This document shows, piece by piece, positions 1 through 64,000 of a DNA stretch of 64,000 bases. The notes below the pieces were generated by a model. That model was not told the origin of the DNA and did not search any database. It saw only the letters and a list, made by a program, of their open reading frames with translations. A program made the position numbers and the translations under genes. The stretch comes from a virus. The number at the start of each line of letters is the position of its first letter. Within the stretch, counting starts at the first letter, position 1. Location: positions 1 to 64,000 of the IMG/VR virus record IMGVR_UViG_3300034356_001231. One strand, written 5' to 3'.

Positions 1-480
1 TTGTCATCGAGGATCAAGCATGGAGCCAACGTCAATTCTTATACCCTTGTCAAAGCAATCGCAGAAGAGCTCCGTGGGTTGGCAGTTGAGTACGACGTCC
101 CTATCGTCTCAGCAACTCAAACAACTAGAAGCGGCTATTCGAACTCAGACGTGGGACTGGAAGATACATCGGAATCCTTTGGACTCCCAGCCACAGCTGA
201 TTTTATGTTTGCACTCATCTCCAGTGAAGAACTTGAAAGTCTCAGCCAGATCATGGTTAAACAGCTCAAGAATCGTTATTCTGATCCTGGGAGTAATCGT
301 AGGTTTGTGCTTGGGATTGACCGTAGCAAAATGCGATTATACGATGTTGAACAATCTGGTCAAGATGGATTGGTTGATGATCGCCCAGTGATGGATAAGG
401 GCAAGTTCATGGAGGAAGAAAATGAACGTGGAAGGCCAAAATCAAGGTTTGATCGAAGCAAGTTCGAAGGATTTAAGTGA
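1..480 (+). CDS. 41: Replicative DNA helicase, T4 gp41-like (C-terminal part, truncated by window)
   Basis: DnaB-family motifs AEELRGLAVE, SATQTTR, SESFGLPATAD, KQLKNRY. Confidence 0.95.
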   Translation: MSSRIKHGANVNSYTLVKAIAEELRGLAVEYDVPIVSATQTTRSGYSNSDVGLEDTSESFGLPATADFMFALISSEELESLSQIMVKQLKNRYSDPGSNRRFVLGIDRSKMRLYDVEQSGQDGLVDDRPVMDKGKFMEEENERGRPKSRFDRSKFEGFK

Positions 481-625
481 TAAGAAGTTTAGATTAATGA
501 TGGCAGAGGAAATATGGATGTTAGTTAAAGGAGTACCAATTCCTGATAGTTATTCCGAAGAGGATAGGCTGCATATCTTTGAAAGATATTACCATCGGGC
601 TTCGGCGCAACGACAAGGAGAATAA

Positions 626-811
626 ATGATAGTTTGTTCCTGTAACTACATAGATACAGCAGATATAAAGGCTGTTCTAAACTGTGCTACAGAACCAAAT
701 GAACAACAAGTTCTGAATATGCTTGCTTGGACTCCGGAGTGTTCTTATTGTAAAGAACTTATCTTGGGTGAAATTCGTAAATGTATCAAGGAGATTAATC
801 ATGGCGCTTGA
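626..811 (+). CDS. BFD-like [2Fe-2S] protein
   Basis: N-terminal MIVCSCN plus C-terminal CxxC, 61 aa, the bacterioferritin-associated ferredoxin pattern. Confidence 0.75.
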   Translation: MIVCSCNYIDTADIKAVLNCATEPNEQQVLNMLAWTPECSYCKELILGEIRKCIKEINHGA

Positions 812-1001
812 CTATAAAATCATTGAAAAAGATGGTAAGTTTCATATTGAAGAAAAGGCTACTGAACACATTATTAAAACCTTTGATACTCGTGAAGAAG
901 CAAAAAAAGTTATGAAATTTTTGAATTTAGGTGGTGGTTTCGCGGGTTTTACACCATCGTTTATACTAAATAATGTTAGCAAAAATATGTTGTCCACATA
1001 G
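801..1001 (+). CDS. Small conserved phage hypothetical protein
   Basis: ATG at 801 after GGAG; LNLGGGFAGFTPSF C-terminal motif. Confidence 0.6.
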   Translation: MALDYKIIEKDGKFHIEEKATEHIIKTFDTREEAKKVMKFLNLGGGFAGFTPSFILNNVSKNMLST

Positions 1002-1124
1002 TGGAAGCGGCACGAGCCTAACAAAGAAAGGGCCACGGAATAGTCTGGAGAAAACGGTGGGGTTCCGCCAGACCATATTGTTGCTAGAAGAAATTCGGGG
1101 CGAGTCGAAAGGCTCGCCCTTTTT
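965..1124 (+). ncRNA. Candidate late-transcribed structured ncRNA ending in an intrinsic terminator
   Basis: ACTAAATA late-promoter variant at 965; closing helix TAGCAA..AATATG / CATATT..TTGCTA; internal hairpins; terminator follows. Confidence 0.5.
1098..1124 (+). terminator. Rho-independent terminator
   Basis: GGGCGAGTC-GAAA-GGCTCGCCC followed by T5. Confidence 0.85.
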
Positions 1125-1129
1125 GCATT

Positions 1130-1137
1130 TATAAATA
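1130..1137 (+). promoter_or_regulatory. T4-type late promoter
   Basis: TATAAATA, 30 nt before ORF 1168. Confidence 0.8.
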
Positions 1138-1167
1138 CAAGAAATAATTCTTCATACGAGGTCAACA

Positions 1168-2442
1168 ATGATATCATTCTCTAATTTCCTGACTGAAGGA
1201 AGAAAAGCTGAATTTGAACTAAAAAACACTGAAGATGCTAAGGGCAAACTCTTTGAAATTTTAGCAGGTTCTTATCTTTTACATGGATCTCATCCTCAAA
1301 CAGGAATGCCCAAAAAGTTCCTAGAGCATTATAGAGACGAAGACGGCTTCAGACCTCAAGAAGTTCATAACAAAATTAAAACAGCATTAGAAAAATTATC
1401 CCCTGGAATGTATGAAGACGTTGTCAAACATTCTCAACAAGCAGCTGAACATTTAAAAGAGCAATTAGCAAATAGGGGCGTCCAAAACGTCCATCATTTA
1501 GCTTGGACTTCTCAAAAAGGCGATCATGAGAGATTTACTGGTGTTGATGATCCCAATTCAGACGCTGACTTAATGGTAAAAGGTTCGGACCAAGGCGGTA
1601 AGATGCTAGACCCAATTGGTCTTAGTATGAAGTATGGTAAGCAAAAAGATCCAAACTTAAGAGGTAATGGTCTAGATGCTCTGGAAAAAATTGCTGGTCT
1701 TAAAAAAGGTGATCTTGAAGGTTTAAGAGAATCTCATTACGATCATATTAGAAATCTTGGTTTGGCTACTGGTAAAGCAGGTGACGCTGAGTATAAAAGT
1801 TTAGCTAAAGAGAATCATCCAACTGCAGCCTCTATTGATGAACACTCATTAAACACACAAAAAGAAATGTCCAGAAGATTCACTGAAGGACTCGCTAAAC
1901 ATTCTTCGGATAAATTAAGAGAATCTATAAAAAATATTATCTCACCAGAAACAAAATATCTTCATATAAGACATCACACACAAGTTAATAATAATGGCAC
2001 AGTCAATCACGAGACTCATGATATTCAAGATCATGCAAATAATGTGTTAAATAACTTTGAAGAGTTTAGAGTGAGACCTCACACAGGCGGAATATCTACG
2101 GTAATAGAGGGCAGAAGAAGAGGCTCTGATGGCTTTGAAAAGGCCATGGAAATTGGCATGAAAAAGACCAGAACATTTTCTGGTAGAGGGTTCAACTCTT
2201 TCACCAAAGCTCCTATGTTGAGAGAAGGTAGAAAAACCAAAACAAGTAAATCTACAACTCCAGAAATAAAAGCAGCGCCAACTAAAGTTAAAAAAACTCC
2301 TAAACCTGCAGCGGCAAATGTAAACACCGGAGAGTTTGGAGTAGTAAGGGGCGAAGGACCAAGCCAAAACGTTCCTCCTAAACATTATCAGGCATACGTA
2401 GATAGAAGTTCTCACATGGGATATCAGGATTCAGGAATATGA
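1168..2442 (+). CDS. Probable capsid-internal protein with possible PD-(D/E)xK nuclease fold
   Basis: N-terminus MISFSNFLTE resembles the T4 capsid-targeting sequence; DADLMV...GLSMK resembles the restriction-endonuclease-like catalytic motif. Confidence 0.5.
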   Translation: MISFSNFLTEGRKAEFELKNTEDAKGKLFEILAGSYLLHGSHPQTGMPKKFLEHYRDEDGFRPQEVHNKIKTALEKLSPGMYEDVVKHSQQAAEHLKEQLANRGVQNVHHLAWTSQKGDHERFTGVDDPNSDADLMVKGSDQGGKMLDPIGLSMKYGKQKDPNLRGNGLDALEKIAGLKKGDLEGLRESHYDHIRNLGLATGKAGDAEYKSLAKENHPTAASIDEHSLNTQKEMSRRFTEGLAKHSSDKLRESIKNIISPETKYLHIRHHTQVNNNGTVNHETHDIQDHANNVLNNFEEFRVRPHTGGISTVIEGRRRGSDGFEKAMEIGMKKTRTFSGRGFNSFTKAPMLREGRKTKTSKSTTPEIKAAPTKVKKTPKPAAANVNTGEFGVVRGEGPSQNVPPKHYQAYVDRSSHMGYQDSGI

Positions 2443-3665
2443 GAATAGATTTTAAAACATTTTTAGCAGAACAAGAAGAAGTAAAAGGCAAAGCATTAAA
2501 ACACCTTCGACACATTGAAGATTATGTCATTCATGGAGGTCACGAAGGCGTAGCAACTGCAGATGAGCATCTCCGTGGTATGCATGATATGTTACTTGGT
2601 AAGAAATCAAGTTTACATGCTTCTACAAAATATGATGGAGCTCCTTCTATTGTATTTGGTCAACATCCTGAAACTGGCCAATTTTTCGTAGCTTCTAAAT
2701 CGGCTTTCAATAAAACCCCAAAAATTAATTATACAGATGAAGACATTGAAAACAATCATGGCCATGCTCCAGGATTAGTTGAAAAACTAAAACAATCTCT
2801 AAAACATCTTCCTAATATTATGCCACGCGAAGGTGGTGTATATCAGGGAGATTTAATGCATACAGAAGGCGACGCAGTTACTAAAAATGGTAAAACTTCT
2901 GTTACTCCTAATACCTTAACATACTCAGCTCCTGCAGATTCTGCAGAGGGTAGAAATATGAATAAGAAACTTGGTGTTGTTGTTCATACAAAATATGCCG
3001 GTAAAGGCGGTTTAGGGAGTATGTCTGCGCAACCACTTGATGCTAAAACACGTGCTAAGTTTAAAGAACATCCAGATGTTAATAATATAGATCCGACAAT
3101 TGATGTCAATTCTTCCAACTATAGTCCAGAAGAACAAAAAGCATTCTTAAATCATATGGACAAAGCTAAGAGAATCTATTCTTCTATGAAACCAGAAGCA
3201 TTGGAAGCATTGGATGGACATGGAGAAAATTTAGAAGCACATGTCAATAGTATGATTAGAACTGGCGGTGAACCTTCAGTTCAAGGTTATATGGATCATT
3301 TGACTGCTCGTCATCAGAAAGATCTAGACAAAGTTAAGACAGACGCTTCTAAGCAGAAAAAGATTCAAGCTCATGGCGAAGTGCTTTCTCATATTAGTAA
3401 CAATAGAGAACACTTTGATAGAGCGTTACAGCTTCATAATCATTTACAAAGTGCTAAAAATGTATTGACTAATGTTCTGGCTAAAAATGTTCCATATGAA
3501 CATAGTGTTGCTGGTGAGCATACTGGTCCAGAAGGAACAGTTGTTGTCGACAAAAAAGGCAATGCTTCAAAGTTCAACAATAGAAGAGAATTTAATCGCC
3601 TAAATTTCTTGAAGGGCGCATTCCAAAAACAGCAGGTAGCAAATGCAGAAGCTCAACTTCAGTAA
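2439..3665 (+). CDS. Conserved T4-like phage protein with ATP-dependent ligase-like motifs
   Basis: HLRHIED; KYDG (motif I), YQGDL (III), EGTVV (IV); N-terminal FKTFLAE leader. Confidence 0.6.
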   Translation: MRIDFKTFLAEQEEVKGKALKHLRHIEDYVIHGGHEGVATADEHLRGMHDMLLGKKSSLHASTKYDGAPSIVFGQHPETGQFFVASKSAFNKTPKINYTDEDIENNHGHAPGLVEKLKQSLKHLPNIMPREGGVYQGDLMHTEGDAVTKNGKTSVTPNTLTYSAPADSAEGRNMNKKLGVVVHTKYAGKGGLGSMSAQPLDAKTRAKFKEHPDVNNIDPTIDVNSSNYSPEEQKAFLNHMDKAKRIYSSMKPEALEALDGHGENLEAHVNSMIRTGGEPSVQGYMDHLTARHQKDLDKVKTDASKQKKIQAHGEVLSHISNNREHFDRALQLHNHLQSAKNVLTNVLAKNVPYEHSVAGEHTGPEGTVVVDKKGNASKFNNRREFNRLNFLKGAFQKQQVANAEAQLQ

Positions 3666-5433
3666 TTACTTTCTAGCAGAAGCTGATAAAGCAACGCACG
3701 TTATGACTTTCATGAGGGCCAATCCTCCAACGATTGGCCATGAACGTGTTGTCAATCATGTTATGGATCTTGCTAAGAACTTCGATGCTGGTCATAGTAT
3801 AGTATTATCACATTCTTTTGATGGCGATAAAAACCCATTGACTGCTGAGCAGAAACTAAGACATGCTAAATTAGCTTTTCCTGGCTCAAATGTATCAACT
3901 TCTTCTCCAGAATCACCAAGTCTATTATATCATGCATCAGACTTACATAAAAAAGGTGTAAAGAACCTTCATCTAGTTGTTGGCCAAGATAGAGTAGATC
4001 AGTTTCAACAGCTGCTGTCAAAATACAATGGCCAAGAAGGGACACATGGTTATTTTAATTTTGATAATATTTCTGTTCATTCTGCTGGTGGTAGAGATCC
4101 TGATGCTGAAGGCATTGAAGGTGTTTCAGGCACAAGTCAAAGGAAACATGCTCGCTCCGGCAATTTTGAGAACTTCAGAGCAGGAGCGCCAAGTCGTATG
4201 TCAGACGAACAAGCAGCTTCTCTTATGAATGACATTCGTAACGCACAACCACCAGTAAAACCAAAGAAAAGTAAGAATAAACCAAAAGCAGAACCATTCA
4301 ACCCAGGAACACCTGTTTATGTTGAACATGGTTCAAATGCCGCAAAACCAATCAAAGAATCAACAAGATTATCTTTTAGACAACTACTAGAAAAAACAAA
4401 AGGCCCTTCTTATCAAGATTTTATTGATGATCCTGATTATCAAAGAACCAAACGAAGCGTTTTATCTTCTTTAAATAACGCTAATGATCATATATCTAAA
4501 GGTGGACCAGACGCAGTTCATGGTGCTTTAGACAAACATTATGATCTTTCATCAAATCCTCACAGCGAGCATTTTGATTATTATTCTGATGTTGATGCTA
4601 GTTATCCTATTAACTCTTCTCTGTTTCATCATCATAACGAAGGCGGCGACCCAAACGAATTACCCGACGAAGATATAAACGATATTAGTCATGATGACAT
4701 TAGAGGATTAGACAAGGCATTAGCTCATAAAAAAACTCCAAAACCAATGACTGTTTTTTCTGGCGTTGGTTTTAATCCTGGTATGATGGCTGCTAAACAC
4801 CCTAAAAATCAGCTTTATATGCCTTCTTATACATCAACCTCAATTGATCCAAAAGTTGCTGCTGATTTCGCGAAACCATTATCCAAAGGTGATTCTGGTG
4901 AGAAATTGACAAGATATAATCCTTCTGACTCTGAAGGAGCAGATCATCACGTTTTAAGGATAAATTTACCAAAAGGTCAACAGGGTTCATATATAGCAGG
5001 TTCTTCTAATTTTCCTGAAGAGAAAGAATTTCTACTACCAAGACAACAGACAATGAAAATTGATTCGAATCCAGAAGTTCACGAGTTTGAACATAATGGT
5101 ATTACACATAGAATGCATATTTGGAATGCAACCCCAACCCCAACTAAACTACCAAAACCAGTTACTGAACAAGTAACAACTGCTGACGCTAGAGGGTTTG
5201 GGTATGTTACAGGCGATCCGGCGGTCGATAGTTCTGTTACAACTAATGATGTTGATGCTACTTTTTTTCGTGGCAATTTAAAAAATAGCATCAAACAATC
5301 AGAAAATCCTTTGGCTAAGATGTTAGGTTTTAAGGCGTTTGATCCAGATAAGATGAATTTTAGAGATAAAACCCTATCTTACTATGAAGCGGATCCTAAC
5401 GGCGATCCACTAAAGACCAGAAAGAAAAAGTAA
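3643..5433 (+). CDS. Cytidylyl/adenylyltransferase-like (HxGH, NMNAT-like) domain fused to ADP-ribosyltransferase domain
   Basis: RANPPTIGH, KNPL, VVGQDR in N-half; VFSG..YTSTS..EKEFLLPR ART signature in C-half. Confidence 0.75.
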   Translation: MQKLNFSNYFLAEADKATHVMTFMRANPPTIGHERVVNHVMDLAKNFDAGHSIVLSHSFDGDKNPLTAEQKLRHAKLAFPGSNVSTSSPESPSLLYHASDLHKKGVKNLHLVVGQDRVDQFQQLLSKYNGQEGTHGYFNFDNISVHSAGGRDPDAEGIEGVSGTSQRKHARSGNFENFRAGAPSRMSDEQAASLMNDIRNAQPPVKPKKSKNKPKAEPFNPGTPVYVEHGSNAAKPIKESTRLSFRQLLEKTKGPSYQDFIDDPDYQRTKRSVLSSLNNANDHISKGGPDAVHGALDKHYDLSSNPHSEHFDYYSDVDASYPINSSLFHHHNEGGDPNELPDEDINDISHDDIRGLDKALAHKKTPKPMTVFSGVGFNPGMMAAKHPKNQLYMPSYTSTSIDPKVAADFAKPLSKGDSGEKLTRYNPSDSEGADHHVLRINLPKGQQGSYIAGSSNFPEEKEFLLPRQQTMKIDSNPEVHEFEHNGITHRMHIWNATPTPTKLPKPVTEQVTTADARGFGYVTGDPAVDSSVTTNDVDATFFRGNLKNSIKQSENPLAKMLGFKAFDPDKMNFRDKTLSYYEADPNGDPLKTRKKK

Positions 5434-6746
5434 TGGCACAGTTTCGTAAAGACACACATCAGTTTTTAAGCGACAATAAAACTTTATTTGAAGTTGTGCA
5501 AATTGCTGACCAATATGGAAATATGGTTGGCGCTGCTAATCCTTCTGGAGTTGCAGTTGATGCTTTTGGAAGAGCCAGAGTTTCAACTCCTCTAACGCTT
5601 TTTGATTCTTCTCATCGTTATCGCGATAATAATTTATGGTCTACTTCAAATACTGCTGGTGCAACTTATGCCTTTTCTAATAACGAAGGTCTAATAAACC
5701 TTAATTTAACAACTGCTAACAATGCTGAGATTATTCGAGAAACAACTAAAGTTTTCTCTTATCAGCCAGGTAAATCTCTACAAGTTCTACAAACATTTAT
5801 TATGCAGCCAAAAACAAATGTTCGTCAGCGTGTAGGATATTATGGCGCTAACAATGGTATCTATTTTGAGTTGGTAGGTAATACAGCATATTTGGTCGAA
5901 AGATCTTTATCAACAGGAGTAATGCAAGAGACAAGAGTAGCACAGTCTGATTGGAATATGGACACTCTGTTGGGTCAGGTCGCTTCAAGTCCATCTGGCA
6001 TAACTTTGGATTTAACCAAAGCCCAAATTATGTTCATTGATATTGAATGGCTTGGTTTAGGTACAGTAAGATGTGGTTTTGTTATTGACGGTAAATTCAT
6101 TCACTGTCATTCCTTTCACCATGCTAATTTTGTTACCACAACATATATGACCACAGCATCTCTTCCGTTGAGATATGAGATTAAGAATACTGGTGTAACT
6201 GCAAGTAATACAACTCTAAAACAAGTATGTTCCACTGTTATTTCTGAAGGCGGATATGAACTAAGAGGTCTTCAACAAGCCATTGGCACAGCTATTGGGG
6301 CGCCAAGAGATTTGACAACAGTTAATACATACTATCCAGTTGTCTCAATTAGATTGAAGGCTTCTCCTGATAGACTTGATGCTATTGTTATTCTTACTGC
6401 TTTATCGATACTAGGAATAACCAACAATGCTAATTATAATTGGAGAGTAGTAGCTTCTGGTGCAACTACAGGCGGAACATGGGTTTCTGCAGGAGATGAT
6501 TCTGCTGTTGAATATAATATTACAGGAACTAGCTTTACTGGTGGTAGAATTTTGGCTTCTGGATGGATTCATGGTTCTAATCAGGGTTCAAGTCCTGTTG
6601 ATATTTTAAAAGAAGCACTATTCAAGTTTCAGTTAGAAAGAAACGGTCTAACTTCTAGTTCTTATGAGTTAACATTAGTTGCTGCAGCAGATTCTGCGGG
6701 CGCTGATATATACGCATCTATGGATTGGGAAGAAATCTCAAGATAA
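5433..6746 (+). CDS. Probable virion structural protein
   Basis: DAFGRARVS motif; beta-rich Thr/Ser/Gly composition; in late cluster. Confidence 0.6.
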   Translation: MAQFRKDTHQFLSDNKTLFEVVQIADQYGNMVGAANPSGVAVDAFGRARVSTPLTLFDSSHRYRDNNLWSTSNTAGATYAFSNNEGLINLNLTTANNAEIIRETTKVFSYQPGKSLQVLQTFIMQPKTNVRQRVGYYGANNGIYFELVGNTAYLVERSLSTGVMQETRVAQSDWNMDTLLGQVASSPSGITLDLTKAQIMFIDIEWLGLGTVRCGFVIDGKFIHCHSFHHANFVTTTYMTTASLPLRYEIKNTGVTASNTTLKQVCSTVISEGGYELRGLQQAIGTAIGAPRDLTTVNTYYPVVSIRLKASPDRLDAIVILTALSILGITNNANYNWRVVASGATTGGTWVSAGDDSAVEYNITGTSFTGGRILASGWIHGSNQGSSPVDILKEALFKFQLERNGLTSSSYELTLVAAADSAGADIYASMDWEEISR

Positions 6747-6753
6747 GATCTTT

Positions 6754-6761
6754 TATAAATA
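6754..6761 (+). promoter_or_regulatory. T4-type late promoter
   Basis: TATAAATA upstream of ORF 6832. Confidence 0.8.
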
Positions 6762-6831
6762 AAACGTCAGTGCGAGTAAAAAGGGTACGCCAGACCTCGC
6801 ATATAATTGGAAAGCCCAAGGGAAACTCCAT

Positions 6832-8595
6832 ATGAAAAAGTTTAATTCATTTGAAACTCAGCTAGGCGAGTCTGTCGTACTCACTGACAAGGCCAAATTA
6901 TCTCTTTATAAAAAATCCCAAAATTCAGGTTATTCGGTCGATATACTAGAAGAAGTATATCGTAGAGGCTATCAATGCTGGAGCGAATCATTTGGTGGTA
7001 ATCCAGATTCGTTCGCATTTGATCGCGTAAATTCATTTATCTCTGGAGGTTTTGCTGAAATGTTAGACGAAGATTTAGTAAACGAAAAACGTGGCCTCTG
7101 GGATAATATCCATGCAAAACGTGCTAGAATTAAAGCTGGCTCCGGTGAGCGCATGCGTAAACCAGGCAGTAAGGGTGCTCCAACTGATGCCGCACTAAAG
7201 GCGTCTCAGAACGAAGATTCTGATCCATGTTGGAAGGGCTATCAACAGATTGGTATGAAGATGAAGAACGGTAAAAAGGTTCCTAATTGCGTTCCTGTAA
7301 AGGAAGAGGATGCCGAAGCGCATTCAACAGATTCAAACGATCCAGCATCAAGATTTGTAGGTTCTAATGAATTAGTTGATGTTTATAAAAAACAAACTCC
7401 TGGGCAAATTATCAAAAGAGTGGTTCGCGAAGCAATTGAGATTGTTGATGCTATGGACGAACTAGAGGAAGATTGGCAGGACAAAAAATATAAGAATCCA
7501 GAAGGTGGATTAACTAAAGCTGGCGTTATGGCATATCGTCGCGAAAATCCAGGCTCAAAGTTACAAACAGCAGTAACAACTAAACCTTCAAAGTTAAAGA
7601 AGGGCAGTAAAGCATATAATCGTCGTAAGTCATTCTGTGCTCGTATGGGTGGAATGAAAAAGAGACTAACATCTGCCAAGACAGCAAACGATCCGGATTC
7701 AAGAATCAATAAGGCACTACGCAAGTGGAATTGTGAAGAAAGAATTTATGAAGTTGCTATGGCAATGCCACCAGCAGTTCAGCCACCTGCCGTTGTTGGT
7801 CAGCAAGTTCCTGGTGTAAAAAGACAGGCACCTAGACCAACAGAAACATCTGGTAGAACAGGTGGAAGAATGGCAGGTCAAAGTGGATCAATGTCTGCTA
7901 GACCTAATGTCAGGGTAAGTTCTGGCGTTCAGCCCTCTATTGAGAGATCCTGGTCAAGACCAGGATCAGCTAGAATGGGTTCAGGTGGTGGTAGCATGTC
8001 TGCTTCACCAACAAAAGTAGGAACATCTTTCTCACAAGGCGGTGTAAATGTTGGTAAAGGTATGGCTGCATCAAAACAGACCAGCCCAGTTGTAAAAGGT
8101 ATGACATCTGCTGGTAGAGAAGCAGCATCTGTTGTATCAAAGGCAGCACCTACAGTTGCTAAAGGATTAGGAACTGCAGCAAGAATAGCTGGCGGTCCAG
8201 CAGCTACTGCAGCGATGGCAGTTATGTCTCCAACGCCTGCAGGCGCTGGTGAGGACGAAAAGAAAAGACAAGAAACACTAAAGAGTTATAATCCATATAA
8301 GTCATCTGGTCGTTCGGTTTCTGATTACGAAAAACAGACACTAACACCACAGAAATATGATACACCAAAACCACCAGCACCTAAAGTAGATGCTCCAACT
8401 CCACCATCAAGACCAGAGTACTTTTCACGTGGACAAGCATTCCAAGCTGCTCGTTCTGAAAAAGGCGGCGCTGGAGGACAGTTTTCTTATGGTGGAAAAG
8501 AATATCAGACCAATGTTGCTGGTGAAAAATATGTTTCCAAGCCAACAACTACTAGCGTAAAAGATGAATCGGAATCAGGAAAGAAGAAAAAATGA
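6832..8595 (+). CDS. Modular basic protein, probable capsid-internal polyprotein
   Basis: String of short modules (GLWDNIHAKR, CWKGY..VPNCVP, RRKSFCARM..KWNC) separated by acidic xE linkers. Confidence 0.6.
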   Translation: MKKFNSFETQLGESVVLTDKAKLSLYKKSQNSGYSVDILEEVYRRGYQCWSESFGGNPDSFAFDRVNSFISGGFAEMLDEDLVNEKRGLWDNIHAKRARIKAGSGERMRKPGSKGAPTDAALKASQNEDSDPCWKGYQQIGMKMKNGKKVPNCVPVKEEDAEAHSTDSNDPASRFVGSNELVDVYKKQTPGQIIKRVVREAIEIVDAMDELEEDWQDKKYKNPEGGLTKAGVMAYRRENPGSKLQTAVTTKPSKLKKGSKAYNRRKSFCARMGGMKKRLTSAKTANDPDSRINKALRKWNCEERIYEVAMAMPPAVQPPAVVGQQVPGVKRQAPRPTETSGRTGGRMAGQSGSMSARPNVRVSSGVQPSIERSWSRPGSARMGSGGGSMSASPTKVGTSFSQGGVNVGKGMAASKQTSPVVKGMTSAGREAASVVSKAAPTVAKGLGTAARIAGGPAATAAMAVMSPTPAGAGEDEKKRQETLKSYNPYKSSGRSVSDYEKQTLTPQKYDTPKPPAPKVDAPTPPSRPEYFSRGQAFQAARSEKGGAGGQFSYGGKEYQTNVAGEKYVSKPTTTSVKDESESGKKKK

Positions 8596-9038
8596 TCGGT
8601 AAAATAGAACCATATGACGCAATTAAAGTTGCATTGGCAGACACTTATGTTTTCAGTGTTAAGGTCCAAGGTTATCATTGGAATGTTACTGGTCCTCATT
8701 TTGCAGAGTATCATAAATTTCTAGGAAAACTCTATGAAGAATTATCAGAAGCTGTTGATCTAATAGCTGAAGGTATAAGAACTCTAGACGCTTTTGCTCC
8801 AGGATCAATGAAAAGGTTTTTAGAGCTAACAACTATTGAAGAAGCAACAAATATTCCTGACGGTTTAGTTATGATTAGCAAACTTGCTTCTGATAATGAA
8901 AGAGTTATTGCTTCTCTTACAGCTGCATATGAACTATGCGAAAAACATAAACACTATGGCGTTTCAAATATGTTACAAGACCGCATCACTGCTCATCAGA
9001 AGCATGGTTGGATGCTAAGATCGTTCATAAAGGCATAA
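8592..9038 (+). CDS. dps: Dps / ferritin-like DNA-protection protein
   Basis: YHWNVTGPHFAEYHKFL, D.IAE, H.KHGWML. Confidence 0.9.
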   Translation: MIGKIEPYDAIKVALADTYVFSVKVQGYHWNVTGPHFAEYHKFLGKLYEELSEAVDLIAEGIRTLDAFAPGSMKRFLELTTIEEATNIPDGLVMISKLASDNERVIASLTAAYELCEKHKHYGVSNMLQDRITAHQKHGWMLRSFIKA

Positions 9039-9040
9039 AA

Positions 9041-10456
9041 ATGAAAAGTTTAGAACACATCATCAGAGAGATTCGTGAAGGCAAAGCTGCCAAAGGCGAC
9101 AAGAAAAACCTTGAACATTCTATTCGTAAGGTTGTCTCAAAAGAATACGAATCTTCATATGGCGCCAAAGATAGCAAACCAGTAGAAGAAGATGTTGGTG
9201 GATTGATTGGTAGCGGAACTGGTGGTGAACCCAAACTTCATGCCGAAGATGGTAAGAAAAAGAAAACCGACGAAGCCATTGGAATTCTTGGCACTGATGA
9301 CTATAAAGGCAATCAGTTTAAATCAGTAAGAACGCAGACTCCTCATATTAAACCACCAGCTGGTGCTGGAGGTCATTCTCAGGCTCCAGAAAACGTTTCT
9401 CGTCAGCGTACTCTTGCTAAAGAAAAGAGTAGCATGACTATGCATAATAAAGTTACTGAAGATTCTTTAGAAGAAGCTAAAAGATCTTCAACTTCTGCTC
9501 CTTCAAAGGCAGAAATAGAAAAATTAAACAAAATGACTACTGATTATGCAGAACCCAAAAAAGACATTAAACTTGGGCCTGTTGGTGAACCGCCCGAAGT
9601 TAAACCATCAACTGCTGTCACAACCACTACCACTAAAGCTCCGAAAATAACTCCTCCAGAAGGAACAATTTCGAAAGTTGGTAGATATGCCAGCGAACTA
9701 GGAAAAATTGTTGGTGGTAGAGCTGCATCAACATTAGGTCTTGTTCTTGATCCGGATTTTGGTGGATTGCTGCCAAGTAAGGGCGAAACCAAAAGCGAAT
9801 TTGAAAGACAAAAAGAACAATCCGCTAAAACAAAAACACCAACAAAACCTGTTGAATTACCACCAATTGATATAAAGGCAAAACCACAGGAACCTAAACC
9901 TGTTCCTGCGCCTGTTCCTGCGCCTGCAGATAAGCCAAAAGAAAAATCATTGCCACTACCAGTTCCTACACCACCACCATCAGCAGCACCAACTCCTCCT
10001 GAACCAAAGGGCGAAAAAGAAAAGCCAAAAGTAGCTGGTATACCTACGATTGGCGTTCCACATGATATTGATTATACTGTTTCGCATTTACATAGACCAA
10101 ATATAAGTCGCGGTCATGCTAAAGCGCACAAAAAACATGCTATGAAAGAAGAAACTGAACGTAAACAAATTGAAAATATGCCACGTAAAGGCGATCGTAA
10201 GACAATTGAATACGTTGGTAGAAAGAGCGCTGATCCTAAAACCTCTAAAGAAAAAACTTCTAGATTGGCAACTATCAAAAATGTAATCGACGAAGCCAAA
10301 AAAGCTATGGCCGATAAAAAAATTAGAGCTGAAGATGGCAAAACAAAAGTTTATGATTATGGTGATAATGTTTTAGTTATTAATCCAGATCAAAAAAGAA
10401 TCAACTTAGATGTCGATAATGGCGATAAAATTGCAAAAGATTACGACAATAAATAA
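9041..10456 (+). CDS. Low-complexity Lys/Pro-rich late protein
   Basis: ATG at 9041 right after the dps stop; Pro-rich linkers. Confidence 0.55.
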   Translation: MKSLEHIIREIREGKAAKGDKKNLEHSIRKVVSKEYESSYGAKDSKPVEEDVGGLIGSGTGGEPKLHAEDGKKKKTDEAIGILGTDDYKGNQFKSVRTQTPHIKPPAGAGGHSQAPENVSRQRTLAKEKSSMTMHNKVTEDSLEEAKRSSTSAPSKAEIEKLNKMTTDYAEPKKDIKLGPVGEPPEVKPSTAVTTTTTKAPKITPPEGTISKVGRYASELGKIVGGRAASTLGLVLDPDFGGLLPSKGETKSEFERQKEQSAKTKTPTKPVELPPIDIKAKPQEPKPVPAPVPAPADKPKEKSLPLPVPTPPPSAAPTPPEPKGEKEKPKVAGIPTIGVPHDIDYTVSHLHRPNISRGHAKAHKKHAMKEETERKQIENMPRKGDRKTIEYVGRKSADPKTSKEKTSRLATIKNVIDEAKKAMADKKIRAEDGKTKVYDYGDNVLVINPDQKRINLDVDNGDKIAKDYDNK

Positions 10457-10482
10457 TTAGAAATTTATTAAGAGGAAATTAA

Positions 10483-12804
10483 ATGTCTGACAATCCAAAA
10501 ACAATTCAGGAAGCTCTTGCTGAAGTTCAACGTAATATGAATGAGGCATATTCTCCTCCTTTTGAGAAAGATCCTTCTGGAGGATTCAGAAAGAAACCAA
10601 AACTTGACACTAGTAAGCCTGGTGGTAAGATTCCTGACGTTAAACTTGCACCCGAAGCTCCCACAACGCCTCCAAAATCAACGCCAAAACCAGCTGCGCC
10701 AAAAGAACCATTTTTTACTCCAGGCAAAGGTGTAAAAAGTATTGCAAAAAATATAATTGCTCCTGTTGCAATTGGTGGAGCATTGGGAGCAGCTGCATCG
10801 CAAGGCGTAAAACAATTAGCGACTGGAACTCAGGCTGGCAGAGAATTTGGAAAAAATCTAGGAAAAATACCATCTATTAAGTCTGCAGCCCAAGCAATGG
10901 TTCGTGGCAGAGAAAAAGTTGCTGATACTCTTGGCGATGTTCCTGTCGTTGGACAATCATTGAAGGCTGGTTATCAGAGTTTGTATAAAGATTCTAAATT
11001 TAACACTACTGCAGCAACACCAGCAGATACAACTCCGAAAACTACTCCTGCAGATAAAACACCAACAAAATTGCCCGATATTGATGTTAAAGCTGCTCCT
11101 AAACCTTCATCAAAGCCAATGTCATTTTCACAGGCATTCAAGTCTGCTAGAGAAAAGGCTACCACCGCCGGAAGCCCATCAACAGGCCAGTTTGAGTTTA
11201 AGGGTAAAAAGTATCAGACAAATGTTGCTGGTGAGAAATACGTTCCGGCAGCGCAGCAGACTAGTGTAGAGCCTAAAGTAGAAACGGTTCCATTACCTCC
11301 TAAAAGGCCAACAGATTTAACACCAAAAACAGAAACTGAATCAGGAAAGAAGAAAAAAATGTCAGAAGATACAAACCCACTAATTTCAGCATTCTTAGAT
11401 CTACAGTCTAAGAACCCATCAAACATGTTCGAAGCCGCTAAAAAGGCTAAGAAGGATTATGATAAAGACGGTAAAGTAGAATCACCAAAGGATGAAGTTT
11501 GGGGTTCGCGTTTCCGTGCAGCTAAAGCAGCTGGTAAGATGGAAGAAGGTATGATCGATCCCAAGGATCCTTCAGTTCAAGGTTCAGGCGATGTTACATC
11601 AACACCTGCTAAGAAAACTTCTATGCCAAAGCCAACTGCTCCTAAGACAGATTCTTCTGTTCAGGGTTCAGGCGATGTCACTATGAATGGCAAGCCAGCA
11701 AGAGTTAAGGAAGAAGTTGAAGAAGTAACATTCTCTCAGGCAGAAATTGACCACATTAACTCTTTTTTTCTTGAAGCCTCTGTAGCACCAAATAGACCTG
11801 AAGTCGCTACCGGGGCAGATTCTACTTCAGACAAGATGTCACAGAACGATGTTACTGCGACAGCTGAAAGTGGTGGTAAGAAAATAAGAAAAGAAGAAAC
11901 ACAGATTGATGAAGTTTCTAAGGAACTAGCGGCTAGATATAGAAAGAAGGCACACGCCTCATATACATATGCTGCTGGTAAGAGAGAAGATGACCGCTTT
12001 CATGAAAAGGGCGGCAAAGATATGAAGGATGTTTTTGGTAAACCTAAGTTCAAGGATAGACCAGAATCAGAAAAAGCAAAAGACGAAAAGACCATTGGAA
12101 AAAGACTAAAAGGTCTAACCATGGCACATAAGCGTCTAAAAGAAGAACAGATTGATGAGGTTTCTAAAGAGCTTCTTAAGCGATATACAAACAAGGTAGC
12201 AAAGGGTGGGCTCAATAAAGCATATGAAAAGGATACTAAGATCGCAGATCCTGCAAAACGTCATTCGCTACCTAACTACAATAAGCGACTTGAGTATGGC
12301 TTCAAAGCTACCGCAAAGATCGCTAAAGAAGAAACACAGATTGATGAACATAAGTCAATGGATGGTGATTCATTAAAGGTTGGCGACTCAGTTGGTTTCA
12401 AAGATGGTCATGAGCAGTATGGAAAAATACATTCTATTTCTGATCAGGGTCATGCTAAAGTTAAAGTTTGGGACAGTGAAGCTGGCGAGCATTATCATGT
12501 AACTAAGCATGTCAGCAGACTTTGGAAAGAAGCTAATGAAGAAGTTGCAATCCAGGAAGGTCGTCCAAGAAAGAACCCAACACCTGAAACAACCGAACGT
12601 GATCCACGTAAGCATATTCAGGTAGAGGCAGGACGTGCCGCCGCTGGTAATGTTGTTGACTTCCATCACAATGATGGGTCAAAGTCAAAAATTACACCAG
12701 CAATGGGTAGAAAAATTACTTCTCATCTTCAGAGCCTAAAACCAGCTGATCGTCAGGCTGCTGTTAATAAAATGCACGATAGCGCAGAAGGATTAAAGGT
12801 CTAA
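10483..12804 (+). CDS. Modular late protein, probable capsid-internal polyprotein
   Basis: Three E(T)QIDE linkers, DYDKDGKVES module, module shared with ORF 6832. Confidence 0.6.
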   Translation: MSDNPKTIQEALAEVQRNMNEAYSPPFEKDPSGGFRKKPKLDTSKPGGKIPDVKLAPEAPTTPPKSTPKPAAPKEPFFTPGKGVKSIAKNIIAPVAIGGALGAAASQGVKQLATGTQAGREFGKNLGKIPSIKSAAQAMVRGREKVADTLGDVPVVGQSLKAGYQSLYKDSKFNTTAATPADTTPKTTPADKTPTKLPDIDVKAAPKPSSKPMSFSQAFKSAREKATTAGSPSTGQFEFKGKKYQTNVAGEKYVPAAQQTSVEPKVETVPLPPKRPTDLTPKTETESGKKKKMSEDTNPLISAFLDLQSKNPSNMFEAAKKAKKDYDKDGKVESPKDEVWGSRFRAAKAAGKMEEGMIDPKDPSVQGSGDVTSTPAKKTSMPKPTAPKTDSSVQGSGDVTMNGKPARVKEEVEEVTFSQAEIDHINSFFLEASVAPNRPEVATGADSTSDKMSQNDVTATAESGGKKIRKEETQIDEVSKELAARYRKKAHASYTYAAGKREDDRFHEKGGKDMKDVFGKPKFKDRPESEKAKDEKTIGKRLKGLTMAHKRLKEEQIDEVSKELLKRYTNKVAKGGLNKAYEKDTKIADPAKRHSLPNYNKRLEYGFKATAKIAKEETQIDEHKSMDGDSLKVGDSVGFKDGHEQYGKIHSISDQGHAKVKVWDSEAGEHYHVTKHVSRLWKEANEEVAIQEGRPRKNPTPETTERDPRKHIQVEAGRAAAGNVVDFHHNDGSKSKITPAMGRKITSHLQSLKPADRQAAVNKMHDSAEGLKV

Positions 12805-13001
12805 TGCCGCTTATTGCCAATAAAATAATTGTTGGTGGTAAAGAAATCAACACAGAGGAGTCAAAAGCTCCTCTGGATATTGTACAAACAATTGAATCAG
12901 AAAAACCAAAATATAAAATTATAAAAGATGGCGATTTGGTTAGACATCACAATACTAAATCAGAATATCTTAACGATATGACTGATTTTAAAAAATTATA
13001 A
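12804..13001 (+). CDS. Hypothetical protein
   Basis: Start overlaps upstream stop (TAATG). Confidence 0.5.
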   Translation: MPLIANKIIVGGKEINTEESKAPLDIVQTIESEKPKYKIIKDGDLVRHHNTKSEYLNDMTDFKKL

Positions 13002-13004
13002 ATA
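12997..13004 (+). promoter_or_regulatory. T4-type late promoter
   Basis: TATAAATA followed by strong AGGAGG RBS. Confidence 0.8.
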
Positions 13005-13031
13005 TAAGAAAATTCTTTAGGAGGATTACAA

Positions 13032-13655
13032 ATGCCATTATGGGGTAAATCAGACGCTGCTTCTAATTCAACAATTTATGCTGCAGCGCAATTAAAAGTA
13101 GCACCAAACACTGCTAATAGAGATGCGTTGTTTGGTAATACAACTGCTAATGCATATTTCGATGGCGTAACAGTTGGACAGTTTGGTGTTGATGATAACG
13201 AAGTTGCTGCCAATCCAGGAATTTCACACACTGGATGGGTTCTTCGTACAGCTGGATCAGGAGGACGTGCTGGTCGTGTTATGACAGAAGTTCTAGTTGC
13301 TGGTGGTATCGGAACTGATGCTTCTGACGATGTAGTAATGCCTGATTATATAATTCGTGTTACAACTCAGCCAGTCAATACTACAATTAATGCAACCACA
13401 AACGTAAATAACACTGGTGTTATTTTCACTGTTGCTGCAACTCAGCCAACTGGCGGTTCAATAACTTATCTATGGCAAGCTAATACAGGCTCTGGTTTCG
13501 TAAACGCTGCAGCCGGAACAACTGGCAATACAACTGCCAATCTAACTGTATTCGCTAATACATTCTCGACTGGCGCTCAGTTCCGTGCACTACTTCAGGT
13601 AACTGGTGCTGCAAACGTAACAACAAGTGTTGCTACACTAACTGTCAATACATAA
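13032..13655 (+). CDS. Virion structural protein with C-terminal Ig-like domain
   Basis: MPLWG N-terminus; TTQP..TYLWQ..LTV Ig-like pattern. Confidence 0.65.
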   Translation: MPLWGKSDAASNSTIYAAAQLKVAPNTANRDALFGNTTANAYFDGVTVGQFGVDDNEVAANPGISHTGWVLRTAGSGGRAGRVMTEVLVAGGIGTDASDDVVMPDYIIRVTTQPVNTTINATTNVNNTGVIFTVAATQPTGGSITYLWQANTGSGFVNAAAGTTGNTTANLTVFANTFSTGAQFRALLQVTGAANVTTSVATLTVNT

Positions 13656-13665
13656 TAGGTGATAA

Positions 13666-13938
13666 ATGGCAGATAACAGCAAAAAGGTATCTGAACTACC
13701 GACAGCTGCAAATGTTGCTCCAACCGACAGGGTCTTAGTCCTCCGAGACCCTGCTGGCACACCATCTGTTCGCACGGTAAATGTTAACATTTTTGCTGCT
13801 AATCTACAGTTATCTAATAGCGTACCAGCAAATTCTTCAGCAAATGGAAATGCTGGTACAATCCGTTACGATTCTTCTTATATCTATGTGTGCGTTGCTA
13901 ATAACACATGGAAAAGAGCAGCAATTAGCACCTGGTAA
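13666..13938 (+). CDS. Small virion/fibre-associated protein
   Basis: KKVSELP N-terminus; GTIRYDSSYIYVCVANNTWKR C-terminal module common in phage structural proteins. Confidence 0.6.
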   Translation: MADNSKKVSELPTAANVAPTDRVLVLRDPAGTPSVRTVNVNIFAANLQLSNSVPANSSANGNAGTIRYDSSYIYVCVANNTWKRAAISTW

Positions 13939-14327
13939 TGAATGAAAAATTGACTGATAAAAACTTTTTGTTATATTGCGCCTCTCACTATGATAATGTG
14001 AAATATGCTTCTACTGAAGATTTTGTTGAAGATCTTAATAGACTGAAGTATATTAAAAAATTAATCACTAGATATATTGAATATGGTGAATTAAAAGAAC
14101 GATTGATTCTGAATCATATCATTGTTCTTAATAATTGTTTTGGGCCTGAGGTTTTGTGTAGAATCTTATATCTCAAAATGAAACCTCAGATGAAATATGT
14201 GAAACCATTTCTAATATTATTAGAGATATTACCTGAAAAACTTTATAATATAAATGATGAAATAATAATTGATACTGATTTAATTGAAATGGATGAAAAA
14301 ATAGTCGCAAAGTTAAGGAAAGTTTAA
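13938..14327 (+). CDS. Conserved T4-like phage hypothetical protein
   Basis: NFLLY..HYDN, EDL.R.KYIKKL, LKERLILNH. Confidence 0.7.
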   Translation: MNEKLTDKNFLLYCASHYDNVKYASTEDFVEDLNRLKYIKKLITRYIEYGELKERLILNHIIVLNNCFGPEVLCRILYLKMKPQMKYVKPFLILLEILPEKLYNINDEIIIDTDLIEMDEKIVAKLRKV

Positions 14328-14893
14328 TGCAATCCGTTATAAAACTATTAAACGATTTTGTTAAATTTGCGGCCAAAGAAATAGGGTTATCAACTTTACC
14401 TAAAATTCATTTTGTTGGTAAATCGCAAAATTCAAAAGCAGCCTTTGGGCATTCTAAAGGTAACGAAATATACGTTCGTATAACAGAACGTCATCCTGGT
14501 GATATTATGCGAACAATTGCTCATGAGCTTATTCATGTTAAACAAACACACATGGGCAAAAAAGGCGAACAATATAGAGAAGACGAAGCCAACGCTATAG
14601 CAGGAAGAATAATGAGAAAATTTAACACAACCTACCCTAGCGTGTTCAATCATAAACCAACTCCATCAAACATTGCCGAAACAGAATCACTTATGCCAGC
14701 AAATGTCATGGGTTCGGGTGGGCCTGGTGCAGGTATACAAACATATAGTCCATTGATCGATATGGACAGAGGTAATAAAAAATTTAATCCTATGTCAGCT
14801 TTACACAAAAAGAAAAAGCTAAGAGACATTGTTGGTCTTAAAGCTGCTTTCAAAAGAGAACGTAGAGCAGAAACAAGGAAAGACCAAAACTAA
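14327..14893 (+). CDS. Zincin-like metallopeptidase
   Basis: RTIAHELIH (HEXXH) plus downstream EDEANA. Confidence 0.7.
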   Translation: MQSVIKLLNDFVKFAAKEIGLSTLPKIHFVGKSQNSKAAFGHSKGNEIYVRITERHPGDIMRTIAHELIHVKQTHMGKKGEQYREDEANAIAGRIMRKFNTTYPSVFNHKPTPSNIAETESLMPANVMGSGGPGAGIQTYSPLIDMDRGNKKFNPMSALHKKKKLRDIVGLKAAFKRERRAETRKDQN

Positions 14894-15282
14894 TGGACGA
14901 AAAATCTTTTAATAATTTAGAAACAAAACAGTCTAAACTAGAAGATGCAATTTCAAAATTAACAGATATCTCGGCTGATCTTAATAAAATGATCGCAGTT
15001 CATGAACTTCGTTTGACTCATCAAGAGAAAATCACAGATAGTCTAGAAATCATTCTTGAAAAAAGAAGAGACGAATTTGACGAACGAGAAGAAAAAATTT
15101 ATGAAACGATTGAAAGAGAAGACAAAAGAATAAGCGAAAAAATAGATCAATCTTTTGAAAAACTTTCTAAAAAAATAACAGATCTAGAAAAAATGATGTG
15201 GGTATATGGTGGTGGGTTTGCTCTTGCTGCTTTTATTATAGCCAATTGGGGCGATGTAGCGAAACTTCTCCTAAAAAATTAA
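14893..15282 (+). CDS. Coiled-coil protein with C-terminal transmembrane helix
   Basis: Heptad-rich body; WVYGGGFALAAFIIA hydrophobic tail. Confidence 0.55.
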   Translation: MDEKSFNNLETKQSKLEDAISKLTDISADLNKMIAVHELRLTHQEKITDSLEIILEKRRDEFDEREEKIYETIEREDKRISEKIDQSFEKLSKKITDLEKMMWVYGGGFALAAFIIANWGDVAKLLLKN

Positions 15283-15284
15283 CT

Positions 15285-15312
15285 TTGCCTTTTTATAAAA
15301 TACCAGTATAAT
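15285..15312 (+). promoter_or_regulatory. Sigma70-like early promoter, separated from primase by the endonuclease gene
   Basis: TTGCCT..CCAGTATAAT. Confidence 0.5.
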
Positions 15313-15902
15313 CATATGTGAGGTTTCGAAAACGTATTATCTTTACATTTATCTCCATGCCAACGGTAATAGTTACCTTTAGATATAATCTTACCGCAAT
15401 GTTCGCATGTCATTTGAACATGCATGTGGTCAGCAGCATTTTTATTGCCATAATTATGGTTCTTAGAACCTAGTTTAGATGCTCTGATTTTATTGTTTCT
15501 TTCTTCGGTTATAATTGGTTTCTGGCCGGGTTTAAAAGATCCTCTATTAGATCTGAGTTTTGTCATAGGATTATCTCTTTTAAGTCTTTCTGAATTTGTT
15601 TTACGTATGCTTTCTGATGGTATGTATCCTCCTTCAGTAAGATTGTATCCATGTTTTCCAAAAGACTGATATTCTTTTATCATAGATATTTCTTTAGATA
15701 TAGCCATTTGTTTGTCGTTACATTCGAATAACACAGAGAATACAAAGTTCTCCTCTCCGTGTTTTCTTAGAGCTTTATATAATGGTCGTTCTATAGTATT
15801 TTTATTATTGATATGAGACTTCCATCTTCGAAGAAGATTATCAGTTAAACCTACATAGGTTTTGTTGTTAATCGTATTCTTTATGAGGTAAACGTAATAC
15901 AT
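15312..15902 (-). mobile_element. Free-standing GIY-YIG homing endonuclease
   Basis: YVYLIKN..YVG, YNLTEGG, NUMOD3-like KLGSKNHNYG, C-terminal CEHC..HGDKC; antisense insertion before primase. Confidence 0.85.
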
Positions 15903-15953
15903 GAGATGTTGTCCTATATGTGGTGATATACTATATATAGTAATGGAGCGAAA

Positions 15954-16976
15954 ATGAGTTGGTTGGATCAAAAATATATTGGAATTTTGTCTCCGAGACT
16001 AAGAAATTTTAAAAGAAAAAACGCGAATCTTTATAATATGTCGTGCCCTCTTTGTGGAGACTCGGAGTCTAATTCTAAAAAAGCTAGAGGATATATTATA
16101 TCCGATAAAGGAAAATCTAGATATTACTGCCACAATTGTGGAGCAACAATGGGAATTCCGAACTTTATTAAGATGTTAGATGTCAACCTATATAATGAGT
16201 ATCAGTTAGAGAAATTGGCTGATAGAAAAACTCCAGAACAAAATGAGTTCGAGGCTTTCGTCGATAAAATGCGTAAGCCTGTATTTATGACCTCTGGGCC
16301 TTTGAAAGGATTAAAGAAAGTATCTCAGCTTTCGCCCGATAGTCCTATCAAAAAGTTTGTTGTTGAAAGAAAGATTCCTAATGTATATCATGCCAAGCTA
16401 TTCGCATGTCCTAATTTTATGCGCTTTACTAATAATTTGGTTCCCAACAAGTTTTCAGCTGAGTCTTTGGCTCATGATGAGACAAGGTTGCTTATCCCTT
16501 TTCTTGACAGTAATAAAAGTGTTCATGCCTACCAAGGGAGAACCTTGGGGTCTTCAGGACTTAAATATATTACAATTGTTCTTAATCAATCAGTACCTAA
16601 ACTTTATGGGTTGGACACTGTTGATCGTAACAAAATTATACCTGTCGTTGAGGGTCCGATTGACAGTATGTTCGTTCCTAACAGTATTGCTACTGCTGGA
16701 GGTGATCTCGTTAGCGCAGTCCAAACCTTTGATAAATCTAAACTTACCATCGTATACGACAATGAGCCAAGATCTCGAGAGACTGTAAAAAAACTTGACA
16801 AAGCCATACTTAATGGGTATAATGTGGTGATATGGCCCGAATCTATGGAACATAAAGATATTAATGATATGGTTCTAGCAGGACTGTCTCCGGAATTTAT
16901 TGCGCATATTATTAAAACTAACACCTACCGAGATTTGGCAGCAAAGCTGGCACTACAGAAATGGAGTAAAGTATGA
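15954..16976 (+). CDS. 61: DNA primase, T4 gp61-like
   Basis: CPLCGDS..CHNC zinc finger; EGPIDSMF, YDNE, KDIND TOPRIM motifs. Confidence 0.95.
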   Translation: MSWLDQKYIGILSPRLRNFKRKNANLYNMSCPLCGDSESNSKKARGYIISDKGKSRYYCHNCGATMGIPNFIKMLDVNLYNEYQLEKLADRKTPEQNEFEAFVDKMRKPVFMTSGPLKGLKKVSQLSPDSPIKKFVVERKIPNVYHAKLFACPNFMRFTNNLVPNKFSAESLAHDETRLLIPFLDSNKSVHAYQGRTLGSSGLKYITIVLNQSVPKLYGLDTVDRNKIIPVVEGPIDSMFVPNSIATAGGDLVSAVQTFDKSKLTIVYDNEPRSRETVKKLDKAILNGYNVVIWPESMEHKDINDMVLAGLSPEFIAHIIKTNTYRDLAAKLALQKWSKV

Positions 16977-17227
16977 AAGTTCGTAAGAAACCAGTAGAAG
17001 TTGAAGCAATGCGCCTTCTTGATTCTAATGCACCTATTGTTGCAGAATGGTGTGGTGGATTGCTCCTAAAAAGAGATGATAATGCTGAACCTTCTATACA
17101 GATTATGACTCTGGAAGGCGTTATGACTGCACGACTACGAGATTATATTATTAAAGGTGTTCATGGTGAGTTCTACCCATGCGCTCCTGCTATCTTTGAT
17201 AAGACCTATGAGGTTATTGTACCATGA
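16973..17227 (+). CDS. Conserved phage hypothetical protein
   Basis: RKKPVEVEA..TLEG.M.A...DYIIKGV.GEFYPC. Confidence 0.7.
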   Translation: MKVRKKPVEVEAMRLLDSNAPIVAEWCGGLLLKRDDNAEPSIQIMTLEGVMTARLRDYIIKGVHGEFYPCAPAIFDKTYEVIVP

Positions 17228-17675
17228 CAAAATATCTTGTCGATGTAAAAGTTGCTGGATGGAAGACGTATCTTATTGATGTTCCAGAAGGCGAAGACTT
17301 GTATGATAGCATTTATGAACAGTTAGAGTCAGATTTACTCGATCCAATTATTGATGACACTTATGACGAATTGATGGGTGATCCAAAGGAATATAAGAAA
17401 TGACCGATGAAGAAACAAATAAGCTAAAGAAGATTCTTTTTGTCTTAACTCTTATTAAAAATAAAGAATCTGATGAACGCAAGCTTGCATACTCAGAAGC
17501 AATTGAAGAAGCAATTGAAGAAGCAATTGAACATGCAAAAGAACTTTTGGGAATAAAAGTTAAATTGTGAGACAATTAATGAGCGAAGAACAGTTTGTCA
17601 AATGTTATGTTGTTTTTGGCTGTGTATTTCTGATCTTAATAGTGATGGATATGTTTGGATTATGGGGGAACAGTG

Positions 17676-18320
17676 ATGAATGACATTCATCAGCAGCAAT
17701 TGAAGCAAGTAAGAGAAAGCGTATATGAGGAAAATCTGCGGCTTCGTGCCGAACTCGCCGCAGCCAATGAGTTTAAGAAGCATTACACTGATTTGATTTC
17801 AGTCAATGCTGAACTAATGGGAGCACCTAATGACGGATCGATTACAGACTCAGTAGTTCAAATAGAGAAACTTGTAAAGAAACTTCGTGCCGACCTCGAT
17901 GCCGCTAATGAGGAAGTCGAAAAATTACGGGAACGCCTTGGTCCACATGGACTAGTCGTCGTAGACATAGACAAGACGGGGCATTACGTGTCTGAGAAAG
18001 TTGCCGACGAAATCACCCGCCTCCGTACCGACCTTGCCGTAGCCAATGAGCGATGTGAGATGCTGACAAAGGAAGTCGTAGAGTGGCGTAGTCGCCCCGA
18101 TGCTTTGCGGGCTGACAAAGCCGAAGCCGACCTCGATGCCGCCATTTCAGAGCGTAATGGCCATTACGCTACATTGAAGCATGTGGCTAAAGAGCGTGAC
18201 GAAGCCTTGCGTAATCAAGCAGAAACTCAATCTAAACTAGATGCTCTTGAAAAACTGTTTCAGATGACCTGTCAACAGTTTGAAGAAAAGCGCCAGCGTA
18301 TTCTAGAGGTTCTTGACTAA
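17676..18320 (+). CDS. Coiled-coil hypothetical protein with internal repeats
   Basis: Four LR(A/T)(D/E)L.AANE-type repeats; locally higher GC. Confidence 0.55.
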   Translation: MNDIHQQQLKQVRESVYEENLRLRAELAAANEFKKHYTDLISVNAELMGAPNDGSITDSVVQIEKLVKKLRADLDAANEEVEKLRERLGPHGLVVVDIDKTGHYVSEKVADEITRLRTDLAVANERCEMLTKEVVEWRSRPDALRADKAEADLDAAISERNGHYATLKHVAKERDEALRNQAETQSKLDALEKLFQMTCQQFEEKRQRILEVLD

Positions 18321-18668
18321 TGACGAAGCATTGTGTATATTTTTAGTGGAAAGGAGCCTACACATGACCAAGAATAAAGCAGAATCGGAGTATGTTATGA
18401 TAAGGCGAAAGTGTGAAGATTCGGATATGGCAGAGTTAACATTCGCTAAGAATAACGAAAAACTTGACCTGACAGATTATAGGTGTATCCGAATGTTTTC
18501 AGAGACCACAGAGGAATGGGTTCATAAAGATGAATACGAGCATTTCTATGAAGAGTATCGCAAATTCAATGGTCTGATGATGAGGCATGGTGCGATACTA
18601 TCATATATAAGTGAACCGTGTGAAGAAAAGGCTGTCACCACTTTCTTGAGGATGAAGGCGAAAGACTG

Positions 18669-18923
18669 ATGACCTATACGTGGAGTAAGTATCCTGATGC
18701 CAAACCTAACCGATCTGGATACTATTACACATACTATTTCAATAACGAAATGAATGATTGTTTTTACAAAGCGATATACTATAATACTTCCGCAGACGAG
18801 TGGATCGGGTGGAGAAGAGGTATAGAACCTAAAGTTATAGGATATGTAGATAAGACGTATGCGAAGTTCTATGTTCCTTGTTTAGATTTGGTAACGCCAG
18901 ACATAGGGAGTTTCTTGGAATGA
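18669..18923 (+). CDS. Hypothetical protein
   Basis: Translationally coupled ORF in a small-gene run. Confidence 0.5.
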   Translation: MTYTWSKYPDAKPNRSGYYYTYYFNNEMNDCFYKAIYYNTSADEWIGWRRGIEPKVIGYVDKTYAKFYVPCLDLVTPDIGSFLE

Positions 18924-19144
18924 GTGAAGATATTGTGAAGCGACTGCGTGAACCATGCTTTTTCAATGGATACGATCAGCAAACTTCTGAAGAAGCCGCT
19001 GATGAAATCGAGCGTCTTCGTAAGTATGAACAACTAGTCAATTTCATTGCTACGGACTATGTTGAACTCTCGCATGATAAGGTTCAAAATGAATATCTTC
19101 TTATCATAAAGAAGTGCCGAGAGTTGGTTAAGGACCATCCTTAG
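18920..19144 (+). CDS. Small phage protein (DIVKRLR..AADEIERLR type)
   Basis: Motif recurrent in small phage ORFs; GGGAG RBS. Confidence 0.55.
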   Translation: MSEDIVKRLREPCFFNGYDQQTSEEAADEIERLRKYEQLVNFIATDYVELSHDKVQNEYLLIIKKCRELVKDHP

Positions 19145-19151
19145 ATTTATG

Positions 19152-19221
19152 AGACCGTTAGCTCAATGGTAGAGCACCGCATTGTAGTGGTAGGTTCGAG
19201 GTTCGATTCCTCGGCGGTCCA
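19152..19221 (+). pseudogene. Degenerate tRNA / tRNA-like element
   Basis: Canonical D arm (GCTC AATGGTA GAGC) and T arm (CGAGG TTCGATT CCTCG) but irregular anticodon arm. Confidence 0.6.
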
Positions 19222-19239
19222 ATTGAAAAGAGAAACGAT

Positions 19240-19470
19240 ATGATTGATCCAAAAGTGCTTAGAGACGCATCGGAATACCTAAAAGAAATTTATAGTGAAC
19301 CAGATAGAAAGTGTTTAGACATTTTGTATCAGTTTACAAAAGGATCGAATGATGATAGAACCATGATTATCATTCACAAAAGATATGATAAGAACTGGGG
19401 TCAACCAACATCTTATAGTTATCTTGATTTGGCAATATGTGCTGATACATATAGAAGGAAACTTGTCTAA
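19240..19470 (+). CDS. Hypothetical protein
   Basis: ORF track, ATG start. Confidence 0.45.
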   Translation: MIDPKVLRDASEYLKEIYSEPDRKCLDILYQFTKGSNDDRTMIIIHKRYDKNWGQPTSYSYLDLAICADTYRRKLV

Positions 19471-19591
19471 TGAGTAAAGACCTTGTAGAACGACTGCTTC
19501 ATGTATGATGGAATAGTGCTAGTGTTTCACAATGATCGTTATGACCATTGTTGGGACAAACAGTTTACAATAGAAAACTAGTGAGAAAATA

Positions 19592-19828
19592 ATGAAACAC
19601 ACGATTGAACTTGACCATGACCAAAGTGATGCTATTGTCATTGATTCTCTAAAGGAGGCGTATCGACTCAATGCTGATCCGCTCCCCGACGAAGGTGGAG
19701 AGAAGTGGGTTGATGTAGAGTTTCTGGCTGCTATAGATCATGTCCTAGAATATTATCATAACTATGAGCAGAAGAAGTTATGGATTGTTGAAAAAGAATC
19801 GTTTAATAATGGAAAGAGTAACAAATGA
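19592..19828 (+). CDS. Hypothetical protein
   Basis: ORF track, coupled to next gene. Confidence 0.5.
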   Translation: MKHTIELDHDQSDAIVIDSLKEAYRLNADPLPDEGGEKWVDVEFLAAIDHVLEYYHNYEQKKLWIVEKESFNNGKSNK

Positions 19829-19969
19829 ACAACGCTAAGATTGAAGAACTTGCAAAATGGGCTGCTAACAAACTAAACGGTGGCAACTGGTATGATGAAA
19901 AATTCTATCAGTTCGGACACAAAGAAGCATGGATGAATATGATCAAAGAATTGATTGAAAGGTTAGAAG

Positions 19970-20776
19970 ATGAACGACGCTAAAATTATTGCTATTACAC
20001 AACCAACGATAACACTTCCGCCAAGCGATGAATTGTTTGGACAAATCCGCCCTATGACTGCCGAAGAGTTTATCTGTTATACAGCAAGAGTTTCTAATCC
20101 ATCTAATCAGAATAACACACTAACTGCACCTAAACTTCTAAAGTATCTTATCAGAAATCGCCACTGGAGTCCTTTTGAACAAGTATCCATTACCATGGAT
20201 ATTACAACAACCCGAGACATTGCCCATCAGATCATTCGCCATCGTTCATTCTCATTCCAGGAGTTTAGTCAGCGTTATGCCGATCCTACTAAGGACATGC
20301 AGTTTGTGACGAGAGAAGCAAGACTACAGGATGCTAAGAACCGTCAGAATAGTATTGAGACGGATGATGCTGTAAAGTCACAGAATTGGGAGATAAAGCA
20401 ACGCCACATTCAGCATAATGCGGAACAAGCATATCGTTGGGCTATTGAAGAAGGCATTGCCAAAGAACAAGCCAGAGCAATTCTACCAGAAGGTCTAACC
20501 ACAACCCGTCTATATATGGCAGGGACACTTCGTTCTTGGATTCACTATATCGATGTTAGAGCCGAAGCAGGAACACAGAAAGAACACCGTCAGGTTGCTC
20601 TTGCTGCACAGGAAGAGATTCTAAAACACTTCCCGTCATTGAAAGAGTATTGGGTTTCTTCTGTTGCTATGGAATGGGGAAAAGATAGACTGATAACAGA
20701 AGAACCTATTAGTGAGAAAGACGTTAAAGAATGGTATGGCATTTCTGACAAACCTTGGTGGAAGTTTTGGTCATGA
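19970..20776 (+). CDS. thyX: Flavin-dependent thymidylate synthase
   Basis: HWSPFE, RHRSFSFQEFSQRY. Confidence 0.95.
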   Translation: MNDAKIIAITQPTITLPPSDELFGQIRPMTAEEFICYTARVSNPSNQNNTLTAPKLLKYLIRNRHWSPFEQVSITMDITTTRDIAHQIIRHRSFSFQEFSQRYADPTKDMQFVTREARLQDAKNRQNSIETDDAVKSQNWEIKQRHIQHNAEQAYRWAIEEGIAKEQARAILPEGLTTTRLYMAGTLRSWIHYIDVRAEAGTQKEHRQVALAAQEEILKHFPSLKEYWVSSVAMEWGKDRLITEEPISEKDVKEWYGISDKPWWKFWS

Positions 20777-21061
20777 GTAACTATAATCCAGGATTCTATT
20801 GGGTCTTCCAGTATGAGAAATCACAGAAACCAACCATTGCAAAGTTGAAAAAGAACAGTGGTTGGGAATATATGAATAGTGAACATTCAACTAAATGTAT
20901 TAGTAATGCTCCATATAAAGTGATCAATCGTATTGAAGAACCTAAAGACGAGCGAAAATATAGTGATAGCAACTTACTCAAAGACATTCAAGCTATTCAT
21001 GGTAAAGAAGAAGGTCTGAAACAGTATAAACAGATTATGGAAATGGAAAGAAAGATAAAGA

Positions 21062-21373
21062 ATGATGAAACATAAAGAATATACATTTAAAGCAACAATT
21101 ATCGAGACTAAAGAACAACTTGATAATATTATGAAAAGAGACAAGTATCGTAACTGGACCGAAGACGATTTTCTAACTGTAAGCACATTTATGGATAAGA
21201 CAACATTTCAACCGTGGATTGTTCTCGCTCTAAAGAAACCAGGAGTGCCATTTATGGATTGGTTGAAGTTTGCCATGCCTATGGAATTGGCTATAAAAGA
21301 AGATTCAAAAGAAAAAGATGTAATGGATAACTTTGAGATTGAAAAGAAGCCTTGGTGGAGATTTTGGGCATGA
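21062..21373 (+). CDS. Hypothetical protein ending KPWWRFWA
   Basis: ORF track; C-terminal motif shared with ThyX tail. Confidence 0.5.
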   Translation: MMKHKEYTFKATIIETKEQLDNIMKRDKYRNWTEDDFLTVSTFMDKTTFQPWIVLALKKPGVPFMDWLKFAMPMELAIKEDSKEKDVMDNFEIEKKPWWRFWA

Positions 21374-21592
21374 CTAGAAAAACAGGAAACAAATACAAAA
21401 CAGAAACATGTGGTAGATGCGGTCAAGCCCATTCAAACTATTCTGGAAAACTAGATAAAAACGATATTGAATATGTAATATGCGGTGCAACAAATAAAAG
21501 AATGAATGTATCAGGATATGGTATTGAGGGGTTTACTTCAGTTTATCCCACCGAATGGATAAAAGAAAACGACTTTAGAGGGGATTTTGGTA

Positions 21593-21931
21593 ATGAGCAA
21601 GATCGTATTAGTTGAAACAATTTCTATGTTTCGTCACGTTTATGCTATTGAGCTAAACGATGATGAGCCGAATGAATATGCACTTGATGATGTTGTTTAT
21701 GCTACTACTGGTGGTGATTCAAAACTTGAAGAATTTGCACAAGAACATGTTAGTGAGAATATCTTCTCGCATAGGGTCATTTCAGAAGAAGAATATATAA
21801 GGATGTTCGATGAGTTGAATCACTACGCAGCGCCATGGACGCCAGAACAAAAGAAGAAATTTATTTACAAAAAAGAAAATCATAGAGCAGCGGACTTTGG
21901 TCCAGACGTAGGGAAAGAGGTAGTAGAATAA
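21593..21931 (+). CDS. Conserved phage hypothetical protein
   Basis: VLVETISMFRH.Y..E, EF.Q.H..E. Confidence 0.6.
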   Translation: MSKIVLVETISMFRHVYAIELNDDEPNEYALDDVVYATTGGDSKLEEFAQEHVSENIFSHRVISEEEYIRMFDELNHYAAPWTPEQKKKFIYKKENHRAADFGPDVGKEVVE

Positions 21932-21943
21932 AATGAGGCTGGC

Positions 21944-22019
21944 ACTAAATAGTAATAATGTCCGTCGCGGAACGCCAATTCCCACGGACTCTAACGCTAA
22001 TTGGGAGCGCCAGCCTATG
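21944..22019 (+). promoter_or_regulatory. Late promoter plus structured RNA leader of HNH gene (copy A)
   Basis: ACTAAATA, then hairpin GTCCGT-C-G-C-GGAA-CGCCAA-TTCC-C-ACGGAC and RBS hairpin CGCT/AGCG; homologous to 47845-47915. Confidence 0.75.
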
Positions 22020-22637
22020 ACTATTTATCGTCGTATTTACGAACAACATTTTGGGCCTATTCCAAGAGATGAGGATGGGAGAACCTATGACGTACATCAT
22101 ATTGACGGAAACCGTAAGAATAACGATCCGTCAAATTTAGTTGCTCTAAGTATCAAAGAACATTATAAAGTCCATCATGAGCAGGGAGATTATGGTGCAG
22201 CTTTGAGAATTATTGCACGTATGAGAGTCCCACCAGAATTACTATCAGAACTTGGTAGAAAGAATGTAGAAGATCAGGTTGCAAAAGGAAAGCATCCTTT
22301 TCTTGGCGGAGAAGTTCAAAGAAAAAGCAATATAAAAAGAATTGAAGAAGGAACTCACAATTTTCTAGAAGAGGGATTTTCTTCAAAATATAATAGGAAA
22401 AGAGTTGAAGAGGGAACGCACAATCTTTTAGGCGAAAACAATCCAGTGCATAAAAAGATAGCGGCAGGAACCCATCATTTTCAGAATAAAGAATGGCACG
22501 AACAAAAGATGAAAAAGATTTTTGTTGAAGGTAAACATCCTTCACAAATAAAGAAATCTTGTCCTCATTGTGGAAATTTGTTTAGTGTGAATACCTTTAT
22601 CAAACACGTAAACGCATGTAAGAGCAGGAGCGAATAA
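22017..22637 (+). mobile_element. Free-standing HNH homing endonuclease
   Basis: DVHHIDGNRKNNDPSNL..EH..H; repeated GTHNFL/GKHPF modules; CPHC; immediately upstream of RNR. Confidence 0.85.
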
Positions 22638-24538
22638 TGGTAGATATGAATGTTTATCAACAGTATATTTTTAAGTCTAGATATTCTAGATACTTACCAG
22701 AAAAGAATCGTCGTGAGCATTGGGATGAAACTGTTGATAGATATATCAACTTTATGGTTGATAAGATCAAAGAAAAGCAGAATTATGAATTAGATGAAAA
22801 GACAAAAAAAGAATTACGTGATGCTATTTATAATTTAGAGGTCATGCCAAGTATGCGTAGTTTGATGACTGCTGGTAAGGCTCTTGATCGAGATAATGTT
22901 GCTGGTTATAATTGTTCGTATCTACCAATTGATGATCCTAAAGCATTCGATGAAGCAATGTGCATTCTTATGAATGGCACTGGTGTTGGATTTTCTGTTG
23001 AACGTCAGTATGTAAATAAGCTACCAGAAATTCCAGATCAGCTTTATGATTGTGATACTATTATCACAGTTCGTGATTCTAAGGAAGGTTGGTCAAAAGC
23101 ATTGCGTATGCTTATCTCATTGCTTTATGCTGGCGAAGTTCCAAAGTGGGATCTATCTAATCTACGACCAGCTGGTGCACCGCTGAAGACATTTGGTGGC
23201 CGTTCTTCTGGTCCAGAACCGCTAAATGATTTATTTAAGTTTGTTATCCGTATCTTTAAAAACGCACATGGTCGTAAGTTGACTTCTCTAGAGTGTCACG
23301 ATATTATGTGTAAGATCGGTGAAGTTGTTGTCGTCGGAGGCGTACGCCGATCCGCAATGATTAGTTTATCTAATCTCTCTGACGACCGCATGCGTCACGC
23401 AAAAGCAGGACAGTGGTGGGAAGCAAATGTTCAAAGAGCTCTATCAAACAATTCAGCAGTATATACCGAAAAGCCTGATGTCGGGCAGTTCATGGCAGAA
23501 TGGCTCGCGATCTATGAATCGAAGTCGGGCGAAAGAGGAATCTTTAGTCGAGACGCATCTCAGAGAGTGGCACGCAAAAACGGTAGAAGAGACCCATCTT
23601 TTGAATTCGGAACTAATCCCTGCTCTGAAATTATCTTGCGCCCTTATCAATTCTGTAACCTTACAGAAGTCGTTATACGAGACAGTGATACTGAAAATAG
23701 TTTGTCAAAGAAGATTAAGATTGCAACAATACTTGGTACATTTCAGTCAACTATGACATACTTCCCATATCTACGTAAGGTATGGCAGAAAAATACAGAA
23801 GAAGAAAGACTACTAGGCGTATCATTCACTGGTATCTATGATAATCCTTTGATGAACGATTACAATGATCCTGAGTTGCCTGCACGTCTAGAACGTCTAC
23901 GTCAGGTTGCTATTGATACGAATAAGGAATGGAGCGAGAAACTTGGAATTAATCAGTCAGTAGCTATTACCTGCGTTAAACCATCAGGAACAGTCAGTCA
24001 ATTGGTCCTTAGTCCTTCTGGCATTCATCCAGGCCATGATAGGTACTACATCCGCCGTGTGCGCAGCGACAATAAAGACCCACTCACCAATCATCTTATT
24101 TCTGCTGGCGTGCCTCATGAGCCAGACGTTACTAAGCCTCATTCTACTACTGTCTTTAGTTTCCCGATGAGACTACCAGATACTTCAATCACAAGAGAGA
24201 ATGTATCAGCTATTGACCATCTAGAACTTTGGTTGAAGTATCAGCGTCATTGGTGTGAGCATAAACCATCTGTTACTATTAATGTAACGGAAGCAGAATG
24301 GCCACGTGTTGGCGCATGGGTTTATGATCACTTTGATGAAATGTCAGGCGTTTCCTTCCTACCATATGATGGTGGTACATATCGTCAGGCGCCATATGAA
24401 ACCATCACAAAAGAAGAGTATGAAAACACAATCATAAATATTCCGACGACTGTTGATTGGGATAACTTGATTGAAATGGTTGACAACGTAGAAGGCGTTC
24501 AGACATTGGCTTGTAGTGCAGGAAATTGCGAGATATGA
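22637..24538 (+). CDS. nrdJ: Class II (adenosylcobalamin-dependent) ribonucleotide reductase
   Basis: RRSA, TNPCSEI, KPSGT, C-terminal CSAGNCEI; no beta subunit nearby. Confidence 0.9.
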   Translation: MVDMNVYQQYIFKSRYSRYLPEKNRREHWDETVDRYINFMVDKIKEKQNYELDEKTKKELRDAIYNLEVMPSMRSLMTAGKALDRDNVAGYNCSYLPIDDPKAFDEAMCILMNGTGVGFSVERQYVNKLPEIPDQLYDCDTIITVRDSKEGWSKALRMLISLLYAGEVPKWDLSNLRPAGAPLKTFGGRSSGPEPLNDLFKFVIRIFKNAHGRKLTSLECHDIMCKIGEVVVVGGVRRSAMISLSNLSDDRMRHAKAGQWWEANVQRALSNNSAVYTEKPDVGQFMAEWLAIYESKSGERGIFSRDASQRVARKNGRRDPSFEFGTNPCSEIILRPYQFCNLTEVVIRDSDTENSLSKKIKIATILGTFQSTMTYFPYLRKVWQKNTEEERLLGVSFTGIYDNPLMNDYNDPELPARLERLRQVAIDTNKEWSEKLGINQSVAITCVKPSGTVSQLVLSPSGIHPGHDRYYIRRVRSDNKDPLTNHLISAGVPHEPDVTKPHSTTVFSFPMRLPDTSITRENVSAIDHLELWLKYQRHWCEHKPSVTINVTEAEWPRVGAWVYDHFDEMSGVSFLPYDGGTYRQAPYETITKEEYENTIINIPTTVDWDNLIEMVDNVEGVQTLACSAGNCEI

Positions 24539-24903
24539 GCGAAGAATGGAAAGACGGATACAAACAAGGTTTCCAAGATGGCATGGAAATAGGAAAATTA
24601 TGGAGGGACCAGATGGTCCCTCCACCTTCTGTTGGTCGATTAGACTATGGCGAACAGAAATGTAAAGTCTGTGGAATGTCTTTCACTGATAGTCTTGGTA
24701 GATTGAAACCTATGGGATATGTTTGTTCGCATAACAATTGTCCTAGTAGAATTACTTGTAACACAAGCCAACCATATAATTCTTCATGGTCTACTTCTAT
24801 GGCTGCATCTTTAATAAAAGATCCTGGTCCTAGTGATGGTATGTCTTATGAGGAAATTTATGGTTCAGTAATTTATCAACAAAATAAAAATAAGGAAGAA
24901 TAA
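24535..24903 (+). CDS. Hypothetical protein with CxxC..CxxxxC
   Basis: ORF coupled to nrdJ stop. Confidence 0.5.
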   Translation: MSEEWKDGYKQGFQDGMEIGKLWRDQMVPPPSVGRLDYGEQKCKVCGMSFTDSLGRLKPMGYVCSHNNCPSRITCNTSQPYNSSWSTSMAASLIKDPGPSDGMSYEEIYGSVIYQQNKNKEE

Positions 24904-25092
24904 ATGAAGGTTGACGCAGAATTATTCGATCTTTGTAGAGAATTTATAAAAGAACATAAAATTGAATGTGCAGAAGACATCTATCAGACAGATAGCGTGT
25001 CTGAATATTCTTTAGAATTTATTGAATCAATCTGTGAATTAATTGGTTATCATGAAGAAGAAGAAATAGAAGACGAAGAATACGAAGATTGA
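24904..25092 (+). CDS. Small acidic protein
   Basis: ORF with AAGGA RBS. Confidence 0.5.
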   Translation: MKVDAELFDLCREFIKEHKIECAEDIYQTDSVSEYSLEFIESICELIGYHEEEEIEDEEYED

Positions 25093-25316
25093 TACGTATT
25101 GATCCTCCTATACCTTTGTTAACACCAAAGGGCAAAGCATTAGCGCATTTTCTTATTGATTATGGGTTTGAGCACGATTTATATTGGGTTTGTTTTCAAG
25201 AAGAAACTGGTGAATGTTGGACTTGGAATAATAAAGATATAAGAGCGCAAAAGAATATTACGGCTGGTAGGATAAATATCCCGAAGGAGATTCGGGATGT
25301 GGACTTACAAAGGTGA
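25089..25316 (+). CDS. Conserved phage hypothetical protein
   Basis: TPKG.A.A.FLIDYG.E.DL.WVCF..TGECW. Confidence 0.6.
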   Translation: MIRIDPPIPLLTPKGKALAHFLIDYGFEHDLYWVCFQEETGECWTWNNKDIRAQKNITAGRINIPKEIRDVDLQR

Positions 25317-25695
25317 AATCTTAGAAGATATACCAGAAGGCTATGTTGGAATGGTTTATATGATCACCAACATAGCCACTAATAAAAAGTATATCGGCAA
25401 AAAGATTTTTCATTTTACTAAAACAAAACAAGTAAAAGGTAAAAAGAAAAGATCTAAAGTTGAAAGCGACTGGAAAAATTATTATGGCTCCAACAAAGAA
25501 CTCAATGAGCATGTGGAGTTGTTTGGAGTCAACAACTTTAAAAGAGAAATTCTGCATCTCTGTGTCAATAAATCTCAAATGTCTTATCTAGAATTACGAG
25601 AACAGATAGATCGTAGAGTATTGGAAACAGAAGAGTATTATAACGAATGGATCTCTGCGAAAGTTCGTAAAACAAAACACTTGACTAATCTATAA
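25297..25695 (+). CDS. Stand-alone GIY-YIG nuclease
   Basis: GMVYMITN..KYIGKK, W..YYGS, FKREIL, YYNEWI. Confidence 0.8.
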   Translation: MWTYKGEILEDIPEGYVGMVYMITNIATNKKYIGKKIFHFTKTKQVKGKKKRSKVESDWKNYYGSNKELNEHVELFGVNNFKREILHLCVNKSQMSYLELREQIDRRVLETEEYYNEWISAKVRKTKHLTNL

Positions 25696-25708
25696 AATAT
25701 AGTATAAT
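25680..25708 (+). promoter_or_regulatory. Sigma70-like early promoter
   Basis: CTTGAC-N17-TATAAT. Confidence 0.7.
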
Positions 25709-25734
25709 TGGATTATTAACAATGGAGGTGTTAT

Positions 25735-25833
25735 ATGGCATGGCCACATAAGAATCGTCCTCGTAAGGGACGTAGAAAGATCGGCTCTCAGAAACGTAAG
25801 GCACGTCGCCTAAAGGGTCGTAAGCGTAAGTAA
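25735..25833 (+). CDS. 32-aa highly basic peptide
   Basis: GGAGGTG RBS; MAWPHKNRPRKGRRKIGSQKRKARRLKGRKRK; below ORF-track cutoff. Confidence 0.7.
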   Translation: MAWPHKNRPRKGRRKIGSQKRKARRLKGRKRK

Positions 25834-25855
25834 TAAAATTGAAAGGTGAATAAGT

Positions 25856-26143
25856 ATGAATAAGTTTTTCCTAACAGCAGCATTTGTTCTCGGTCTATCT
25901 GGCTCTGCATTTGCTCTGCATACCCACGATGAGACACACAACGGTAAGACTGTTGCTGTTCCTGGCGCAACTAAGAGCAATGGCGTTTACGCTCCAGCAG
26001 CGCAGTATACTCCGCACGGTCTAGTTGTGACTGCTCCTCCAGGCGCTGACGTTGATGTTGATAACGATGGTAGTGATATTTCAATTGATATTACTCCAAA
26101 GGGCAAGCGTGGCCTTCTTGGGCTTGGCGTTCTAGGTCTATAA
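25856..26143 (+). CDS. Exported protein
   Basis: Signal peptide MNKFFLTAAFVLGLSGSAFA. Confidence 0.6.
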   Translation: MNKFFLTAAFVLGLSGSAFALHTHDETHNGKTVAVPGATKSNGVYAPAAQYTPHGLVVTAPPGADVDVDNDGSDISIDITPKGKRGLLGLGVLGL

Positions 26144-26145
26144 CA

Positions 26146-26604
26146 ATGAAAAAGCTGAATCTGAATGAAGTAAAAGAATTCATTGTCAATACATCATTGT
26201 CAACTAAAATTTACATCGGTTCAGATTCAGCACGTCATCGTAAGGGTGATGTTTGGTTTGCTGAATACTGTACTGTTATAGTTGTTCACTATGATGGTAA
26301 ACATGGTTGTAAAGTTTTCGGTGAGTTAGAAACCGAAAGAGATTATGACCAGAGGAAAGACAAACCACGCATGCGTCTCATGAATGAAGTAATGAGAACT
26401 GCGCAGATGTATCTTGAACTTGAAGAAGCTATTGGCGATAGACAAGTTGAAATACATCTGGACATCAACCCTAACGAAAAGCATGGTTCATCATGTGTCA
26501 TTAGTGAAGCAGTAGGTTATATCAAAGGAATGTGTAACGTAGTACCTTTCGTAAAACCAAAAGCATTTGCTGCTTCTATTGCAGCTGATAGGCTGCTCGC
26601 GTAG
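26146..26604 (+). CDS. RNase H-like YkuK-family protein
   Basis: IYIGSDS, EIHLDIN, KP.AFAAS.AAD. Confidence 0.8.
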   Translation: MKKLNLNEVKEFIVNTSLSTKIYIGSDSARHRKGDVWFAEYCTVIVVHYDGKHGCKVFGELETERDYDQRKDKPRMRLMNEVMRTAQMYLELEEAIGDRQVEIHLDINPNEKHGSSCVISEAVGYIKGMCNVVPFVKPKAFAASIAADRLLA

Positions 26605-26612
26605 CCTATCTT

Positions 26613-26689
26613 GGGGATGTAGAACAATTGGTTAGTTCCCGCTGCTCATAACAGCGTGGTTGCAGGTTCGAGTCCTGCCATCCCTACCA
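26613..26689 (+). tRNA. tRNA with CAT anticodon (Met or Ile2)
   Basis: Full cloverleaf, CGCTG-CTCATAA-CAGCG, encoded CCA. Confidence 0.85.
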
Positions 26690-26707
26690 TTTCCGAAAGG
26701 TTTTATT

Positions 26708-27061
26708 ATGAATTGTTTGATCCCATTTTTGTGCGCATTAGTTATGAATGCGCCAGATAATAATCATAAATCTAAATATATAAATAAACATTACCAGGGT
26801 GGCGGACATAACGCCTCTTGGTATAACGACCGGAGCGGACGGACAGCATCCGGCATGCGTCATCACTATGGTGTTGCGCATAGAACTCTACCATTTGGAA
26901 CAACAGTTTGCATTAGCAATCCTGCAAATGGTAGATCAGTAGAAGCCGTTGTAACCGATAGAGGGCCATTCGTCAGAGGAAGAACTATTGACGTCAATCA
27001 AAACGTGGCTCGTGCCCTTGGTTTCCGAGGAACCGCACATCTAAATTACCATCCGTGTTAA
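26708..27061 (+). CDS. RlpA-like (DPBB) lytic transglycosylase
   Basis: ASWY..TASG..AHRTLPFGT..V.DRGPF..R.ID. Confidence 0.85.
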   Translation: MNCLIPFLCALVMNAPDNNHKSKYINKHYQGGGHNASWYNDRSGRTASGMRHHYGVAHRTLPFGTTVCISNPANGRSVEAVVTDRGPFVRGRTIDVNQNVARALGFRGTAHLNYHPC

Positions 27062-27097
27062 GGGTCGGTTGCACATAACAGAAAGGTAAATCCCAAA

Positions 27098-27619
27098 ATG
27101 AAGAAGATTATTTTTGCTGCTGTGACAGCAGTAGCTATGCTTGCGATTAGCAGCACAGCTGAAGCACGTCGCTACAGCCAGAATACTCAGTATTCGCAAC
27201 ACGAAGAGGTAGACTTTGATCCCATTGGCTCTCTCTTCGGAGGAAGTAATTGGAGTGTAACACCACAATTCCGATTACATCCAAAACATGCTGTCTATCA
27301 TAACAGCCGTTACCACACTTACTCTCATCATTTTTCTGGCAATATGTCAAGATCAATTGTATCTTATGGTCATATGCTTCAGAATATGGGACTGAGAGTA
27401 TCCGAACATCCAGCATTCGGTGGCGTTCACCATGTTCATCATGGTCATGCGCATTATGCTGGACGTGCGATCGACGTTAATGTTGGTCGTGGCGTATATG
27501 AAGCACATTCCGGCTATGCTCATAAGTTTGATGCTATTGCAGCACGAGCAAGAGCAGCTGGCTATACAGTACTTTGGCGTGTGGCTGGTCATTTCAACCA
27601 CATGCACATTCAGAAGTAA
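27098..27619 (+). CDS. Exported His-rich protein, peptidase M15-like fold
   Basis: Signal peptide; H..GRAIDV and HxxHMH metal-binding motifs. Confidence 0.55.
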   Translation: MKKIIFAAVTAVAMLAISSTAEARRYSQNTQYSQHEEVDFDPIGSLFGGSNWSVTPQFRLHPKHAVYHNSRYHTYSHHFSGNMSRSIVSYGHMLQNMGLRVSEHPAFGGVHHVHHGHAHYAGRAIDVNVGRGVYEAHSGYAHKFDAIAARARAAGYTVLWRVAGHFNHMHIQK

Positions 27620-27628
27620 TATAAGTAT

Positions 27629-27657
27629 AAGGGTGGCAATGTCCGTGCCACCCTTTT
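27629..27657 (+). terminator. Rho-independent terminator
   Basis: GGGTGGCA..TGCCACCC-TTTT. Confidence 0.7.
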
Positions 27658-27660
27658 ATC

Positions 27661-28239
27661 ATGGAGGCAAACTTGAACGTAGAAAAAGAGGATAAAAATA
27701 TAGAAATCCCTAACATTGAAGATCATCACTACCTATTATTCAACTCGATTTTTGACGCAAGTTCAACAGGCGAAGCAATAAAATTTATTCTCGCTCGTAA
27801 TCTTATGAAAAAAGATCGCCCAAAATTCATGAAGATGATCATAAATTCTCCAGGCGGCGAAGTCCCTTCAGCCTTTGCGTTAATTGATACGTTAAAAGGT
27901 TCAAAGATTCCGGTGTATACATATGGACTTGGTGAAATTGCTTCTTGTGGTCTACTTACGTTCATGGCGGGAACGAAAGGACATCGTTACATTACTAGAA
28001 ATACCGCAATTCTTTCCCATCAGTTCTCATGGGGAACTATTGGCAAAGAACACGAGTTACATGCATCAGTAAAAGAATTTAATAACACCAGTCAACGTAT
28101 TATAGATCATTATAAAAAATGCACTGGCCAGACTGAAGCGACTATCAAGAAATATCTATTACCACCAGAAGATGTTTGGTTAACGCCCAAGGAGGCAGTG
28201 AAGTATGGTATCGCAGACCAAATTGTGGATTTTTACTGA
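27661..28239 (+). CDS. clpP: ClpP-like protease subunit
   Basis: INSPGG, IAS(C)G, LSHQ, D.WL...EA.KYG.AD. Confidence 0.85.
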   Translation: MEANLNVEKEDKNIEIPNIEDHHYLLFNSIFDASSTGEAIKFILARNLMKKDRPKFMKMIINSPGGEVPSAFALIDTLKGSKIPVYTYGLGEIASCGLLTFMAGTKGHRYITRNTAILSHQFSWGTIGKEHELHASVKEFNNTSQRIIDHYKKCTGQTEATIKKYLLPPEDVWLTPKEAVKYGIADQIVDFY

Positions 28240-28444
28240 GTGGGCAGCAACCTTAATACTAATCATTGGCGTTGCTCTTACATCATGGAACATATATCCA
28301 GCTAACATATATATTAGTGCACTAGGTAATTTTTTATGGTTACTTATGGCATTGTATTGGAAAAAGTGGTCTTTGATTGTTATTCAAGTATTCATACTGT
28401 TAATATATACAGGTGGTGTAATTAAAGTTTTTATGGGAGTATAA
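28205..28444 (+). CDS. Small three-helix membrane protein
   Basis: Hydrophobic throughout; W...ALYWKKWSL; start uncertain. Confidence 0.55.
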   Translation: MVSQTKLWIFTEWAATLILIIGVALTSWNIYPANIYISALGNFLWLLMALYWKKWSLIVIQVFILLIYTGGVIKVFMGV

Positions 28445-28445
28445 T

Positions 28446-29147
28446 ATGGCAATTATTCGTTTTTCTACCGAAGAAGTGTTCGGTACTGATTCTCAAGAAT
28501 ATGAAATCCTAACAAATGCAGTAGCTAAAGTAGGCGATACACCAGGAGCAATCGTTGAGATTGGCACTCGTCGTGGTGGTTCTGCTAAGTTGATTATTGA
28601 TACGCTTGTCGAGAATGGTAACTCTGATCGTTCTATGTTCTGTATTGATCCTTATGGTAATATTGAAATTGAATGCACCAATCTTAATATGACTATGCAC
28701 AATCCAGACCGCCAAATCGATGGCGATAAGATGTCTAAGGAATTGACATCTCCTCAGCGTTTTGATTATGACAACACCATGCGTAATCGCACTATTCCTT
28801 CTCTGTATTTCTATGCATACCAGGCAGGTCTTAACTTTTCTTTCTTTTGTCTAGAAGATCACGAGTTCTTTAAGCGTTATGCTGATGGTGTTCCTGTTTA
28901 TGACGAGTTTAAAAAGTTAGAAAATGAGTATGCATTTGTTTTCTTTGATGGTCCACATGATAATGAAACGCTACACATTGAATGTGACTTTTTCGTAAAG
29001 AGAGCGCCAGTCGGAGCAGTATACGTATTCGACGATATCTGGATGTATGATCACGATGAGATCGTAGAGAATACTTATCTGTTCCCTAATGGTTTTGAGG
29101 TTCTCGAGAAAAGCAAGATCAAGGCTTCCTACGTCAAGACTAAGTAA
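28446..29147 (+). CDS. Class I SAM-dependent methyltransferase (TylF-like)
   Basis: VEIGTRRGGS, FFDGPH, VFDD. Confidence 0.8.
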   Translation: MAIIRFSTEEVFGTDSQEYEILTNAVAKVGDTPGAIVEIGTRRGGSAKLIIDTLVENGNSDRSMFCIDPYGNIEIECTNLNMTMHNPDRQIDGDKMSKELTSPQRFDYDNTMRNRTIPSLYFYAYQAGLNFSFFCLEDHEFFKRYADGVPVYDEFKKLENEYAFVFFDGPHDNETLHIECDFFVKRAPVGAVYVFDDIWMYDHDEIVENTYLFPNGFEVLEKSKIKASYVKTK

Positions 29148-29164
29148 TATAGATCCTCCAGGAT

Positions 29165-29172
29165 TATAAATA
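29165..29172 (+). promoter_or_regulatory. T4-type late promoter
   Basis: TATAAATA, GGAGG RBS downstream. Confidence 0.8.
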
Positions 29173-29196
29173 ATACATAACAATTCTGGAGGAACC

Positions 29197-29922
29197 ATGC
29201 TAAACTTTGGTAATTATCTATCTGAATTAAAATTGACTCTTCAATATCATGACGAGTTAAATCCTAAGATTTGGAAAACCGAAGATAAGCTAAAACCAGA
29301 AGTTCGACAGGCGCTTCTGAAGTTTGCTTATACTTGGGCAGATTTTGCCAAGATACCAAAGTCAATGATCGATCATGTTATTATGACAGGCGGTAATGCC
29401 AATTATAATTACACTAGCAAATCAGACATTGATGTTCATGTTATGGTTGATCGTTCTAAACTCTTCTCGGATCCTAAATTTGTAGAAGAATATTTACAGG
29501 ACAAAAAATCTTTATGGACTCTTACTCATAATGTAGATGTTTATGGTTATCCTCTTGAACCTTACGCTCAAGATAAGACTCTGAAATATCCCAAGAATCA
29601 AGGAATATACTGTTTAACAAAAGATGAATGGTTACAGAAACCTAGAAAAATTGACTATGATTTCAAAAACGATCATCTTCTGAAACAAAAAGTTTCACAT
29701 TACATGCATGCAATTGATCATATGATCAACACTAAAATGAATGTTGATGCTTTTGAAAATATGAAGTCTCGTTTCAAAAACATGCGTGCTGCTTCTCTGC
29801 AACAATATGGTGAATTTGGTAGAGAGAATCTTCTATTTAAAGAGTTACGTAACCGTGGGTACATAGACAAAATGAATAAATATGAAACATCACTCAAAGA
29901 TAAAGAACTCTCTTTAAAATAG
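29197..29922 (+). CDS. Pol-beta-superfamily nucleotidyltransferase, probably capsid-packaged
   Basis: TGGNANYNY..SDIDVH; N-terminal MLNFGNYLSE leader; own late promoter. Confidence 0.7.
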   Translation: MLNFGNYLSELKLTLQYHDELNPKIWKTEDKLKPEVRQALLKFAYTWADFAKIPKSMIDHVIMTGGNANYNYTSKSDIDVHVMVDRSKLFSDPKFVEEYLQDKKSLWTLTHNVDVYGYPLEPYAQDKTLKYPKNQGIYCLTKDEWLQKPRKIDYDFKNDHLLKQKVSHYMHAIDHMINTKMNVDAFENMKSRFKNMRAASLQQYGEFGRENLLFKELRNRGYIDKMNKYETSLKDKELSLK

Positions 29923-30087
29923 AGCTTTTCTTTTTCTTAAATGTAGTCTATAATAGAGTGTCTTAAATGGAGGTTGTTATGACAATGAGCAGCGAACTAG
30001 AATTTATGGTTGAAACAGATATGATTGAACGGGGATATAATCCTTATAACCCAGAAGAAGTCAATATGTATTGGGAGAGCTATTTCA

Positions 30088-30363
30088 ATGGCCATTGAAA
30101 TCTACTCAAAGAACAATTGTTCTTTTTGCGAACAAACTAAAAAAATCCTAAAAATTCATGGTAAAGAATATGTCGAATATAAACTCGACGAAGACTTTAC
30201 ACGCGAGATCCTTCTTTCAAAATTTCCGGAAGCCAAGACATTTCCGGTTATTGTTGTCGATGGTTTTAATATTGGAGGATTCGAACAACTGAAGAAATAT
30301 CTCACAGAAGAAACTTCTGACAACAGAAAGATTCTATTAGAAACCAATTATTATGGAGCTTGA
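30088..30363 (+). CDS. nrdC: Glutaredoxin
   Basis: CSFC, TFP, IGGF. Confidence 0.9.
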   Translation: MAIEIYSKNNCSFCEQTKKILKIHGKEYVEYKLDEDFTREILLSKFPEAKTFPVIVVDGFNIGGFEQLKKYLTEETSDNRKILLETNYYGA

Positions 30364-30647
30364 TTGTGGTTAAGTACGTAAGAGACACCTTATTGCAAGA
30401 ACTTCGTAAGAATGTCATGGCTGTTCATTTTACTAAAGTGAATGGTGAAAAGCGTGAAATGCGTTGCACTCTTATGCCAGAACTTCTTCCGCCAAATTAC
30501 GTTACCGAACAATCAGAAGAAAAAGATTTTCATGGCAAGAACCCAGATGTTCTTGCAGTATGGGATGTGATGAAGGGAGGCTGGCGTTCATTTCGCATTG
30601 ACTCCATTGAGTATGTTGAAATGTTAGATCCATATCAATATATGTAG
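30360..30647 (+). CDS. WYL-like SH3 beta-barrel protein
   Basis: FTKVNGE.R.M.CTL, VWD....WRSFR. Confidence 0.75.
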   Translation: MIVVKYVRDTLLQELRKNVMAVHFTKVNGEKREMRCTLMPELLPPNYVTEQSEEKDFHGKNPDVLAVWDVMKGGWRSFRIDSIEYVEMLDPYQYM

Positions 30648-30656
30648 GAGAAACTA

Positions 30657-31019
30657 ATGAACGAAAAGACTTATTGGGGGCATCATCTTATAATTAATGC
30701 AGGTGAATGTAACCATCAAACAATCACAGATTACAATACGATTTATCAGTTTGCCAAACAGTTGGTAGAGCAGATTGATATGGTCGCATATGGCGAACCA
30801 CAGATTGTTAAGTTTGGGCACGGAGATAAGCAAGGTTATACCTTAGTTCAGCTTATTGAAACTAGTAATATTTGTGCACATTTTGTCGACGAAACTAATG
30901 ATGCCTACATTGATGTCTTTTCTTGTAAGCCATTTGATGAAAAGGTTGTTATCAATCTAGTTAGAACATTCTTTGAAGCAAAGAAATTCGATACGATGTT
31001 TATTGACAGACAAGCGTGA
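30657..31019 (+). CDS. speD: S-adenosylmethionine decarboxylase proenzyme
   Basis: G.HL, LIETSNI.AH, DVFSCK.F. Confidence 0.8.
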   Translation: MNEKTYWGHHLIINAGECNHQTITDYNTIYQFAKQLVEQIDMVAYGEPQIVKFGHGDKQGYTLVQLIETSNICAHFVDETNDAYIDVFSCKPFDEKVVINLVRTFFEAKKFDTMFIDRQA

Positions 31020-31026
31020 GGATTAT

Positions 31027-31860
31027 ATGGTCGATATGATTTGGTCTGATTTCGATCCGGAATCAGAATATTCAATTAAGCAACGTGAAGCTAAAGCAAT
31101 AAATGGGCCAGATTATTGGCCAACTATGCGGGAAGTGTTCAAGCATGATTGTGCTACACTCCCGCTCAATCGTTTTAGATTGTGGGCTTCGTGTCACAAT
31201 GTTCCTTTTATTACACAGTATAGAACTTCTCGTTTTGTAGGCGAAGCATTCTATCATGCTGCTCGTGATGCAGAAATCGCAGAAGCTCTTGAAGAAAATT
31301 GGATTGGCGCTCCTGAACATATTCGTCCAGCCCTTAAAGTTACCTCTGACTTCGACACTTCTATGCAGCGTATTCAAGATATAGCTCATTTGTGTATTAC
31401 TGGATTTGCGAAGAAACTGAAAGACATGGAATCAATCGTTGAGATTGGTGCAGGTTATGGAGACATGTGTTCAGTTGTTCATGCTTTAGGATTCAAAGGT
31501 AAGTATACCATTGTTGATATTCCAGAGACTCAACCTATTCAGGCGCACTATCTTGGTAAGCAAGGTATAACTCCGGAGTGGTCATTCGAAGACGATAATG
31601 TAACACATTCTGATCTTGTTATTGCTACTTGGTCGTTGTCAGAAACACCAGTAGAATATCGTAATGTATTAATGCCAAAGATTGACAAATCTAAAAATTG
31701 GCTTATACTAGCACAGTCAGAAGTATTTGGTTTGAAAGTTAATGACGATTACTTCAACAATTTCTTCCTAGATAAGGAAGTGGAAAAGATTCCGTTGATC
31801 AGTAATGGTCTTGACGTTTGGGATGGAGGAAATATGTATTATGTTGTACGGAGCGAATAA
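31027..31860 (+). CDS. Putative sugar O-methyltransferase
   Basis: VEIGAGYG, IVDIPE, ATWSLSE. Confidence 0.7.
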   Translation: MVDMIWSDFDPESEYSIKQREAKAINGPDYWPTMREVFKHDCATLPLNRFRLWASCHNVPFITQYRTSRFVGEAFYHAARDAEIAEALEENWIGAPEHIRPALKVTSDFDTSMQRIQDIAHLCITGFAKKLKDMESIVEIGAGYGDMCSVVHALGFKGKYTIVDIPETQPIQAHYLGKQGITPEWSFEDDNVTHSDLVIATWSLSETPVEYRNVLMPKIDKSKNWLILAQSEVFGLKVNDDYFNNFFLDKEVEKIPLISNGLDVWDGGNMYYVVRSE

Positions 31861-32335
31861 AACGTTTTATCCTTCCACTGCCGAACCATGTTATAATACC
31901 GCTGAAAAGTGGAAACCAAACATTGGTATTACATTCGGTGCGTTCGATCTTCTGCATGCTGGACATACAACTATGTTACAGCAGTGTAAAAATCAGTGCG
32001 ATCAGCTGATTGTCGGTCTTCAGTCTGACCCTACAATTGATCGTCCAGATACAAAGAATAAACCAATTCAATCTTTATTTGAAAGATACGCGCAGCTTGA
32101 TGCATGTCGTTGGGTTGATGCCATCATTCCATATGATTCAGAAAACGATTTATTAAATATACTAAGTATTGCTGATGTAAGAAAAAGGTTTATAGGTGAA
32201 GAATACAGAGGCCAATATATTCATGGTTCTGATATTTGCGCCGCAAGAAATATAGAAATTATTTTTATTGATCGTCAACATGGATTTTCTTCTAGCGAAT
32301 TGAGAAGGCGAGTTGCTAATGAGTCACACAGATAA
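31841..32335 (+). CDS. HxGH cytidylyl/adenylyltransferase (TagD/RfaE-II-like)
   Basis: GAFDLLHAGH, KNKP, FSSSELR. Confidence 0.85.
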   Translation: MLYGANKTFYPSTAEPCYNTAEKWKPNIGITFGAFDLLHAGHTTMLQQCKNQCDQLIVGLQSDPTIDRPDTKNKPIQSLFERYAQLDACRWVDAIIPYDSENDLLNILSIADVRKRFIGEEYRGQYIHGSDICAARNIEIIFIDRQHGFSSSELRRRVANESHR

Positions 32336-32903
32336 TTATTTTAATGAAGTTGTTACAATTGCTCAAACTATCGATACAGTCAAGATTGACATATTGGCAC
32401 AGAAACTTCGCGATGTTCGTGAAAATAATGGCCGTGTATTTGTTCTTGGCGTTGGTGGTAGTGCTGGTAACGCTTCCCATATGGTCAACGATCTTAGAAA
32501 GCTATGTGGTATCCAGGCATATTGTCCTACCGACAACGTTCCGGAACTCACAGCACGAACTAATGATGAAGGATTCGACACAGTCTTCGAAGAGTATCTA
32601 AAGGTAAGTAGACTTAGTCCTTTTGATGCTATCTTTATTTTATCAGTTGGTGGTGGCAACAAAGAAAAGAACGTATCAGTTGGTCTAATCAATGCTATTG
32701 ATCTTGCTGATGCTATTGGCGCTAACATTTTTGGTATAGTTGGCAAGAATGATGGCTATACTTATAAAATGGGCGATTGTGTTGTATGTGTACCTGCTGT
32801 TGATAATACACGTGTAACTCCTCACTCAGAAGCATTCCAGGGCGTAGTCTGGCATTGCTTAGTTTCTAATCCAATCTTACAGAAGAATGCAACAAAATGG
32901 TAA
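32319..32903 (+). CDS. gmhA: Sedoheptulose-7-phosphate isomerase (SIS)
   Basis: G.GGSAGNASH, LTARTND. Confidence 0.85.
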   Translation: MSHTDNYFNEVVTIAQTIDTVKIDILAQKLRDVRENNGRVFVLGVGGSAGNASHMVNDLRKLCGIQAYCPTDNVPELTARTNDEGFDTVFEEYLKVSRLSPFDAIFILSVGGGNKEKNVSVGLINAIDLADAIGANIFGIVGKNDGYTYKMGDCVVCVPAVDNTRVTPHSEAFQGVVWHCLVSNPILQKNATKW

Positions 32904-33439
32904 AAGCGATATTTCTAGATCGTGATGGCACGATCAATGAACTTGTTCATGGCAGAGAAAACCCAAAGCACGTTTGCCCTTGGTATTTTGCAGAGTTCAA
33001 TTATATTGACGGTATAGAAGAAGCGATTAAAGGGTTTAGAGCTCTTGGCTTTTCTCTTCATGTTGTAACCAATCAGCCGGATGTTGATGATGGTTATACT
33101 ACTGAAGATACTATGAACGCTATTCATAATTGTATCAAAGCAGATTTAAAAGTGGATACAATTCAGGCAGCAAGAACACGTGGCACTGAAGAGTATAAAC
33201 CTAATCCTGGTATGCTTAATAATATCATTAAAGAGTGGCATGTTTCAAAGGAACGTAGCTGGATGATTGGCGATACTTGGCGAGACGTAGTAGCAGGTAA
33301 TAGGGCTGGCGTTAAGACTATATACCTTGGTGATATATATTCTGCTCCTGAAGAATGGTTGCATATTAAGCCAGACTTCTATGCTAAGAATCTTCTAGAA
33401 GCAGTTAACATTATTCAACAGAATGTAGGTGGACAATGA
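32897..33439 (+). CDS. gmhB: Heptose-1,7-bisphosphate phosphatase (HAD)
   Basis: FLDRDGTIN, VTNQ, KP.PGML, MIGD. Confidence 0.85.
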   Translation: MVKAIFLDRDGTINELVHGRENPKHVCPWYFAEFNYIDGIEEAIKGFRALGFSLHVVTNQPDVDDGYTTEDTMNAIHNCIKADLKVDTIQAARTRGTEEYKPNPGMLNNIIKEWHVSKERSWMIGDTWRDVVAGNRAGVKTIYLGDIYSAPEEWLHIKPDFYAKNLLEAVNIIQQNVGGQ

Positions 33440-34176
33440 TTGAGATTTATGCTGATGGCGCAGACTTTGATGGTATTCTAAAGGCTGCTGAGAATCCAAG
33501 GGTTACAGGATTCACTACTAATCCAACGCTAATGAAGCAAGCTGGCGTTACTGATTATGAGAATTTTGCTAAAGATATTATTAAAGAATTATCAGTTCGT
33601 CGTCCAGGAACTAATATCTCTCTAGAAGTATTTGCTGATGATGTAAATGGAATGTATGATCAGGCAAAGAAGATTGCTTCATGGGGCGAAGAATATGGAT
33701 ACGATGTGTTTGTTAAAATCCCTGTTACAAACACAAAGGGTGAAAATAATTATGGTTTGATTCGTTTGCTAAACAGTGAAGGTGTAAAGGTAAATGTTAC
33801 AGCTGTCTTTACTGTCAATCAGACACGTAACATTCTAGATAATATTACTAATCCAGATGTACCCGTTATCATTTCTATTTTCTCTGGACGTATCGCTGAT
33901 ACACTTCGCGATCCAGTTTTGTGGACAAAACATTGTGTTGGCGAAGCTATGGACAAGCCAGAAGAATTTGATAAGATTAAGTTCCTTTGGGCTTCGTGTC
34001 GCGAACAGTATCATCTTGTGATGGCTGAACAAGCAGGTTGTAATATTATTACTATGCTTCACGATCAGATCAAGAAGCTAAGTCTAGCTAATAAAGATCT
34101 AGATGTATTCTCTAAAGAAACTGTTCAAATGTTTTATAATGATGCTGTTGCATCCGGATATAGGATTGAAGTATAA
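33436..34176 (+). CDS. tal: Transaldolase-family protein
   Basis: GFTTNPTL, VKIP, NVTAVF, GRIAD, LWAS.RE. Confidence 0.9.
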   Translation: MIEIYADGADFDGILKAAENPRVTGFTTNPTLMKQAGVTDYENFAKDIIKELSVRRPGTNISLEVFADDVNGMYDQAKKIASWGEEYGYDVFVKIPVTNTKGENNYGLIRLLNSEGVKVNVTAVFTVNQTRNILDNITNPDVPVIISIFSGRIADTLRDPVLWTKHCVGEAMDKPEEFDKIKFLWASCREQYHLVMAEQAGCNIITMLHDQIKKLSLANKDLDVFSKETVQMFYNDAVASGYRIEV

Positions 34177-35180
34177 TGAAGGGATTTGAAGAAAACGAAA
34201 TTTCAGCTAAAGCTCAAGGCGGTACAGAAATTGCTAAACGTAAGTTGGCATCAATTATTGACGAAAAGCTGCTTGATAATTTCCAGATTGTTTGTTCACG
34301 TCCGAGAGAATTAGACGAATCTAAGATTCGAATTTTTTGGTGTCATGATATGCCAGAAGATCCAGAGTCTGCTAAGTTCAGAGATACAGAATGGCGTGAC
34401 AAGTTTCACAAATTTGTATTCATTTCTAACTGGCAGTTTCAGCGCTACCAGGGAATGCACGGCATTCCCATGGACAGTAAGTGTATTATTCTAGAGTCTG
34501 GTATTGAACCAGCACCAGAGTCATGCCTAGAAAAGTCATATGATGATAAGATTAGATTGGTTTATACATCTACACCACAACGTGGTCTAGAGATTCTTGT
34601 TCCTGTATTTGAATTTCTAAATCAAACACAGGATGACATTCATCTAGATGTATTCTCTTCTTTTAAGATTTATGGATGGGACGAATACGATAAACAGTTC
34701 GAACCATTATACGAACAGGTTCGTAATAATCCAAACATGACTTATCATGGATTTGTTCCTAACGCAGAACTAAAAGAATATCTAAACAAGTCTCATATAT
34801 TTGCTTATCCTTCTATTTGGCCAGAGACTAGCTGTCGTGCTATGCTAGAAGCAATGTCAGCAGGACTTGTTTGTGTTCATCCAAATCTTGGCGCTCTACC
34901 AGAAACTTCTGGTGCATTGAATGTTATGTACCAAATTGATATGGACAAAAATATGCACGGTAGTATTTTTGCCGGTAATCTCAATGCAGCTATAGAGTTA
35001 GTTCGGCAGAAAAATCAAGACAATATGATTAGATTCAATAAAACATATGTTGATTCTAGATATAATATTGATTTCATCAAAAGCAAATGGGAATTTATGT
35101 TAAAAGATCTTGTCAAGAGATATCCTGATGAAGATTCAAGAAAGTTTCCTGAAGCTATGTTTACTTATAAGACGAGCTAA
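34176..35180 (+). CDS. Glycosyltransferase, GT4-like (GT-B)
   Basis: GGTE, YTSTPQRGL, YPS.W.ET.C...LEAM.AG. Confidence 0.85.
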   Translation: MKGFEENEISAKAQGGTEIAKRKLASIIDEKLLDNFQIVCSRPRELDESKIRIFWCHDMPEDPESAKFRDTEWRDKFHKFVFISNWQFQRYQGMHGIPMDSKCIILESGIEPAPESCLEKSYDDKIRLVYTSTPQRGLEILVPVFEFLNQTQDDIHLDVFSSFKIYGWDEYDKQFEPLYEQVRNNPNMTYHGFVPNAELKEYLNKSHIFAYPSIWPETSCRAMLEAMSAGLVCVHPNLGALPETSGALNVMYQIDMDKNMHGSIFAGNLNAAIELVRQKNQDNMIRFNKTYVDSRYNIDFIKSKWEFMLKDLVKRYPDEDSRKFPEAMFTYKTS

Positions 35181-35184
35181 CAAA

Positions 35185-36174
35185 ATGATCTTAACAAAGA
35201 CTCCTCTACGTGTATCCTTCTTTAGTGGAGGAAGTGATATGCCATCCTTCTACGAGCAGGAGGATGGCGCTGCTCTTTCTGTTACTATTGACAAATTCAT
35301 TTATGTCTTTGCTCACAAAGTCCCACATATGGGTGTACGTTGTATGTATGATGACGTTGAAGAGCAACATGATATTGAACAAATGCAGCATGCTATTACT
35401 CGTGAGACACTCAAGTATTATAATGTCACAAAGGAACTAACAGTTGCATCCATTTCAGATATTGTCACTAAGGGTTCTGGGCTCGGTTCTTCTTCTGCTT
35501 TTACTGTGGGTTTGGTAAAGGCTCTTTCTTGCACCAAATATGATAATAGCACACGTAAGTACGTTGCTGACATTGCATGTCAGATAGAAATGGATAAGTG
35601 CGGCTATCCTGTTGGTAAGCAAGATCAGTATGCTGCTGCATTTGGTGGAATGAATCTATTTCGTTTCAGAAAAAATGGTGAAGTAGAAGTAGAAGAACTA
35701 CGTTTAACTAATCCTAATGTCGAGGCTCTCGAGAAAAATCTAATGCTTGTTTACTCTGGTAGAAGTAGAAATGCTAATAACATTCTACAAAAGCAGCAAA
35801 AAGCAATGATGGATAATGATAAATTTAACAAGGTCAAACGCTCTAAAGATAAAGCGTTCGAAGGTATGGATCTAATCCTCAAAGGAAAGATCGATGACTT
35901 CGGTAGACTACTACACGAATCTTGGTTAGATAAAAAAGGTGTTTGCGAAGAGATCACCCAAGATTATTTCGATAATGTTTATCAAACAGCGATCGAAGCC
36001 GGAGCTCTTGGTGGTAAACTACTGGGTGCTGGTGGTGGAGGATTTTTTATTTTCTACGTGCCAGAAAAATATAGAACATCTGTAGAGGGCGCTATCTCTA
36101 ATTTTCATAAAGAATGCAAAATCTATGATTTCGAATTTTATGGATCCGGTTCTCATATGGTCTACCAGAACTAA
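35185..36174 (+). CDS. hddA: GHMP kinase, D-glycero-alpha-D-manno-heptose-7-phosphate kinase-like
   Basis: TPLRVSF..GGSD, GSGLGSS, GKQDQYAA.FGG, GGKLLGAGGGG. Confidence 0.85.
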   Translation: MILTKTPLRVSFFSGGSDMPSFYEQEDGAALSVTIDKFIYVFAHKVPHMGVRCMYDDVEEQHDIEQMQHAITRETLKYYNVTKELTVASISDIVTKGSGLGSSSAFTVGLVKALSCTKYDNSTRKYVADIACQIEMDKCGYPVGKQDQYAAAFGGMNLFRFRKNGEVEVEELRLTNPNVEALEKNLMLVYSGRSRNANNILQKQQKAMMDNDKFNKVKRSKDKAFEGMDLILKGKIDDFGRLLHESWLDKKGVCEEITQDYFDNVYQTAIEAGALGGKLLGAGGGGFFIFYVPEKYRTSVEGAISNFHKECKIYDFEFYGSGSHMVYQN

Positions 36175-36180
36175 ATACTA

Positions 36181-36209
36181 TTGACTTTTTATATTTTATA
36201 AGGTATAAT
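36181..36209 (+). promoter_or_regulatory. Sigma70-like early promoter
   Basis: TTGACT-N17-TATAAT. Confidence 0.7.
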
Positions 36210-36215
36210 GTAACT

Positions 36216-36605
36216 ATGAATTCGAATAATGTAGTGAGCTTTCCAAAAGGTAAGACTGTTAGTCGGGATATCACTCTAGAAGATATCCAGCAAAATATGG
36301 ATATGATGAGGCATTATCATATCCAAGAAACAATCCAAAACTTAGTACCTATGATTTTCAATCAATTAGATATAGCTGGTTTTGGATTGATTGAAGATGA
36401 TGTAGACGTAGATATAAAGGATGGCGCTCTTATAGTCGAAGCATTACGTTCATTAATGCTAAAACACTATGATATGCACCATCCTTTTCAGCAAGTATCA
36501 GATGCAATCTTTGTACCTCATCCTAAAGAAGAAGGTGCGTTTAAGATTGTAGATAAGATAGAACTAGAACTACTACCAATTAGCGAAACTGAAGAAACCG
36601 AATAG
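36216..36605 (+). CDS. Conserved hypothetical protein
   Basis: NVVSFP start, HPFQ motif. Confidence 0.6.
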   Translation: MNSNNVVSFPKGKTVSRDITLEDIQQNMDMMRHYHIQETIQNLVPMIFNQLDIAGFGLIEDDVDVDIKDGALIVEALRSLMLKHYDMHHPFQQVSDAIFVPHPKEEGAFKIVDKIELELLPISETEETE

Positions 36606-36612
36606 GTGAATT

Positions 36613-37470
36613 GTGATTATCGTTGACTTGAATCAGGTGATGTTGTCAAATTTGTTGATGCAACTTGGCAACCATACCAACGCACAGCTTGAAGAAAATA
36701 TGGTTCGCCATATGATCCTAAACTCTTTACGATCATACAAAGTAAAATTTGGCGATGAGTATGGTGAAATGGTTATTGCTTGTGACAACACTAACTATTG
36801 GCGTAAGCAAATCTTTCCTTATTATAAGGCTAATCGTAAGAAGAATATTGAATCTTCCGAACTTGATTGGAAGGCTCTGTTCGAATGCCTTAATAAGATT
36901 CGTGCAGAACTAAAAGAGTATTTTCCCTATAGAGTAATTGATGTTGAGTCAGCAGAAGCTGATGACATTATTTCCACACTTGTTTCTAAGTTCGGCTCAG
37001 AACTAAATACTGGTGAAAAAATTCTAATTCTTTCAGGCGATAAAGACTTCATTCAATTGCACGTATATCCTAACGTAAAACAGTATGATCCTACTCGTAA
37101 GAAGTGGGTTTCTCATGAGGATCCAGAGAGATATCTTCATGAACATATTCTAAAGGGAGATGCCGGAGATGGTGTACCTAATGTGCTTTCTCCTGATAAT
37201 GTTTTTGTTGTGGGTGATCGACAAAGACCCCTGACAGCAAAAAAGATGGAAAAGATCATGGGCACTGATCTTGAAGATATGGACACAGTTACCGCCCGTA
37301 ACTATTCTCGTAATGTGAGATTGATCGATCTCAGTTTTACTCCAGATCATATCCGCCAAAAGGTTATGGAACAATATGAAGCGCAAGCAAATCGTGATCG
37401 TAGCAAACTACTAAATTATTTTATAGCAAACAAACTCAAAAACCTTACTGAACATTTGAGTGAATTTTAG
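36613..37470 (+). CDS. rnh: T4-type RNase H (5'-3' exonuclease)
   Basis: YKANR, EADD, SGDKDFIQL, GDAGDGVPN. Confidence 0.95.
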   Translation: MIIVDLNQVMLSNLLMQLGNHTNAQLEENMVRHMILNSLRSYKVKFGDEYGEMVIACDNTNYWRKQIFPYYKANRKKNIESSELDWKALFECLNKIRAELKEYFPYRVIDVESAEADDIISTLVSKFGSELNTGEKILILSGDKDFIQLHVYPNVKQYDPTRKKWVSHEDPERYLHEHILKGDAGDGVPNVLSPDNVFVVGDRQRPLTAKKMEKIMGTDLEDMDTVTARNYSRNVRLIDLSFTPDHIRQKVMEQYEAQANRDRSKLLNYFIANKLKNLTEHLSEF

Positions 37471-37479
37471 GAGATAATA

Positions 37480-37899
37480 ATGGCTGTCCTTGGGATGTAT
37501 GAATTTTTACACAAGGTTTCTAAACTAAAAAAGACGCAGGAAAAAGTTGATAATCTGAAGGGTAATGATACTATGGCTTTGCGGATTGTTCTGCAGGCTG
37601 TGTTCGATCCAAATGTCAAGTTCCTCTTACCAGAAGGCGAACCACCTTATAGGCCAAATGAAATCGTAGATCAGCAGCATGTGTTCCACAGAGAAGCTGA
37701 TAAAATTAGATATTTCGTCGAAGGATTCTATCCCAATCTCAATCAAATGAAACGTGAAGCAATGTTCGTAGAGTTTCTAGAGAGACTAGATCCCGACGAT
37801 GCGAAACTTGTCCTAGCAATGAAGGATAAGAAGATGCCATTTCCCGGCATCACTGTTCAACACGTCAAAGAAGCACTACCAGGGTTAATCGCAGAATGA
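37480..37899 (+). CDS. Conserved T4-like hypothetical protein
   Basis: LPEGEPPY, KRE.MF..LE.L. Confidence 0.7.
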   Translation: MAVLGMYEFLHKVSKLKKTQEKVDNLKGNDTMALRIVLQAVFDPNVKFLLPEGEPPYRPNEIVDQQHVFHREADKIRYFVEGFYPNLNQMKREAMFVEFLERLDPDDAKLVLAMKDKKMPFPGITVQHVKEALPGLIAE

Positions 37900-38096
37900 G
37901 CAAGTCAGCACTAAAGAAGTTTAAGAAGAACGATTATTCAGATCACGAAGAATTTCACGACGATCCTCGTGAACGTGAGAACAAACGTAAGGCCAAACGA
38001 GTTGAACGTGCCTTACGTACAAAAGATATCTCTGCTCTAATCGAAGACGATGAAGATTTTATTGACGATATCTCTCAAGATATTTGGAGAGATTGA
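37896..38096 (+). CDS. Small charged hypothetical protein
   Basis: Coupled ORF. Confidence 0.5.
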   Translation: MSKSALKKFKKNDYSDHEEFHDDPRERENKRKAKRVERALRTKDISALIEDDEDFIDDISQDIWRD

Positions 38097-38338
38097 TGCC
38101 AACGTATAAGTTTTTAAATAATGAAACTGGCGAAGAGTATGAAAACTTTATGTCGATATCGGAACTTGATGCATACTTGCAAGAAAATCCACATATCACT
38201 CAACTCGTAAATGGCGCTCCTATGATCCATTCTGGCAGAGGCATGGGCAAACCTGATCAGGGTTTCCGTGATCTGCTTAAACATATGAAGAAGGGAAATA
38301 ATAAAGGTATTACGAGGAGCACTATCAACACATTCTAA
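38096..38338 (+). CDS. FmdB-like small protein
   Basis: MPTY.F...TGE, GF.D.L; usual position before phoH. Confidence 0.65.
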   Translation: MPTYKFLNNETGEEYENFMSISELDAYLQENPHITQLVNGAPMIHSGRGMGKPDQGFRDLLKHMKKGNNKGITRSTINTF

Positions 38339-38346
38339 GGGGTAAA

Positions 38347-39108
38347 ATGGAAGAAGAACATACAACAAAGAGATTAACCCGTAAAGAAAAAAGACTTCTT
38401 CGCCAACAAGGAAAACCTGTTAAAGAAAATTATCAAGAAAAATTAAATTTCAATTTAAGGCATTTTGATCCTCTGACAGAAAACCAAAGATGTACGTTTA
38501 AGGCGTTCTCTGAGGAAAAAAATTTAATGTTGCATGGCATTGCAGGAACAGGCAAATCCTTCATGGCCATGTATCTATCTCTTAAACAAGTATTGGGAAA
38601 TCCTGACTGTTCTTTTAAAAAGATTGTTATCGTGCGCACAGTGGTGCCCACCAGAGACATGGGGTTTTTGCCAGGTAATTCCAAAGAGAAAACTAAAGTA
38701 TATGAAGCTCCCTATTACGCAATCTGTAATGAATTATTTGGTAGAGGAGACGCATACGACTATCTTAAAAATAAGAACCTTGTTGAGTTTATTTCTACAT
38801 CTTTTATACGTGGTATTACTCTTAATGATTGTATAGTTATTGTTGATGAGATGCAGAACGCAACTCTTCATGAGTTAGACTCTGTCATCACTCGTATTGG
38901 CCATAATTGTAAAGTCATATTCTGTGGTGATTTCAGGCAAACAGACTTTACTAGAGAGCATGAGAAAAACGGATTGACGGATTTCATGAGAATTGTCAAA
39001 TCTATGAGATCGTTTTCGTTGATAGAGTTCAATGCAGAAGATATCGTAAGGTCTGCTCTTGTAAAAGAATATATAGTTCTAAAGGACAAAATGAGGATCA
39101 TAACATGA
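38347..39108 (+). CDS. phoH: PhoH-like ATPase
   Basis: GIAGTGKS, GFLPG, RGITL, DEMQN, GDFRQ. Confidence 0.95.
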   Translation: MEEEHTTKRLTRKEKRLLRQQGKPVKENYQEKLNFNLRHFDPLTENQRCTFKAFSEEKNLMLHGIAGTGKSFMAMYLSLKQVLGNPDCSFKKIVIVRTVVPTRDMGFLPGNSKEKTKVYEAPYYAICNELFGRGDAYDYLKNKNLVEFISTSFIRGITLNDCIVIVDEMQNATLHELDSVITRIGHNCKVIFCGDFRQTDFTREHEKNGLTDFMRIVKSMRSFSLIEFNAEDIVRSALVKEYIVLKDKMRIIT

Positions 39109-39776
39109 GCGAATCTTTTAATTTTTCCGACTACTGGCCAAAACCAGATCTTGGTAAACTCTATCACTACAAAGGTTTCAATCCCGCTGATCAAAAATAT
39201 ATTGAATGGGTTGTATGGAATTCAGGAGAGAATGGAATATTCTTTCAAGAAGATTATCATGATAGCAAATGGACAGCTACTTGGGTAATGAATTACCAAT
39301 ACTATGACTCAAATAATAACTATCTTGGAGTTATGGAAACAGCCGACATTTATCCAAAATATTCTTATCAATTCTGGGCAAATTTCAGAACGACTTCTTT
39401 CGTAAAAGGATATGAAATTCCATGGGGTGGATTGCAGAAAGTTGGAGATTTAATAGACAAACCTTTAAAAATATCTTTCTTCAATTCTACATTCTTTACA
39501 TTTCCTTCGCCAGGTAGGCAGGTCGTTAAGTTCGAAGCTAGACATCCAACTTATGTAAATAAGAATGGTGTGCTATATAATGATGTTCTAGAAGTAACAT
39601 ATGACCAAACCTTCGGCGAAAAGACAGCTGGCGCTAGAAGCTGGTTCGCTAAGGATTTTGGTATCGTTGAGACCCAATGGCGTTGGAAGGGGCAAGATAT
39701 TGGTGATATTTTGCCAATGACAATACGTATTGATAATGGATATATAGATGAAAACAAATACCCAGTTTGGACGTAA
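39105..39776 (+). CDS. Hypothetical aromatic-rich protein
   Basis: Long ORF between phoH and exonuclease. Confidence 0.55.
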   Translation: MSESFNFSDYWPKPDLGKLYHYKGFNPADQKYIEWVVWNSGENGIFFQEDYHDSKWTATWVMNYQYYDSNNNYLGVMETADIYPKYSYQFWANFRTTSFVKGYEIPWGGLQKVGDLIDKPLKISFFNSTFFTFPSPGRQVVKFEARHPTYVNKNGVLYNDVLEVTYDQTFGEKTAGARSWFAKDFGIVETQWRWKGQDIGDILPMTIRIDNGYIDENKYPVWT

Positions 39777-40425
39777 ATTATTTAAACATAATCTAGTACC
39801 AGAAGTTGAGATAGATACTCAGACTATAGATGGCAAAAGATATTATGTGTTACCGAACGGAGAAAAATTCCGTTCGGTAACGACTGTATTAGATGGAGCG
39901 TTAGACAAAACAGCACTAATGGAGTGGAAGAAGCGTGTCGGTCACGAAGAAGCTCAAAAGATTTCTACGCAAGCTGCTCGTCGTGGAACCGCCGTACATT
40001 CCATCGCAGAACGTTATGTGCTCAATGAAGAGAACCATCTTCGGGGTGCTATGCCTTCTGGAATTGATGCTTTCAAGGGCATTCAAACGTTATTAGACAA
40101 ACATGTAGATAACATTCTCGGCGTAGAGTTACCTTTATATTCGGTTGCTCTTAGGACTGCCGGGCGTTGTGATCTTATTGCAGAGTTTAATGGAACCCCT
40201 TCTATCATTGATTTTAAAACAAGTCGTAAGTTAAAGAAAGAAGAATGGATTGAATCTTATTTTCTTCAAGCCACAACTTATTCTCTAATGTTCGAACGTA
40301 TGTATAAAATACATGTTCCGCAGATCGCAATACTTATAGCTGTAGATCATGAAGAACCACAGCTATTCGTGAAAGATCGTGGAGATTATGTTAATAGAGT
40401 ATTAGAGATATTCACAAAAGAATAG
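39748..40425 (+). CDS. PD-(D/E)xK exonuclease
   Basis: SVTTVL, RGTAVH, AGRCD, IDFKTS, Q..Y. Confidence 0.85.
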   Translation: MKTNTQFGRKLFKHNLVPEVEIDTQTIDGKRYYVLPNGEKFRSVTTVLDGALDKTALMEWKKRVGHEEAQKISTQAARRGTAVHSIAERYVLNEENHLRGAMPSGIDAFKGIQTLLDKHVDNILGVELPLYSVALRTAGRCDLIAEFNGTPSIIDFKTSRKLKKEEWIESYFLQATTYSLMFERMYKIHVPQIAILIAVDHEEPQLFVKDRGDYVNRVLEIFTKE

Positions 40426-40726
40426 CTGCAATAATTCCTAAAATTATTATAGTCCAGAATAAATCTGATATACTACCTTTAGGTTTTCTGCCTCTTTTTC
40501 TACGATATCCCCCAGTAGTTTTACTAGTAGTATACCATGAATTCGGCCCAACCTTTAATGATTGGGTCGTTCTAGATCTTCCAGTTTTTTGATTGGTTGA
40601 GTAGGTAGTTCTCATACCTTTCTCACCATAAGAGGTAGATGTGGTTATACCTCTTTTACCACCCCATGAAGTAGTGGTTCTAACTGGTCCGGTTTTCTTT
40701 GTGATTCGAGTTCTTACATTTCCCAT
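40412..40726 (-). CDS. Basic Thr-rich protein with C-terminal membrane anchor
   Basis: Late promoter TATAAATA at 40732-40739 (minus); hydrophobic C-terminus. Confidence 0.55.
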   Translation of the reverse strand: MGNVRTRITKKTGPVRTTTSWGGKRGITTSTSYGEKGMRTTYSTNQKTGRSRTTQSLKVGPNSWYTTSKTTGGYRRKRGRKPKGSISDLFWTIIILGIIAAILL

Positions 40727-40734
40727 ATATCTAT

Positions 40735-41148
40735 TTATAGGTTATTGACACCGTAAAAACTTTCTTGATCAGTGGAATATACCGTACGTTTAATGCCAAA
40801 ATGTTCTATAGCTTTCTGGCAACCAGGGCAAGGTTCAGCCAACCCAGTCACCCAGTTAGTATCTCCCTTGTTTTGTTTCTTAACACGGTAGACATATAGG
40901 GTGGCATCTTTTAGATCGTCTTCATCGACAACCTTCAACGCTTTGATAATACAATCTACCTCTGCATGTTTAAAGATCGCATCGTTATTCTTTGCGAATC
41001 TTTTTTGTAGAGGATGAGACTTATCTGAGTTGAAACCGACAGAGATAATCTCGTTACGAATAACAAGACACGCTGCCAGTTTCATTTTCATATTGTTGGA
41101 AGTAGCAAGTCTACGGACAAAGTCCATATATTTTTTATCACGAGACAT
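40735..41148 (-). CDS. Zinc-dependent nucleotide/nucleic-acid deaminase (CDA/TadA fold)
   Basis: HAE and PCxxC motifs. Confidence 0.85.
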   Translation of the reverse strand: MSRDKKYMDFVRRLATSNNMKMKLAACLVIRNEIISVGFNSDKSHPLQKRFAKNNDAIFKHAEVDCIIKALKVVDEDDLKDATLYVYRVKKQNKGDTNWVTGLAEPCPGCQKAIEHFGIKRTVYSTDQESFYGVNNL

Positions 41149-41164
41149 TACATACCATAAGAAT

Positions 41165-41238
41165 TGGAGCGGGCGAAGGGAATCGAACCCTCGTCTTTAG
41201 TTTGGAAGACTATGGCTCTGCCATTGAGCTACACCCGC
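41165..41238 (-). tRNA. tRNA-Gly(TCC)
   Basis: Cloverleaf, loop CTTCCAA, CCA. Confidence 0.9.
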
Positions 41239-41365
41239 AATTAGTTCACACTTGTCATTATATTGATATCGCTTACAACAAAACCAATTACAATTGTTAT
41301 AAGAAAGAAACAAACAATCTTTATAATAGCACTAGTCTTGTGATCCATAATATATTTCCTTTAGT

Positions 41366-41440
41366 TGGCTCGGGGACCTGGACTCGAACCAAGAACGACT
41401 GAGTCAGAGTCAGCAGTTTTACCAATTAAACTATCCCCGA
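41366..41440 (-). tRNA. tRNA-Gln(CTG)
   Basis: Cloverleaf, loop CTCTGAC, CCA. Confidence 0.9.
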
Positions 41441-41441
41441 A

Positions 41442-41517
41442 TGGTGCTGGCAGAAGGAATCGAACCCTCGACCTGATGCTTACAAGGCAACTGCTCTACC
41501 GTCTGAGCTATACCAGC
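41442..41517 (-). tRNA. tRNA-Thr(TGT)
   Basis: Cloverleaf, loop CTTGTAA, CCA. Confidence 0.9.
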
Positions 41518-41518
41518 A

Positions 41519-41938
41519 TTAATACGCAGGAACCAAACAACTCTGAACCAGATCTGCCCCACCAAACAACTGGCCGAACAAATCATAAGGATCAACATAC
41601 ATTGCACAGTTCCGAGAAGCTGCTACAGGAACGTTCAGTGGATATCCTGGCGGCGAATAAATGTTAGACGCTTCTGGTGTTGGAACGTAACTATAAACAG
41701 GAACCAACGGTGCAGGCTGAACAGGAACTACTACAGGAACTGCGATCGTTGAACTAATAGGTCCAGGACCAGCAGGAAGATACTCGACCGCTACCGGAAC
41801 AGGAACGGTCTTTACAACCTTCTTGACTATTGGTCTTTGAACATTGATATTGCAGTTGTTACATTGATCAATGTTGTAGTTTCCGGCCAAAGCAGGAGTT
41901 GTAAGCATAAGAGCAAATGCTAATACTAGCTTTTTCAT
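41519..41938 (-). CDS. Exported Pro/Val-rich protein
   Basis: Signal peptide MKKLVLAFALMLTTPALA. Confidence 0.6.
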   Translation of the reverse strand: MKKLVLAFALMLTTPALAGNYNIDQCNNCNINVQRPIVKKVVKTVPVPVAVEYLPAGPGPISSTIAVPVVVPVQPAPLVPVYSYVPTPEASNIYSPPGYPLNVPVAASRNCAMYVDPYDLFGQLFGGADLVQSCLVPAY

Positions 41939-41939
41939 C

Positions 41940-42224
41940 TTAGTACCCGTAGTAATAATAACGACGAGGATTGTAGTAATAAGCAGGAGGAGCATATGGT
42001 GCATAGTATCCACCACCATAAGCTGGATAACCATATCCATACCCATAACCCTGCGAAGCAATAGCTCCACCAATTACACCACCAAGAATAGCAGCACCAG
42101 CCATTGCTCCATAGGCTGCACCATAACCATAACCATATCCATATCCGCCCCAATACTGAGCGTTAGCAGGTTGGGCAGTAGTGATACCAAAAACCAGTAG
42201 TAATGCAACAGCAAACTTTTTCAT
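41940..42224 (-). CDS. Exported Gly/Tyr-rich protein (BA14K-like)
   Basis: Signal peptide; GAAILGGVIGGAIA; late promoter at 42271-42278 (minus). Confidence 0.6.
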   Translation of the reverse strand: MKKFAVALLLVFGITTAQPANAQYWGGYGYGYGYGAAYGAMAGAAILGGVIGGAIASQGYGYGYGYPAYGGGYYAPYAPPAYYYNPRRYYYYGY

Positions 42225-42292
42225 TTCTCTTCTCCATAGGAAGTGGACTAACCATGGGCCCACACGAGTCTATTTATAGCGACCAACCTAAA

Positions 42293-42367
42293 TGGCTCCC
42301 TGAGAAGGATTCGAACCTCCGACCAAGTGATTAACAGTCACCTGCGCTACCGCTGCGCCACCAGGGA
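42293..42367 (-). tRNA. tRNA-Asn(GTT)
   Basis: Cloverleaf, loop CTGTTAA, CCA. Confidence 0.9.
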
Positions 42368-42543
42368 AAAGAACCAATAACCGCCACCAAACAACATAAC
42401 CAAAAAGATAATGTTCCAACAGATATCGTTGATCATATCTTTCTTTACTTGACACATCACTCGATCGCAACCGATTGGATACGTTCGAGTTACTCGAGAA
42501 CACTCTCTACAGACATAATAGTTAGGGAAGTTCATATCATTCA

Positions 42544-42579
42544 TATTTATATTATACCCTAGAACTGCAAAAAGTCAAG
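42544..42579 (-). promoter_or_regulatory. Tandem sigma70-like and late promoters inside tRNA array
   Basis: CTTGAC-N17-TATAAT directly followed by TATAAATA. Confidence 0.7.
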
Positions 42580-42655
42580 TGGTGCTGTCGGAGAGAATCG
42601 AACTCCCGACATGCGCATTACTAATGCGCTGCTCTACCAACTGAGCTACGACAGC
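42580..42655 (-). tRNA. tRNA-Thr(AGT)
   Basis: Cloverleaf, GCGCA-TTAGTAA-TGCGC, CCA. Confidence 0.9.
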
Positions 42656-42661
42656 ATTTAA

Positions 42662-42735
42662 TGGCACTGGCACCAGGTATCGATCCTAGTCTACAAGATC
42701 CACAATCTCGTGTGCTACCTTTACACTATGCCAGC
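42662..42735 (-). tRNA. tRNA-His(GTG), no encoded G-1
   Basis: Loop TTGTGGA; T loop ATCGATA; CCA. Confidence 0.85.
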
Positions 42736-42740
42736 AAAAC

Positions 42741-42815
42741 TGGATCGGGGACTAGGACTCGAACCTAGAAAGTCGGAACCAAAATCCGACGTTATGCCAA
42801 TTTAACTATCCCCGA
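42741..42815 (-). tRNA. tRNA-Gln(TTG)
   Basis: Loop TTTTGGT, CCA. Confidence 0.9.
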
Positions 42816-42816
42816 A

Positions 42817-42893
42817 TGGTGTCTCGAGTAGGAGTCAAACCTACAGCCTTCGGTTTCGTAGACCGATGCTCTATTCAGTTGAGCTATCGAGAC
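42817..42893 (-). tRNA. tRNA-Arg(ACG)
   Basis: Loop CTACGAA, CCA. Confidence 0.88.
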
Positions 42894-42894
42894 A

Positions 42895-42972
42895 TGGTGC
42901 CCTCGGTCGGATTCGAACCGACACTAGCGATGATTTTGAGTCAACGGCCTCTGCCAATTGGGCTACGAGGGC
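42895..42972 (-). tRNA. tRNA-Leu(CAA), short variable arm
   Basis: Loop CTCAAAA, CCA. Confidence 0.85.
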
Positions 42973-42977
42973 ATAAA

Positions 42978-43080
42978 TGATTGCGACAGGAATCGAACCT
43001 GTATCTCTGCCTTTTCTGTCCATATTGAATGTCTCCAATAGGCTCTTACATAGAGTGCTTTCCCATTAAACTACACAATC
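42978..43080 (-). ncRNA. tRNA-like RNA with enlarged anticodon domain
   Basis: Acceptor GATTGTG/CGCAATC, D arm, T arm ACAGG-TTCGATT-CCTGT; about 50 nt between D and T arms; no CCA. Confidence 0.65.
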
Positions 43081-43083
43081 AAA

Positions 43084-43159
43084 TGGTGCTTCCCCTTTGA
43101 ATCAAACAAAGTCCTTCTGTTCTTCAGACAGACGTGCGCATCAGCTACACCAGAGAAGC
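43084..43159 (-). tRNA. tRNA-Phe(GAA)
   Basis: Loop CTGAAGA; variant D/T loops; CCA. Confidence 0.8.
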
Positions 43160-43169
43160 ATATTTATAT

Positions 43170-43246
43170 TGGTGCGCCTGGTAAGACTCGAACTTACAAC
43201 ATCTGGTTTCTAAGACCAGCGCCTCTACCAATTGGGCTACGAGGGC
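43170..43246 (-). tRNA. tRNA-Leu(TAG), short variable arm, mismatched acceptor stem
   Basis: Loop CTTAGAA; acceptor GCCCTCG/CAGGCGC. Confidence 0.75.
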
Positions 43247-43317
43247 ATTATAATAAGTTGTCTGGTGCGCTATTCTATTCTAATAAGACATAGTGGAAGC
43301 GTGACAACTCTGTTTTC

Positions 43318-43393
43318 TGGTGCGAGATGACAGGATCGAACTGCCGACATTCTGCGTGTAAAACAGACGCTCTCCCAACTGAGCTAATCTCGC
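43318..43393 (-). tRNA. tRNA-Val(TAC)
   Basis: Loop TTTACAC, CCA. Confidence 0.9.
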
Positions 43394-43398
43394 ATTAA

Positions 43399-43474
43399 TG
43401 GTCTAGGTGGCTGGACTTGAACCAACAGCCTTCCCGCCCCAAACGGGATGCTCTGCCAATTGAGCTACACCTAG
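43399..43474 (-). tRNA. tRNA-Pro(TGG)
   Basis: Loop TTTGGGG, CCA. Confidence 0.9.
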
Positions 43475-43481
43475 ATAAAAC

Positions 43482-43556
43482 TGGATGCGGACCCATGAGT
43501 CGAACATGGCTCTCTTGCTTATGAGACAAGAATGGTCTCCGGACCACCTGACCGCA
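43482..43556 (-). tRNA. Atypical tRNA with CAT anticodon
   Basis: Loop CTCATAA, CCA; D arm TGGTC-CGGA-GACCA non-canonical. Confidence 0.7.
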
Positions 43557-43638
43557 AAACTTGCTGTCCCTCACGCCTTGGGACGAATGTTGTCTAGCAT
43601 TACGACACTCCATAAAGGCTGTGTATCTAGATCAAACA

Positions 43639-43713
43639 TGGTGCTGATAGTTGGAATTAAACCAACCTATAACGTCTTATGAGAACGCCTCGACCTCTTG
43701 CCGACCTACCAGC
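43639..43713 (-). tRNA. Atypical tRNA with CAT anticodon
   Basis: Loop CTCATAA, CCA; D arm TCGGC-AAGAG-GTCGA; T loop TTTAATT. Confidence 0.7.
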
Positions 43714-43717
43714 GAAT

Positions 43718-43807
43718 TGGCGGAGTGGTGGCGGAATCGAACCCCTGGCCTTTCGGCTCTACTGGTTTTCAAGACCAGACTAGTATCCCCGACTAGATAC
43801 GCACTCC
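43718..43807 (-). tRNA. tRNA-Ser(TGA), atypical acceptor/T arm
   Basis: Loop CTTGAAA, long variable arm, G73-CCA. Confidence 0.8.
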
Positions 43808-43861
43808 AATTATTCTACCTTTATAAGAGCCTCCCCGCTACCCAGCGTCACGACCATATGA

Positions 43862-43937
43862 TGGAGGATCCGGTCGGACTCGAACCGACAGCCTTGGGAT
43901 TAAAAGTCCCTTGCACCACCTATTGTGCTACGGATCC
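43862..43937 (-). tRNA. tRNA-Lys(TTT)
   Basis: Loop CTTTTAA, CCA. Confidence 0.9.
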
Positions 43938-43942
43938 ATAAA

Positions 43943-44018
43943 TGGTAGACCGAGAGGGATTCGAACCCACGACAAAGGGATTAAGAGTCCCCTGCTCTAC
44001 CAACTGAGCTATCGGTCC
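43943..44018 (-). tRNA. tRNA-Lys(CTT)
   Basis: Loop CTCTTAA, CCA. Confidence 0.9.
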
Positions 44019-44024
44019 ATAAAC

Positions 44025-44099
44025 TGGTGACCCCAACGAGATTCGAACTCGTATTGACGGCTTGAAAGGCCGCTGTCCTAACCATTAGACGATGGGGCC
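44025..44099 (-). tRNA. tRNA-Glu(TTC)
   Basis: Loop CTTTCAA, CCA. Confidence 0.9.
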
Positions 44100-44100
44100 G

Positions 44101-44174
44101 TGGTGCTTCCTGATGGTATCGATCCAACGTCTATCGCTTATCAAGCGATTGCTCTACCTTTGAGCTAAGGAAGC
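44101..44174 (-). tRNA. tRNA-Ile(GAT)
   Basis: Loop TTGATAA; T loop ATCGATA; CCA. Confidence 0.85.
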
Positions 44175-44175
44175 A

Positions 44176-44252
44176 TGGAGTGGATGATGGGACTCGAACC
44201 CACATATTAAGGTTTTGCAGACCTCTACCTAACCAATTCGGTGCACATCCAC
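44176..44252 (-). tRNA. tRNA-Cys(GCA)
   Basis: Loop CTGCAAA, U73-CCA. Confidence 0.88.
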
Positions 44253-44254
44253 AT

Positions 44255-44280
44255 AAAAAAGGCGGCCACTAGGACCGCCC
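44255..44280 (-). terminator. Rho-independent terminator upstream of tRNA array
   Basis: GGGCGGTC-CTAGT-GGCCGCC-T6 on minus strand. Confidence 0.75.
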
Positions 44281-44286
44281 TCTCGA

Positions 44287-44550
44287 TTAGAGACCAGCGG
44301 CCAGCGCTCGATATCCAGCAGCAATCAACTTGCGGCTTGGTTTACCAGCACGATACTTAGCGACAGTTTCGCCCTTTGAGTTCTTGCGCTCATTTAGATA
44401 AATCGCATAACCCATCTGACGAATCTGATAAACAGCGTCATGCGGATTAGCAACACCATAACGAGTCTTAATCTGCTGAGCAGTTAGTTCCTCGCCACGA
44501 CCTACAAGAGCCTCAAAAACCTTCTCAACCTTTGTAACATTAGCAACCAT
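44287..44550 (-). CDS. Small winged-helix DNA-binding protein
   Basis: LTAQQI..RYGVANP...V..IR..GY.IY.N. Confidence 0.7.
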   Translation of the reverse strand: MVANVTKVEKVFEALVGRGEELTAQQIKTRYGVANPHDAVYQIRQMGYAIYLNERKNSKGETVAKYRAGKPSRKLIAAGYRALAAGL

Positions 44551-44758
44551 TATATACTTTCTCCATATTAAAATATGTCAACAACTCGGCCATTCGAATC
44601 AACTGCACGAATCCGAGCATTCGGAAACTGCCACTGCAGCTGACGCATCCCATCTCGATACAAGAGAGGAACATTTTGAGTATACGAATACGTACGCCAG
44701 TTACCCGTCTGATCTTGAAGCTGGATTTCGATCATGTCCATATCCGTATCTCCTGTCT

Positions 44759-44959
44759 TTAGCTTAACTTAATCTTACTATAGTCTTCGATAAAAGTCAA
44801 GACATTTTTTAGATCAGAGAAGATAAACTTCTTATTCTGCCAATCGTCGTTATGATCGTTGCCAGAGACCTCGACCATCCAACCGTTTTCATAACGGTTG
44901 ACGGTAATCGTTTCAGAAACATTCATGAATACTTCTGCAAGTTCAATATCCGTAGCCAT
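44759..44959 (-). CDS. Hypothetical protein
   Basis: ITVNRYENGWMVEVSG motif. Confidence 0.55.
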   Translation of the reverse strand: MATDIELAEVFMNVSETITVNRYENGWMVEVSGNDHNDDWQNKKFIFSDLKNVLTFIEDYSKIKLS

Positions 44960-44967
44960 CTATTTAG

Positions 44968-45396
44968 TCATCCTCTTCGAGATTTTGTTCCAACCGTAGT
45001 TAAATCTACATTCGGACCAGCATATTGTAGACCGCCCTTATTATAAAGGGGCATCACCAGACTCGCTTTTTTCAGGATCTCCTGTTGAACGTGCTCTGGT
45101 TCTTTATGAAGGTTTGTCATAATATCTCGCTTCGAACAATCACCAGCGACTAGCTTCTTATTGTCGTATTCGCGAGTAGAACGATCAACCACCATAGACT
45201 CATTATACTCTTTTCTGAAGGATAAGTCAAGCGATTTTTTGTCTTTTTTGGAACGAATTTGATCTGGGTGAAGACCCTTTGATAACAACCATCTATCATG
45301 GTCGGATACGAGCTTGGACTTAGCTGTATTCTTACGGCTCTGCTTACGTTTACTAACAGTCGTCGTATAGTAAGCGGGAAGGATATGCATAGACAT
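44968..45396 (-). CDS. Conserved hypothetical protein
   Basis: PLYNKGGLQY C-terminal motif; CTTGAC..TATATT promoter at 45421-45450 (minus). Confidence 0.6.
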   Translation of the reverse strand: MSMHILPAYYTTTVSKRKQSRKNTAKSKLVSDHDRWLLSKGLHPDQIRSKKDKKSLDLSFRKEYNESMVVDRSTREYDNKKLVAGDCSKRDIMTNLHKEPEHVQQEILKKASLVMPLYNKGGLQYAGPNVDLTTVGTKSRRG

Positions 45397-45629
45397 TAGG
45401 TTTTCTCCTACTGTCCTATTAATATACCCTAGATCCAGAAAAAAGTCAAGCGATAACTTCTAGTATTTTTTGAAGTTTTTCTACTGAAGGTTTATATTCG
45501 TTCTCAAGTATTTGCCTAGCGTAGCTATGATTTTCATATTCCATTTCTTTTAAATACTTATACCTAGAATCGATGACTGCTTCTAATACTATTGGTAATA
45601 GTTCCGAAGTGGGTATGAATACTTGTCCG

Positions 45630-45980
45630 TCACTGTATATCTTCGACATCCGTGTTATCCTTGCTGCTCTCTACCATAATATACCTGGCTTCAGGATGTA
45701 ATTCCATATAAGCGTCAAGTAATTTCCTTACGCTATATAGTCTTTTTGAAATGTCTCTTATTGTATTATGGACTGCTTGATCGTTGACGCCTTCTTCAAG
45801 ATCGGTTAGAGCAGCATCTAGATTCATATCTACTGAATAATCAACTTGCCATTTGAAAAAACTACCATCCTTATCCATTTCCTCGTTCAATTTACTGGGT
45901 GGAAATAGTATTTCTTTGATCTGTTCTAATCGTTCTTCGGCTGGTGTATTAATTTTCTTTTCAATTTTAAATGGCCACAT
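45630..45980 (-). CDS. Hypothetical protein
   Basis: ORF with AAGGA RBS after regA. Confidence 0.55.
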   Translation of the reverse strand: MWPFKIEKKINTPAEERLEQIKEILFPPSKLNEEMDKDGSFFKWQVDYSVDMNLDAALTDLEEGVNDQAVHNTIRDISKRLYSVRKLLDAYMELHPEARYIMVESSKDNTDVEDIQ

Positions 45981-45996
45981 AATATAATTCCTTCAA

Positions 45997-46398
45997 TTAC
46001 TTTTTCTTACGACCCATATTATACTTAGTCTCTAAAGTCCATTCATTTTTTTCTTTATGATTAATAATTTTTATTTGACTCATAGATGCCAATGGTTCAT
46101 TAATTCTATCGGGTTCTACTACTTTCAACAAACCCCATTCTTGGAGTAAGTGAATTATTTTGTTTCGACGACCTTTATCCTCTTCTGAGAAATTAGAAGG
46201 TTTGCCATCAATGATAAACATTTCTTTGAAATGAACAATATAATATTTTCCTTGCTTATGGAAAATATGACAAGATTGATAAATTTTCTTTTCTCTGCGC
46301 GAAGCAACACCTATGCGTGTTAACGTTTCTTTGATCTTAAGAAAATCTTCTTCCTCGGCAATCTTCACCTCAATTAAAGAATCTAAAAATTCATTCAT
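45997..46398 (-). CDS. regA: Translational repressor RegA
   Basis: FLKIKETLTRIG, YQSCHI.HKQG.YYIVHFKE. Confidence 0.95.
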   Translation of the reverse strand: MNEFLDSLIEVKIAEEEDFLKIKETLTRIGVASRREKKIYQSCHIFHKQGKYYIVHFKEMFIIDGKPSNFSEEDKGRRNKIIHLLQEWGLLKVVEPDRINEPLASMSQIKIINHKEKNEWTLETKYNMGRKKK

Positions 46399-46889
46399 TT
46401 GACTCCACCTTTATTATTTTTATTCCTTATAATTTCTAATTGTTCCGCCGTAAGAATCTTCAATGCTTCTTTAGTGCGCACAATATTATATTTATAATAA
46501 TTAGAAACTAAGGTTTGGAGTTCTTCTTTCTTCTTTCTGGATTTCTTTTCCTCTTCGGTTTCTTTGATGCCTTTCATCTTTTTCTTACGAATTGAATAAT
46601 AAAGATAATCGTAATGCATCTGATCTGTCACGTTATAATGACAATTCATTTCGTTGGCGTAGAGGATTGTTTCTCGATAATTCGATAAGACGTTATTAGT
46701 TCTCCATTGACTATAATCCATATCAATGTCAACTGGGGTTTTACCAGAGGTAATTGAATTTTCATACCGCCAATCATATCTTTCTTTCTTGGTTTCTATA
46801 GAATGTTTTGCCCAATTGCCAAAGAATCCAACAGCTTCTTTTTCAGGGGTTCTCTCCTCCAATAATACATTAAGAAACTTAGTAGCCAT
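46395..46889 (-). CDS. 62: Clamp loader small subunit, gp62-like
   Basis: ANEMN, YDYL..SIRK; between gp44 and regA. Confidence 0.85.
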   Translation of the reverse strand: MATKFLNVLLEERTPEKEAVGFFGNWAKHSIETKKERYDWRYENSITSGKTPVDIDMDYSQWRTNNVLSNYRETILYANEMNCHYNVTDQMHYDYLYYSIRKKKMKGIKETEEEKKSRKKKEELQTLVSNYYKYNIVRTKEALKILTAEQLEIIRNKNNKGGVK

Positions 46890-47827
46890 TACACAAACTC
46901 ACAATCAATCATTACCTGAACCAGGAATGCCATGAAATTAATTTCTGCATTGGCAGCAAATGCATTTTGATATTGGTATCTAGCAATAAGTAATACTAGA
47001 ACAGGAGCCGAGTTCTTAGTACAAATGTCAGATGACAATTCATAGAACTGATTGTAAAGATAGTTAACATCAGTGTCTAAATTATTCTTAACCCATTTAC
47101 GGATCTCTGTATAGTTTTGCTGCTTCAGTAGAGCAATAAGATCCTTGATTGAAGCCTCTGTCATATTCGCTAGAATACCAGAATCAATCTTACCCGTTGC
47201 TGAATAACGCTGAAGCTCATTAAGAACACGGCGCCAATCTGGAAAATGTTTATTGATTACTTCAGCAACAACAGCCTTATCGTATTCAATCTTTTCGTTT
47301 TCCAGAATAAAAGTAACACGTTTGAAGAACTGCGTAGCAAGTTTGGCCATGGCCTTTTTGCTAATTTTAAAATCAATTACTGAACATCTTGAATGTAACG
47401 GCTCAATGATGCGGTTTTTGAAATTACAGGTGAGAATGAAGCCGCAATTCCTCGAGAATTCCTCCATAAAATTTCGAAGTGCGGGTTGAGTAGAATTGGC
47501 ATTAAGATAGTCCGCTTCATCAAGGATGACATATTTCCTTCCACCCGAAAGTGACACTGATGAGGCAAAGTTGAGAATTTCATTTCTAAGCGTGTCGATA
47601 TTTCCATTCATAGATCCATTAATGACGATATAATCACAACCAAGTTGTTCAAGCATAGCACGTGCTACGGTCGTCTTTCCGACACCTGCTGTTCCTGCTA
47701 GAATTAGATTAGGGATATTCTTTTGTTCAACAAACTGTTGAAATGTTTGTTTAAGATCGCAAGGAAGAATAGTTTCTTCAATAGTTTTTGGGCGATACTT
47801 TTCAGTCCAGATAAAGTGTTCATCCAT
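46889..47827 (-). CDS. 44: Clamp loader large subunit, gp44-like
   Basis: W.EKYRP, GVGKTT, DEAD, SRC. Confidence 0.95.
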   Translation of the reverse strand: MDEHFIWTEKYRPKTIEETILPCDLKQTFQQFVEQKNIPNLILAGTAGVGKTTVARAMLEQLGCDYIVINGSMNGNIDTLRNEILNFASSVSLSGGRKYVILDEADYLNANSTQPALRNFMEEFSRNCGFILTCNFKNRIIEPLHSRCSVIDFKISKKAMAKLATQFFKRVTFILENEKIEYDKAVVAEVINKHFPDWRRVLNELQRYSATGKIDSGILANMTEASIKDLIALLKQQNYTEIRKWVKNNLDTDVNYLYNQFYELSSDICTKNSAPVLVLLIARYQYQNAFAANAEINFMAFLVQVMIDCEFV

Positions 47828-47844
47828 GTCAAAACTCTCCATTA

Positions 47845-47915
47845 TATAAATAAGCGTAGGTCACGGGACGCCAATCCCTACCTACTCTAACGCTAAACAG
47901 GAGCGCCAGCATATG
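47845..47915 (+). promoter_or_regulatory. Late promoter plus structured RNA leader of GIY-YIG gene (copy B)
   Basis: TATAAATA, then GTAGGT-C-A-C-GGGA-CGCCAA-TCCC-T-ACCTAC and RBS hairpin CGCT/AGCG. Confidence 0.75.
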
Positions 47916-48431
47916 ATTATATATAAAATCACCAACCTTATCAATGGTAAATTTTACGTAGGTAAGTCCACAAAAACTACCGAAGAAAGATTTAAGCGTC
48001 ATTATTACAATCACAAATCTGGTAACACCTATCTCTATAAGTCGATGAGAAAACATGGCTTCGATAATTTTGTTATTGAAACAATAGAAGAAACCACATA
48101 TATCGACGAAAGAGAAAAGTTCTGGATTTCAGAACTGGCGCCACATTACAATATGACAAAAGGAGGAGATGGCGGTGATACTTCTAGCTCTCCAAATTTT
48201 ATCGAAGGCATAAAGAAAAGACCGCCACCACCTCCCACTTATGGTATGCTCGGAAAGAAACAATCTGATAAGTTTTTTGAAGCTATCAGAAAATCCAATA
48301 GTCGCCCAGTTATGTGCGAAGGAAAAAGATATGCTTCTATCAACGAAGCTCAAGAAGCATATCCTGGTATTTCTATTCGCAAAAGATTAGACAATCCAAA
48401 GTATTCCGAGTTTTATAGATTAGAAAGTTGA
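47913..48431 (+). mobile_element. Free-standing GIY-YIG homing endonuclease
   Basis: IYKITN..FYVG, YNMTKGGDG; antisense insertion between gp45 and gp44. Confidence 0.88.
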
Positions 48432-49073
48432 GCTTGATTCAACTGCAATATAATATTCTACATCATCACGCACAAAATGCGAAATGCCCTTTGATGAGAT
48501 ATTAACATCATAATCGCCAGGAATAATCTTAATATTCTCAGCCTTAAAAATTGCCTTGAACGCCTTATCAGTCTCGCCAATCTGGATAGAATAAACGTCG
48601 CCAGAAGGATTCTTAGAATCAGCAGCCTGAAGATATAGATTCTTACCGTCGCCCATGACAACAATCTCCGGTAGAGCAAGAATGCCAGAAGCCTTCTCAA
48701 CATCCCGTAGATTATCATTAGTTAAACGGAAAGTAACGTCAACCGAAGGGAGATTGATTTCTCTGTCCGGAGCCTTTGTTACCGTGGTTTCGTCAGCATA
48801 AACATAATGAGTCTTACGATTGTTGTCAGAAATATCAACAGACTTATCTCCAAACTTAAAATCTGGATCAGTAAAAGTGCTAACGATCGAGATGAAACGA
48901 TCGAGATTATAGATTGCAAATCGCTTATCAAAATCTGTCTTTACCTTTGCCTTTGCCATGATTGTCTTGGTTGGCGAAATAGTCTTAAGAACATTACCTT
49001 CCTGGATAACAATGGAAGGATTAATCTTAGCAAAATTCTTAAGAACATTAACTGTATCTGTATCAATCTTCAT
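48420..49073 (-). CDS. 45: Sliding clamp, gp45-like
   Basis: LKNFA.IN.SI, FAIY.L..F, YYIAVE. Confidence 0.95.
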   Translation of the reverse strand: MKIDTDTVNVLKNFAKINPSIVIQEGNVLKTISPTKTIMAKAKVKTDFDKRFAIYNLDRFISIVSTFTDPDFKFGDKSVDISDNNRKTHYVYADETTVTKAPDREINLPSVDVTFRLTNDNLRDVEKASGILALPEIVVMGDGKNLYLQAADSKNPSGDVYSIQIGETDKAFKAIFKAENIKIIPGDYDVNISSKGISHFVRDDVEYYIAVESSSTF

Positions 49074-49089
49074 AATGTATTTTCTCCTA

Positions 49090-49962
49090 TCACTTGTTCT
49101 TTGATTTCATCATTTTCTTTGACTTCAATGCTCCAGGATCAGCAGTAGCTGAAGCACCAATCGAAGCAAGGTCAGCAAGCGAACCACCAAATATGTAAGT
49201 TCCAACATGCTGCATCTTCATCCATGGACAGAACCATGTCTTAAGATCAATTGCCTGCGCCTTTTGACAGAACCAATAATCTTCTGAAAGATAACGCTTA
49301 GATACCGGATCAATTTCTGCCTGGAAGAACTGAAGAATCTCACGGCTACCATCAAAATGCTCAGTGCGAACATGATCAGGCTTGTAAGAATACTGATCCT
49401 TATATGCGTCATAGAACTTAGTCATGGCCTTCTTAGAAACCATCATGAATCCAGTTCCGATCTCGAGAACTTCAACTGGCTCTGCGATTGGAATAGAAGT
49501 CTGATGACCCTTGGGATTGAAAACATAATCACCAACGAAACGCTCTAGAACGTTTGGATCATCATCAGCAACACCCTTATCTACAGCGTGCTTAATCTTT
49601 TCCCAAGAGATACACTTCTTAGGATATGGGCCACCAATAATGTCATACTTATCTTCTTCAAGAGCCTGCAGAGACATTAGAGCAATAACATCCTGTGGAT
49701 TGAATCCGATGTCAGAATCAATAAACATTAGATGCTGTGATTCAGAACGCATAAACTCATCACAACAATAGTTACGAGCTCGAGTAATTAGCGATTCATT
49801 GAACAAATAATAAAACTGAAGAGGAATACCATACTGCGTACATAGAGCAGAAAGATCTGCACACGAACGAGCAAACATACCAGCGCACTGTCCGCCATAC
49901 ATTGGTGTGGCGACAAATAACTTGCGCTCTCTTAGTTTTTCAATTGGGATCTTAATTTCCAT
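49090..49962 (-). CDS. GT-A fold glycosyltransferase-like protein
   Basis: ATPMYGG, SLITRARN, FIDSD (DxD), GTGFM, YLSEDY.FC. Confidence 0.75.
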   Translation of the reverse strand: MEIKIPIEKLRERKLFVATPMYGGQCAGMFARSCADLSALCTQYGIPLQFYYLFNESLITRARNYCCDEFMRSESQHLMFIDSDIGFNPQDVIALMSLQALEEDKYDIIGGPYPKKCISWEKIKHAVDKGVADDDPNVLERFVGDYVFNPKGHQTSIPIAEPVEVLEIGTGFMMVSKKAMTKFYDAYKDQYSYKPDHVRTEHFDGSREILQFFQAEIDPVSKRYLSEDYWFCQKAQAIDLKTWFCPWMKMQHVGTYIFGGSLADLASIGASATADPGALKSKKMMKSKNK

Positions 49963-49974
49963 AATATACCTTTC

Positions 49975-50163
49975 TTATGCTGTAATAGTATTATGATATT
50001 TACAAGTGTTACAATGAACTTTTTTTCTAGGAGGGTTTGATAGTAAGACGATGCCAGGTTCAGACAAAACTAATTCATCACCACAAGCTGGACACTGAAT
50101 GCCAGTGCCATGCCTTTCTCTCAATAATCTTTTCTCTTCTTCGTATTCCTCAATAGTCTTCAT
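49975..50163 (-). CDS. Zinc-ribbon protein
   Basis: CPAC..CNTC. Confidence 0.55.
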   Translation of the reverse strand: MKTIEEYEEEKRLLRERHGTGIQCPACGDELVLSEPGIVLLSNPPRKKVHCNTCKYHNTITA

Positions 50164-50507
50164 TTCCTATCCTTATAATGATCTGCATAAAGCATCATTA
50201 TAACATAATGAAGAACTTTTAGCAAGTCATCTTTATTGCTGCCATGCTTTTTACCATAGCGCCAAAGATATTTGATAGCAGTGTTTCGGAAGGTAGGCAT
50301 AGAATCACCAAGAGCAAGCCACACATCGAAACATTCTATATTCTCTTCTTCAGTCATATAATGCTGCCCATATGTCTTATCTATATAGGCGTGGAAATCA
50401 GCAATAATCTGATCTTCCATATATTTGTATTTAGGCGCAACCTTTCCAGCAACATCCAATTTATAACTAACACCTGATGGTATTTCACTATATAACCTGC
50501 TCATCAT
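50160..50507 (-). CDS. DUF3310-like small helical protein
   Basis: TY.QHY, AIKYLWRYGKK, DLLKVLHY. Confidence 0.7.
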   Translation of the reverse strand: MMSRLYSEIPSGVSYKLDVAGKVAPKYKYMEDQIIADFHAYIDKTYGQHYMTEEENIECFDVWLALGDSMPTFRNTAIKYLWRYGKKHGSNKDDLLKVLHYVIMMLYADHYKDRK

Positions 50508-51040
50508 GCCTCCAAATATTTCATAATGTAATCCACAATAATCTTCTGATCTTCTTTGTTATTGTTTTTAAATTTAACAGTGTTAAACATAAGAGTCATA
50601 TTCGTTAGAATATTTGCAATCTTAGTTTCTCTTCCCTGTAACCAAGTTTCGTTTTGGTTACTTCCACGCTCCTTATAACGTTCTTGCCGAACAGCTTTAT
50701 CGGTTTCTAGATAAATTATATCAGTGTTATAATTGTTCACACAATGTTCTAAGAACGTTGATGTGAAAAGACGGTCGCCCTCAAAAAGAACAACCGAATC
50801 TTTATGCAAACTTGCTAAGAATTTAACTGCTTCTGGCTGAACTGCCATAGACATACGATCTGTTCCAGAGAAAGTTTCACCTTCGTCATACTTACCCAAA
50901 ATATAATTACAATCATATTGAAGATACGGAACAAGTTTTACTTCATCATAAACTTTTATCCAATTAAATTTCGAAATAATTTCTTTCATTAAAGTAGATT
51001 TGCCAGCACCTGGCTCGCCACCAATCGCAAATACAAGCAT
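50504..51040 (-). CDS. P-loop kinase (candidate hydroxymethyl-pyrimidine DNA kinase)
   Basis: GGEPGAGKST, GTD..S, EGDRL; adjacent to DNA transferase. Confidence 0.75.
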   Translation of the reverse strand: MLVFAIGGEPGAGKSTLMKEIISKFNWIKVYDEVKLVPYLQYDCNYILGKYDEGETFSGTDRMSMAVQPEAVKFLASLHKDSVVLFEGDRLFTSTFLEHCVNNYNTDIIYLETDKAVRQERYKERGSNQNETWLQGRETKIANILTNMTLMFNTVKFKNNNKEDQKIIVDYIMKYLEA

Positions 51041-52038
51041 TATGTAAACCTTTCAAGTCCGACCTTTTCAGGCTCAACAAACAAACCTGTGCAGTCTAGA
51101 ATACCATTCTCACTATACAAAGCCATTTTACTATTGTTTATGTGATTAGTCAATAGTTTATTATTTAGAGTTTCATTACGAGCGTCCCACATTGGTTGCC
51201 AATCAATACCATCCCATCCATCTTTTTCACACTGAGTAATTTCTTCAGCCTGACGATCTAGATAATAACCAAGATATCGACCATGTTTTACTCTGAATAA
51301 CTTTTTAAAAGAACAGAGACATGTTTCCATATCAAAATAATCAGTGTCAGGAAAGTCTTTCTTAACTTCTTCTAGAATTAGATACGCCTGTGCTTCCAGA
51401 TAAGCAAGTTGACTGACATCTAATTTTTTATCAATCCATTCAGGCTTACCAAGAGCGAAGCATAAACCATTGCGGTGAGATCTTGAGCCAGAATAATCTT
51501 CAAGCATTAGACTGCTCGGTTCAATTGGTAAACCGCAACATTGCTTTAATGTTTGCATGTAGAACCAAGTTGAATATCTACCAAACTTATGAAAGTTTCC
51601 CTTGACCTCGTCCCATAGTAAACTGAAACTTAATTTAGGGCTACCCGGAGCAAGGAAATCTTTAAACGCTTCTGCTTGCGATCTATCACCAACCCAGTTT
51701 TTATAAGATTCAAACTGAGCAGGTAGATGGCCTTTGTTCCATTTAGTATCTGTTTGATACCGTAGACGTTTATAATTCTTACTGTTCCAATCTTTCAAAC
51801 GATCAAGACCAACAAGTTCCATATCAGGAAACTCGTTCCAGATAACCCACGTTGTCGGAAAATGATACGTTGTACCGTAGATCCAAGCAATCCAGAGTTT
51901 CTGTTCTCTGTTATGTTCGAACCTACGGAACAAGTAATTGGTCATAAAGATAGCGGGGTCGCAATCCTTAATGGAAAGCGACCACCGATACCAGTTTATA
52001 AAATCTTGCTTACGCTGCTTTACGATTTGCTGGTTCAC
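51040..52038 (-). CDS. Amino acid:DNA transferase (aGPT-pyrophosphorylase-like, HhH glycosylase fold)
   Basis: DCDP, FGRYS.W.Y, ETCLCSFKK, RY.GYY.DR. Confidence 0.75.
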   Translation of the reverse strand: MNQQIVKQRKQDFINWYRWSLSIKDCDPAIFMTNYLFRRFEHNREQKLWIAWIYGTTYHFPTTWVIWNEFPDMELVGLDRLKDWNSKNYKRLRYQTDTKWNKGHLPAQFESYKNWVGDRSQAEAFKDFLAPGSPKLSFSLLWDEVKGNFHKFGRYSTWFYMQTLKQCCGLPIEPSSLMLEDYSGSRSHRNGLCFALGKPEWIDKKLDVSQLAYLEAQAYLILEEVKKDFPDTDYFDMETCLCSFKKLFRVKHGRYLGYYLDRQAEEITQCEKDGWDGIDWQPMWDARNETLNNKLLTNHINNSKMALYSENGILDCTGLFVEPEKVGLERFT

Positions 52039-53350
52039 TTATTACCTTATTTGTCCTGGTGTCCCAGAAGCAAGGAAGAAATTCCAACTCGATCCATTCA
52101 AGTTTAGCAATGGCCAAACATTCACGGACTTCTTGCTCAAGAACATCTCTCTCAAGATATTCTTCAACATTCTTAAAGTGAATGAATATTTTGCCTTTCG
52201 GATTATTTCTTGCCGAGGGACGATTCTTTGTCTTTTGGCGCAAACTATTTACCACACCACCAATACCCGAGTGAATGACAGTGCTTATAGACTGACTGAT
52301 ACAACCAGCATAAGGATTTTCTGCAAGGTAAGAATTTACCTTCTTCTTCAGATCCTTATCTACCCAGTTATAGAAATTATACTTGCTGTTAATTTCGTTA
52401 GTGAAATAACGATCTTTAGCAGCGCTGATCAAACTCTTTAGAGACTTCTCAGAGAATTCTCCAAGATAAAGATCAAATACAATTTCTTCCATTTCATCTG
52501 AATCAAAAGGAATTCCATCGACATAAAGAGCTTCAATCTTGCGCTTCACATCTTCCTTAGAATTACCTTCCTTGACAACTGGCTCGTGATTCATAAGAAC
52601 CCCGAAATGATCCATAATAGAAGGATCATCAAGGAATTCGTCAGAATTAATATAAATTACGGGCACAGTTGCCCATTTAGCTTCAATTGCTGCACTGAGC
52701 GTATGATTACCATCAAGAATCTTTTTCTTGCCGTCACGGAAAACAACAACCACAATAGGATTGATATGCTGATTGGCACGCTCTGGATCGTTCATACGAT
52801 CTACAAGTTTATTTACATGATGATTATGACGTAGCTTAAAACGAATTTGAATTCGTTCGAAATTCGCCAACTCTCCAACGTAAACATTATGGACTTCATA
52901 ATGTTTCTTGATTTTGTTTTCTTTTACCTTATTTGCAATCGATCGAGCAAGACGAATATGCTCCTTATACGTAGATCTAGCTTTTTCGATAATGAAATCT
53001 GTAGAAATACATCGGCTAACGATCTCTCGCATTTTATCTGTGACGTGCGAAAGACTACATCCAGCACCACCACCATTTGTCTTATTATACATATCTGGGT
53101 TATTACGAGCATCTAATACATCAAGCATATAATGCTCGAGCGAGATACACTGTTCTAATGTGCCTTCAAAAAATTCTACTCGACGAAGAAACCCTTTGTT
53201 CCAGGCATCATTAAACGCTGGATCAGTAGAGCTCGAAGTGTAATAGTCTGAAACATTCTTATCAGAAAGTTTATGATAACCTACATAGACAATCTTAGTA
53301 GTTTCACGATTATACCAAAGATAACAAATAGCCTGTTTTGCAGTTTTCAT
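52010..53350 (-). CDS. GIY-YIG-like N-terminal domain fused to ParB/Srx-like domain
   Basis: CYLW..YVGYH..Y.SS..E..YN..NGGG; PIVVV..ILDGNHT. Confidence 0.6.
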   Translation of the reverse strand: MKTAKQAICYLWYNRETTKIVYVGYHKLSDKNVSDYYTSSSTDPAFNDAWNKGFLRRVEFFEGTLEQCISLEHYMLDVLDARNNPDMYNKTNGGGAGCSLSHVTDKMREIVSRCISTDFIIEKARSTYKEHIRLARSIANKVKENKIKKHYEVHNVYVGELANFERIQIRFKLRHNHHVNKLVDRMNDPERANQHINPIVVVVFRDGKKKILDGNHTLSAAIEAKWATVPVIYINSDEFLDDPSIMDHFGVLMNHEPVVKEGNSKEDVKRKIEALYVDGIPFDSDEMEEIVFDLYLGEFSEKSLKSLISAAKDRYFTNEINSKYNFYNWVDKDLKKKVNSYLAENPYAGCISQSISTVIHSGIGGVVNSLRQKTKNRPSARNNPKGKIFIHFKNVEEYLERDVLEQEVRECLAIAKLEWIELEFLPCFWDTRTNKVISEPANRKAA

Positions 53351-53421
53351 AGGTCACTCCTTTTTGGACCGTTTCAAAATATTGGGCTTCCTTTACATCA
53401 CCCAATAAACATATACTACCA

Positions 53422-53958
53422 CTATTCTGCGAAAATGTCAAGTCCTTTATATTCGACGAAGAGCTCTACGCAGCCTCCCTTTCCTTTTTTCGTTGCAGCC
53501 TTATAGATTATATCGTCGAGAGAGTAATCAATCTTCTCGAATTCCGAAGAATTAATCTTAAACATAGCCAATAGACATCCACTTTTCTGTTTACCTACGA
53601 ATTGTATGCCTAGTTTTTTGTAGAACGGTATAGCTGGAATTTCCGAAGAAACTCTGAAATAATGTGCGCTCGAATAGAAAGCGTAATACAAAGAATGATT
53701 GCATAGCTTTCTAGCAACTCCTTTGTTCCTATGCGCATAAAAAGTATGAAGCAATTGAAGGTTAGCCGTATAAGGTTTACGTTTCGAAATAGTTGTGAGA
53801 ATGGCTCCGGCAAGGTCATCGCCTTCCCAGAGCCCAACAACTTCATTCCATTTGTCTAGCATGTCGCATTTAGCAACAAATGTTTTGGCAAACTTATCTT
53901 CTTTACGATCGCTAATGTTTGCTATAAATTGTTCTTTTGTAACTGTTTTAAACTGCAA
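53422..53958 (-). CDS. GNAT acetyltransferase
   Basis: HRNKGVARKL, AIPFYKKLG; TTG start overlapping upstream stop. Confidence 0.8.
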   Translation of the reverse strand: MQFKTVTKEQFIANISDRKEDKFAKTFVAKCDMLDKWNEVVGLWEGDDLAGAILTTISKRKPYTANLQLLHTFYAHRNKGVARKLCNHSLYYAFYSSAHYFRVSSEIPAIPFYKKLGIQFVGKQKSGCLLAMFKINSSEFEKIDYSLDDIIYKAATKKGKGGCVELFVEYKGLDIFAE

Positions 53959-54820
53959 TGAACTCTCGGGATTTCTTTCCTCGCTCTTTTCCATATTTTG
54001 TTTTCTCCCATGACGTATAAATCTCGTGATCATATTTTAGTTCTGGAAATTTATAATCGCCTTCAAGAAGAATTTGTAGAACATCTGGGCCATTATTGAG
54101 CGCAGCGTCTATAAACGCTTCAACAAATCTAAATGAATCTTCTAACTCTCTACGGTCAAAAGAATTACGGAAACAACGGAACTCAATAGTTCCTGTGTGT
54201 TTCATACAATATGTATTAATTGCATAACGGAAAGGACGACCCATAGAAACGCCATCTTTACCTGCGCAATGTAACTTAATAAAGTGTTCAAAGTCGGTTG
54301 TAAGATTAATAATGTTGTTGCACATATAATCAGGCATCAACCTACCACAATCTAACTTCAAATAAGTCTTTGCTGTTTTTGTAGAAGCCATATCTGGGTG
54401 CAATCTAAATGCATGGATACGATCAACTACTACATGTTGATTTTCTTTGATGTATGCAACCAACCGTTTGAGCGCATCAACATCTTCTTTTAGACCTGGA
54501 ACATATACATGAACATGATTATGAGAAATACAATTACTAGTAGGATTGTTACCGTGCGATTTATAAAAATCAAGAATCTCAAAAATTCTGTCAACCTGTT
54601 CCTTCCAAGTTTTCGTTGGTCTTACATTAATTTCGCCGCCAAATGGTGGTTCAATACCAAGAGGATCACAAGCGATACCACGATAAGGTGGATTGAGATT
54701 CACTACGTCAGTTTCTGAAAATTCCCATTTACCTAAATGTTCTGGAAGTGGGAGACGACGATCAACATCCCCCACTTCCATTTCAAACCCCCATGTGAAG
54801 TCTTTTTTGTTATATGTCAT
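53948..54820 (-). CDS. Amidoligase (glutamate-cysteine ligase-like COOH-NH2 ligase)
   Basis: TWGFEME, GGEIN, HVHV, TIEFR. Confidence 0.8.
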   Translation of the reverse strand: MTYNKKDFTWGFEMEVGDVDRRLPLPEHLGKWEFSETDVVNLNPPYRGIACDPLGIEPPFGGEINVRPTKTWKEQVDRIFEILDFYKSHGNNPTSNCISHNHVHVYVPGLKEDVDALKRLVAYIKENQHVVVDRIHAFRLHPDMASTKTAKTYLKLDCGRLMPDYMCNNIINLTTDFEHFIKLHCAGKDGVSMGRPFRYAINTYCMKHTGTIEFRCFRNSFDRRELEDSFRFVEAFIDAALNNGPDVLQILLEGDYKFPELKYDHEIYTSWEKTKYGKERGKKSREFIAV

Positions 54821-55500
54821 TGCAAATCCTCAATAGCAGGAAACTCATACTTATTATAGCTTACAATTTTGAAATTTTCAACAATAAAATGTTCATACAT
54901 AGAAGCAGTAACTTGAACGTCAAGACCGCTTCTTTTCAGAATATCTCTGGTAGAAGCAAATATAATACCGTTCTCATTGTAAGAATAATGAAGTGGTCGA
55001 GATTCATTCCGGAATGCGGTAAGAACTTTATCCTTGTCAATAGTGCAAACAGACATGCTTGCAGGATGAAACTTATGTAAAGGAACTTCACCAGTTTCTA
55101 AACAACGTAAAATTAATTCGCTATCGTTCTTTGTAATTACATCATATCCAAAAGTTTGTTTCCATTGTTCTGGATCTTCTTGAGAAATGACTCCATTGTG
55201 GACAATAGAAAGTTCTTCAGTAGCCATTGGTTGATTGTAAGCAAGATCGCTCGTTGAGTAACGAACATGGCCAATGCAATAAAGATTGCCATCTTCGTTT
55301 ACCCAACTGGGAATATCCTGATTGTTGATAAAGGTACAGGCGTTCACAGGTTCTTTGATAGTATGAACCTTACTGTTCTTTACATATGATACTCCTGTAG
55401 CGTGCTTGCCACGAATCATTGATTGAATAAAAAGCCGACGAACAAGTTCGAATTCGTGCTCGCTCGGTTTCTTTATAGCTATTCCTAATACTCCACACAT
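54817..55500 (-). CDS. Class II (Ntn) glutamine amidotransferase
   Basis: N-terminal MCG, RG.HATG, GHVRYST, HNG, DSE. Confidence 0.9.
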   Translation of the reverse strand: MCGVLGIAIKKPSEHEFELVRRLFIQSMIRGKHATGVSYVKNSKVHTIKEPVNACTFINNQDIPSWVNEDGNLYCIGHVRYSTSDLAYNQPMATEELSIVHNGVISQEDPEQWKQTFGYDVITKNDSELILRCLETGEVPLHKFHPASMSVCTIDKDKVLTAFRNESRPLHYSYNENGIIFASTRDILKRSGLDVQVTASMYEHFIVENFKIVSYNKYEFPAIEDLQ

Positions 55501-56873
55501 TAGAAAAATGATTCCAATGAAGCCACTTCGTCTTTGCCGTAAGGATCTTTCATTCCATGAGCGTGAAGATAATCATACCATTCTTGCTCTTCCCACATTC
55601 CAGGAGAAACACCATTCCACAATGGACGATGTAATGGATGATCTTTATTCATACGACGTTCTTCCACAAATTGCTTACGCAGCAATTCATAGTCATATGA
55701 TTTCAACTCAAGCATTTTCTCACGGAAATAGCAGACTACAGATATGCGCTCACAAGAAGGATCATCAGGCTTATTAAGCACGATAGGAGTATTACCATGG
55801 ATAATCTCATGGTTGTTAACGAGTAACAAATCGCCAGGACGCACATTAACAGCGATACGATACTCAGGAAATATAAGATAACCACCAGTATATTCTCCAG
55901 AACCAAGAACAAGTAGATTAGATAAACCAGAATCAAGATCACCAGCATCTCGATGACATGCTGTCCGAAAAGTCTTGTTCACAGTCAATGTAGTAAACAC
56001 TGTTTCAGGAACAAGAAACCTTGGATCAAGTTTATCTGCTGCAGCTTTCTGATTGCCCCAACGCCAAGGAAGTAATTCTCTAAAACCTTTATTCAGTGTT
56101 TGGAGAAATGGATACGCCTTTGAAAACAATTCTGGATGGTTTTCAGTATATGCAGTAGCACGACCATACGGAATACGTGGGTATCGATCGTACCAACCAG
56201 CAACGCCCGAAAACACTGACTTTGCATAGTTAGTAGTTGATGCCCACTTTTCAGCAACCTTTCTCGCCTCTGCACGCACTTCTTCGTTTGGTTTATTAGA
56301 TAAACCATCAACCCATTTATCAAACCAACCATGATATTCCGGATACACTTTCTGGACTTCTGAACGTAACCATACAGTACCACGAGTTTCATCTGCAGGT
56401 TTAAATTTAGGATCTGCATACTTAGCGCGAATAGATGCAACTGAATTGTCATCAATTACCTTTGCACCATCATCCATAAGAAAGTCTAAAATCTCCTGTT
56501 GATAAGGAGTAACCCAATCACGACCACCACGACCTTCACATGCTAGCATGTCACCACGAGGACCAGCAGCAAGACCACGATTTTGAGATTCAGTAGCTGC
56601 TTGCCTTAGACCTTCATATGCCTGATCGCATTCTTCTTTAGTGAAGTAGTTCTTACGAAACTTAAATGCAATACGTAATTCATCGTTGCCTTTATCGCAA
56701 TCTTCGCATTCTTTAGTCCCACAATCTGCTTTGGTAAGCGGATCACATAGCGGTGGCATATAACAATCAGTATCTTCTTCAATCAAAATATCATAATGAC
56801 TCTCGTCAACGAAAGTGCCAAGAAGATGTTCACAATCATGTTTTTGACGAGCAACAATACGTCTTACCATCAC
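55500..56873 (-). CDS. 2OG-Fe(II) dioxygenase, TET/JBP-like
   Basis: FTT.TVN..FRTACHRDAGD (HxD), HGNT, RISVVCY.R. Confidence 0.8.
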   Translation of the reverse strand: MMVRRIVARQKHDCEHLLGTFVDESHYDILIEEDTDCYMPPLCDPLTKADCGTKECEDCDKGNDELRIAFKFRKNYFTKEECDQAYEGLRQAATESQNRGLAAGPRGDMLACEGRGGRDWVTPYQQEILDFLMDDGAKVIDDNSVASIRAKYADPKFKPADETRGTVWLRSEVQKVYPEYHGWFDKWVDGLSNKPNEEVRAEARKVAEKWASTTNYAKSVFSGVAGWYDRYPRIPYGRATAYTENHPELFSKAYPFLQTLNKGFRELLPWRWGNQKAAADKLDPRFLVPETVFTTLTVNKTFRTACHRDAGDLDSGLSNLLVLGSGEYTGGYLIFPEYRIAVNVRPGDLLLVNNHEIIHGNTPIVLNKPDDPSCERISVVCYFREKMLELKSYDYELLRKQFVEERRMNKDHPLHRPLWNGVSPGMWEEQEWYDYLHAHGMKDPYGKDEVASLESFF

Positions 56874-57250
56874 TTATCTCCGTATAGAACACTTTTAATA
56901 TCTGGAGCAGTCCAGCCTTCGGGTTTCAAAATCTTACCATCATCACGACGAACTACTTTACCGTCTACTAGTTTTTCCATGTTAGATCTATGGACTTCGT
57001 TGAAGACTCTGTCCAATGGAATCCCATAAGATGCAGCAGTGCCACAAACAATGTAAATAATATCAGCAAGCTCTTTGGCGACATTCTCTAGATCATCCTT
57101 ATCTTCACCATCAAAATATTCTTCTACTTCTTCTTTTAAAAGTTTACGACGCAATACACGTTCATTCTCATCAGGAAATTCAGGCACTTCGCTGACATTC
57201 TGACCGACTGCTGTTTGAAACTTTTTTACTTCTTGAAACATATTAGACAT
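56870..57250 (-). CDS. MazG-like NTP pyrophosphohydrolase
   Basis: EEVEE..KELAD, EVHRSNM.K, DGKILKP. Confidence 0.85.
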   Translation of the reverse strand: MSNMFQEVKKFQTAVGQNVSEVPEFPDENERVLRRKLLKEEVEEYFDGEDKDDLENVAKELADIIYIVCGTAASYGIPLDRVFNEVHRSNMEKLVDGKVVRRDDGKILKPEGWTAPDIKSVLYGDK

Positions 57251-57806
57251 AGATCCACTCCGGAGGGTTACGTTTTTTCCATTTATGAAGATGTGTTTTA
57301 CCCATCTTATAATAGTTACGATAATTTATTATTGGGTCAGAGTCAATAATATATTCTGGCGCCATACACGAAGGCATGGTAGTCATATCATACTCTTGTA
57401 AATTTTTAGGTGGAGAAGCCAACGTCGCTGATATTTCTCCATAACACTTATGCGTCTTTTCATAACGATAGGTATACTCTTGCATCAACGCAAAGAAATG
57501 ATCTACCAACCAATTGTAATTCTCGACGCTACTGCGAGCCCATACAGCAGATGGGTGATTGATGTGCGTAGCTGAATATATAATTTGTTCGCGCGAGTCA
57601 TTTAGTAACCACCATTTTTTCTTGCGTGTTTTAATTTTACCATCTTCCTGCTCAACCTGCACCTCGAGTTGAATTTCTCGACCGTCTAGTAAACGATGTG
57701 CTGTAGAAAGCAACTGAGCGGATTCGAGGATCATCTTAACAACATGACGATCTACCATCCACTCGGCTGCTTCCACGGGGTTATCAGAAATATAGAAAAT
57801 ATTCAT
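57243..57806 (-). CDS. Pyrimidine-dimer DNA glycosylase-like protein
   Basis: MNIF, D.HVVKMILESAQLLST, H.NHP, EY..RY.K.H. Confidence 0.8.
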   Translation of the reverse strand: MNIFYISDNPVEAAEWMVDRHVVKMILESAQLLSTAHRLLDGREIQLEVQVEQEDGKIKTRKKKWWLLNDSREQIIYSATHINHPSAVWARSSVENYNWLVDHFFALMQEYTYRYEKTHKCYGEISATLASPPKNLQEYDMTTMPSCMAPEYIIDSDPIINYRNYYKMGKTHLHKWKKRNPPEWIYV

Positions 57807-57912
57807 TTTTTTCTCATATACCAATAAACAAATATTGCGAACACAATTAGTATAAACCATTGTTCATAATATTCAAGCATTAAATTCAGTTTATAGAAAT
57901 TAAAAAAATGAT

Positions 57913-58380
57913 TCATTGTTTCCACTTTCTCATTGCTTGGTCTCGATGAAACTTGTTAGCTCTATCATAAAAACGAATGCCTTGCAAGTGATCATATTCG
58001 TGTTGAAATACTCTAGCAGACATACCTATAAACTGTTTTGTCAAACTATCTCCATTAGGAGTATTGAATCGAACACGAACTACTGTTGGTCTTTTAATTT
58101 TAACTACTAATCCAGGATAAGATAAACACCCTTCCTCGAGAACTACGTCGTCTTTAGATTGACTAACTATCTTAGGATTATAACAAACAAAATTTTCCGG
58201 AGCTCCACGCATAGCGAAAATACGATAAGGCACTCCTACTTGGTTTGCTGCCACTCCAAGACCATTGTTCTCATACATAAATTTGATGAGACTCTGCGCG
58301 AAATCAATCGGATCGAAGGGAGGATCTTTAAAATCGAATTCTTCACATTGTTCTAAAAGATATCTATCATCTAGTTTCAT
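57913..58380 (-). CDS. def: Peptide deformylase
   Basis: GVAANQVG, EGCLS, QHEYDHL.G. Confidence 0.92.
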   Translation of the reverse strand: MKLDDRYLLEQCEEFDFKDPPFDPIDFAQSLIKFMYENNGLGVAANQVGVPYRIFAMRGAPENFVCYNPKIVSQSKDDVVLEEGCLSYPGLVVKIKRPTVVRVRFNTPNGDSLTKQFIGMSARVFQHEYDHLQGIRFYDRANKFHRDQAMRKWKQ

Positions 58381-58411
58381 ATTATAACCTCGATTTTCAT
58401 TTTAGTCAATA

Positions 58412-60112
58412 TTATTGTATCTGAGAGAAATTTTTATTTTTCACGAATTTCAATACGTTATTGAACTTCTCGTTCAAATGTTCTTTGTGCGATATAATGA
58501 TAATATTACTATCTTTGGATATCTCACGAATAATATTCATAAGATAATCTGTTGCATTTTGGTCCAAAGAAGAATCGAACACTTCGTCCATTATTAAAAG
58601 ATTTGTGCTTATTGAGTTACGAAGTTTGGCAATTGCTCTCCATGTAAACAATAAAGCCAAATCAATTTTCTGTTTCTCTCCTTCAGAGAAAGATGCGTAT
58701 GAAAAATCATCTCTATATCTAGACTTGATTGTTTCGTTAAAATTTTCATCGAGTTCAAACGAAACAAAAAAATCCATAGAAGAAAGGTATTTATTAATCA
58801 ATTTGTTAATGACAGGAATATACTGCCTAATAATTTTAGATTTAATTCCTGTATCTTTTAATAAAACTGTTGCTGCGCTCAAAACTTCTTTTTCTTCGCT
58901 TAATTCATTATATCTAGTTTCTAACGCATTCAATTCTTTTTCGTAGTCTACTATTTTAACATCAACCACTTCATTTTTATCTTTTAGATTTTCTATCTCT
59001 TGATTCAATTGTTCGATATATTTGTTTAAAGAATTTATTGTTGTTTTGTATTCAACTCTTTCCATTTCAAATTTCTGAATATCATTGTTCATATTCATAA
59101 TTTGTTTTAGGCGGTTATTAGCAGTTTCATACTCTAAAGATAATAACTTCAACCCTTCTTCAGTATCTTTGATCTGAGAAGTTTTTTCCTCTATAGTTTT
59201 GTCTCTAAAATTTTTATCAATATTTTGTTTACATGTGGGGCAATTTTCGTGATTACTAAAGAAAACAACATCTTGATTTAGAATGGCTACTTTTGCTTCT
59301 ATCTGATGACGAAGTTTAGAGAGTTTTTCTAGTTTTCTAGAAACGCTATCATTGTCGCCAATATCTTTCTTACAAATTTCTATTTGTTTTGTTATTCTAT
59401 CAATTTTATTAGTATACTCTTGGATTTTTTTATTGGTGTCTTTTATGTTTTTTTCTTTTTCCTCTACCAATTTATTATTATTAATCTGAAGTTCTTGCAA
59501 ATGACTTTTAGTCAATTCAATTTTAGAGTTGACTAGTTTTTTAGAAGTATTAACTTCGTAGATATTTTCACTGTTTATAAGAACTTTATCTTTTAATATA
59601 GAATTCATAACAGTAAAGATTTGAAGGTCTAATAGATCCTCAATAATTTCTCTACGCTGACCAGAAGACAACTGCATAAAAGGCTGAAAGGTAGCTGAAC
59701 CTAGAACAACTACCTGCGAAAAAGATTTATGATTTACTTTGATAATTTGTTTTTCTAAAAGTTCCTGGTAATCTTTCATCTCAGCGTTTTGATTTAAAAG
59801 ATTACCGTTCTGATATACTTCAAAAACAGTTGGCTTTATACCACGAACAATCTTATACTCTTTAGAACCTATAGAAAATTCTATTTCTACCAAGCAGTTC
59901 TTTTGTGTGATTGAATTTACAAGTTGTGGTTTGTTTATCTTTCGGAACGGTTTACCAAAAAGACCAAAACTCAACGCATCTAGAATCGTAGACTTCCCAG
60001 CCCCATTCTGTCCAACAATGAGTGTAGTCTCTTTGCTTGCTAAATTGATTTCTGTAAAAACGTTTCCAGTCGAAAGGAAGTTCTTCCATTTTAATTTCTT
60101 AAAGTGAATCAT
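58412..60112 (-). CDS. 46: Recombination endonuclease ATPase subunit, gp46 (SbcC/Rad50-like)
   Basis: GQNGAGKST, CPTC hook, FSEGEK, DEVFD. Confidence 0.95.
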   Translation of the reverse strand: MIHFKKLKWKNFLSTGNVFTEINLASKETTLIVGQNGAGKSTILDALSFGLFGKPFRKINKPQLVNSITQKNCLVEIEFSIGSKEYKIVRGIKPTVFEVYQNGNLLNQNAEMKDYQELLEKQIIKVNHKSFSQVVVLGSATFQPFMQLSSGQRREIIEDLLDLQIFTVMNSILKDKVLINSENIYEVNTSKKLVNSKIELTKSHLQELQINNNKLVEEKEKNIKDTNKKIQEYTNKIDRITKQIEICKKDIGDNDSVSRKLEKLSKLRHQIEAKVAILNQDVVFFSNHENCPTCKQNIDKNFRDKTIEEKTSQIKDTEEGLKLLSLEYETANNRLKQIMNMNNDIQKFEMERVEYKTTINSLNKYIEQLNQEIENLKDKNEVVDVKIVDYEKELNALETRYNELSEEKEVLSAATVLLKDTGIKSKIIRQYIPVINKLINKYLSSMDFFVSFELDENFNETIKSRYRDDFSYASFSEGEKQKIDLALLFTWRAIAKLRNSISTNLLIMDEVFDSSLDQNATDYLMNIIREISKDSNIIIISHKEHLNEKFNNVLKFVKNKNFSQIQ

Positions 60113-61167
60113 TCAATTGTCAATGCCTCATGATATAACTCTACAATTTTATTTTCTAATTTGTTCTTATCAACGCCTTTTACTTCGGCGCCAGTAATGT
60201 ATTTTTTAAAAATTTCAATTGTAGATTCAGCTTCATCAATAATATCATCGTCATCTTCCAAATCAAGATTAAGATGATCTTCTACGATTTGTATGTCCAC
60301 AGGATTTTGTTTTTCAATATTCTCTATAAATTTTTCAAACCAATAAGGATTATTCTTTTCAGTGATTATAATTTTAATTATCTTATTAGCAAATTGAGTA
60401 TAGTCGATTTCGGAGTCTACAAATTTAGTATCTCCGTCATTATACCAGAACTTATGAAACATCTTATACGGGTTTTCAATAAAAGTTAATTGTCTCGTTT
60501 CTGTGTCAAAGATATGAAACCCTCGAGGATCGTTATAATCAGACCAAGTATACTCTGCAGGAGAACCGAGATAATTAATATTACCACGGTTTGAACGATG
60601 ATGAAAATGCCCAGAACAAACAATATCAAACCGTCCAAAAAGTGACGGATCGTCTCCATGAGAAACGATTGATCCTTTAAACATTTCAAATCCTTCCAGT
60701 TCCAAATGACCGAAAGCAATTTGTGCATCTGTTTCCTTAATTAGTTTGAAGGAATGCTGTTTATTGTCATCACAAATCCAAGGAATTAATAGAATCTTGG
60801 TTTCACCGAACATTACTTCGGTTGCTTTATCATAGATATTTATCTCATACTTACGAAAAAGTTCGTTAAAAGATGACACCTCATTAGTATTTTTATGATA
60901 TGTGTCATGATTGCCGAGTATCTGATGCCATTTTAATCCACGTTCAATAGCTGGTTCAATCAAATCTTTTCTTAAACGATACGCAGTATTGATGTTGATA
61001 TATTTTCGGCGATCCACAATATCGCCGCAATGCACAACAGTTTTAATATTATTTTCGTCGATATATCTATAGAATACATTATCATAGAACCTTTTCATAT
61101 AGTCATGAAAGACTAGAGAGTCATTACGAACACCAGCATGACTATCGGTTAAAAGAGCGATTTTCAT
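60109..61167 (-). CDS. 47: Recombination endonuclease subunit, gp47 (SbcD/Mre11-like)
   Basis: DSH, GD..D, GNHD, GHFH. Confidence 0.95.
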   Translation of the reverse strand: MKIALLTDSHAGVRNDSLVFHDYMKRFYDNVFYRYIDENNIKTVVHCGDIVDRRKYININTAYRLRKDLIEPAIERGLKWHQILGNHDTYHKNTNEVSSFNELFRKYEINIYDKATEVMFGETKILLIPWICDDNKQHSFKLIKETDAQIAFGHLELEGFEMFKGSIVSHGDDPSLFGRFDIVCSGHFHHRSNRGNINYLGSPAEYTWSDYNDPRGFHIFDTETRQLTFIENPYKMFHKFWYNDGDTKFVDSEIDYTQFANKIIKIIITEKNNPYWFEKFIENIEKQNPVDIQIVEDHLNLDLEDDDDIIDEAESTIEIFKKYITGAEVKGVDKNKLENKIVELYHEALTIE

Positions 61168-61324
61168 TTTTAGAACTTGCCTTTACAACAGCAGCCGTAA
61201 CATAATCACGAATAGCATCTAGACGTAGCAATAGATTTGCTCTTTCGTTTTCTCGAATATTTTTGTCGTTTAATCTATTAACAATATCCTGAACGACAAC
61301 AGGTACTAAATGATCATTCTTCAT
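61142..61324 (-). CDS. Small conserved hypothetical protein
   Basis: Between gp55 and gp47; RLDAIRDY. Confidence 0.6.
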   Translation of the reverse strand: MKNDHLVPVVVQDIVNRLNDKNIRENERANLLLRLDAIRDYVTAAVVKASSKNENRSFNR

Positions 61325-61856
61325 TTTCTTCCACCTCTGAAAATTTTTCTACTCCAGTAAGTTTACTCTCTTTTTTAGATTTAGTCAACTTATCTTCAAA
61401 CGAACGCACTATGTCTGACGAATACTCATTAGATTTCAAATGCATAGCATGCCCCGAATTTTCTACAATTTCGCTAAACAAATGAGAGTTCTCGAAATTC
61501 TTATGTTTTATATATGTCTGTTTCTTTTCTTTTTGTATTCTTCGAAGAAAGGCGTTCCATGCAATCTGTGTAAAATAAGCAAATGGATTGTTTGTTTTGT
61601 CTGGATTAAAATTATCAACTGCAGATATACAATCCATGATACCATCAGAAATCATTTCTTGTTTGTATGTATATCCTGAGAAGTTTGGTTTCTTAGCAAG
61701 ATTATTACATATAAGGATAATCGATTCTCCAATATAGTTAGGCACTTGCGGTTTATCTGCATCGTGTTCCAGAGCATGTTGCAAATCATTCTTGTAATGG
61801 ATCATGGCGCCATATAAAGTTTTGTTATTGATATAATTTTTTACCTTAGCCATCAT
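61314..61856 (-). CDS. 55: Late-transcription sigma factor gp55
   Basis: Y.NNK, NF.GY....EMI.DG, NPFAYFTQI..NAFLRRI.KEKKQ. Confidence 0.95.
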   Translation of the reverse strand: MMAKVKNYINNKTLYGAMIHYKNDLQHALEHDADKPQVPNYIGESIILICNNLAKKPNFSGYTYKQEMISDGIMDCISAVDNFNPDKTNNPFAYFTQIAWNAFLRRIQKEKKQTYIKHKNFENSHLFSEIVENSGHAMHLKSNEYSSDIVRSFEDKLTKSKKESKLTGVEKFSEVEENEE

Positions 61857-61865
61857 TCCTCACTT

Positions 61866-62237
61866 TTAAAAAATTACGAATAAAAAGAAACATACTAAAG
61901 ATATTAAAAACCCAAAGACAGTTTCAGATATTGTGTGACTGTTAGTTTCAATAAGCGCATAAGCAAATATAGATAGTATACCTAAACAAGCTATAAAAGT
62001 CAATAACTTATTTGATAAAAAAGAAGCCCATAACAATATAATTGTTGCCATTGCCATATGTCCACTGGGGCTATACGGCTGTAGAATTATTTTTAAAAAA
62101 CCAGTTATTACCACTGAAGAGAGAAAAGACAATACGAATCTAAAATTGTTTGTCAAAATAAAAACAATATACGCTAGATAGAAAGCGATATTAATGTTTC
62201 CTATTTCAAGTATCTTTCTCAAAATTTCTATTGACAT
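61866..62237 (-). CDS. PAP2-like membrane phosphatase (minimal)
   Basis: Multi-TM; PSGH and distal H motifs. Confidence 0.6.
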   Translation of the reverse strand: MSIEILRKILEIGNINIAFYLAYIVFILTNNFRFVLSFLSSVVITGFLKIILQPYSPSGHMAMATIILLWASFLSNKLLTFIACLGILSIFAYALIETNSHTISETVFGFLISLVCFFLFVIF

Positions 62238-62259
62238 TTTTCCTGACACCCAGTATAAT
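62231..62259 (+). promoter_or_regulatory. Perfect sigma70 consensus promoter pointing antisense into uvsW
   Basis: TTGACA-N17-TATAAT. Confidence 0.6.
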
Positions 62260-62279
62260 CATTAATGCGCTGATTGAAA

Positions 62280-63725
62280 TTAAATATCCAATTGAACCTT
62301 ATAGATCTTGTACTCAAACTTCTCTTCGTTATATATCTTTATTCTCTCCATGAAATGGAGTAAGGTATAGTTCTTCTTACTCTTCCAAGACATGTCGTCA
62401 GCTATATCAAAAAGGGTAGCAGAAGTTTTCGTATCAGACTTACGTAGTCCACGGCCAATTGACTGTAGATTCCTAATGCGAGACTTGCTTGGGCTACTAA
62501 AAATAATATTATGGAGATTCTTAATATTGACTCCGGTGCTAAAAGTACCAAAAGAAGCGACAATAATAGCATTGTGATCATTTTCGACAACCTTTCTAAT
62601 TTGTTCTCTATCGTCGCCAGATATATCTCCTGAAACGAAATATACAGGACGATTATTATTTTGTAACATATTAGCTAGATGAATACCATGCTTTTCTACA
62701 AATTGATATAATACTAAAGTATTACCCTTTAACGATAACGCAAGATTCTTAATGAATTTATTTCTTGATTCTAACCTTACAAGGTAATCCATTTCAGCTT
62801 GATAATCGTTTGCTCGAGCAATCATCTGTCTAATTTCATCCGGATATGACAAAACAATAGCTTTAATTTTAAAATCAGCAAGATGTTTTTGATCAATAAG
62901 TTCTTTTGTGGTTGTTACTTTTCTGACTGCTCCGAAGAGTCCCTCAAGGACGAGGCGGTGGGTTTCAGTACCATCCAATGTTCCGGTAAATCCAAAACGA
63001 TAACGGCATCCGGACATCTTAGTAAGTATAGAAGTAAGAGATTTTGCTTTGAAGAGATGAGCTTCGTCTCCGATGACAACATCAAAGTTTGCAAAGAATT
63101 CTTTAGGTAGCTTGTATACGCTTTGCCAAGTTGTGATTGTGATCGGTTTTGTTGATCCCTTATCCTGTCCAGCGAACACACGATGAACAAAAGTATCGGA
63201 GTCAAAACCATAGTCAGCAAAATCACTGGCAAGCTGACTAACAAGAGAAGTAGTTGGTACAATAATAAGAGTGCGTTTCGCATAATACCTCACAAGTAAA
63301 TAAATGATAAATGACTTACCAGAAGCTGTGGGAGAAAGCATTAATGCTCTACGTTCTCTTACAGCATGAACAAAAGCATCCAACTGGTAATCTCTTGGCT
63401 GCATCGTAGGTTTTATTTTTTCAACAAACTCTTTAGCTTCCTTTAAAGAAAAGTTCTCAGAAGCAAAATCTGAAAGATATTCTAGTTCATAGTTTCTAGA
63501 TTTACAAAATTCTTCTACATATTTTGTTAAACCAGCATACAACAAACCAGTCATGGCATTTAACAAGCGTATCTTACCATCCCAAAATTTAGAACGATAA
63601 GCGGGCATGAATTTAGCGCCAGGAACAGTGAACGTAAAGAATTCGCTCATTTCCATCATAATGCTTGGTTCGGCTTTTACTTTAATATAAACTTCGTCGA
63701 ACCTTTCGATTTGCACTATATCCAT
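62280..63725 (-). CDS. uvsW: UvsW DNA/RNA helicase
   Basis: PRDYQ, PTASGKS, DEAH, QSIGRGLR. Confidence 0.95.
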   Translation of the reverse strand: MDIVQIERFDEVYIKVKAEPSIMMEMSEFFTFTVPGAKFMPAYRSKFWDGKIRLLNAMTGLLYAGLTKYVEEFCKSRNYELEYLSDFASENFSLKEAKEFVEKIKPTMQPRDYQLDAFVHAVRERRALMLSPTASGKSFIIYLLVRYYAKRTLIIVPTTSLVSQLASDFADYGFDSDTFVHRVFAGQDKGSTKPITITTWQSVYKLPKEFFANFDVVIGDEAHLFKAKSLTSILTKMSGCRYRFGFTGTLDGTETHRLVLEGLFGAVRKVTTTKELIDQKHLADFKIKAIVLSYPDEIRQMIARANDYQAEMDYLVRLESRNKFIKNLALSLKGNTLVLYQFVEKHGIHLANMLQNNNRPVYFVSGDISGDDREQIRKVVENDHNAIIVASFGTFSTGVNIKNLHNIIFSSPSKSRIRNLQSIGRGLRKSDTKTSATLFDIADDMSWKSKKNYTLLHFMERIKIYNEEKFEYKIYKVQLDI

Positions 63726-64000
63726 TAAGCACCCATTGTAAATTTCTGCCAGTCAATCGCATTTTTTATCACGAAATTTCTATTCATAATAGACTTGATA
63801 ATTGAATCTAGCAGTTCTATTTTTTCTTGTTGATAACCAATCTTAAGAGATAGATTGATAATGTCTTGGTCGGCTTCTAGATACATAGGAATATCGCTTT
63901 TAAGCACCATTCCTTTTGGAGGGAGCTTCCAACCCTTGTCTTTAGTTTCTTCGTTCGGCCCCTGAGTCAAAAACTCATACTTATCTAGTTTGAGTTGTCT
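63725..64000 (-). CDS. uvsY: Recombination mediator UvsY (C-terminal part)
   Basis: LKSD...YL.AD, R.F.IKNAI.W.KF..G; upstream of uvsW. Confidence 0.88.
   Translation of the reverse strand, partial: RQLKLDKYEFLTQGPNEETKDKGWKLPPKGMVLKSDIPMYLEADQDIINLSLKIGYQQEKIELLDSIIKSIMNRNFVIKNAIDWQKFTMGA

Follow-up and report, generated by a model that had tools for sequence, protein, structure and literature searches.

Why do two unrelated homing endonuclease genes in one phage genome begin with the same structured element, and which of the two DNA strands does that structure serve? The question arises from a 64,000-nucleotide stretch of viral DNA, analysed here at its full length and called the window, which belongs to an 87.8-kb contig from an uncultured, distant relative of phage T4; its clamp loader shares 62% identity with the protein of Stenotrophomonas phage DLP_6 and 55-58% with the clamp loaders of Methylophilales phage Melnitz and of Synechococcus phages. 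One copy of the element (copy A, 21945-22019) stands before an open reading frame (ORF) for an HNH_3 homing endonuclease of 206 aa that starts MTIY (22017-22637, plus strand). The other (copy B, 47845-47915) stands before an ORF for a GIY-YIG homing endonuclease of 172 aa that starts MIIY (47913-48431, plus strand) and lies antisense between the sliding-clamp and clamp-loader genes. Both genes are tightly packed against their neighbours: the HNH stop codon TAA shares its last A with the ATG of a ribonucleotide reductase gene (22635-22639), and the GIY-YIG ORF overlaps the convergent clamp gene by 12 bases at the 3' ends (48420-48431).

Phage genomes tolerate homing endonucleases as parasites, and to our knowledge the control by which their expression is kept harmless has been described for only a few T-even genes, in each case as sense-strand hairpins. 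An earlier reading made from the letters of the window (the sequence-only reading) had likewise placed the conserved fold in the nuclease mRNA, as a leader that binds a protein or ligand, or else as an RNA cofactor. The analysis below supports that mRNA-leader reading only in part.

A mobile element before nuclease genes of several families

When the two copies are aligned, their first hairpins differ at eight bases, all of which fall within four base pairs and every one of which is compensatory, just as the sequence-only reading had it; the positions and hairpin strings that it quoted are also exact in the sequence. Beyond this hairpin both copies continue UCUAA-CGCU-N7-AGCG-CCAGC-NU-AUG, and the second hairpin does overlap the ribosome-binding site, with GGAG lying partly inside it in both copies. 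A pattern that spans 43 positions of the element has exactly two sites in the window, copies A and B, against none in 100 shuffles, and neither a pattern search nor a model search found a third copy in the remaining 23.8 kb of the same viral contig.

The element matched no known Rfam family: at gathering score the whole window gave tRNAs only, and at E-values up to 10 there was nothing for copy A and only three chance-level matches, of at most 14 bits, for copy B. Candidate resemblances to K-turns, T-loops, preQ1-like structures and ribozymes had no Rfam support and were dropped. A blastn search of named phages with both nuclease regions and the 86-nt element returned no real match, only two AT-rich matches of 20-23 nt (E 0.7-9). 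A covariance model of the element (R2) had no match in Stenotrophomonas phage DLP_6, Methylophilales phage Melnitz-3 or Synechococcus phage S-H38, the three named phages nearest to this one, where an empty outcome is uninformative. The tRNA genes of the window number 20, of which 18 form a single minus-strand cluster (41168-44252) and the others lie at 19152-19221 and 26613-26686 (plus strand); the one at 42978-43080 is long, possibly through a long variable arm or an intron.

Further homologs were found among uncultured viral contigs. Two pattern scans of these contigs, together with a covariance model seeded from six hand-aligned members, gave 75 distinct elements in 65 sources. The first scan asked for the second hairpin and the Shine-Dalgarno core and yielded 73 loci; together with the window copies this made 76 matches, which reduce to 42 distinct elements. 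The second scan required only the promoter and the first four codons, leaving the interior free, and yielded 57 loci with 35 distinct elements; all 35 have the hairpin-linker-hairpin interior, and 22 of them do so without the exact core of the first scan. A further 11 of the 75, missed by both patterns, were found by the model, and the family is recovered by covariance models of the gene strand and of the complement strand alike. A strict first-hairpin pattern that demanded a CGCCAA loop found nothing elsewhere because the loop is not conserved: the loop columns vary freely across the 75 members, so that the loop invariance claimed earlier is an artefact of comparing two sequences. One candidate was set aside. 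A loose 19-base pattern matched at 2930-2990 of contig L003, where TCTAACGCT-N7-AGCG lies just before an HNH ORF on a high-GC contig with a relaxase-like ORF upstream; neither covariance model finds this contig, and from its sequence context the match is probably due to chance.

An ORF of 53-244 aa follows 70 of the 75 elements, two of the remainder being cut by a contig end and three being degenerate. By sequence motifs these ORFs fall into HNH_3, HNH, GIY-YIG, and SegE-like or NUMOD3-only classes, and a Pfam search with the first 42 gave NUMOD3 (16), HNH_3 (9), HNH (6), GIY-YIG (4), HNH_5 (3) and SegE_GIY-YIG (2), a tally with which the motif classes and ten individual scans agree. Motif classes and Pfam were used in place of protein clustering; single-linkage clustering of the downstream proteins was uninformative, with 64 of 70 merged through shared DNA-binding modules. 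A subset of the ORFs carries only NUMOD3 or I-TevI-type DNA-binding modules. Such ORFs, which have no recognisable nuclease domain and begin MSIYCP(L/F)(S/A)EALGI or similar, are seen at L049:4587-5000, L017:1930-2382, L051:6473-6925 and L026:5285-5704 and in about a dozen other members; judged from their sequences, they may be remnants of endonucleases or else independent DNA-binding proteins. Among the degenerate cassettes, one (L101:4304-4380) has kept the bulged hairpin and lost the second hairpin and the ORF, and two (L082:8800-8884 and L083:1833-1922) head ORFs of only 4 and 19 codons.

The site of copy B makes the mobility of the cassette visible. We collected 80 sliding-clamp relatives, 73 of which also have the clamp-loader gene on the same locus. 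The spacer between the two genes is 578-612 nt long and holds a GIY-YIG gene with the element at 7 of these 73 loci, is only 33-49 nt long at 33, and measures 250-391 nt with no model match within it at the other 33. In two of the last group (L124:3151-3416 and L129:3151-3427) the insert encodes a small Cys-rich ORF on the strand of its neighbours, without the cassette. Judged from these spacer sequences the cassette is an insertion, and the contrast between 7 occupied and 66 unoccupied loci upholds the proposal that a portable covarying element travels with homing-endonuclease cassettes of unrelated families.

Covariation on the strand opposite the gene

On the gene strand, the consensus of the 75 elements starts with (C/A)TAAATA, followed by a hairpin (P1) of 6 bp, a C-R-C opposite Y, and 4 bp. 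A linker, (C)UCUAA, leads to a 4-bp hairpin (P2) that contains GGAG, and then come YCAGC, 0-3 nt and AUG-NNU-AUU-UAU. Every one of the 11 pairs in the first hairpin, and of the four in the second, changes on both sides, with 95.8% of P1 and 97.3% of P2 paired, and each of the two bulged Cs is invariant (75 of 75), as the comparison of the two window copies had indicated. An alternative sense pairing in which CUCU would act as an anti-Shine-Dalgarno sequence against GGAG was rejected; the variants CCCUAA and ACUAUC break it without compensation.

The same hairpins can be read on the complement, and there the fit is closer. The 19 pairs of the complement-strand fold are standard in 99.6% of 1414 cells, 16 of them change on both sides, and none of 500 shuffles reaches any of five measures of the fold. 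Read on the gene strand, the same 19 pairs are standard in 87.8% of cells, and their extra pair types are no better than those of shuffles (265 of 500); each of the two alignments was fitted to its own model. The cells that are not Watson-Crick pairs show the asymmetry directly: 169 are A·C in the sense orientation (33 + 7 + 129) and only 3 are sense G·U (1 + 1 + 1). Within the two hairpins P1 and P2 alone the counts are 40 and 2. The family sequences are related and such cell counts therefore overstate the number of independent events; among 27 representatives, one per 85%-identity cluster, there are 14 A·C against 2 G·U outside the two fixed wobble columns. The internal R:Y pair of the bulged hairpin is GC in 30 elements, AU in 23, A·C in 22 and G·U in none (Fisher 3.8e-7), and its A·C cases are spread over 15 different stem backgrounds. 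Were selection acting on a sense leader, G·U should be tolerated and A·C removed; since the opposite is seen, the substitution pattern fits the complementary strand.

The bases CUAA and CCAG point the same way. They had passed for unpaired invariant bases; on the minus strand, and only there, they form a helix (CUGG/UUAG) with one C:G, one U:A and two G·U pairs, which extends the second hairpin to 8 bp and whose last pair is also found as AU (14), UA (2) and GC (2). In copy A this 8-bp helix, CUGGCGCU/AGCGUUAG with a 7-nt loop, occupies 21991-22013 on the minus strand and covers GGAG at 22004-22007; on the plus strand only the four pairs of CGCU/AGCG form. The corresponding helix of copy B, also with a 7-nt loop, lies at 47887-47909 on the minus strand over GGAG at 47900-47903. 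The bulged hairpins (P1 in the sense orientation) are at 21960-21989 in copy A, with its 6 bp, C-R-C opposite Y, and 4 bp, and at 47856-47885 in copy B, both given for the minus strand.

Folding energies agree in the main with this assignment. The minus-strand core is the more stable in 74 of the 75 elements, by a mean of 5.0 kcal/mol, and the window copies A and B reach -23.6 and -23.7 kcal/mol on the complement against -19.5 and -17.9 kcal/mol on the gene strand. Considered by itself, the 4-bp hairpin slightly favours the gene strand, where it is the more stable in 70 of 75 elements, and shuffle-based z-scores for the folds of copies A and B do not tell one strand from the other. In sum, the covariation fits an RNA folded from the strand opposite the gene, and the proportions of standard pairs and the A·C excess speak against a conserved fold that acts as a protein- or ligand-binding mRNA leader or as an RNA cofactor. 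Covarying 'leaders' in general need such a strand test.

Two facing promoter motifs and a predicted antisense RNA

The sequence-only reading placed a late promoter before each gene. A motif does stand before both copies, but that of copy A is ACTAAATA rather than the canonical TATAAATA: the late-promoter-like motif CTAAATAG lies at 21945-21952 on the plus strand. Copy B has TATAAATA itself at 47845-47852 (plus strand), three bases from the CAT that starts the longest minus-strand ORF for the clamp loader. At the motif level, a forward TAAATA is found in at least 70 of the 75 elements. The further claim that the structure lies wholly downstream of the promoter does not hold, since the promoter has its complement in codons 2-4, which themselves read as a promoter on the reverse strand.

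The complement of codons 2-4 reads ATAAATA, matching NATAAATA, which is reported as a late promoter of T4-like cyanophages in PMC2984593. A TAAATA-type motif on the opposite strand thus stands inside the 5' end of its would-be target in 70 of 75 elements (motif level), with 6 nt between its end and the 8-bp helix in 40 elements and 7-11 nt in 30; it is absent in five, copy B among them. In copy A the reverse-strand motif is ATAAATAG, within HNH codons 2-4 (22021-22028, minus strand), and by its sequence it is predicted to be the promoter of an antisense RNA running from about 22016 down to about 21946. No TAAATA motif occurs on the minus strand of the first codons of copy B; a sigma-70-like TTGATA-17-TATAAT (11 of 12 matching) lies in the first GIY-YIG codons and is aimed into the cassette (47916-47944, minus strand). 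In the window as a whole HTAAATAR is rarer than expected (19 sites vs 37.3 ± 5.6), and copy A has one such site per strand (21945 plus, 22028 minus); over the whole contig many TAAATA motifs are found 16-70 nt before ORF starts.

The codons that hold the reverse motif are strikingly uniform. In the 70 ORFs of at least 30 aa, codon 3 is ATT in 58, ATA in 4 and never ATC, and codon 4 is TAT in 65 and never TAC. Elsewhere in the same ORFs ATT accounts for 307 of 768 Ile codons (40%) and TAT for 333 of 484 Tyr codons (69%). The synonymous sites of codons 3 and 4 are thus frozen, and the M-x-I-Y start shared by these proteins reflects a constraint at the nucleotide level.

At the other end of the element, the 10 nt that follow the 3' hairpin on the minus strand contain a mean of 5.3 U, typically as AUCUAUUUA, which is the complement of the forward promoter and makes an interrupted U-tract; in copy A the complement of the forward motif forms this tail. 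From the modelled fold, the bulged hairpin of copy A is predicted to be the terminator-like 3' hairpin of an antisense RNA. A terminator scan flagged neither copy under a rule (unbulged stem plus 5 T in 8) that is blind to bulged hairpins. Three public runs searched over 21500-22700, available as contigs that carry no strand, end or level information, contain pieces of relatives. In one of them, a metatranscriptomic run, a contig of 105 nt that covers the hairpin has a word depth of 41 against 3-8 for ORF pieces, a figure that gives no strand information and comes from a cassette that is multi-copy.

From this arrangement we give a probability of about 0.55 to the reading that the cassette holds two facing promoters and yields a ~65-nt antisense RNA complementary to the ribosome-binding region of the nuclease. 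It would then be a portable control cassette with a role for each strand, joined to the 5' end of free-standing homing-endonuclease genes in an uncultured clade of T4-like phages. The gene strand would supply the late promoter, the Shine-Dalgarno GGAG and the first four codons, and the opposite strand a promoter within codons 2-4 (ATAAATA in most members, the sigma-70-like sequence in copy B), so placed that the facing promoters would lie about 70 bp apart, one for the nuclease mRNA and the other for the antisense RNA. Firing back across the leader, the reverse promoter would produce an RNA of some 60-70 nt. Its 5' part would be the 8-bp hairpin, whose stem and loop carry CUCC, the complement of GGAG, and its 3' part the GC-rich bulged hairpin with the U-rich tail, which together would resemble a terminator. 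Between the 5' end of the nuclease mRNA and its start codon, the complementarity of such an RNA to the mRNA would be perfect, and we infer that it would pair with the mRNA, block ribosome binding and perhaps trigger cleavage, thereby keeping the nuclease low; convergent transcription may add interference. In addition, pairing of the forward promoter with codons 2-4 in sense RNA may hide the AUG of read-through transcripts, as in the classical T4 arrangement, and fold models allow that this sense-strand mask may coexist with the antisense RNA. In the CopA RNA of plasmid R1, the bulges of antisense hairpins make target binding faster and guard against RNase III, and by analogy the two invariant bulges of the cassette would fit a role of this kind.

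A broader proposal is more speculative, and we put it forward tentatively: that homing-endonuclease expression in a large uncultured clade of T4-like phages could have its general brake in a dedicated family of cis-antisense RNAs of ~65 nt, transcribed from a late promoter in the first codons, that each of these RNAs, the 8-bp helix and its flanks being nearly identical between cassettes, could also control the genome's other cassettes in trans, and that the cassette could be a plug-in module for any nuclease ORF. If true, it would allow copy-number control like the multicopy inhibition of IS10 and would let any nuclease ORF settle in a phage genome. The reading with two facing promoters would by itself explain the M-x-I-Y start of unrelated nucleases, those codons being a promoter, and would place the predicted RNA among very few antisense RNAs known in virulent T4-like phages; a single portable cassette in the service of at least five nuclease families would add a new layer to the control of these genes. 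The cassette is also an easy marker for annotating these genes in metagenomes.

Precedents and alternative explanations

A late promoter with RNA structure before the gene is established for T-even endonucleases: late promoters and hairpins that sequester the ribosome-binding site are described for I-TevI, I-TevII, I-TevIII, segB and mobE of T-even phages and Aeh1 (PMC2988022). The cassette resembles these in having a late promoter that sits just upstream of a free-standing or intron-encoded endonuclease ORF and RNA structure at the start region that is thought to limit expression, and here too the promoter-containing 5' arm could be missing from late transcripts. It differs in being one conserved cassette for at least five nuclease families, with two covarying hairpins downstream of the promoter whose substitutions fit the opposite strand, with a second promoter motif inside codons 2-4, and with a possible mask that covers the AUG and codons 2-4 and not the Shine-Dalgarno site. 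Closer in setting are the metagenomic 'fractured genes' of Dassa et al. 2009, in which hairpins with TATAAATA lie upstream of GIY-YIG and Vsr-like endonucleases (PMC2677866). The hairpin was present in 15 of 16 endonuclease 5' regions and the late-promoter motif in 10, and two conserved, mutually complementary nucleotide motifs were common to different endonuclease types. These loci share with ours the environmental T4-like phages, the late-promoter motif and the hairpin before endonucleases; the hairpin was read as a sense-strand translational hairpin, with no antisense reading raised in the available text. Compared by description, it may be the same element or a sister of it.

For antisense control of a mobile nuclease-type gene the precedent is RNA-OUT of IS10/Tn10, a 69-nt stem-loop RNA, made from an opposite-strand promoter, that complements the translation initiation region and keeps ribosomes from binding (PMC5006887); RNA-OUT acts in trans, and its control rises with copy number (PMC5006887). 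The features that define such a system, a facing promoter motif on the opposite strand and a small stable fold that lies over GGAG and reaches the AUG, are found in the cassette at the level of motifs and folds. In both, a nuclease-type gene of a mobile element stands under a small opposite-strand RNA, which for the cassette is a prediction. There is no sequence or Rfam relationship between the two, the cassette serves a phage homing endonuclease and not a transposase, and its predicted RNA has two hairpins and phage late-type promoters. In a T4-like phage, the ~225-nt antisense RNA CfrI of cyanophage S-PM2 links an endonuclease gene to psbA at a single locus (PMC2984593, PMC12197685). Like CfrI, the RNA predicted here would lie opposite a homing-endonuclease gene in a T4-like phage; unlike CfrI, it would be part of a module of ~65 nt that heads many endonuclease genes. 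CfrI is given as the sole antisense RNA linked to a homing endonuclease in virulent T4-like phages in a 2025 review (PMC12197685), and no description of an antisense cassette on homing-endonuclease genes was found in the literature searched.

Given the T-even precedents, the element could instead act as a sense-strand leader, with P1 and P2 folding in the nuclease mRNA and the promoter pairing with the AUG and codons 2-4 to mask the start in read-through transcripts. Late transcripts would then begin at the base of P1, which would stabilise their 5' end, and the conserved single strands would bind protein. The mechanism is established for I-TevI, segB and mobE (PMC2988022), and P1 and P2 covary on the gene strand too. 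For L026, a typical member, RNAfold unaided predicts the promoter/codon helix together with P1 and P2. When the 5' arm is removed, the predicted probability over 71 elements that the AUG is unpaired goes up from 0.30 to 0.47, and that of codons 2-4 from 0.34 to 0.69, in a calculation whose assumed late start is one base off and which clips the first hairpin in some members. The reverse motif itself may be conserved only through pairing with the forward promoter in sense RNA, since the bases on either side of the two TAAATA motifs covary, with complementarity in 55 of 59 elements (41.5 when permuted), and the non-Watson-Crick cells of this helix are mostly sense G·U rather than A·C (71 vs 9). 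Against this leader stands the excess of A·C over G·U in P1 and P2, where sense selection predicts the reverse, and such a leader leaves CUAA and CCAG as unexplained invariant bases. The predicted accessibility of the Shine-Dalgarno site, moreover, is the same in the long and late forms (0.41 and 0.41), and about half of the cassettes, copy B included, face away from the upstream ORF (32 opposite and 34 same, a crude count), which makes read-through from that ORF impossible. We consider this leader reading unlikely.

The preference for the minus strand could also arise if the fold served the neighbouring host genes as an insulator or terminator and leader, stopping opposite-strand transcription from entering or leaving the cassette and so sparing the neighbours, with no part in regulating the nuclease. 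Four relatives with an empty clamp/clamp-loader site (L127, L140, L147 and L185) do carry a GC hairpin and a T-run in their 33-36-nt spacer, and the window cassette replaces this hairpin and puts a minus-strand bulged hairpin with a U-rich tail just before the clamp-loader start. We nevertheless regard this account as distinctly improbable: it leaves the 8-bp 5' helix, the inward promoter-like motif and the perfect overlap with the ribosome-binding site unexplained, and relative to its neighbours the cassette is found in either orientation. Nor does the covariation by itself demand RNA, as compensatory changes also preserve DNA hairpins, and in a mobile cassette inverted repeats might act in single-stranded or cruciform DNA during recombination or homing, or as sites for DNA-binding proteins, with G·T pairs tolerated in the single-stranded DNA of one strand. 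An element set exactly between promoter motifs, overlapping a ribosome-binding site and common to unrelated nuclease families with different DNA-binding modules is not what this would lead one to expect. We know of no mechanism that requires such a DNA-level element, and we hold this explanation to be very improbable.

Two minor features adjoin the forward promoters of the window copies. Upstream of the copy A promoter, AGGCUGGC / AGGCTGGC (21936-21943) is complementary to GCCAGCCU / GCCAGCCT (22010-22017), which lies between the Shine-Dalgarno site and the ATG, and this pairing is present in the predicted long-form fold; AGGCUGGC:GCCAGCCU is, in the model, a possible extra mask in read-through transcripts. 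Similar GCTGG words also occur upstream in L012. Beside copy B, the longest clamp-loader ORF starts MESFDMDEH (47828-47842, minus strand), and its relatives start at the second Met (MNEEF...), so that the clamp-loader start region directly abuts the nuclease promoter; from its position in the sequence, GGAGAG between the two Met codons is probably the Shine-Dalgarno site of the clamp loader.

What the first reader, a model, noticed from the sequence alone, without database searches (positions are those of the whole stretch)
49090..57250. DNA hypermodification operon driven by a TET/JBP-like dioxygenase, product base unknown
Seen: a mostly start/stop-coupled minus-strand run (one gap at 53351-53421) of MazG-like pyrophosphatase, 2OG-Fe(II) dioxygenase, Ntn glutamine amidotransferase, amidoligase, GNAT, amino-acid:DNA transferase, P-loop kinase, DUF3310-like protein and GT-A glycosyltransferase, just upstream of the sliding clamp. 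Established: phiW-14, SP10, ViI and M6-type phages phosphorylate 5-hmU in DNA and displace the phosphate with an amine, and they get hmU from a dUMP hydroxymethylase. Here the window shows ThyX (ordinary dTMP) and neither a hydroxymethylase nor a C5-methyltransferase. Inference: thymine is oxidised after replication, JBP-style, then phosphorylated and substituted with an amine that the amidotransferase, amidoligase and GNAT build or elaborate. Similar neighbourhoods have been predicted computationally, but I know of no characterised base for this full set.
Basis: partly seen in the sequence, partly recalled or inferred. Interest (0 to 1): 0.88.

Follow-up and report, generated by a model that had tools for sequence, protein, structure and literature searches.

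The report
TET-primed thymine hypermodification gene cassette
A T4-like phage fragment carries a gene cluster of an already published kind that most likely oxidises thymine in its DNA and then attaches and tailors an amino-acid-like group; the final base is still unknown.

Summary
Window 49090-57250 (minus strand) is a tightly packed gene run encoding a MazG-like protein, a Tet/JBP dioxygenase, a class II glutamine amidotransferase, an Amidoligase_2-like protein, a GNAT, an amino-acid:DNA transferase (AADT), a P-loop kinase, a DUF3310 protein and a GT-A-like protein.

One is a 62-aa zinc ribbon. The other is a 446-aa protein (52010-53350) that models as a GIY-YIG-like domain plus a ParB/Srx domain.

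No ThyA-type hydroxymethylase or C5-methyltransferase was found in the 87.8-kb contig, nor in a 98%-complete relative with the same cassette. Post-replicative T to 5hmU oxidation is therefore the best reading.

The idea is not new. Lee et al. 2021 (PMC8989533) described Tet_JBP replacing dUMP hydroxymethylase next to the kinase, AADT, amidoligase and amidotransferase. O'Toole et al. 2026 (PMC13229309) showed phage T-dioxygenases, some ParB-dependent, linked to exactly these genes. This is a new member of that class, and its product base is uncharacterised.

New here:
- The Tet gene sits in a conserved T4-like frame, followed by a swappable cassette with 9 main types (11 classes counting A-type sub-variants) in 61 related loci.
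- The nuclease-like/ParB gene is a discrete module, replaced between phages that are otherwise 97-99% identical.

MazG, DUF3310 and the GT-A gene are conserved flanks, not cassette-specific.

The parts
56870..57250 (-). MazG/PRA-PH-like nucleotide pyrophosphohydrolase. It is a conserved flank upstream of the dioxygenase, not cassette-specific.
   Evidence: Pfam PRA-PH 9.5e-19 and MazG 3e-6. tblastn finds it next to Tet in loci of all cassette types, except in most of the more distant loci where Tet is 63-73% identical.
55500..56873 (-). Tet/JBP-family Fe(II)/2OG 5-methylpyrimidine dioxygenase (5mYOX), 456-457 aa. Proposed reaction: thymine to 5hmU in DNA.
   Evidence: Pfam Tet_JBP 4.6e-23 and phrog_24024 1.3e-149. 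AF2 model with pLDDT 72.2. Foldseek against the PDB gives NgTET1 5e-9, CcTet and TET2 as top hits. H307, D309, H359 and R376 are invariant in 20 sequences. 2652 homologues at E<=0.001.
54817..55500 (-). Stand-alone class II (Ntn) glutamine amidotransferase.
   Evidence: Pfam GATase_6 3.6e-12 and GATase_7 2.8e-7. The protein starts MCGVLG, so the nucleophile Cys directly follows Met.
53948..54820 (-). Amidoligase_2-like protein (ATP-dependent carboxylate-amine ligase family).
   Evidence: PF12224 matches 21 of 21 aligned family members at E<=1, best 2.5e-6. The window protein alone scores 0.053. Four hits of 61-65% identity carry a precomputed PF12224 annotation.
53422..54033 (-). GNAT acyltransferase. 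The likely start is the second ATG at 53994 (190 aa, as in L016).
   Evidence: Pfam Acetyltransf_10 2.3e-7 and Acetyltransf_1 5.5e-6. Sequence read. The L016 homologue is 190 aa.
53351..53421 (-). The only sizeable intergenic gap. It holds a sigma-70-like consensus match and a strong Shine-Dalgarno sequence ahead of the 446-aa gene.
   Evidence: TTGACA-17-TAGTAT with TG at 53441-53413. This is a consensus match only: promoter-like sites in the region are not above chance, 37 found against 34.4 +/- 6.1 expected. Sequence read.
52010..53350 (-). It has a GIY-YIG-like N-domain (about residues 6-92), a ParB/Srx-fold domain (about 133-316) and an unassigned alpha/beta C-terminal domain. It is a discrete, swappable module.
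   Evidence: AF2 model with pLDDT 84.3 and pTM 0.74. Foldseek gives ParB-CDP 6sdk at 9.6e-5, then Noc, KorB and sulfiredoxin. VIA-align for the central domain: pNOB8 ParB-N Z 9.5, PadC 9.3, Srx 9.1, KorB 8.7. VIA-align for the N-domain: I-TevI Z 6.5, PD-T4-3 6.3, UvrC GIY-YIG 5.6, T4 EndoII 5.3. Pfam ParB_N matches 9 of 21 members and GIY-YIG 3 of 21 at E<=1. Only 18 homologues were found. Nucleotide homology to relatives breaks exactly at this gene.
51040..52038 (-). Amino-acid:DNA transferase (AADT, formerly aGPT-Pplase2).
   Evidence: Pfam ADDT 3.5e-24. tblastn gives 28.2% identity, E 4e-27, to ViI orf00247, which is gp247, the serine:DNA transferase of Lee et al.. E238 and C242 are conserved in 12 of 13 rows of A6. 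The exception is a Cr30 ORF that I chose wrongly.
50504..51040 (-). P-loop nucleotide-kinase-like protein. Proposed role: 5hmU DNA kinase.
   Evidence: Pfam Ploopntkinase3 9.8e-13. It always lies next to an AADT-type gene in related cassettes, except in type F. It shows no pairwise similarity to ViI gp243, which is Pfam HMUD2.
50160..50507 (-). DUF3310 protein, a conserved flank downstream of the cassette.
   Evidence: Pfam DUF3310 3.9e-5 and phrog_480 1.2e-23. It is present behind TAGT-only cassettes as well. In some loci the same position holds a dGTP_diPhyd_N protein.
49975..50163 (-).
   Evidence: Pfam Zn_ribbon_IS1595 8.5e-5, below the cut-off. phrog_30869 4.2e-8.
49090..49962 (-). GT-A-like glycosyltransferase, a conserved neighbour of the sliding clamp.
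   Evidence: Evidence. Its homologues are 66% identical in DLP_6, 56% in Cr30, and 45% in Sinorhizobium phages phiM12, phiN3 and phiM7, in which the Tet tblastn found nothing. 5245 cluster representatives at E<=0.001.
20057..20638 (+). ThyX (flavin-dependent thymidylate synthase), the source of ordinary dTMP.
   Evidence: PF02511 1.8e-44.

Best explanation
This is a post-replicative thymidine hypermodification cassette in a T4-like phage.

Inferred steps:
1. The phage makes ordinary dTMP with ThyX and replicates with T.
2. The Tet/JBP dioxygenase hydroxylates a fraction of thymines in DNA to 5hmU.
3. The P-loop kinase phosphorylates the hydroxymethyl group.
4. The AADT uses its conserved Cys/Glu pair to displace the phosphate with an amino acid or amine.

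My specific guess for the tailoring genes, at about 30% for the details:
- The Amidoligase_2 enzyme activates the carboxylate of the appended amino acid.
- The class II amidotransferase supplies ammonia from glutamine, turning the carboxylate into an amide.
- The GNAT acylates the remaining amine.
- Alternatively, the three enzymes build the donor before transfer.

What is shown here: gene identities, conserved catalytic residues, synteny, and the absence of alternative sources of 5hmU or 5mC. Every chemical step is inferred from characterised homologues (ViI/M6/PaMx11 AADT pathways and the phage T-dioxygenases of O'Toole et al.).

The 446-aa GIY-YIG-like/ParB-Srx protein is an optional add-on to the cassette. 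I rate it as:
- about 45% a nuclease-type or selfish/conflict module
- about 30% a ParB-type activator of the dioxygenase, as published
- 25% something else

MazG, DUF3310, the Zn ribbon and the GT-A gene belong to the conserved frame around the cassette.
For: - Gene identities.
- Catalytic residues: Tet H307/D309/H359/R376 invariant in 20 of 20. AADT E238/C242 are shared with ViI gp247. The GATase begins MCG.
- The Tet fold matches NgTET1, CcTet and TET2.
- No PF00303 or PF00145 in the own contig.
- In four related virus contigs, including G001 (162 kb, 98% complete, same cassette, Tet 86% identical), 0 of 4 have PF00303 and 0 of 4 have PF00145. ThyX is present in 3 of 4.
- In sister loci the same Tet (79-85% identical) is followed only by a TET-associated glycosyltransferase (PF20691), the base-J logic that needs 5hmU.
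- Literature: Lee 2021 states that contigs lacking dUMP hydroxymethylase encode Tet_JBP next to 5-HMUDK/AADT, with amidoligase and amidotransferase genes of unknown role. O'Toole 2026 shows T to 5hmU by phage 5mYOXs and links the ParB-dependent subclass to GATases, P-loop kinases and AADTs.
- For the slot gene as an optional module: 6 of 16 A-type loci lack it, 3 carry a version in which I read an HNH-type motif by eye, and 7 carry the GIY-YIG type. L016 and L017 are 99.4% and 97.5% identical on either side of it, with no nucleotide match across it. Weak ParB_N hits occur only in the three cassette-A genomes searched, and not in G003 or G004, whose Tet is 71% and 84% identical.
Against: - No chemistry was measured.
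- Burke 2021 found several clade C1 enzymes inactive on both T and 5mC.
- The kinase is Ploopntkinase3. It shows no similarity to the characterised ViI gp243 kinase, which is HMUD2, so its substrate is inferred from context only.
- Caulobacter phage Cr30, which has a related Tet plus AADT plus kinase, does encode a ThyA-family protein, so a ThyA-type enzyme is not excluded in every relative.
- The own contig is only 53% complete.
- A-type cassettes without the amidoligase exist (type A2, 2 loci). This weakens a strict GATase-amidoligase pairing.
- Amidoligase/GATase pairs in other phages have been suggested to act on non-DNA targets (discussion in PMC10580990).
Confidence: 0.72

Rival explanations
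1. The 446-aa protein is the ParB-type activator of the dioxygenase, and the locus is a standard member of the published ParB-dependent 5mYOX subclass. On this reading the Tet enzyme would be nearly inactive on double-stranded DNA without it.
For: - Its central domain has the ParB/Srx fold, with CTP-binding ParB, Noc and KorB as top matches.
- Q168 and R170 are invariant. By my recalled reading of the ParB motif they occupy the place of the ParB Q-x-R box.
- O'Toole 2026 reports that ParB-dependent 5mYOXs are consistently linked with GATases, P-loop kinases and AADTs.
- The window Tet has about 70 residues beyond the last core strand. The paper describes a C-terminal extension as exclusive to ParB-dependent enzymes.
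Against: - In the published ParB176 the nucleotide-binding domain starts at the N-terminus: the mutated residues are N14, R16, S29 and R56. Here it starts near residue 133, behind a GIY-YIG-like domain.
- The GERR-type box reads G-N-H-T (the motif name is recalled).
- 6 of 16 A-type loci, and all 45 loci of other cassette types, lack any detectable homologue.
- G003 and G004 (87% and 82% complete) have no ParB_N hit anywhere at E<=0.1.
- L016 and L017 have 99% identical Tet genes but slot proteins that are far apart: 54% and 26% identical to the window protein, with no nucleotide match to each other. That sits badly with the cognate-pair specificity reported in the paper.
Confidence: 0.3
2. 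The 446-aa gene is a nuclease-type add-on. It is either a free-standing homing-endonuclease-like selfish gene or a phage-encoded nuclease that discriminates DNA by modification state. It rides in the cassette but is not needed to make the base.
For: - The N-domain superposes on I-TevI (Z 6.5, 81 residues, 21% identity), the 5hmC-specific nuclease PD-T4-3 (6.3), UvrC GIY-YIG (5.6) and T4 EndoII (5.3).
- Y10, Y22, G24, Y37, E72 and N89 are conserved.
- In L024 and L035 the same slot holds proteins in which I read a D-H...N...N (HNH-type) N-terminus plus a DGNTR motif by eye. That would be a displacement of one nuclease domain by another.
- The gene is present, absent or replaced between near-identical phages, with homology breaking at the ORF ends.
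- It has its own gap, Shine-Dalgarno sequence and a promoter-like site.
- Only 18 homologues exist.
- One of 21 family members hits a PADLOC homing-endonuclease model at 2.1e-5.
Against: - The Z scores of 5-6.5 for the N-domain lie within the range the tool calls common.
- The catalytic Arg of GIY-YIG enzymes is not evident in the alignment (my reading).
- No HMM hit to GmrSD, BrxU, SspE or DndB families.
- The upstream gap does not share the 60-nt leader found before the two clear homing endonuclease genes of this phage.
- The gene's 3' end overlaps the AADT start by 29 nt, as for an integrated operon gene.
- A distant homologue in another T4-like phage again sits beside likely modification genes, an epimerase and a UDP-glucose dehydrogenase. 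This suggests a functional tie to modification.
Confidence: 0.45
3. The dioxygenase acts on 5-methylcytosine, installed by a host or an undetected phage methyltransferase. The cassette would then build a cytosine-derived hypermodification.
For: - Phage TETs of clades A and B oxidise 5mC. Burke 2021 proposed that P-loop kinases could phosphorylate 5hmC in some contigs.
- The two 5mYOXs reconstituted in vitro in O'Toole 2026 also support iterative oxidation of 5mC (abstract).
- The best structural matches are 5mC enzymes, though no T-specific structure stands out in the library.
Against: - No PF00145 in the own contig or in 5 of 5 related records, including one that is 98% complete.
- The AADT is homologous to enzymes characterised on 5-phosphomethyl-dU.
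- O'Toole 2026 infers that 5mYOX pathways without a C5-MT natively make 5hmU.
Confidence: 0.08
4. The amidotransferase, amidoligase and GNAT are not DNA-modification enzymes. They would be an auxiliary metabolic or cell-envelope module that merely lies between Tet and the AADT.
For: - Amidoligase plus GATase pairs occur in many phages without Tet. They have been suggested to modify the cell wall or make secondary metabolites (PMC10580990 discussion, citing Iyer 2009).
- Their role is stated as unknown in Lee 2021.
Against: - They are embedded by overlapping start and stop codons between Tet and the AADT.
- In the 61 loci they occur only in cassettes that also have this AADT type and the kinase: 18 of 18 A and A2 loci, and 0 of 43 others.
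- Published surveys find the same association.
Confidence: 0.1

Closest known systems
ParB-dependent phage T-dioxygenase (5mYOX, Clade C1) gene clusters, O'Toole et al. PNAS 2026 (PMC13229309)
   Same: A Tet_JBP dioxygenase without a neighbouring C5-MTase, clustered with a GATase, a P-loop kinase, an AADT and a ParB/Srx-fold protein. The logic is post-replicative T to 5hmU oxidation as a priming step.
   Different: - The ParB-like protein here has an extra N-terminal GIY-YIG-like domain and a degenerate G-N-H-T box. It is absent from, or replaced in, close relatives.
- The Tet is about 456 aa, against about 290-300 aa stated for the ParB-independent enzymes.
- Clade membership could not be tested because the sequences are in closed supplements.
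- The final product is not characterised in the paper or here.
5-hmdU-derived thymidine hypermodification of ViI, M6, PaMx11, PhiW-14 and SH-Ab 15599 (Lee et al. NAR 2021, PMC8989533; Li et al. NAR 2026, PMC13458397, outline and one section read)
   Same: An AADT/Pplase2 with the conserved Glu/Cys, 28% identical to ViI gp247. A neighbouring P-loop kinase. A GNAT, as in PaMx11.
   Different: - In those phages 5hmdU comes from a dUMP hydroxymethylase before replication. Here no ThyA-family gene was found, and a Tet enzyme is present.
- The kinase belongs to a different Pfam family (Ploopntkinase3, not HMUD2).
- The tailoring enzymes are GATase plus amidoligase, instead of PLP, radical-SAM or FAD enzymes.
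Base J synthesis (JBP1/2 plus glucosyltransferase) and phage Tet plus TAGT clusters
   Same: Hydroxylation of thymine in DNA by a Tet/JBP enzyme. In 20 of 61 sister loci the same Tet is followed only by a TET-associated glycosyltransferase (PF20691).
   Different: The window cassette has no TAGT. It routes 5hmU to a kinase/AADT pathway. The nearby GT-A gene is a conserved flank of unknown acceptor.
Nucleases built from a nuclease domain plus a ParB/Srx-type domain (GmrSD/BrxU-type type IV restriction enzymes), and GIY-YIG enzymes such as T4 EndoII and PD-T4-3
   Same: The domain logic of a nuclease fold plus a ParB/Srx fold. Structural similarity of the N-domain to GIY-YIG nucleases, including two that discriminate modified from unmodified DNA.
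   Different: - No HMM match to GmrSD_N, DndB or any PADLOC defence model for the window protein.
- The domain order is the reverse of GmrSD (order recalled).
- Activity is untested.

Membership tests
Tet/JBP 5-methylpyrimidine dioxygenase (PF12851) | Double-stranded beta-helix with an HxD...H iron triad and a 2OG-binding Arg | tested here: met
   Pfam 4.6e-23. H307, D309, H359 and R376 are invariant in 20 of 20. Foldseek gives NgTET1 at 5e-9, then CcTet and TET2.
Phage T-dioxygenase pathway (O'Toole 2026) | No C5-cytosine methyltransferase that could supply 5mC | tested here: met
   PF00145 is absent from the own contig and from 5 of 5 related records, including G001 at 98% completeness. A host methyltransferase cannot be excluded.
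Phage T-dioxygenase pathway (O'Toole 2026) | Measured T to 5hmU activity | not testable with these tools
   Needs expression and nucleoside LC-MS.
ParB-dependent 5mYOX subclass (Clade C1) | Co-located ParB homologue with a nucleotide-binding domain and a C-terminal dimerisation domain, and no DNA-binding domain | tested here: inconclusive
   The ParB/Srx fold is present. It is preceded by a GIY-YIG-like domain, its C-terminal domain is unassigned, and its box reads G-N-H-T. The gene is missing from 6 of 16 A-type loci.
ParB-dependent 5mYOX subclass (Clade C1) | Phylogenetic or SSN placement with 5mYOX176/185, and the C-terminal extension | not tested
The window Tet has about 70 residues after the core, but no alignment to 5mYOX176 was possible.
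Amino-acid:DNA transferase (AADT, aGPT-Pplase2, PF18724) | Family HMM match, plus the essential Cys and neighbouring Glu | tested here: met
   ADDT 3.5e-24. 28.2% identity to ViI orf00247. E238 and C242 align with E and C of ViI gp247. Which residues were mutated in the paper is given only in a figure that I could not see.
5-hmdU DNA kinase (characterised: ViI gp243 and gp67, M6 gp54) | Sequence membership in the characterised kinase families | tested here: not met
   ViI gp243 is Pfam HMUD2 at 5.6e-169. The window kinase is Ploopntkinase3. BLASTP against gp243 gives E 2.9. tblastn at E<=1e-3 found no ViI or M6 record. The role is therefore inferred from context only. gp67 and M6 gp54 were not compared directly.
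Amidoligase_2 (PF12224) | Family HMM match over the curated cut-off | tested here: inconclusive
   The window protein scores 13.8 bits against a cut-off of 22. 21 of 21 relatives match at E<=1, best 2.5e-6.
GT-A glycosyltransferase | GT-A family similarity and a DxD motif | tested here: met
   The profile hits A197 (2c0n) at 4.5e-5. Anp1 matches 23 of 29, GT21 15 of 29 and GT2 12 of 29. D82 and D84 are invariant. No structure was predicted.
GIY-YIG nuclease / homing endonuclease | GIY-YIG fold with catalytic Tyr, Arg, Glu and Asn | tested here: inconclusive
   VIA-align Z 6.5 to I-TevI over residues 6-92, plus three further GIY-YIG chains at Z 5.3-6.3. Pfam GIY-YIG matches 3 of 21. Tyr, Glu and Asn are conserved, but no conserved Arg is seen.
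GmrSD / DndB-type ParB-Srx proteins | HMM match to DUF262/GmrSD_N or DndB | tested here: inconclusive
   No such hit in PADLOC or NCBIfam for 21 members. The Atlas gives feature scores of only 0.84 (DndB) and 0.80 (GmrSD_N plus GIY-YIG viral cluster), which are leads only.

The most novel reading that the evidence does not exclude
The conserved Tet gene of this T4-like lineage acts as a universal primer ahead of a recombination hot spot, where whole tailoring cassettes are exchanged. Within the amino-acid cassette, the swappable nuclease-fold/ParB-Srx gene (a GIY-YIG type, or a version in which I read an HNH-type motif) is a modification-matched nuclease. It would attack DNA that lacks the phage's own base, whether host DNA or DNA of co-infecting relatives with another cassette. 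That would amount to a phage-borne restriction-modification-like pair built on a hypermodified thymine.
Probability: 0.15. Interest if true: 0.8.

Novelty: new member of a known kind. Interest (0 to 1): 0.5.

Why it matters
The class is published, but none of its amidotransferase/amidoligase-containing pathways has a known product. In my four literature searches on this topic I found no paper that assigns a base to this gene set.

This locus is compact, apparently intact and abundant: 258 related Tet loci in IMG/VR and 2652 Tet homologues. It has natural drop-out variants (with or without the slot gene, with or without the amidoligase, and TAGT-only) that could guide a reconstitution.

The sharp replacement of the nuclease-like/ParB gene between near-identical phages gives a direct test of whether such ParB-fold proteins are dioxygenase activators or conflict genes.

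Tried and rejected
- Megablast of the 8.2-kb region against named phages found nothing.
- Complex prediction of the Tet protein with the 446-aa protein: no answer, score 0.00 in two runs, controls not run. It is neither for nor against binding.
- Idea that the ParB/Srx domain is of the DndB/DUF262 (GmrSD) type: no HMM support in PADLOC or NCBIfam. Only weak Atlas leads.
- Search for a solved AADT structure by sequence: only a spurious hit to a designed TIM barrel.
- Promoter and terminator scan: counts are not above shuffles for promoters (37 against 34.4) and modest for terminators (11 against 6.1). There is no T4-type late promoter TATAAATA inside 48300-58500.
- One row of alignment A6 (Cr30 L003:14238-15164) was the wrong ORF. 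The true Cr30 AADT is L003:13027-14256 (ADDT 1.3e-52).
- The cassette counts include near-duplicate contigs and are not independent. L004 (99% identical to the window) and 18 other loci were left out because they do not reach the GT-A gene. The 261-aa protein of type D2 was not scanned against Pfam.
- Iyer et al. 2013 (NAR 41:7635) is not held. What I say of it comes from citations in the papers read, or from recall.
- Supplementary datasets of O'Toole 2026 and figures of Lee 2021 may hold this very contig or its clade. I could not see them.

Full report
**What is there**

The window is the first 64 kb of an 87,808-b IMG/VR virus record rated 53% complete. Its genes mark it as T4-like: sliding clamp gp45 at 48420-49073, clamp loader gp44 at 46889-47842 and a gp46-like SMC ATPase at 58412-60112. 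A peptide deformylase lies at 57913-58380.

ORF coordinates confirm the coupling: neighbours overlap by 1-4 nt, by 29 nt or by 47-86 nt. The only real gap is 53351-53421.

**Gene identities**

| Window coordinates | Assignment | Evidence |
|---|---|---|
| 56870-57250 | MazG/PRA-PH-like | PRA-PH 9.5e-19 |
| 55500-56873 | Tet/JBP dioxygenase | Tet_JBP 4.6e-23 |
| 54817-55500 | class II amidotransferase | GATase_6 3.6e-12; starts MCGVLG |
| 53948-54820 | Amidoligase_2-like | window protein 0.053; 21 of 21 relatives match at E<=1, best 2.5e-6 |
| 53422-54033 | GNAT | Acetyltransf_10 2.3e-7 |
| 51040-52038 | AADT | ADDT 3.5e-24 |
| 50504-51040 | P-loop kinase | Ploopntkinase3 9.8e-13 |
| 50160-50507 | DUF3310 | 3.9e-5, at the cut-off |
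| 49090-49962 | GT-A-like | no Pfam hit alone; see below |

- Tet: the AF2 model (pLDDT 72.2) matches NgTET1, CcTet and human TET2 first. H307, D309, H359 and R376 are invariant in 20 sequences.
- GT-A gene: its family profile hits the GT-A glycosyltransferase A197 at 4.5e-5. Relatives hit Anp1, GT21 and GT2 models (23, 15 and 12 of 29). A D-x-D motif is invariant.

The 446-aa protein has no Pfam hit at E<=0.01. It has weak PHROG hits to ParB-like proteins (3.2e-6) and only 18 homologues in 5.8 billion clusters.

An AF2 model from 19 sequences is confident (pLDDT 84.3, pTM 0.74). Its three parts are:
- **Central part (about 133-316):** ParB/Srx fold. Foldseek puts CDP-bound ParB, Noc, KorB and sulfiredoxin on top. 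VIA-align gives Z 9.5 to pNOB8 ParB-N, 9.3 to PadC, 9.1 to sulfiredoxin and 8.7 to KorB.
- **First about 92 residues:** they superpose on GIY-YIG nucleases. The scores are I-TevI Z 6.5, the 5hmC-specific PD-T4-3 6.3, UvrC 5.6 and T4 EndoII 5.3. These Z values are moderate, but four members of one fold hit the same stretch. Sub-threshold Pfam hits agree: ParB_N in 9 of 21 and GIY-YIG in 3 of 21.
- **Last about 120 residues:** no clear match.

In two relatives (L024, L035) the same slot holds proteins of about 490 aa. Their N-terminus reads like an HNH motif, followed by a DGNTR motif. This is my reading of the alignment, not an HMM result.

**The locus is a cassette in a conserved frame**

The Tet protein has 258 relatives in IMG/VR, of which 80 loci were kept. 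Mapping the window's proteins on them shows a fixed frame:

gp46 - deformylase - 205-aa protein - MazG - Tet - [variable genes] - DUF3310 - Zn ribbon - GT-A - clamp - gp44

Among the 61 loci that span Tet to the GT-A gene (near-duplicates included):

| Type | Loci | Content after Tet |
|---|---|---|
| A | 16 | GATase, amidoligase, usually GNAT, AADT, kinase (the window's set) |
| A2 | 2 | as A, without the amidoligase |
| B | 7 | a different AADT plus an inositol-1-phosphate-synthase-like gene and kinase (as in Caulobacter phage Cr30) |
| C | 20 | only a TET-associated glycosyltransferase (PF20691) |
| D1 | 5 | an N6/N4 methylase plus AADT-like plus kinase |
| D2 | 3 | a 261-aa protein (not scanned against Pfam) plus AADT-like plus kinase |
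| E | 3 | a 374-aa protein plus AADT-like plus kinase |
| F | 2 | kinase only |
| G | 3 | a GT1 glycosyltransferase plus a dGTP_diPhyd_N protein |

Hence MazG, DUF3310, the Zn ribbon and the GT-A gene are frame genes, not cassette genes. The GT-A gene also occurs, at 45% identity, in Sinorhizobium phages where the Tet search found nothing.

**The 446-aa gene is a module within the cassette**

- Of the 16 A-type loci, 7 have a GIY-YIG-type slot gene, 3 have the HNH-type version and 6 have none.
- L016 and L017 are 99.4% identical over 3466 bp up to the end of the GNAT gene, and 97.5% identical over 2845 bp from the AADT gene on. They have no blastn match over the about 1.4 kb between.
- The window's similarity to L014 and L035 (81-82%) breaks at 53403/53417 and resumes at 52013/52021. 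That is exactly the ORF plus its upstream gap.
- The gap holds a sigma-70-like consensus match and a strong ribosome-binding site.
- Weak ParB_N signals appear only in the three cassette-A genomes searched. None appears in G003 or G004, whose Tet proteins are 71% and 84% identical to the window's.

**Where 5hmU comes from**

- ThyA-family (PF00303) and C5-MTase (PF00145) genes are absent from the own record.
- They are also absent from four related virus contigs, including G001: 162 kb, 98% complete, the same cassette and Tet 86% identical.
- ThyX is present in the window and in G001. A dCMP-deaminase-like gene is at 40735-41148.
- Cr30 is an exception. It has a ThyA-family gene.

**What is already known**

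- **Lee et al. 2021** (PMC8989533; passages read) characterised the kinase/AADT pathways. They state that a group of contigs lack dUMP hydroxymethylase and instead encode Tet_JBP next to the hypermodification genes. They list amidoligase and amidotransferase genes as associated enzymes of unknown role.
- **Burke et al. 2021** (PMC8256090; passages read) showed 5mC oxidation by phage TETs of clades A and B, and T oxidation by TET89.
- **O'Toole et al. 2026** (PMC13229309; abstract and sections 5, 6, 9, 11, 12 and 13 read) showed phage T-dioxygenases in vivo and in vitro. They defined a ParB-dependent subclass 'consistently linked' with GATases, P-loop kinases and AADTs.

What remains open is the final base. 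My searches found no paper that assigns one to a pathway with the amidotransferase and amidoligase.

**Mechanism**

I commit to this sequence: T to 5hmU by Tet, phosphorylation by the P-loop kinase, then displacement by an amino acid or amine through the AADT.

- The AADT's E238 and C242 align with the Glu and Cys of ViI gp247.
- The kinase assignment is by context only. It belongs to Ploopntkinase3 and has no similarity to the characterised ViI gp243, which is HMUD2.
- For the three tailoring enzymes my guess is amidation of the appended carboxylate (amidoligase plus ammonia from the amidotransferase) and N-acylation by the GNAT. This follows asparagine-synthetase logic and the PaMx11 acetyltransferase. 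It is inference, at roughly 30% for the details.

For the 446-aa protein the published precedent argues for a Tet activator. Its architecture, its optional presence and its replacement between 99%-identical phages argue for a nuclease-type or conflict module. I rate these 30% and 45%.

**Verdict**

Interest is moderate. The locus is a clean, abundant and natural-variant-rich entry point to an uncharacterised base. The cassette hot spot and the swappable nuclease-fold/ParB gene are details that I did not find in the sections and passages of the papers I read.

Noticed in passing
window 49090-49962 and its homologues: Many homologues of the GT-A-like protein are 638-1180 aa long and match the 290-aa query in 2-4 separate stretches (for example P0139, P0142, P0143, P0162). 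This pattern would fit intein or other large insertions in a conserved enzyme.
   Followed up: no
window 47913-48431 (+): A free-standing GIY-YIG gene (Pfam 1.8e-9) lies on the opposite strand between the clamp loader and clamp genes. A TATAAATA motif sits at 47845-47852 just upstream. It looks like a typical homing endonuclease insertion.
   Followed up: partly
window 40735-41148 (-): A dCMP/cytidine deaminase-like gene (dCMP_cyt_deam_1 1.5e-15). Together with ThyX it would feed dTMP synthesis.
   Followed up: partly
window 57243-57860 (-): A 205-aa protein with no Pfam hit, conserved between the deformylase and MazG in most related loci (64-96% identity). Function unknown.
   Followed up: no
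L085:6055-12430: In another T4-like phage fragment, a distant homologue (26% identity) of the 446-aa protein lies between two unknown proteins and an NAD-dependent epimerase plus a UDP-glucose dehydrogenase-like gene. This may be another DNA-modification cassette.
   Followed up: partly
L070:13216-13656; L065-L069; Cr30 L003:12196-12723: In some relatives the position of the DUF3310 gene is taken by a dGTP_diPhyd_N (PF18909) protein. The Tet cassette is thus framed on both sides by nucleotide-pyrophosphohydrolase-like genes.
   Followed up: no
Whether that sugar ends up on DNA or on the cell surface is open.
   Followed up: no
window 55500-56873, residues about 36-62 of the protein: A Cys-rich insert (CxxxxC...CxxxxCxxC) in the Tet protein is missing in four of the twenty aligned relatives (L072, L080, L081, L083). 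The AF2 model is unsure there (pLDDT below 50).
   Followed up: no
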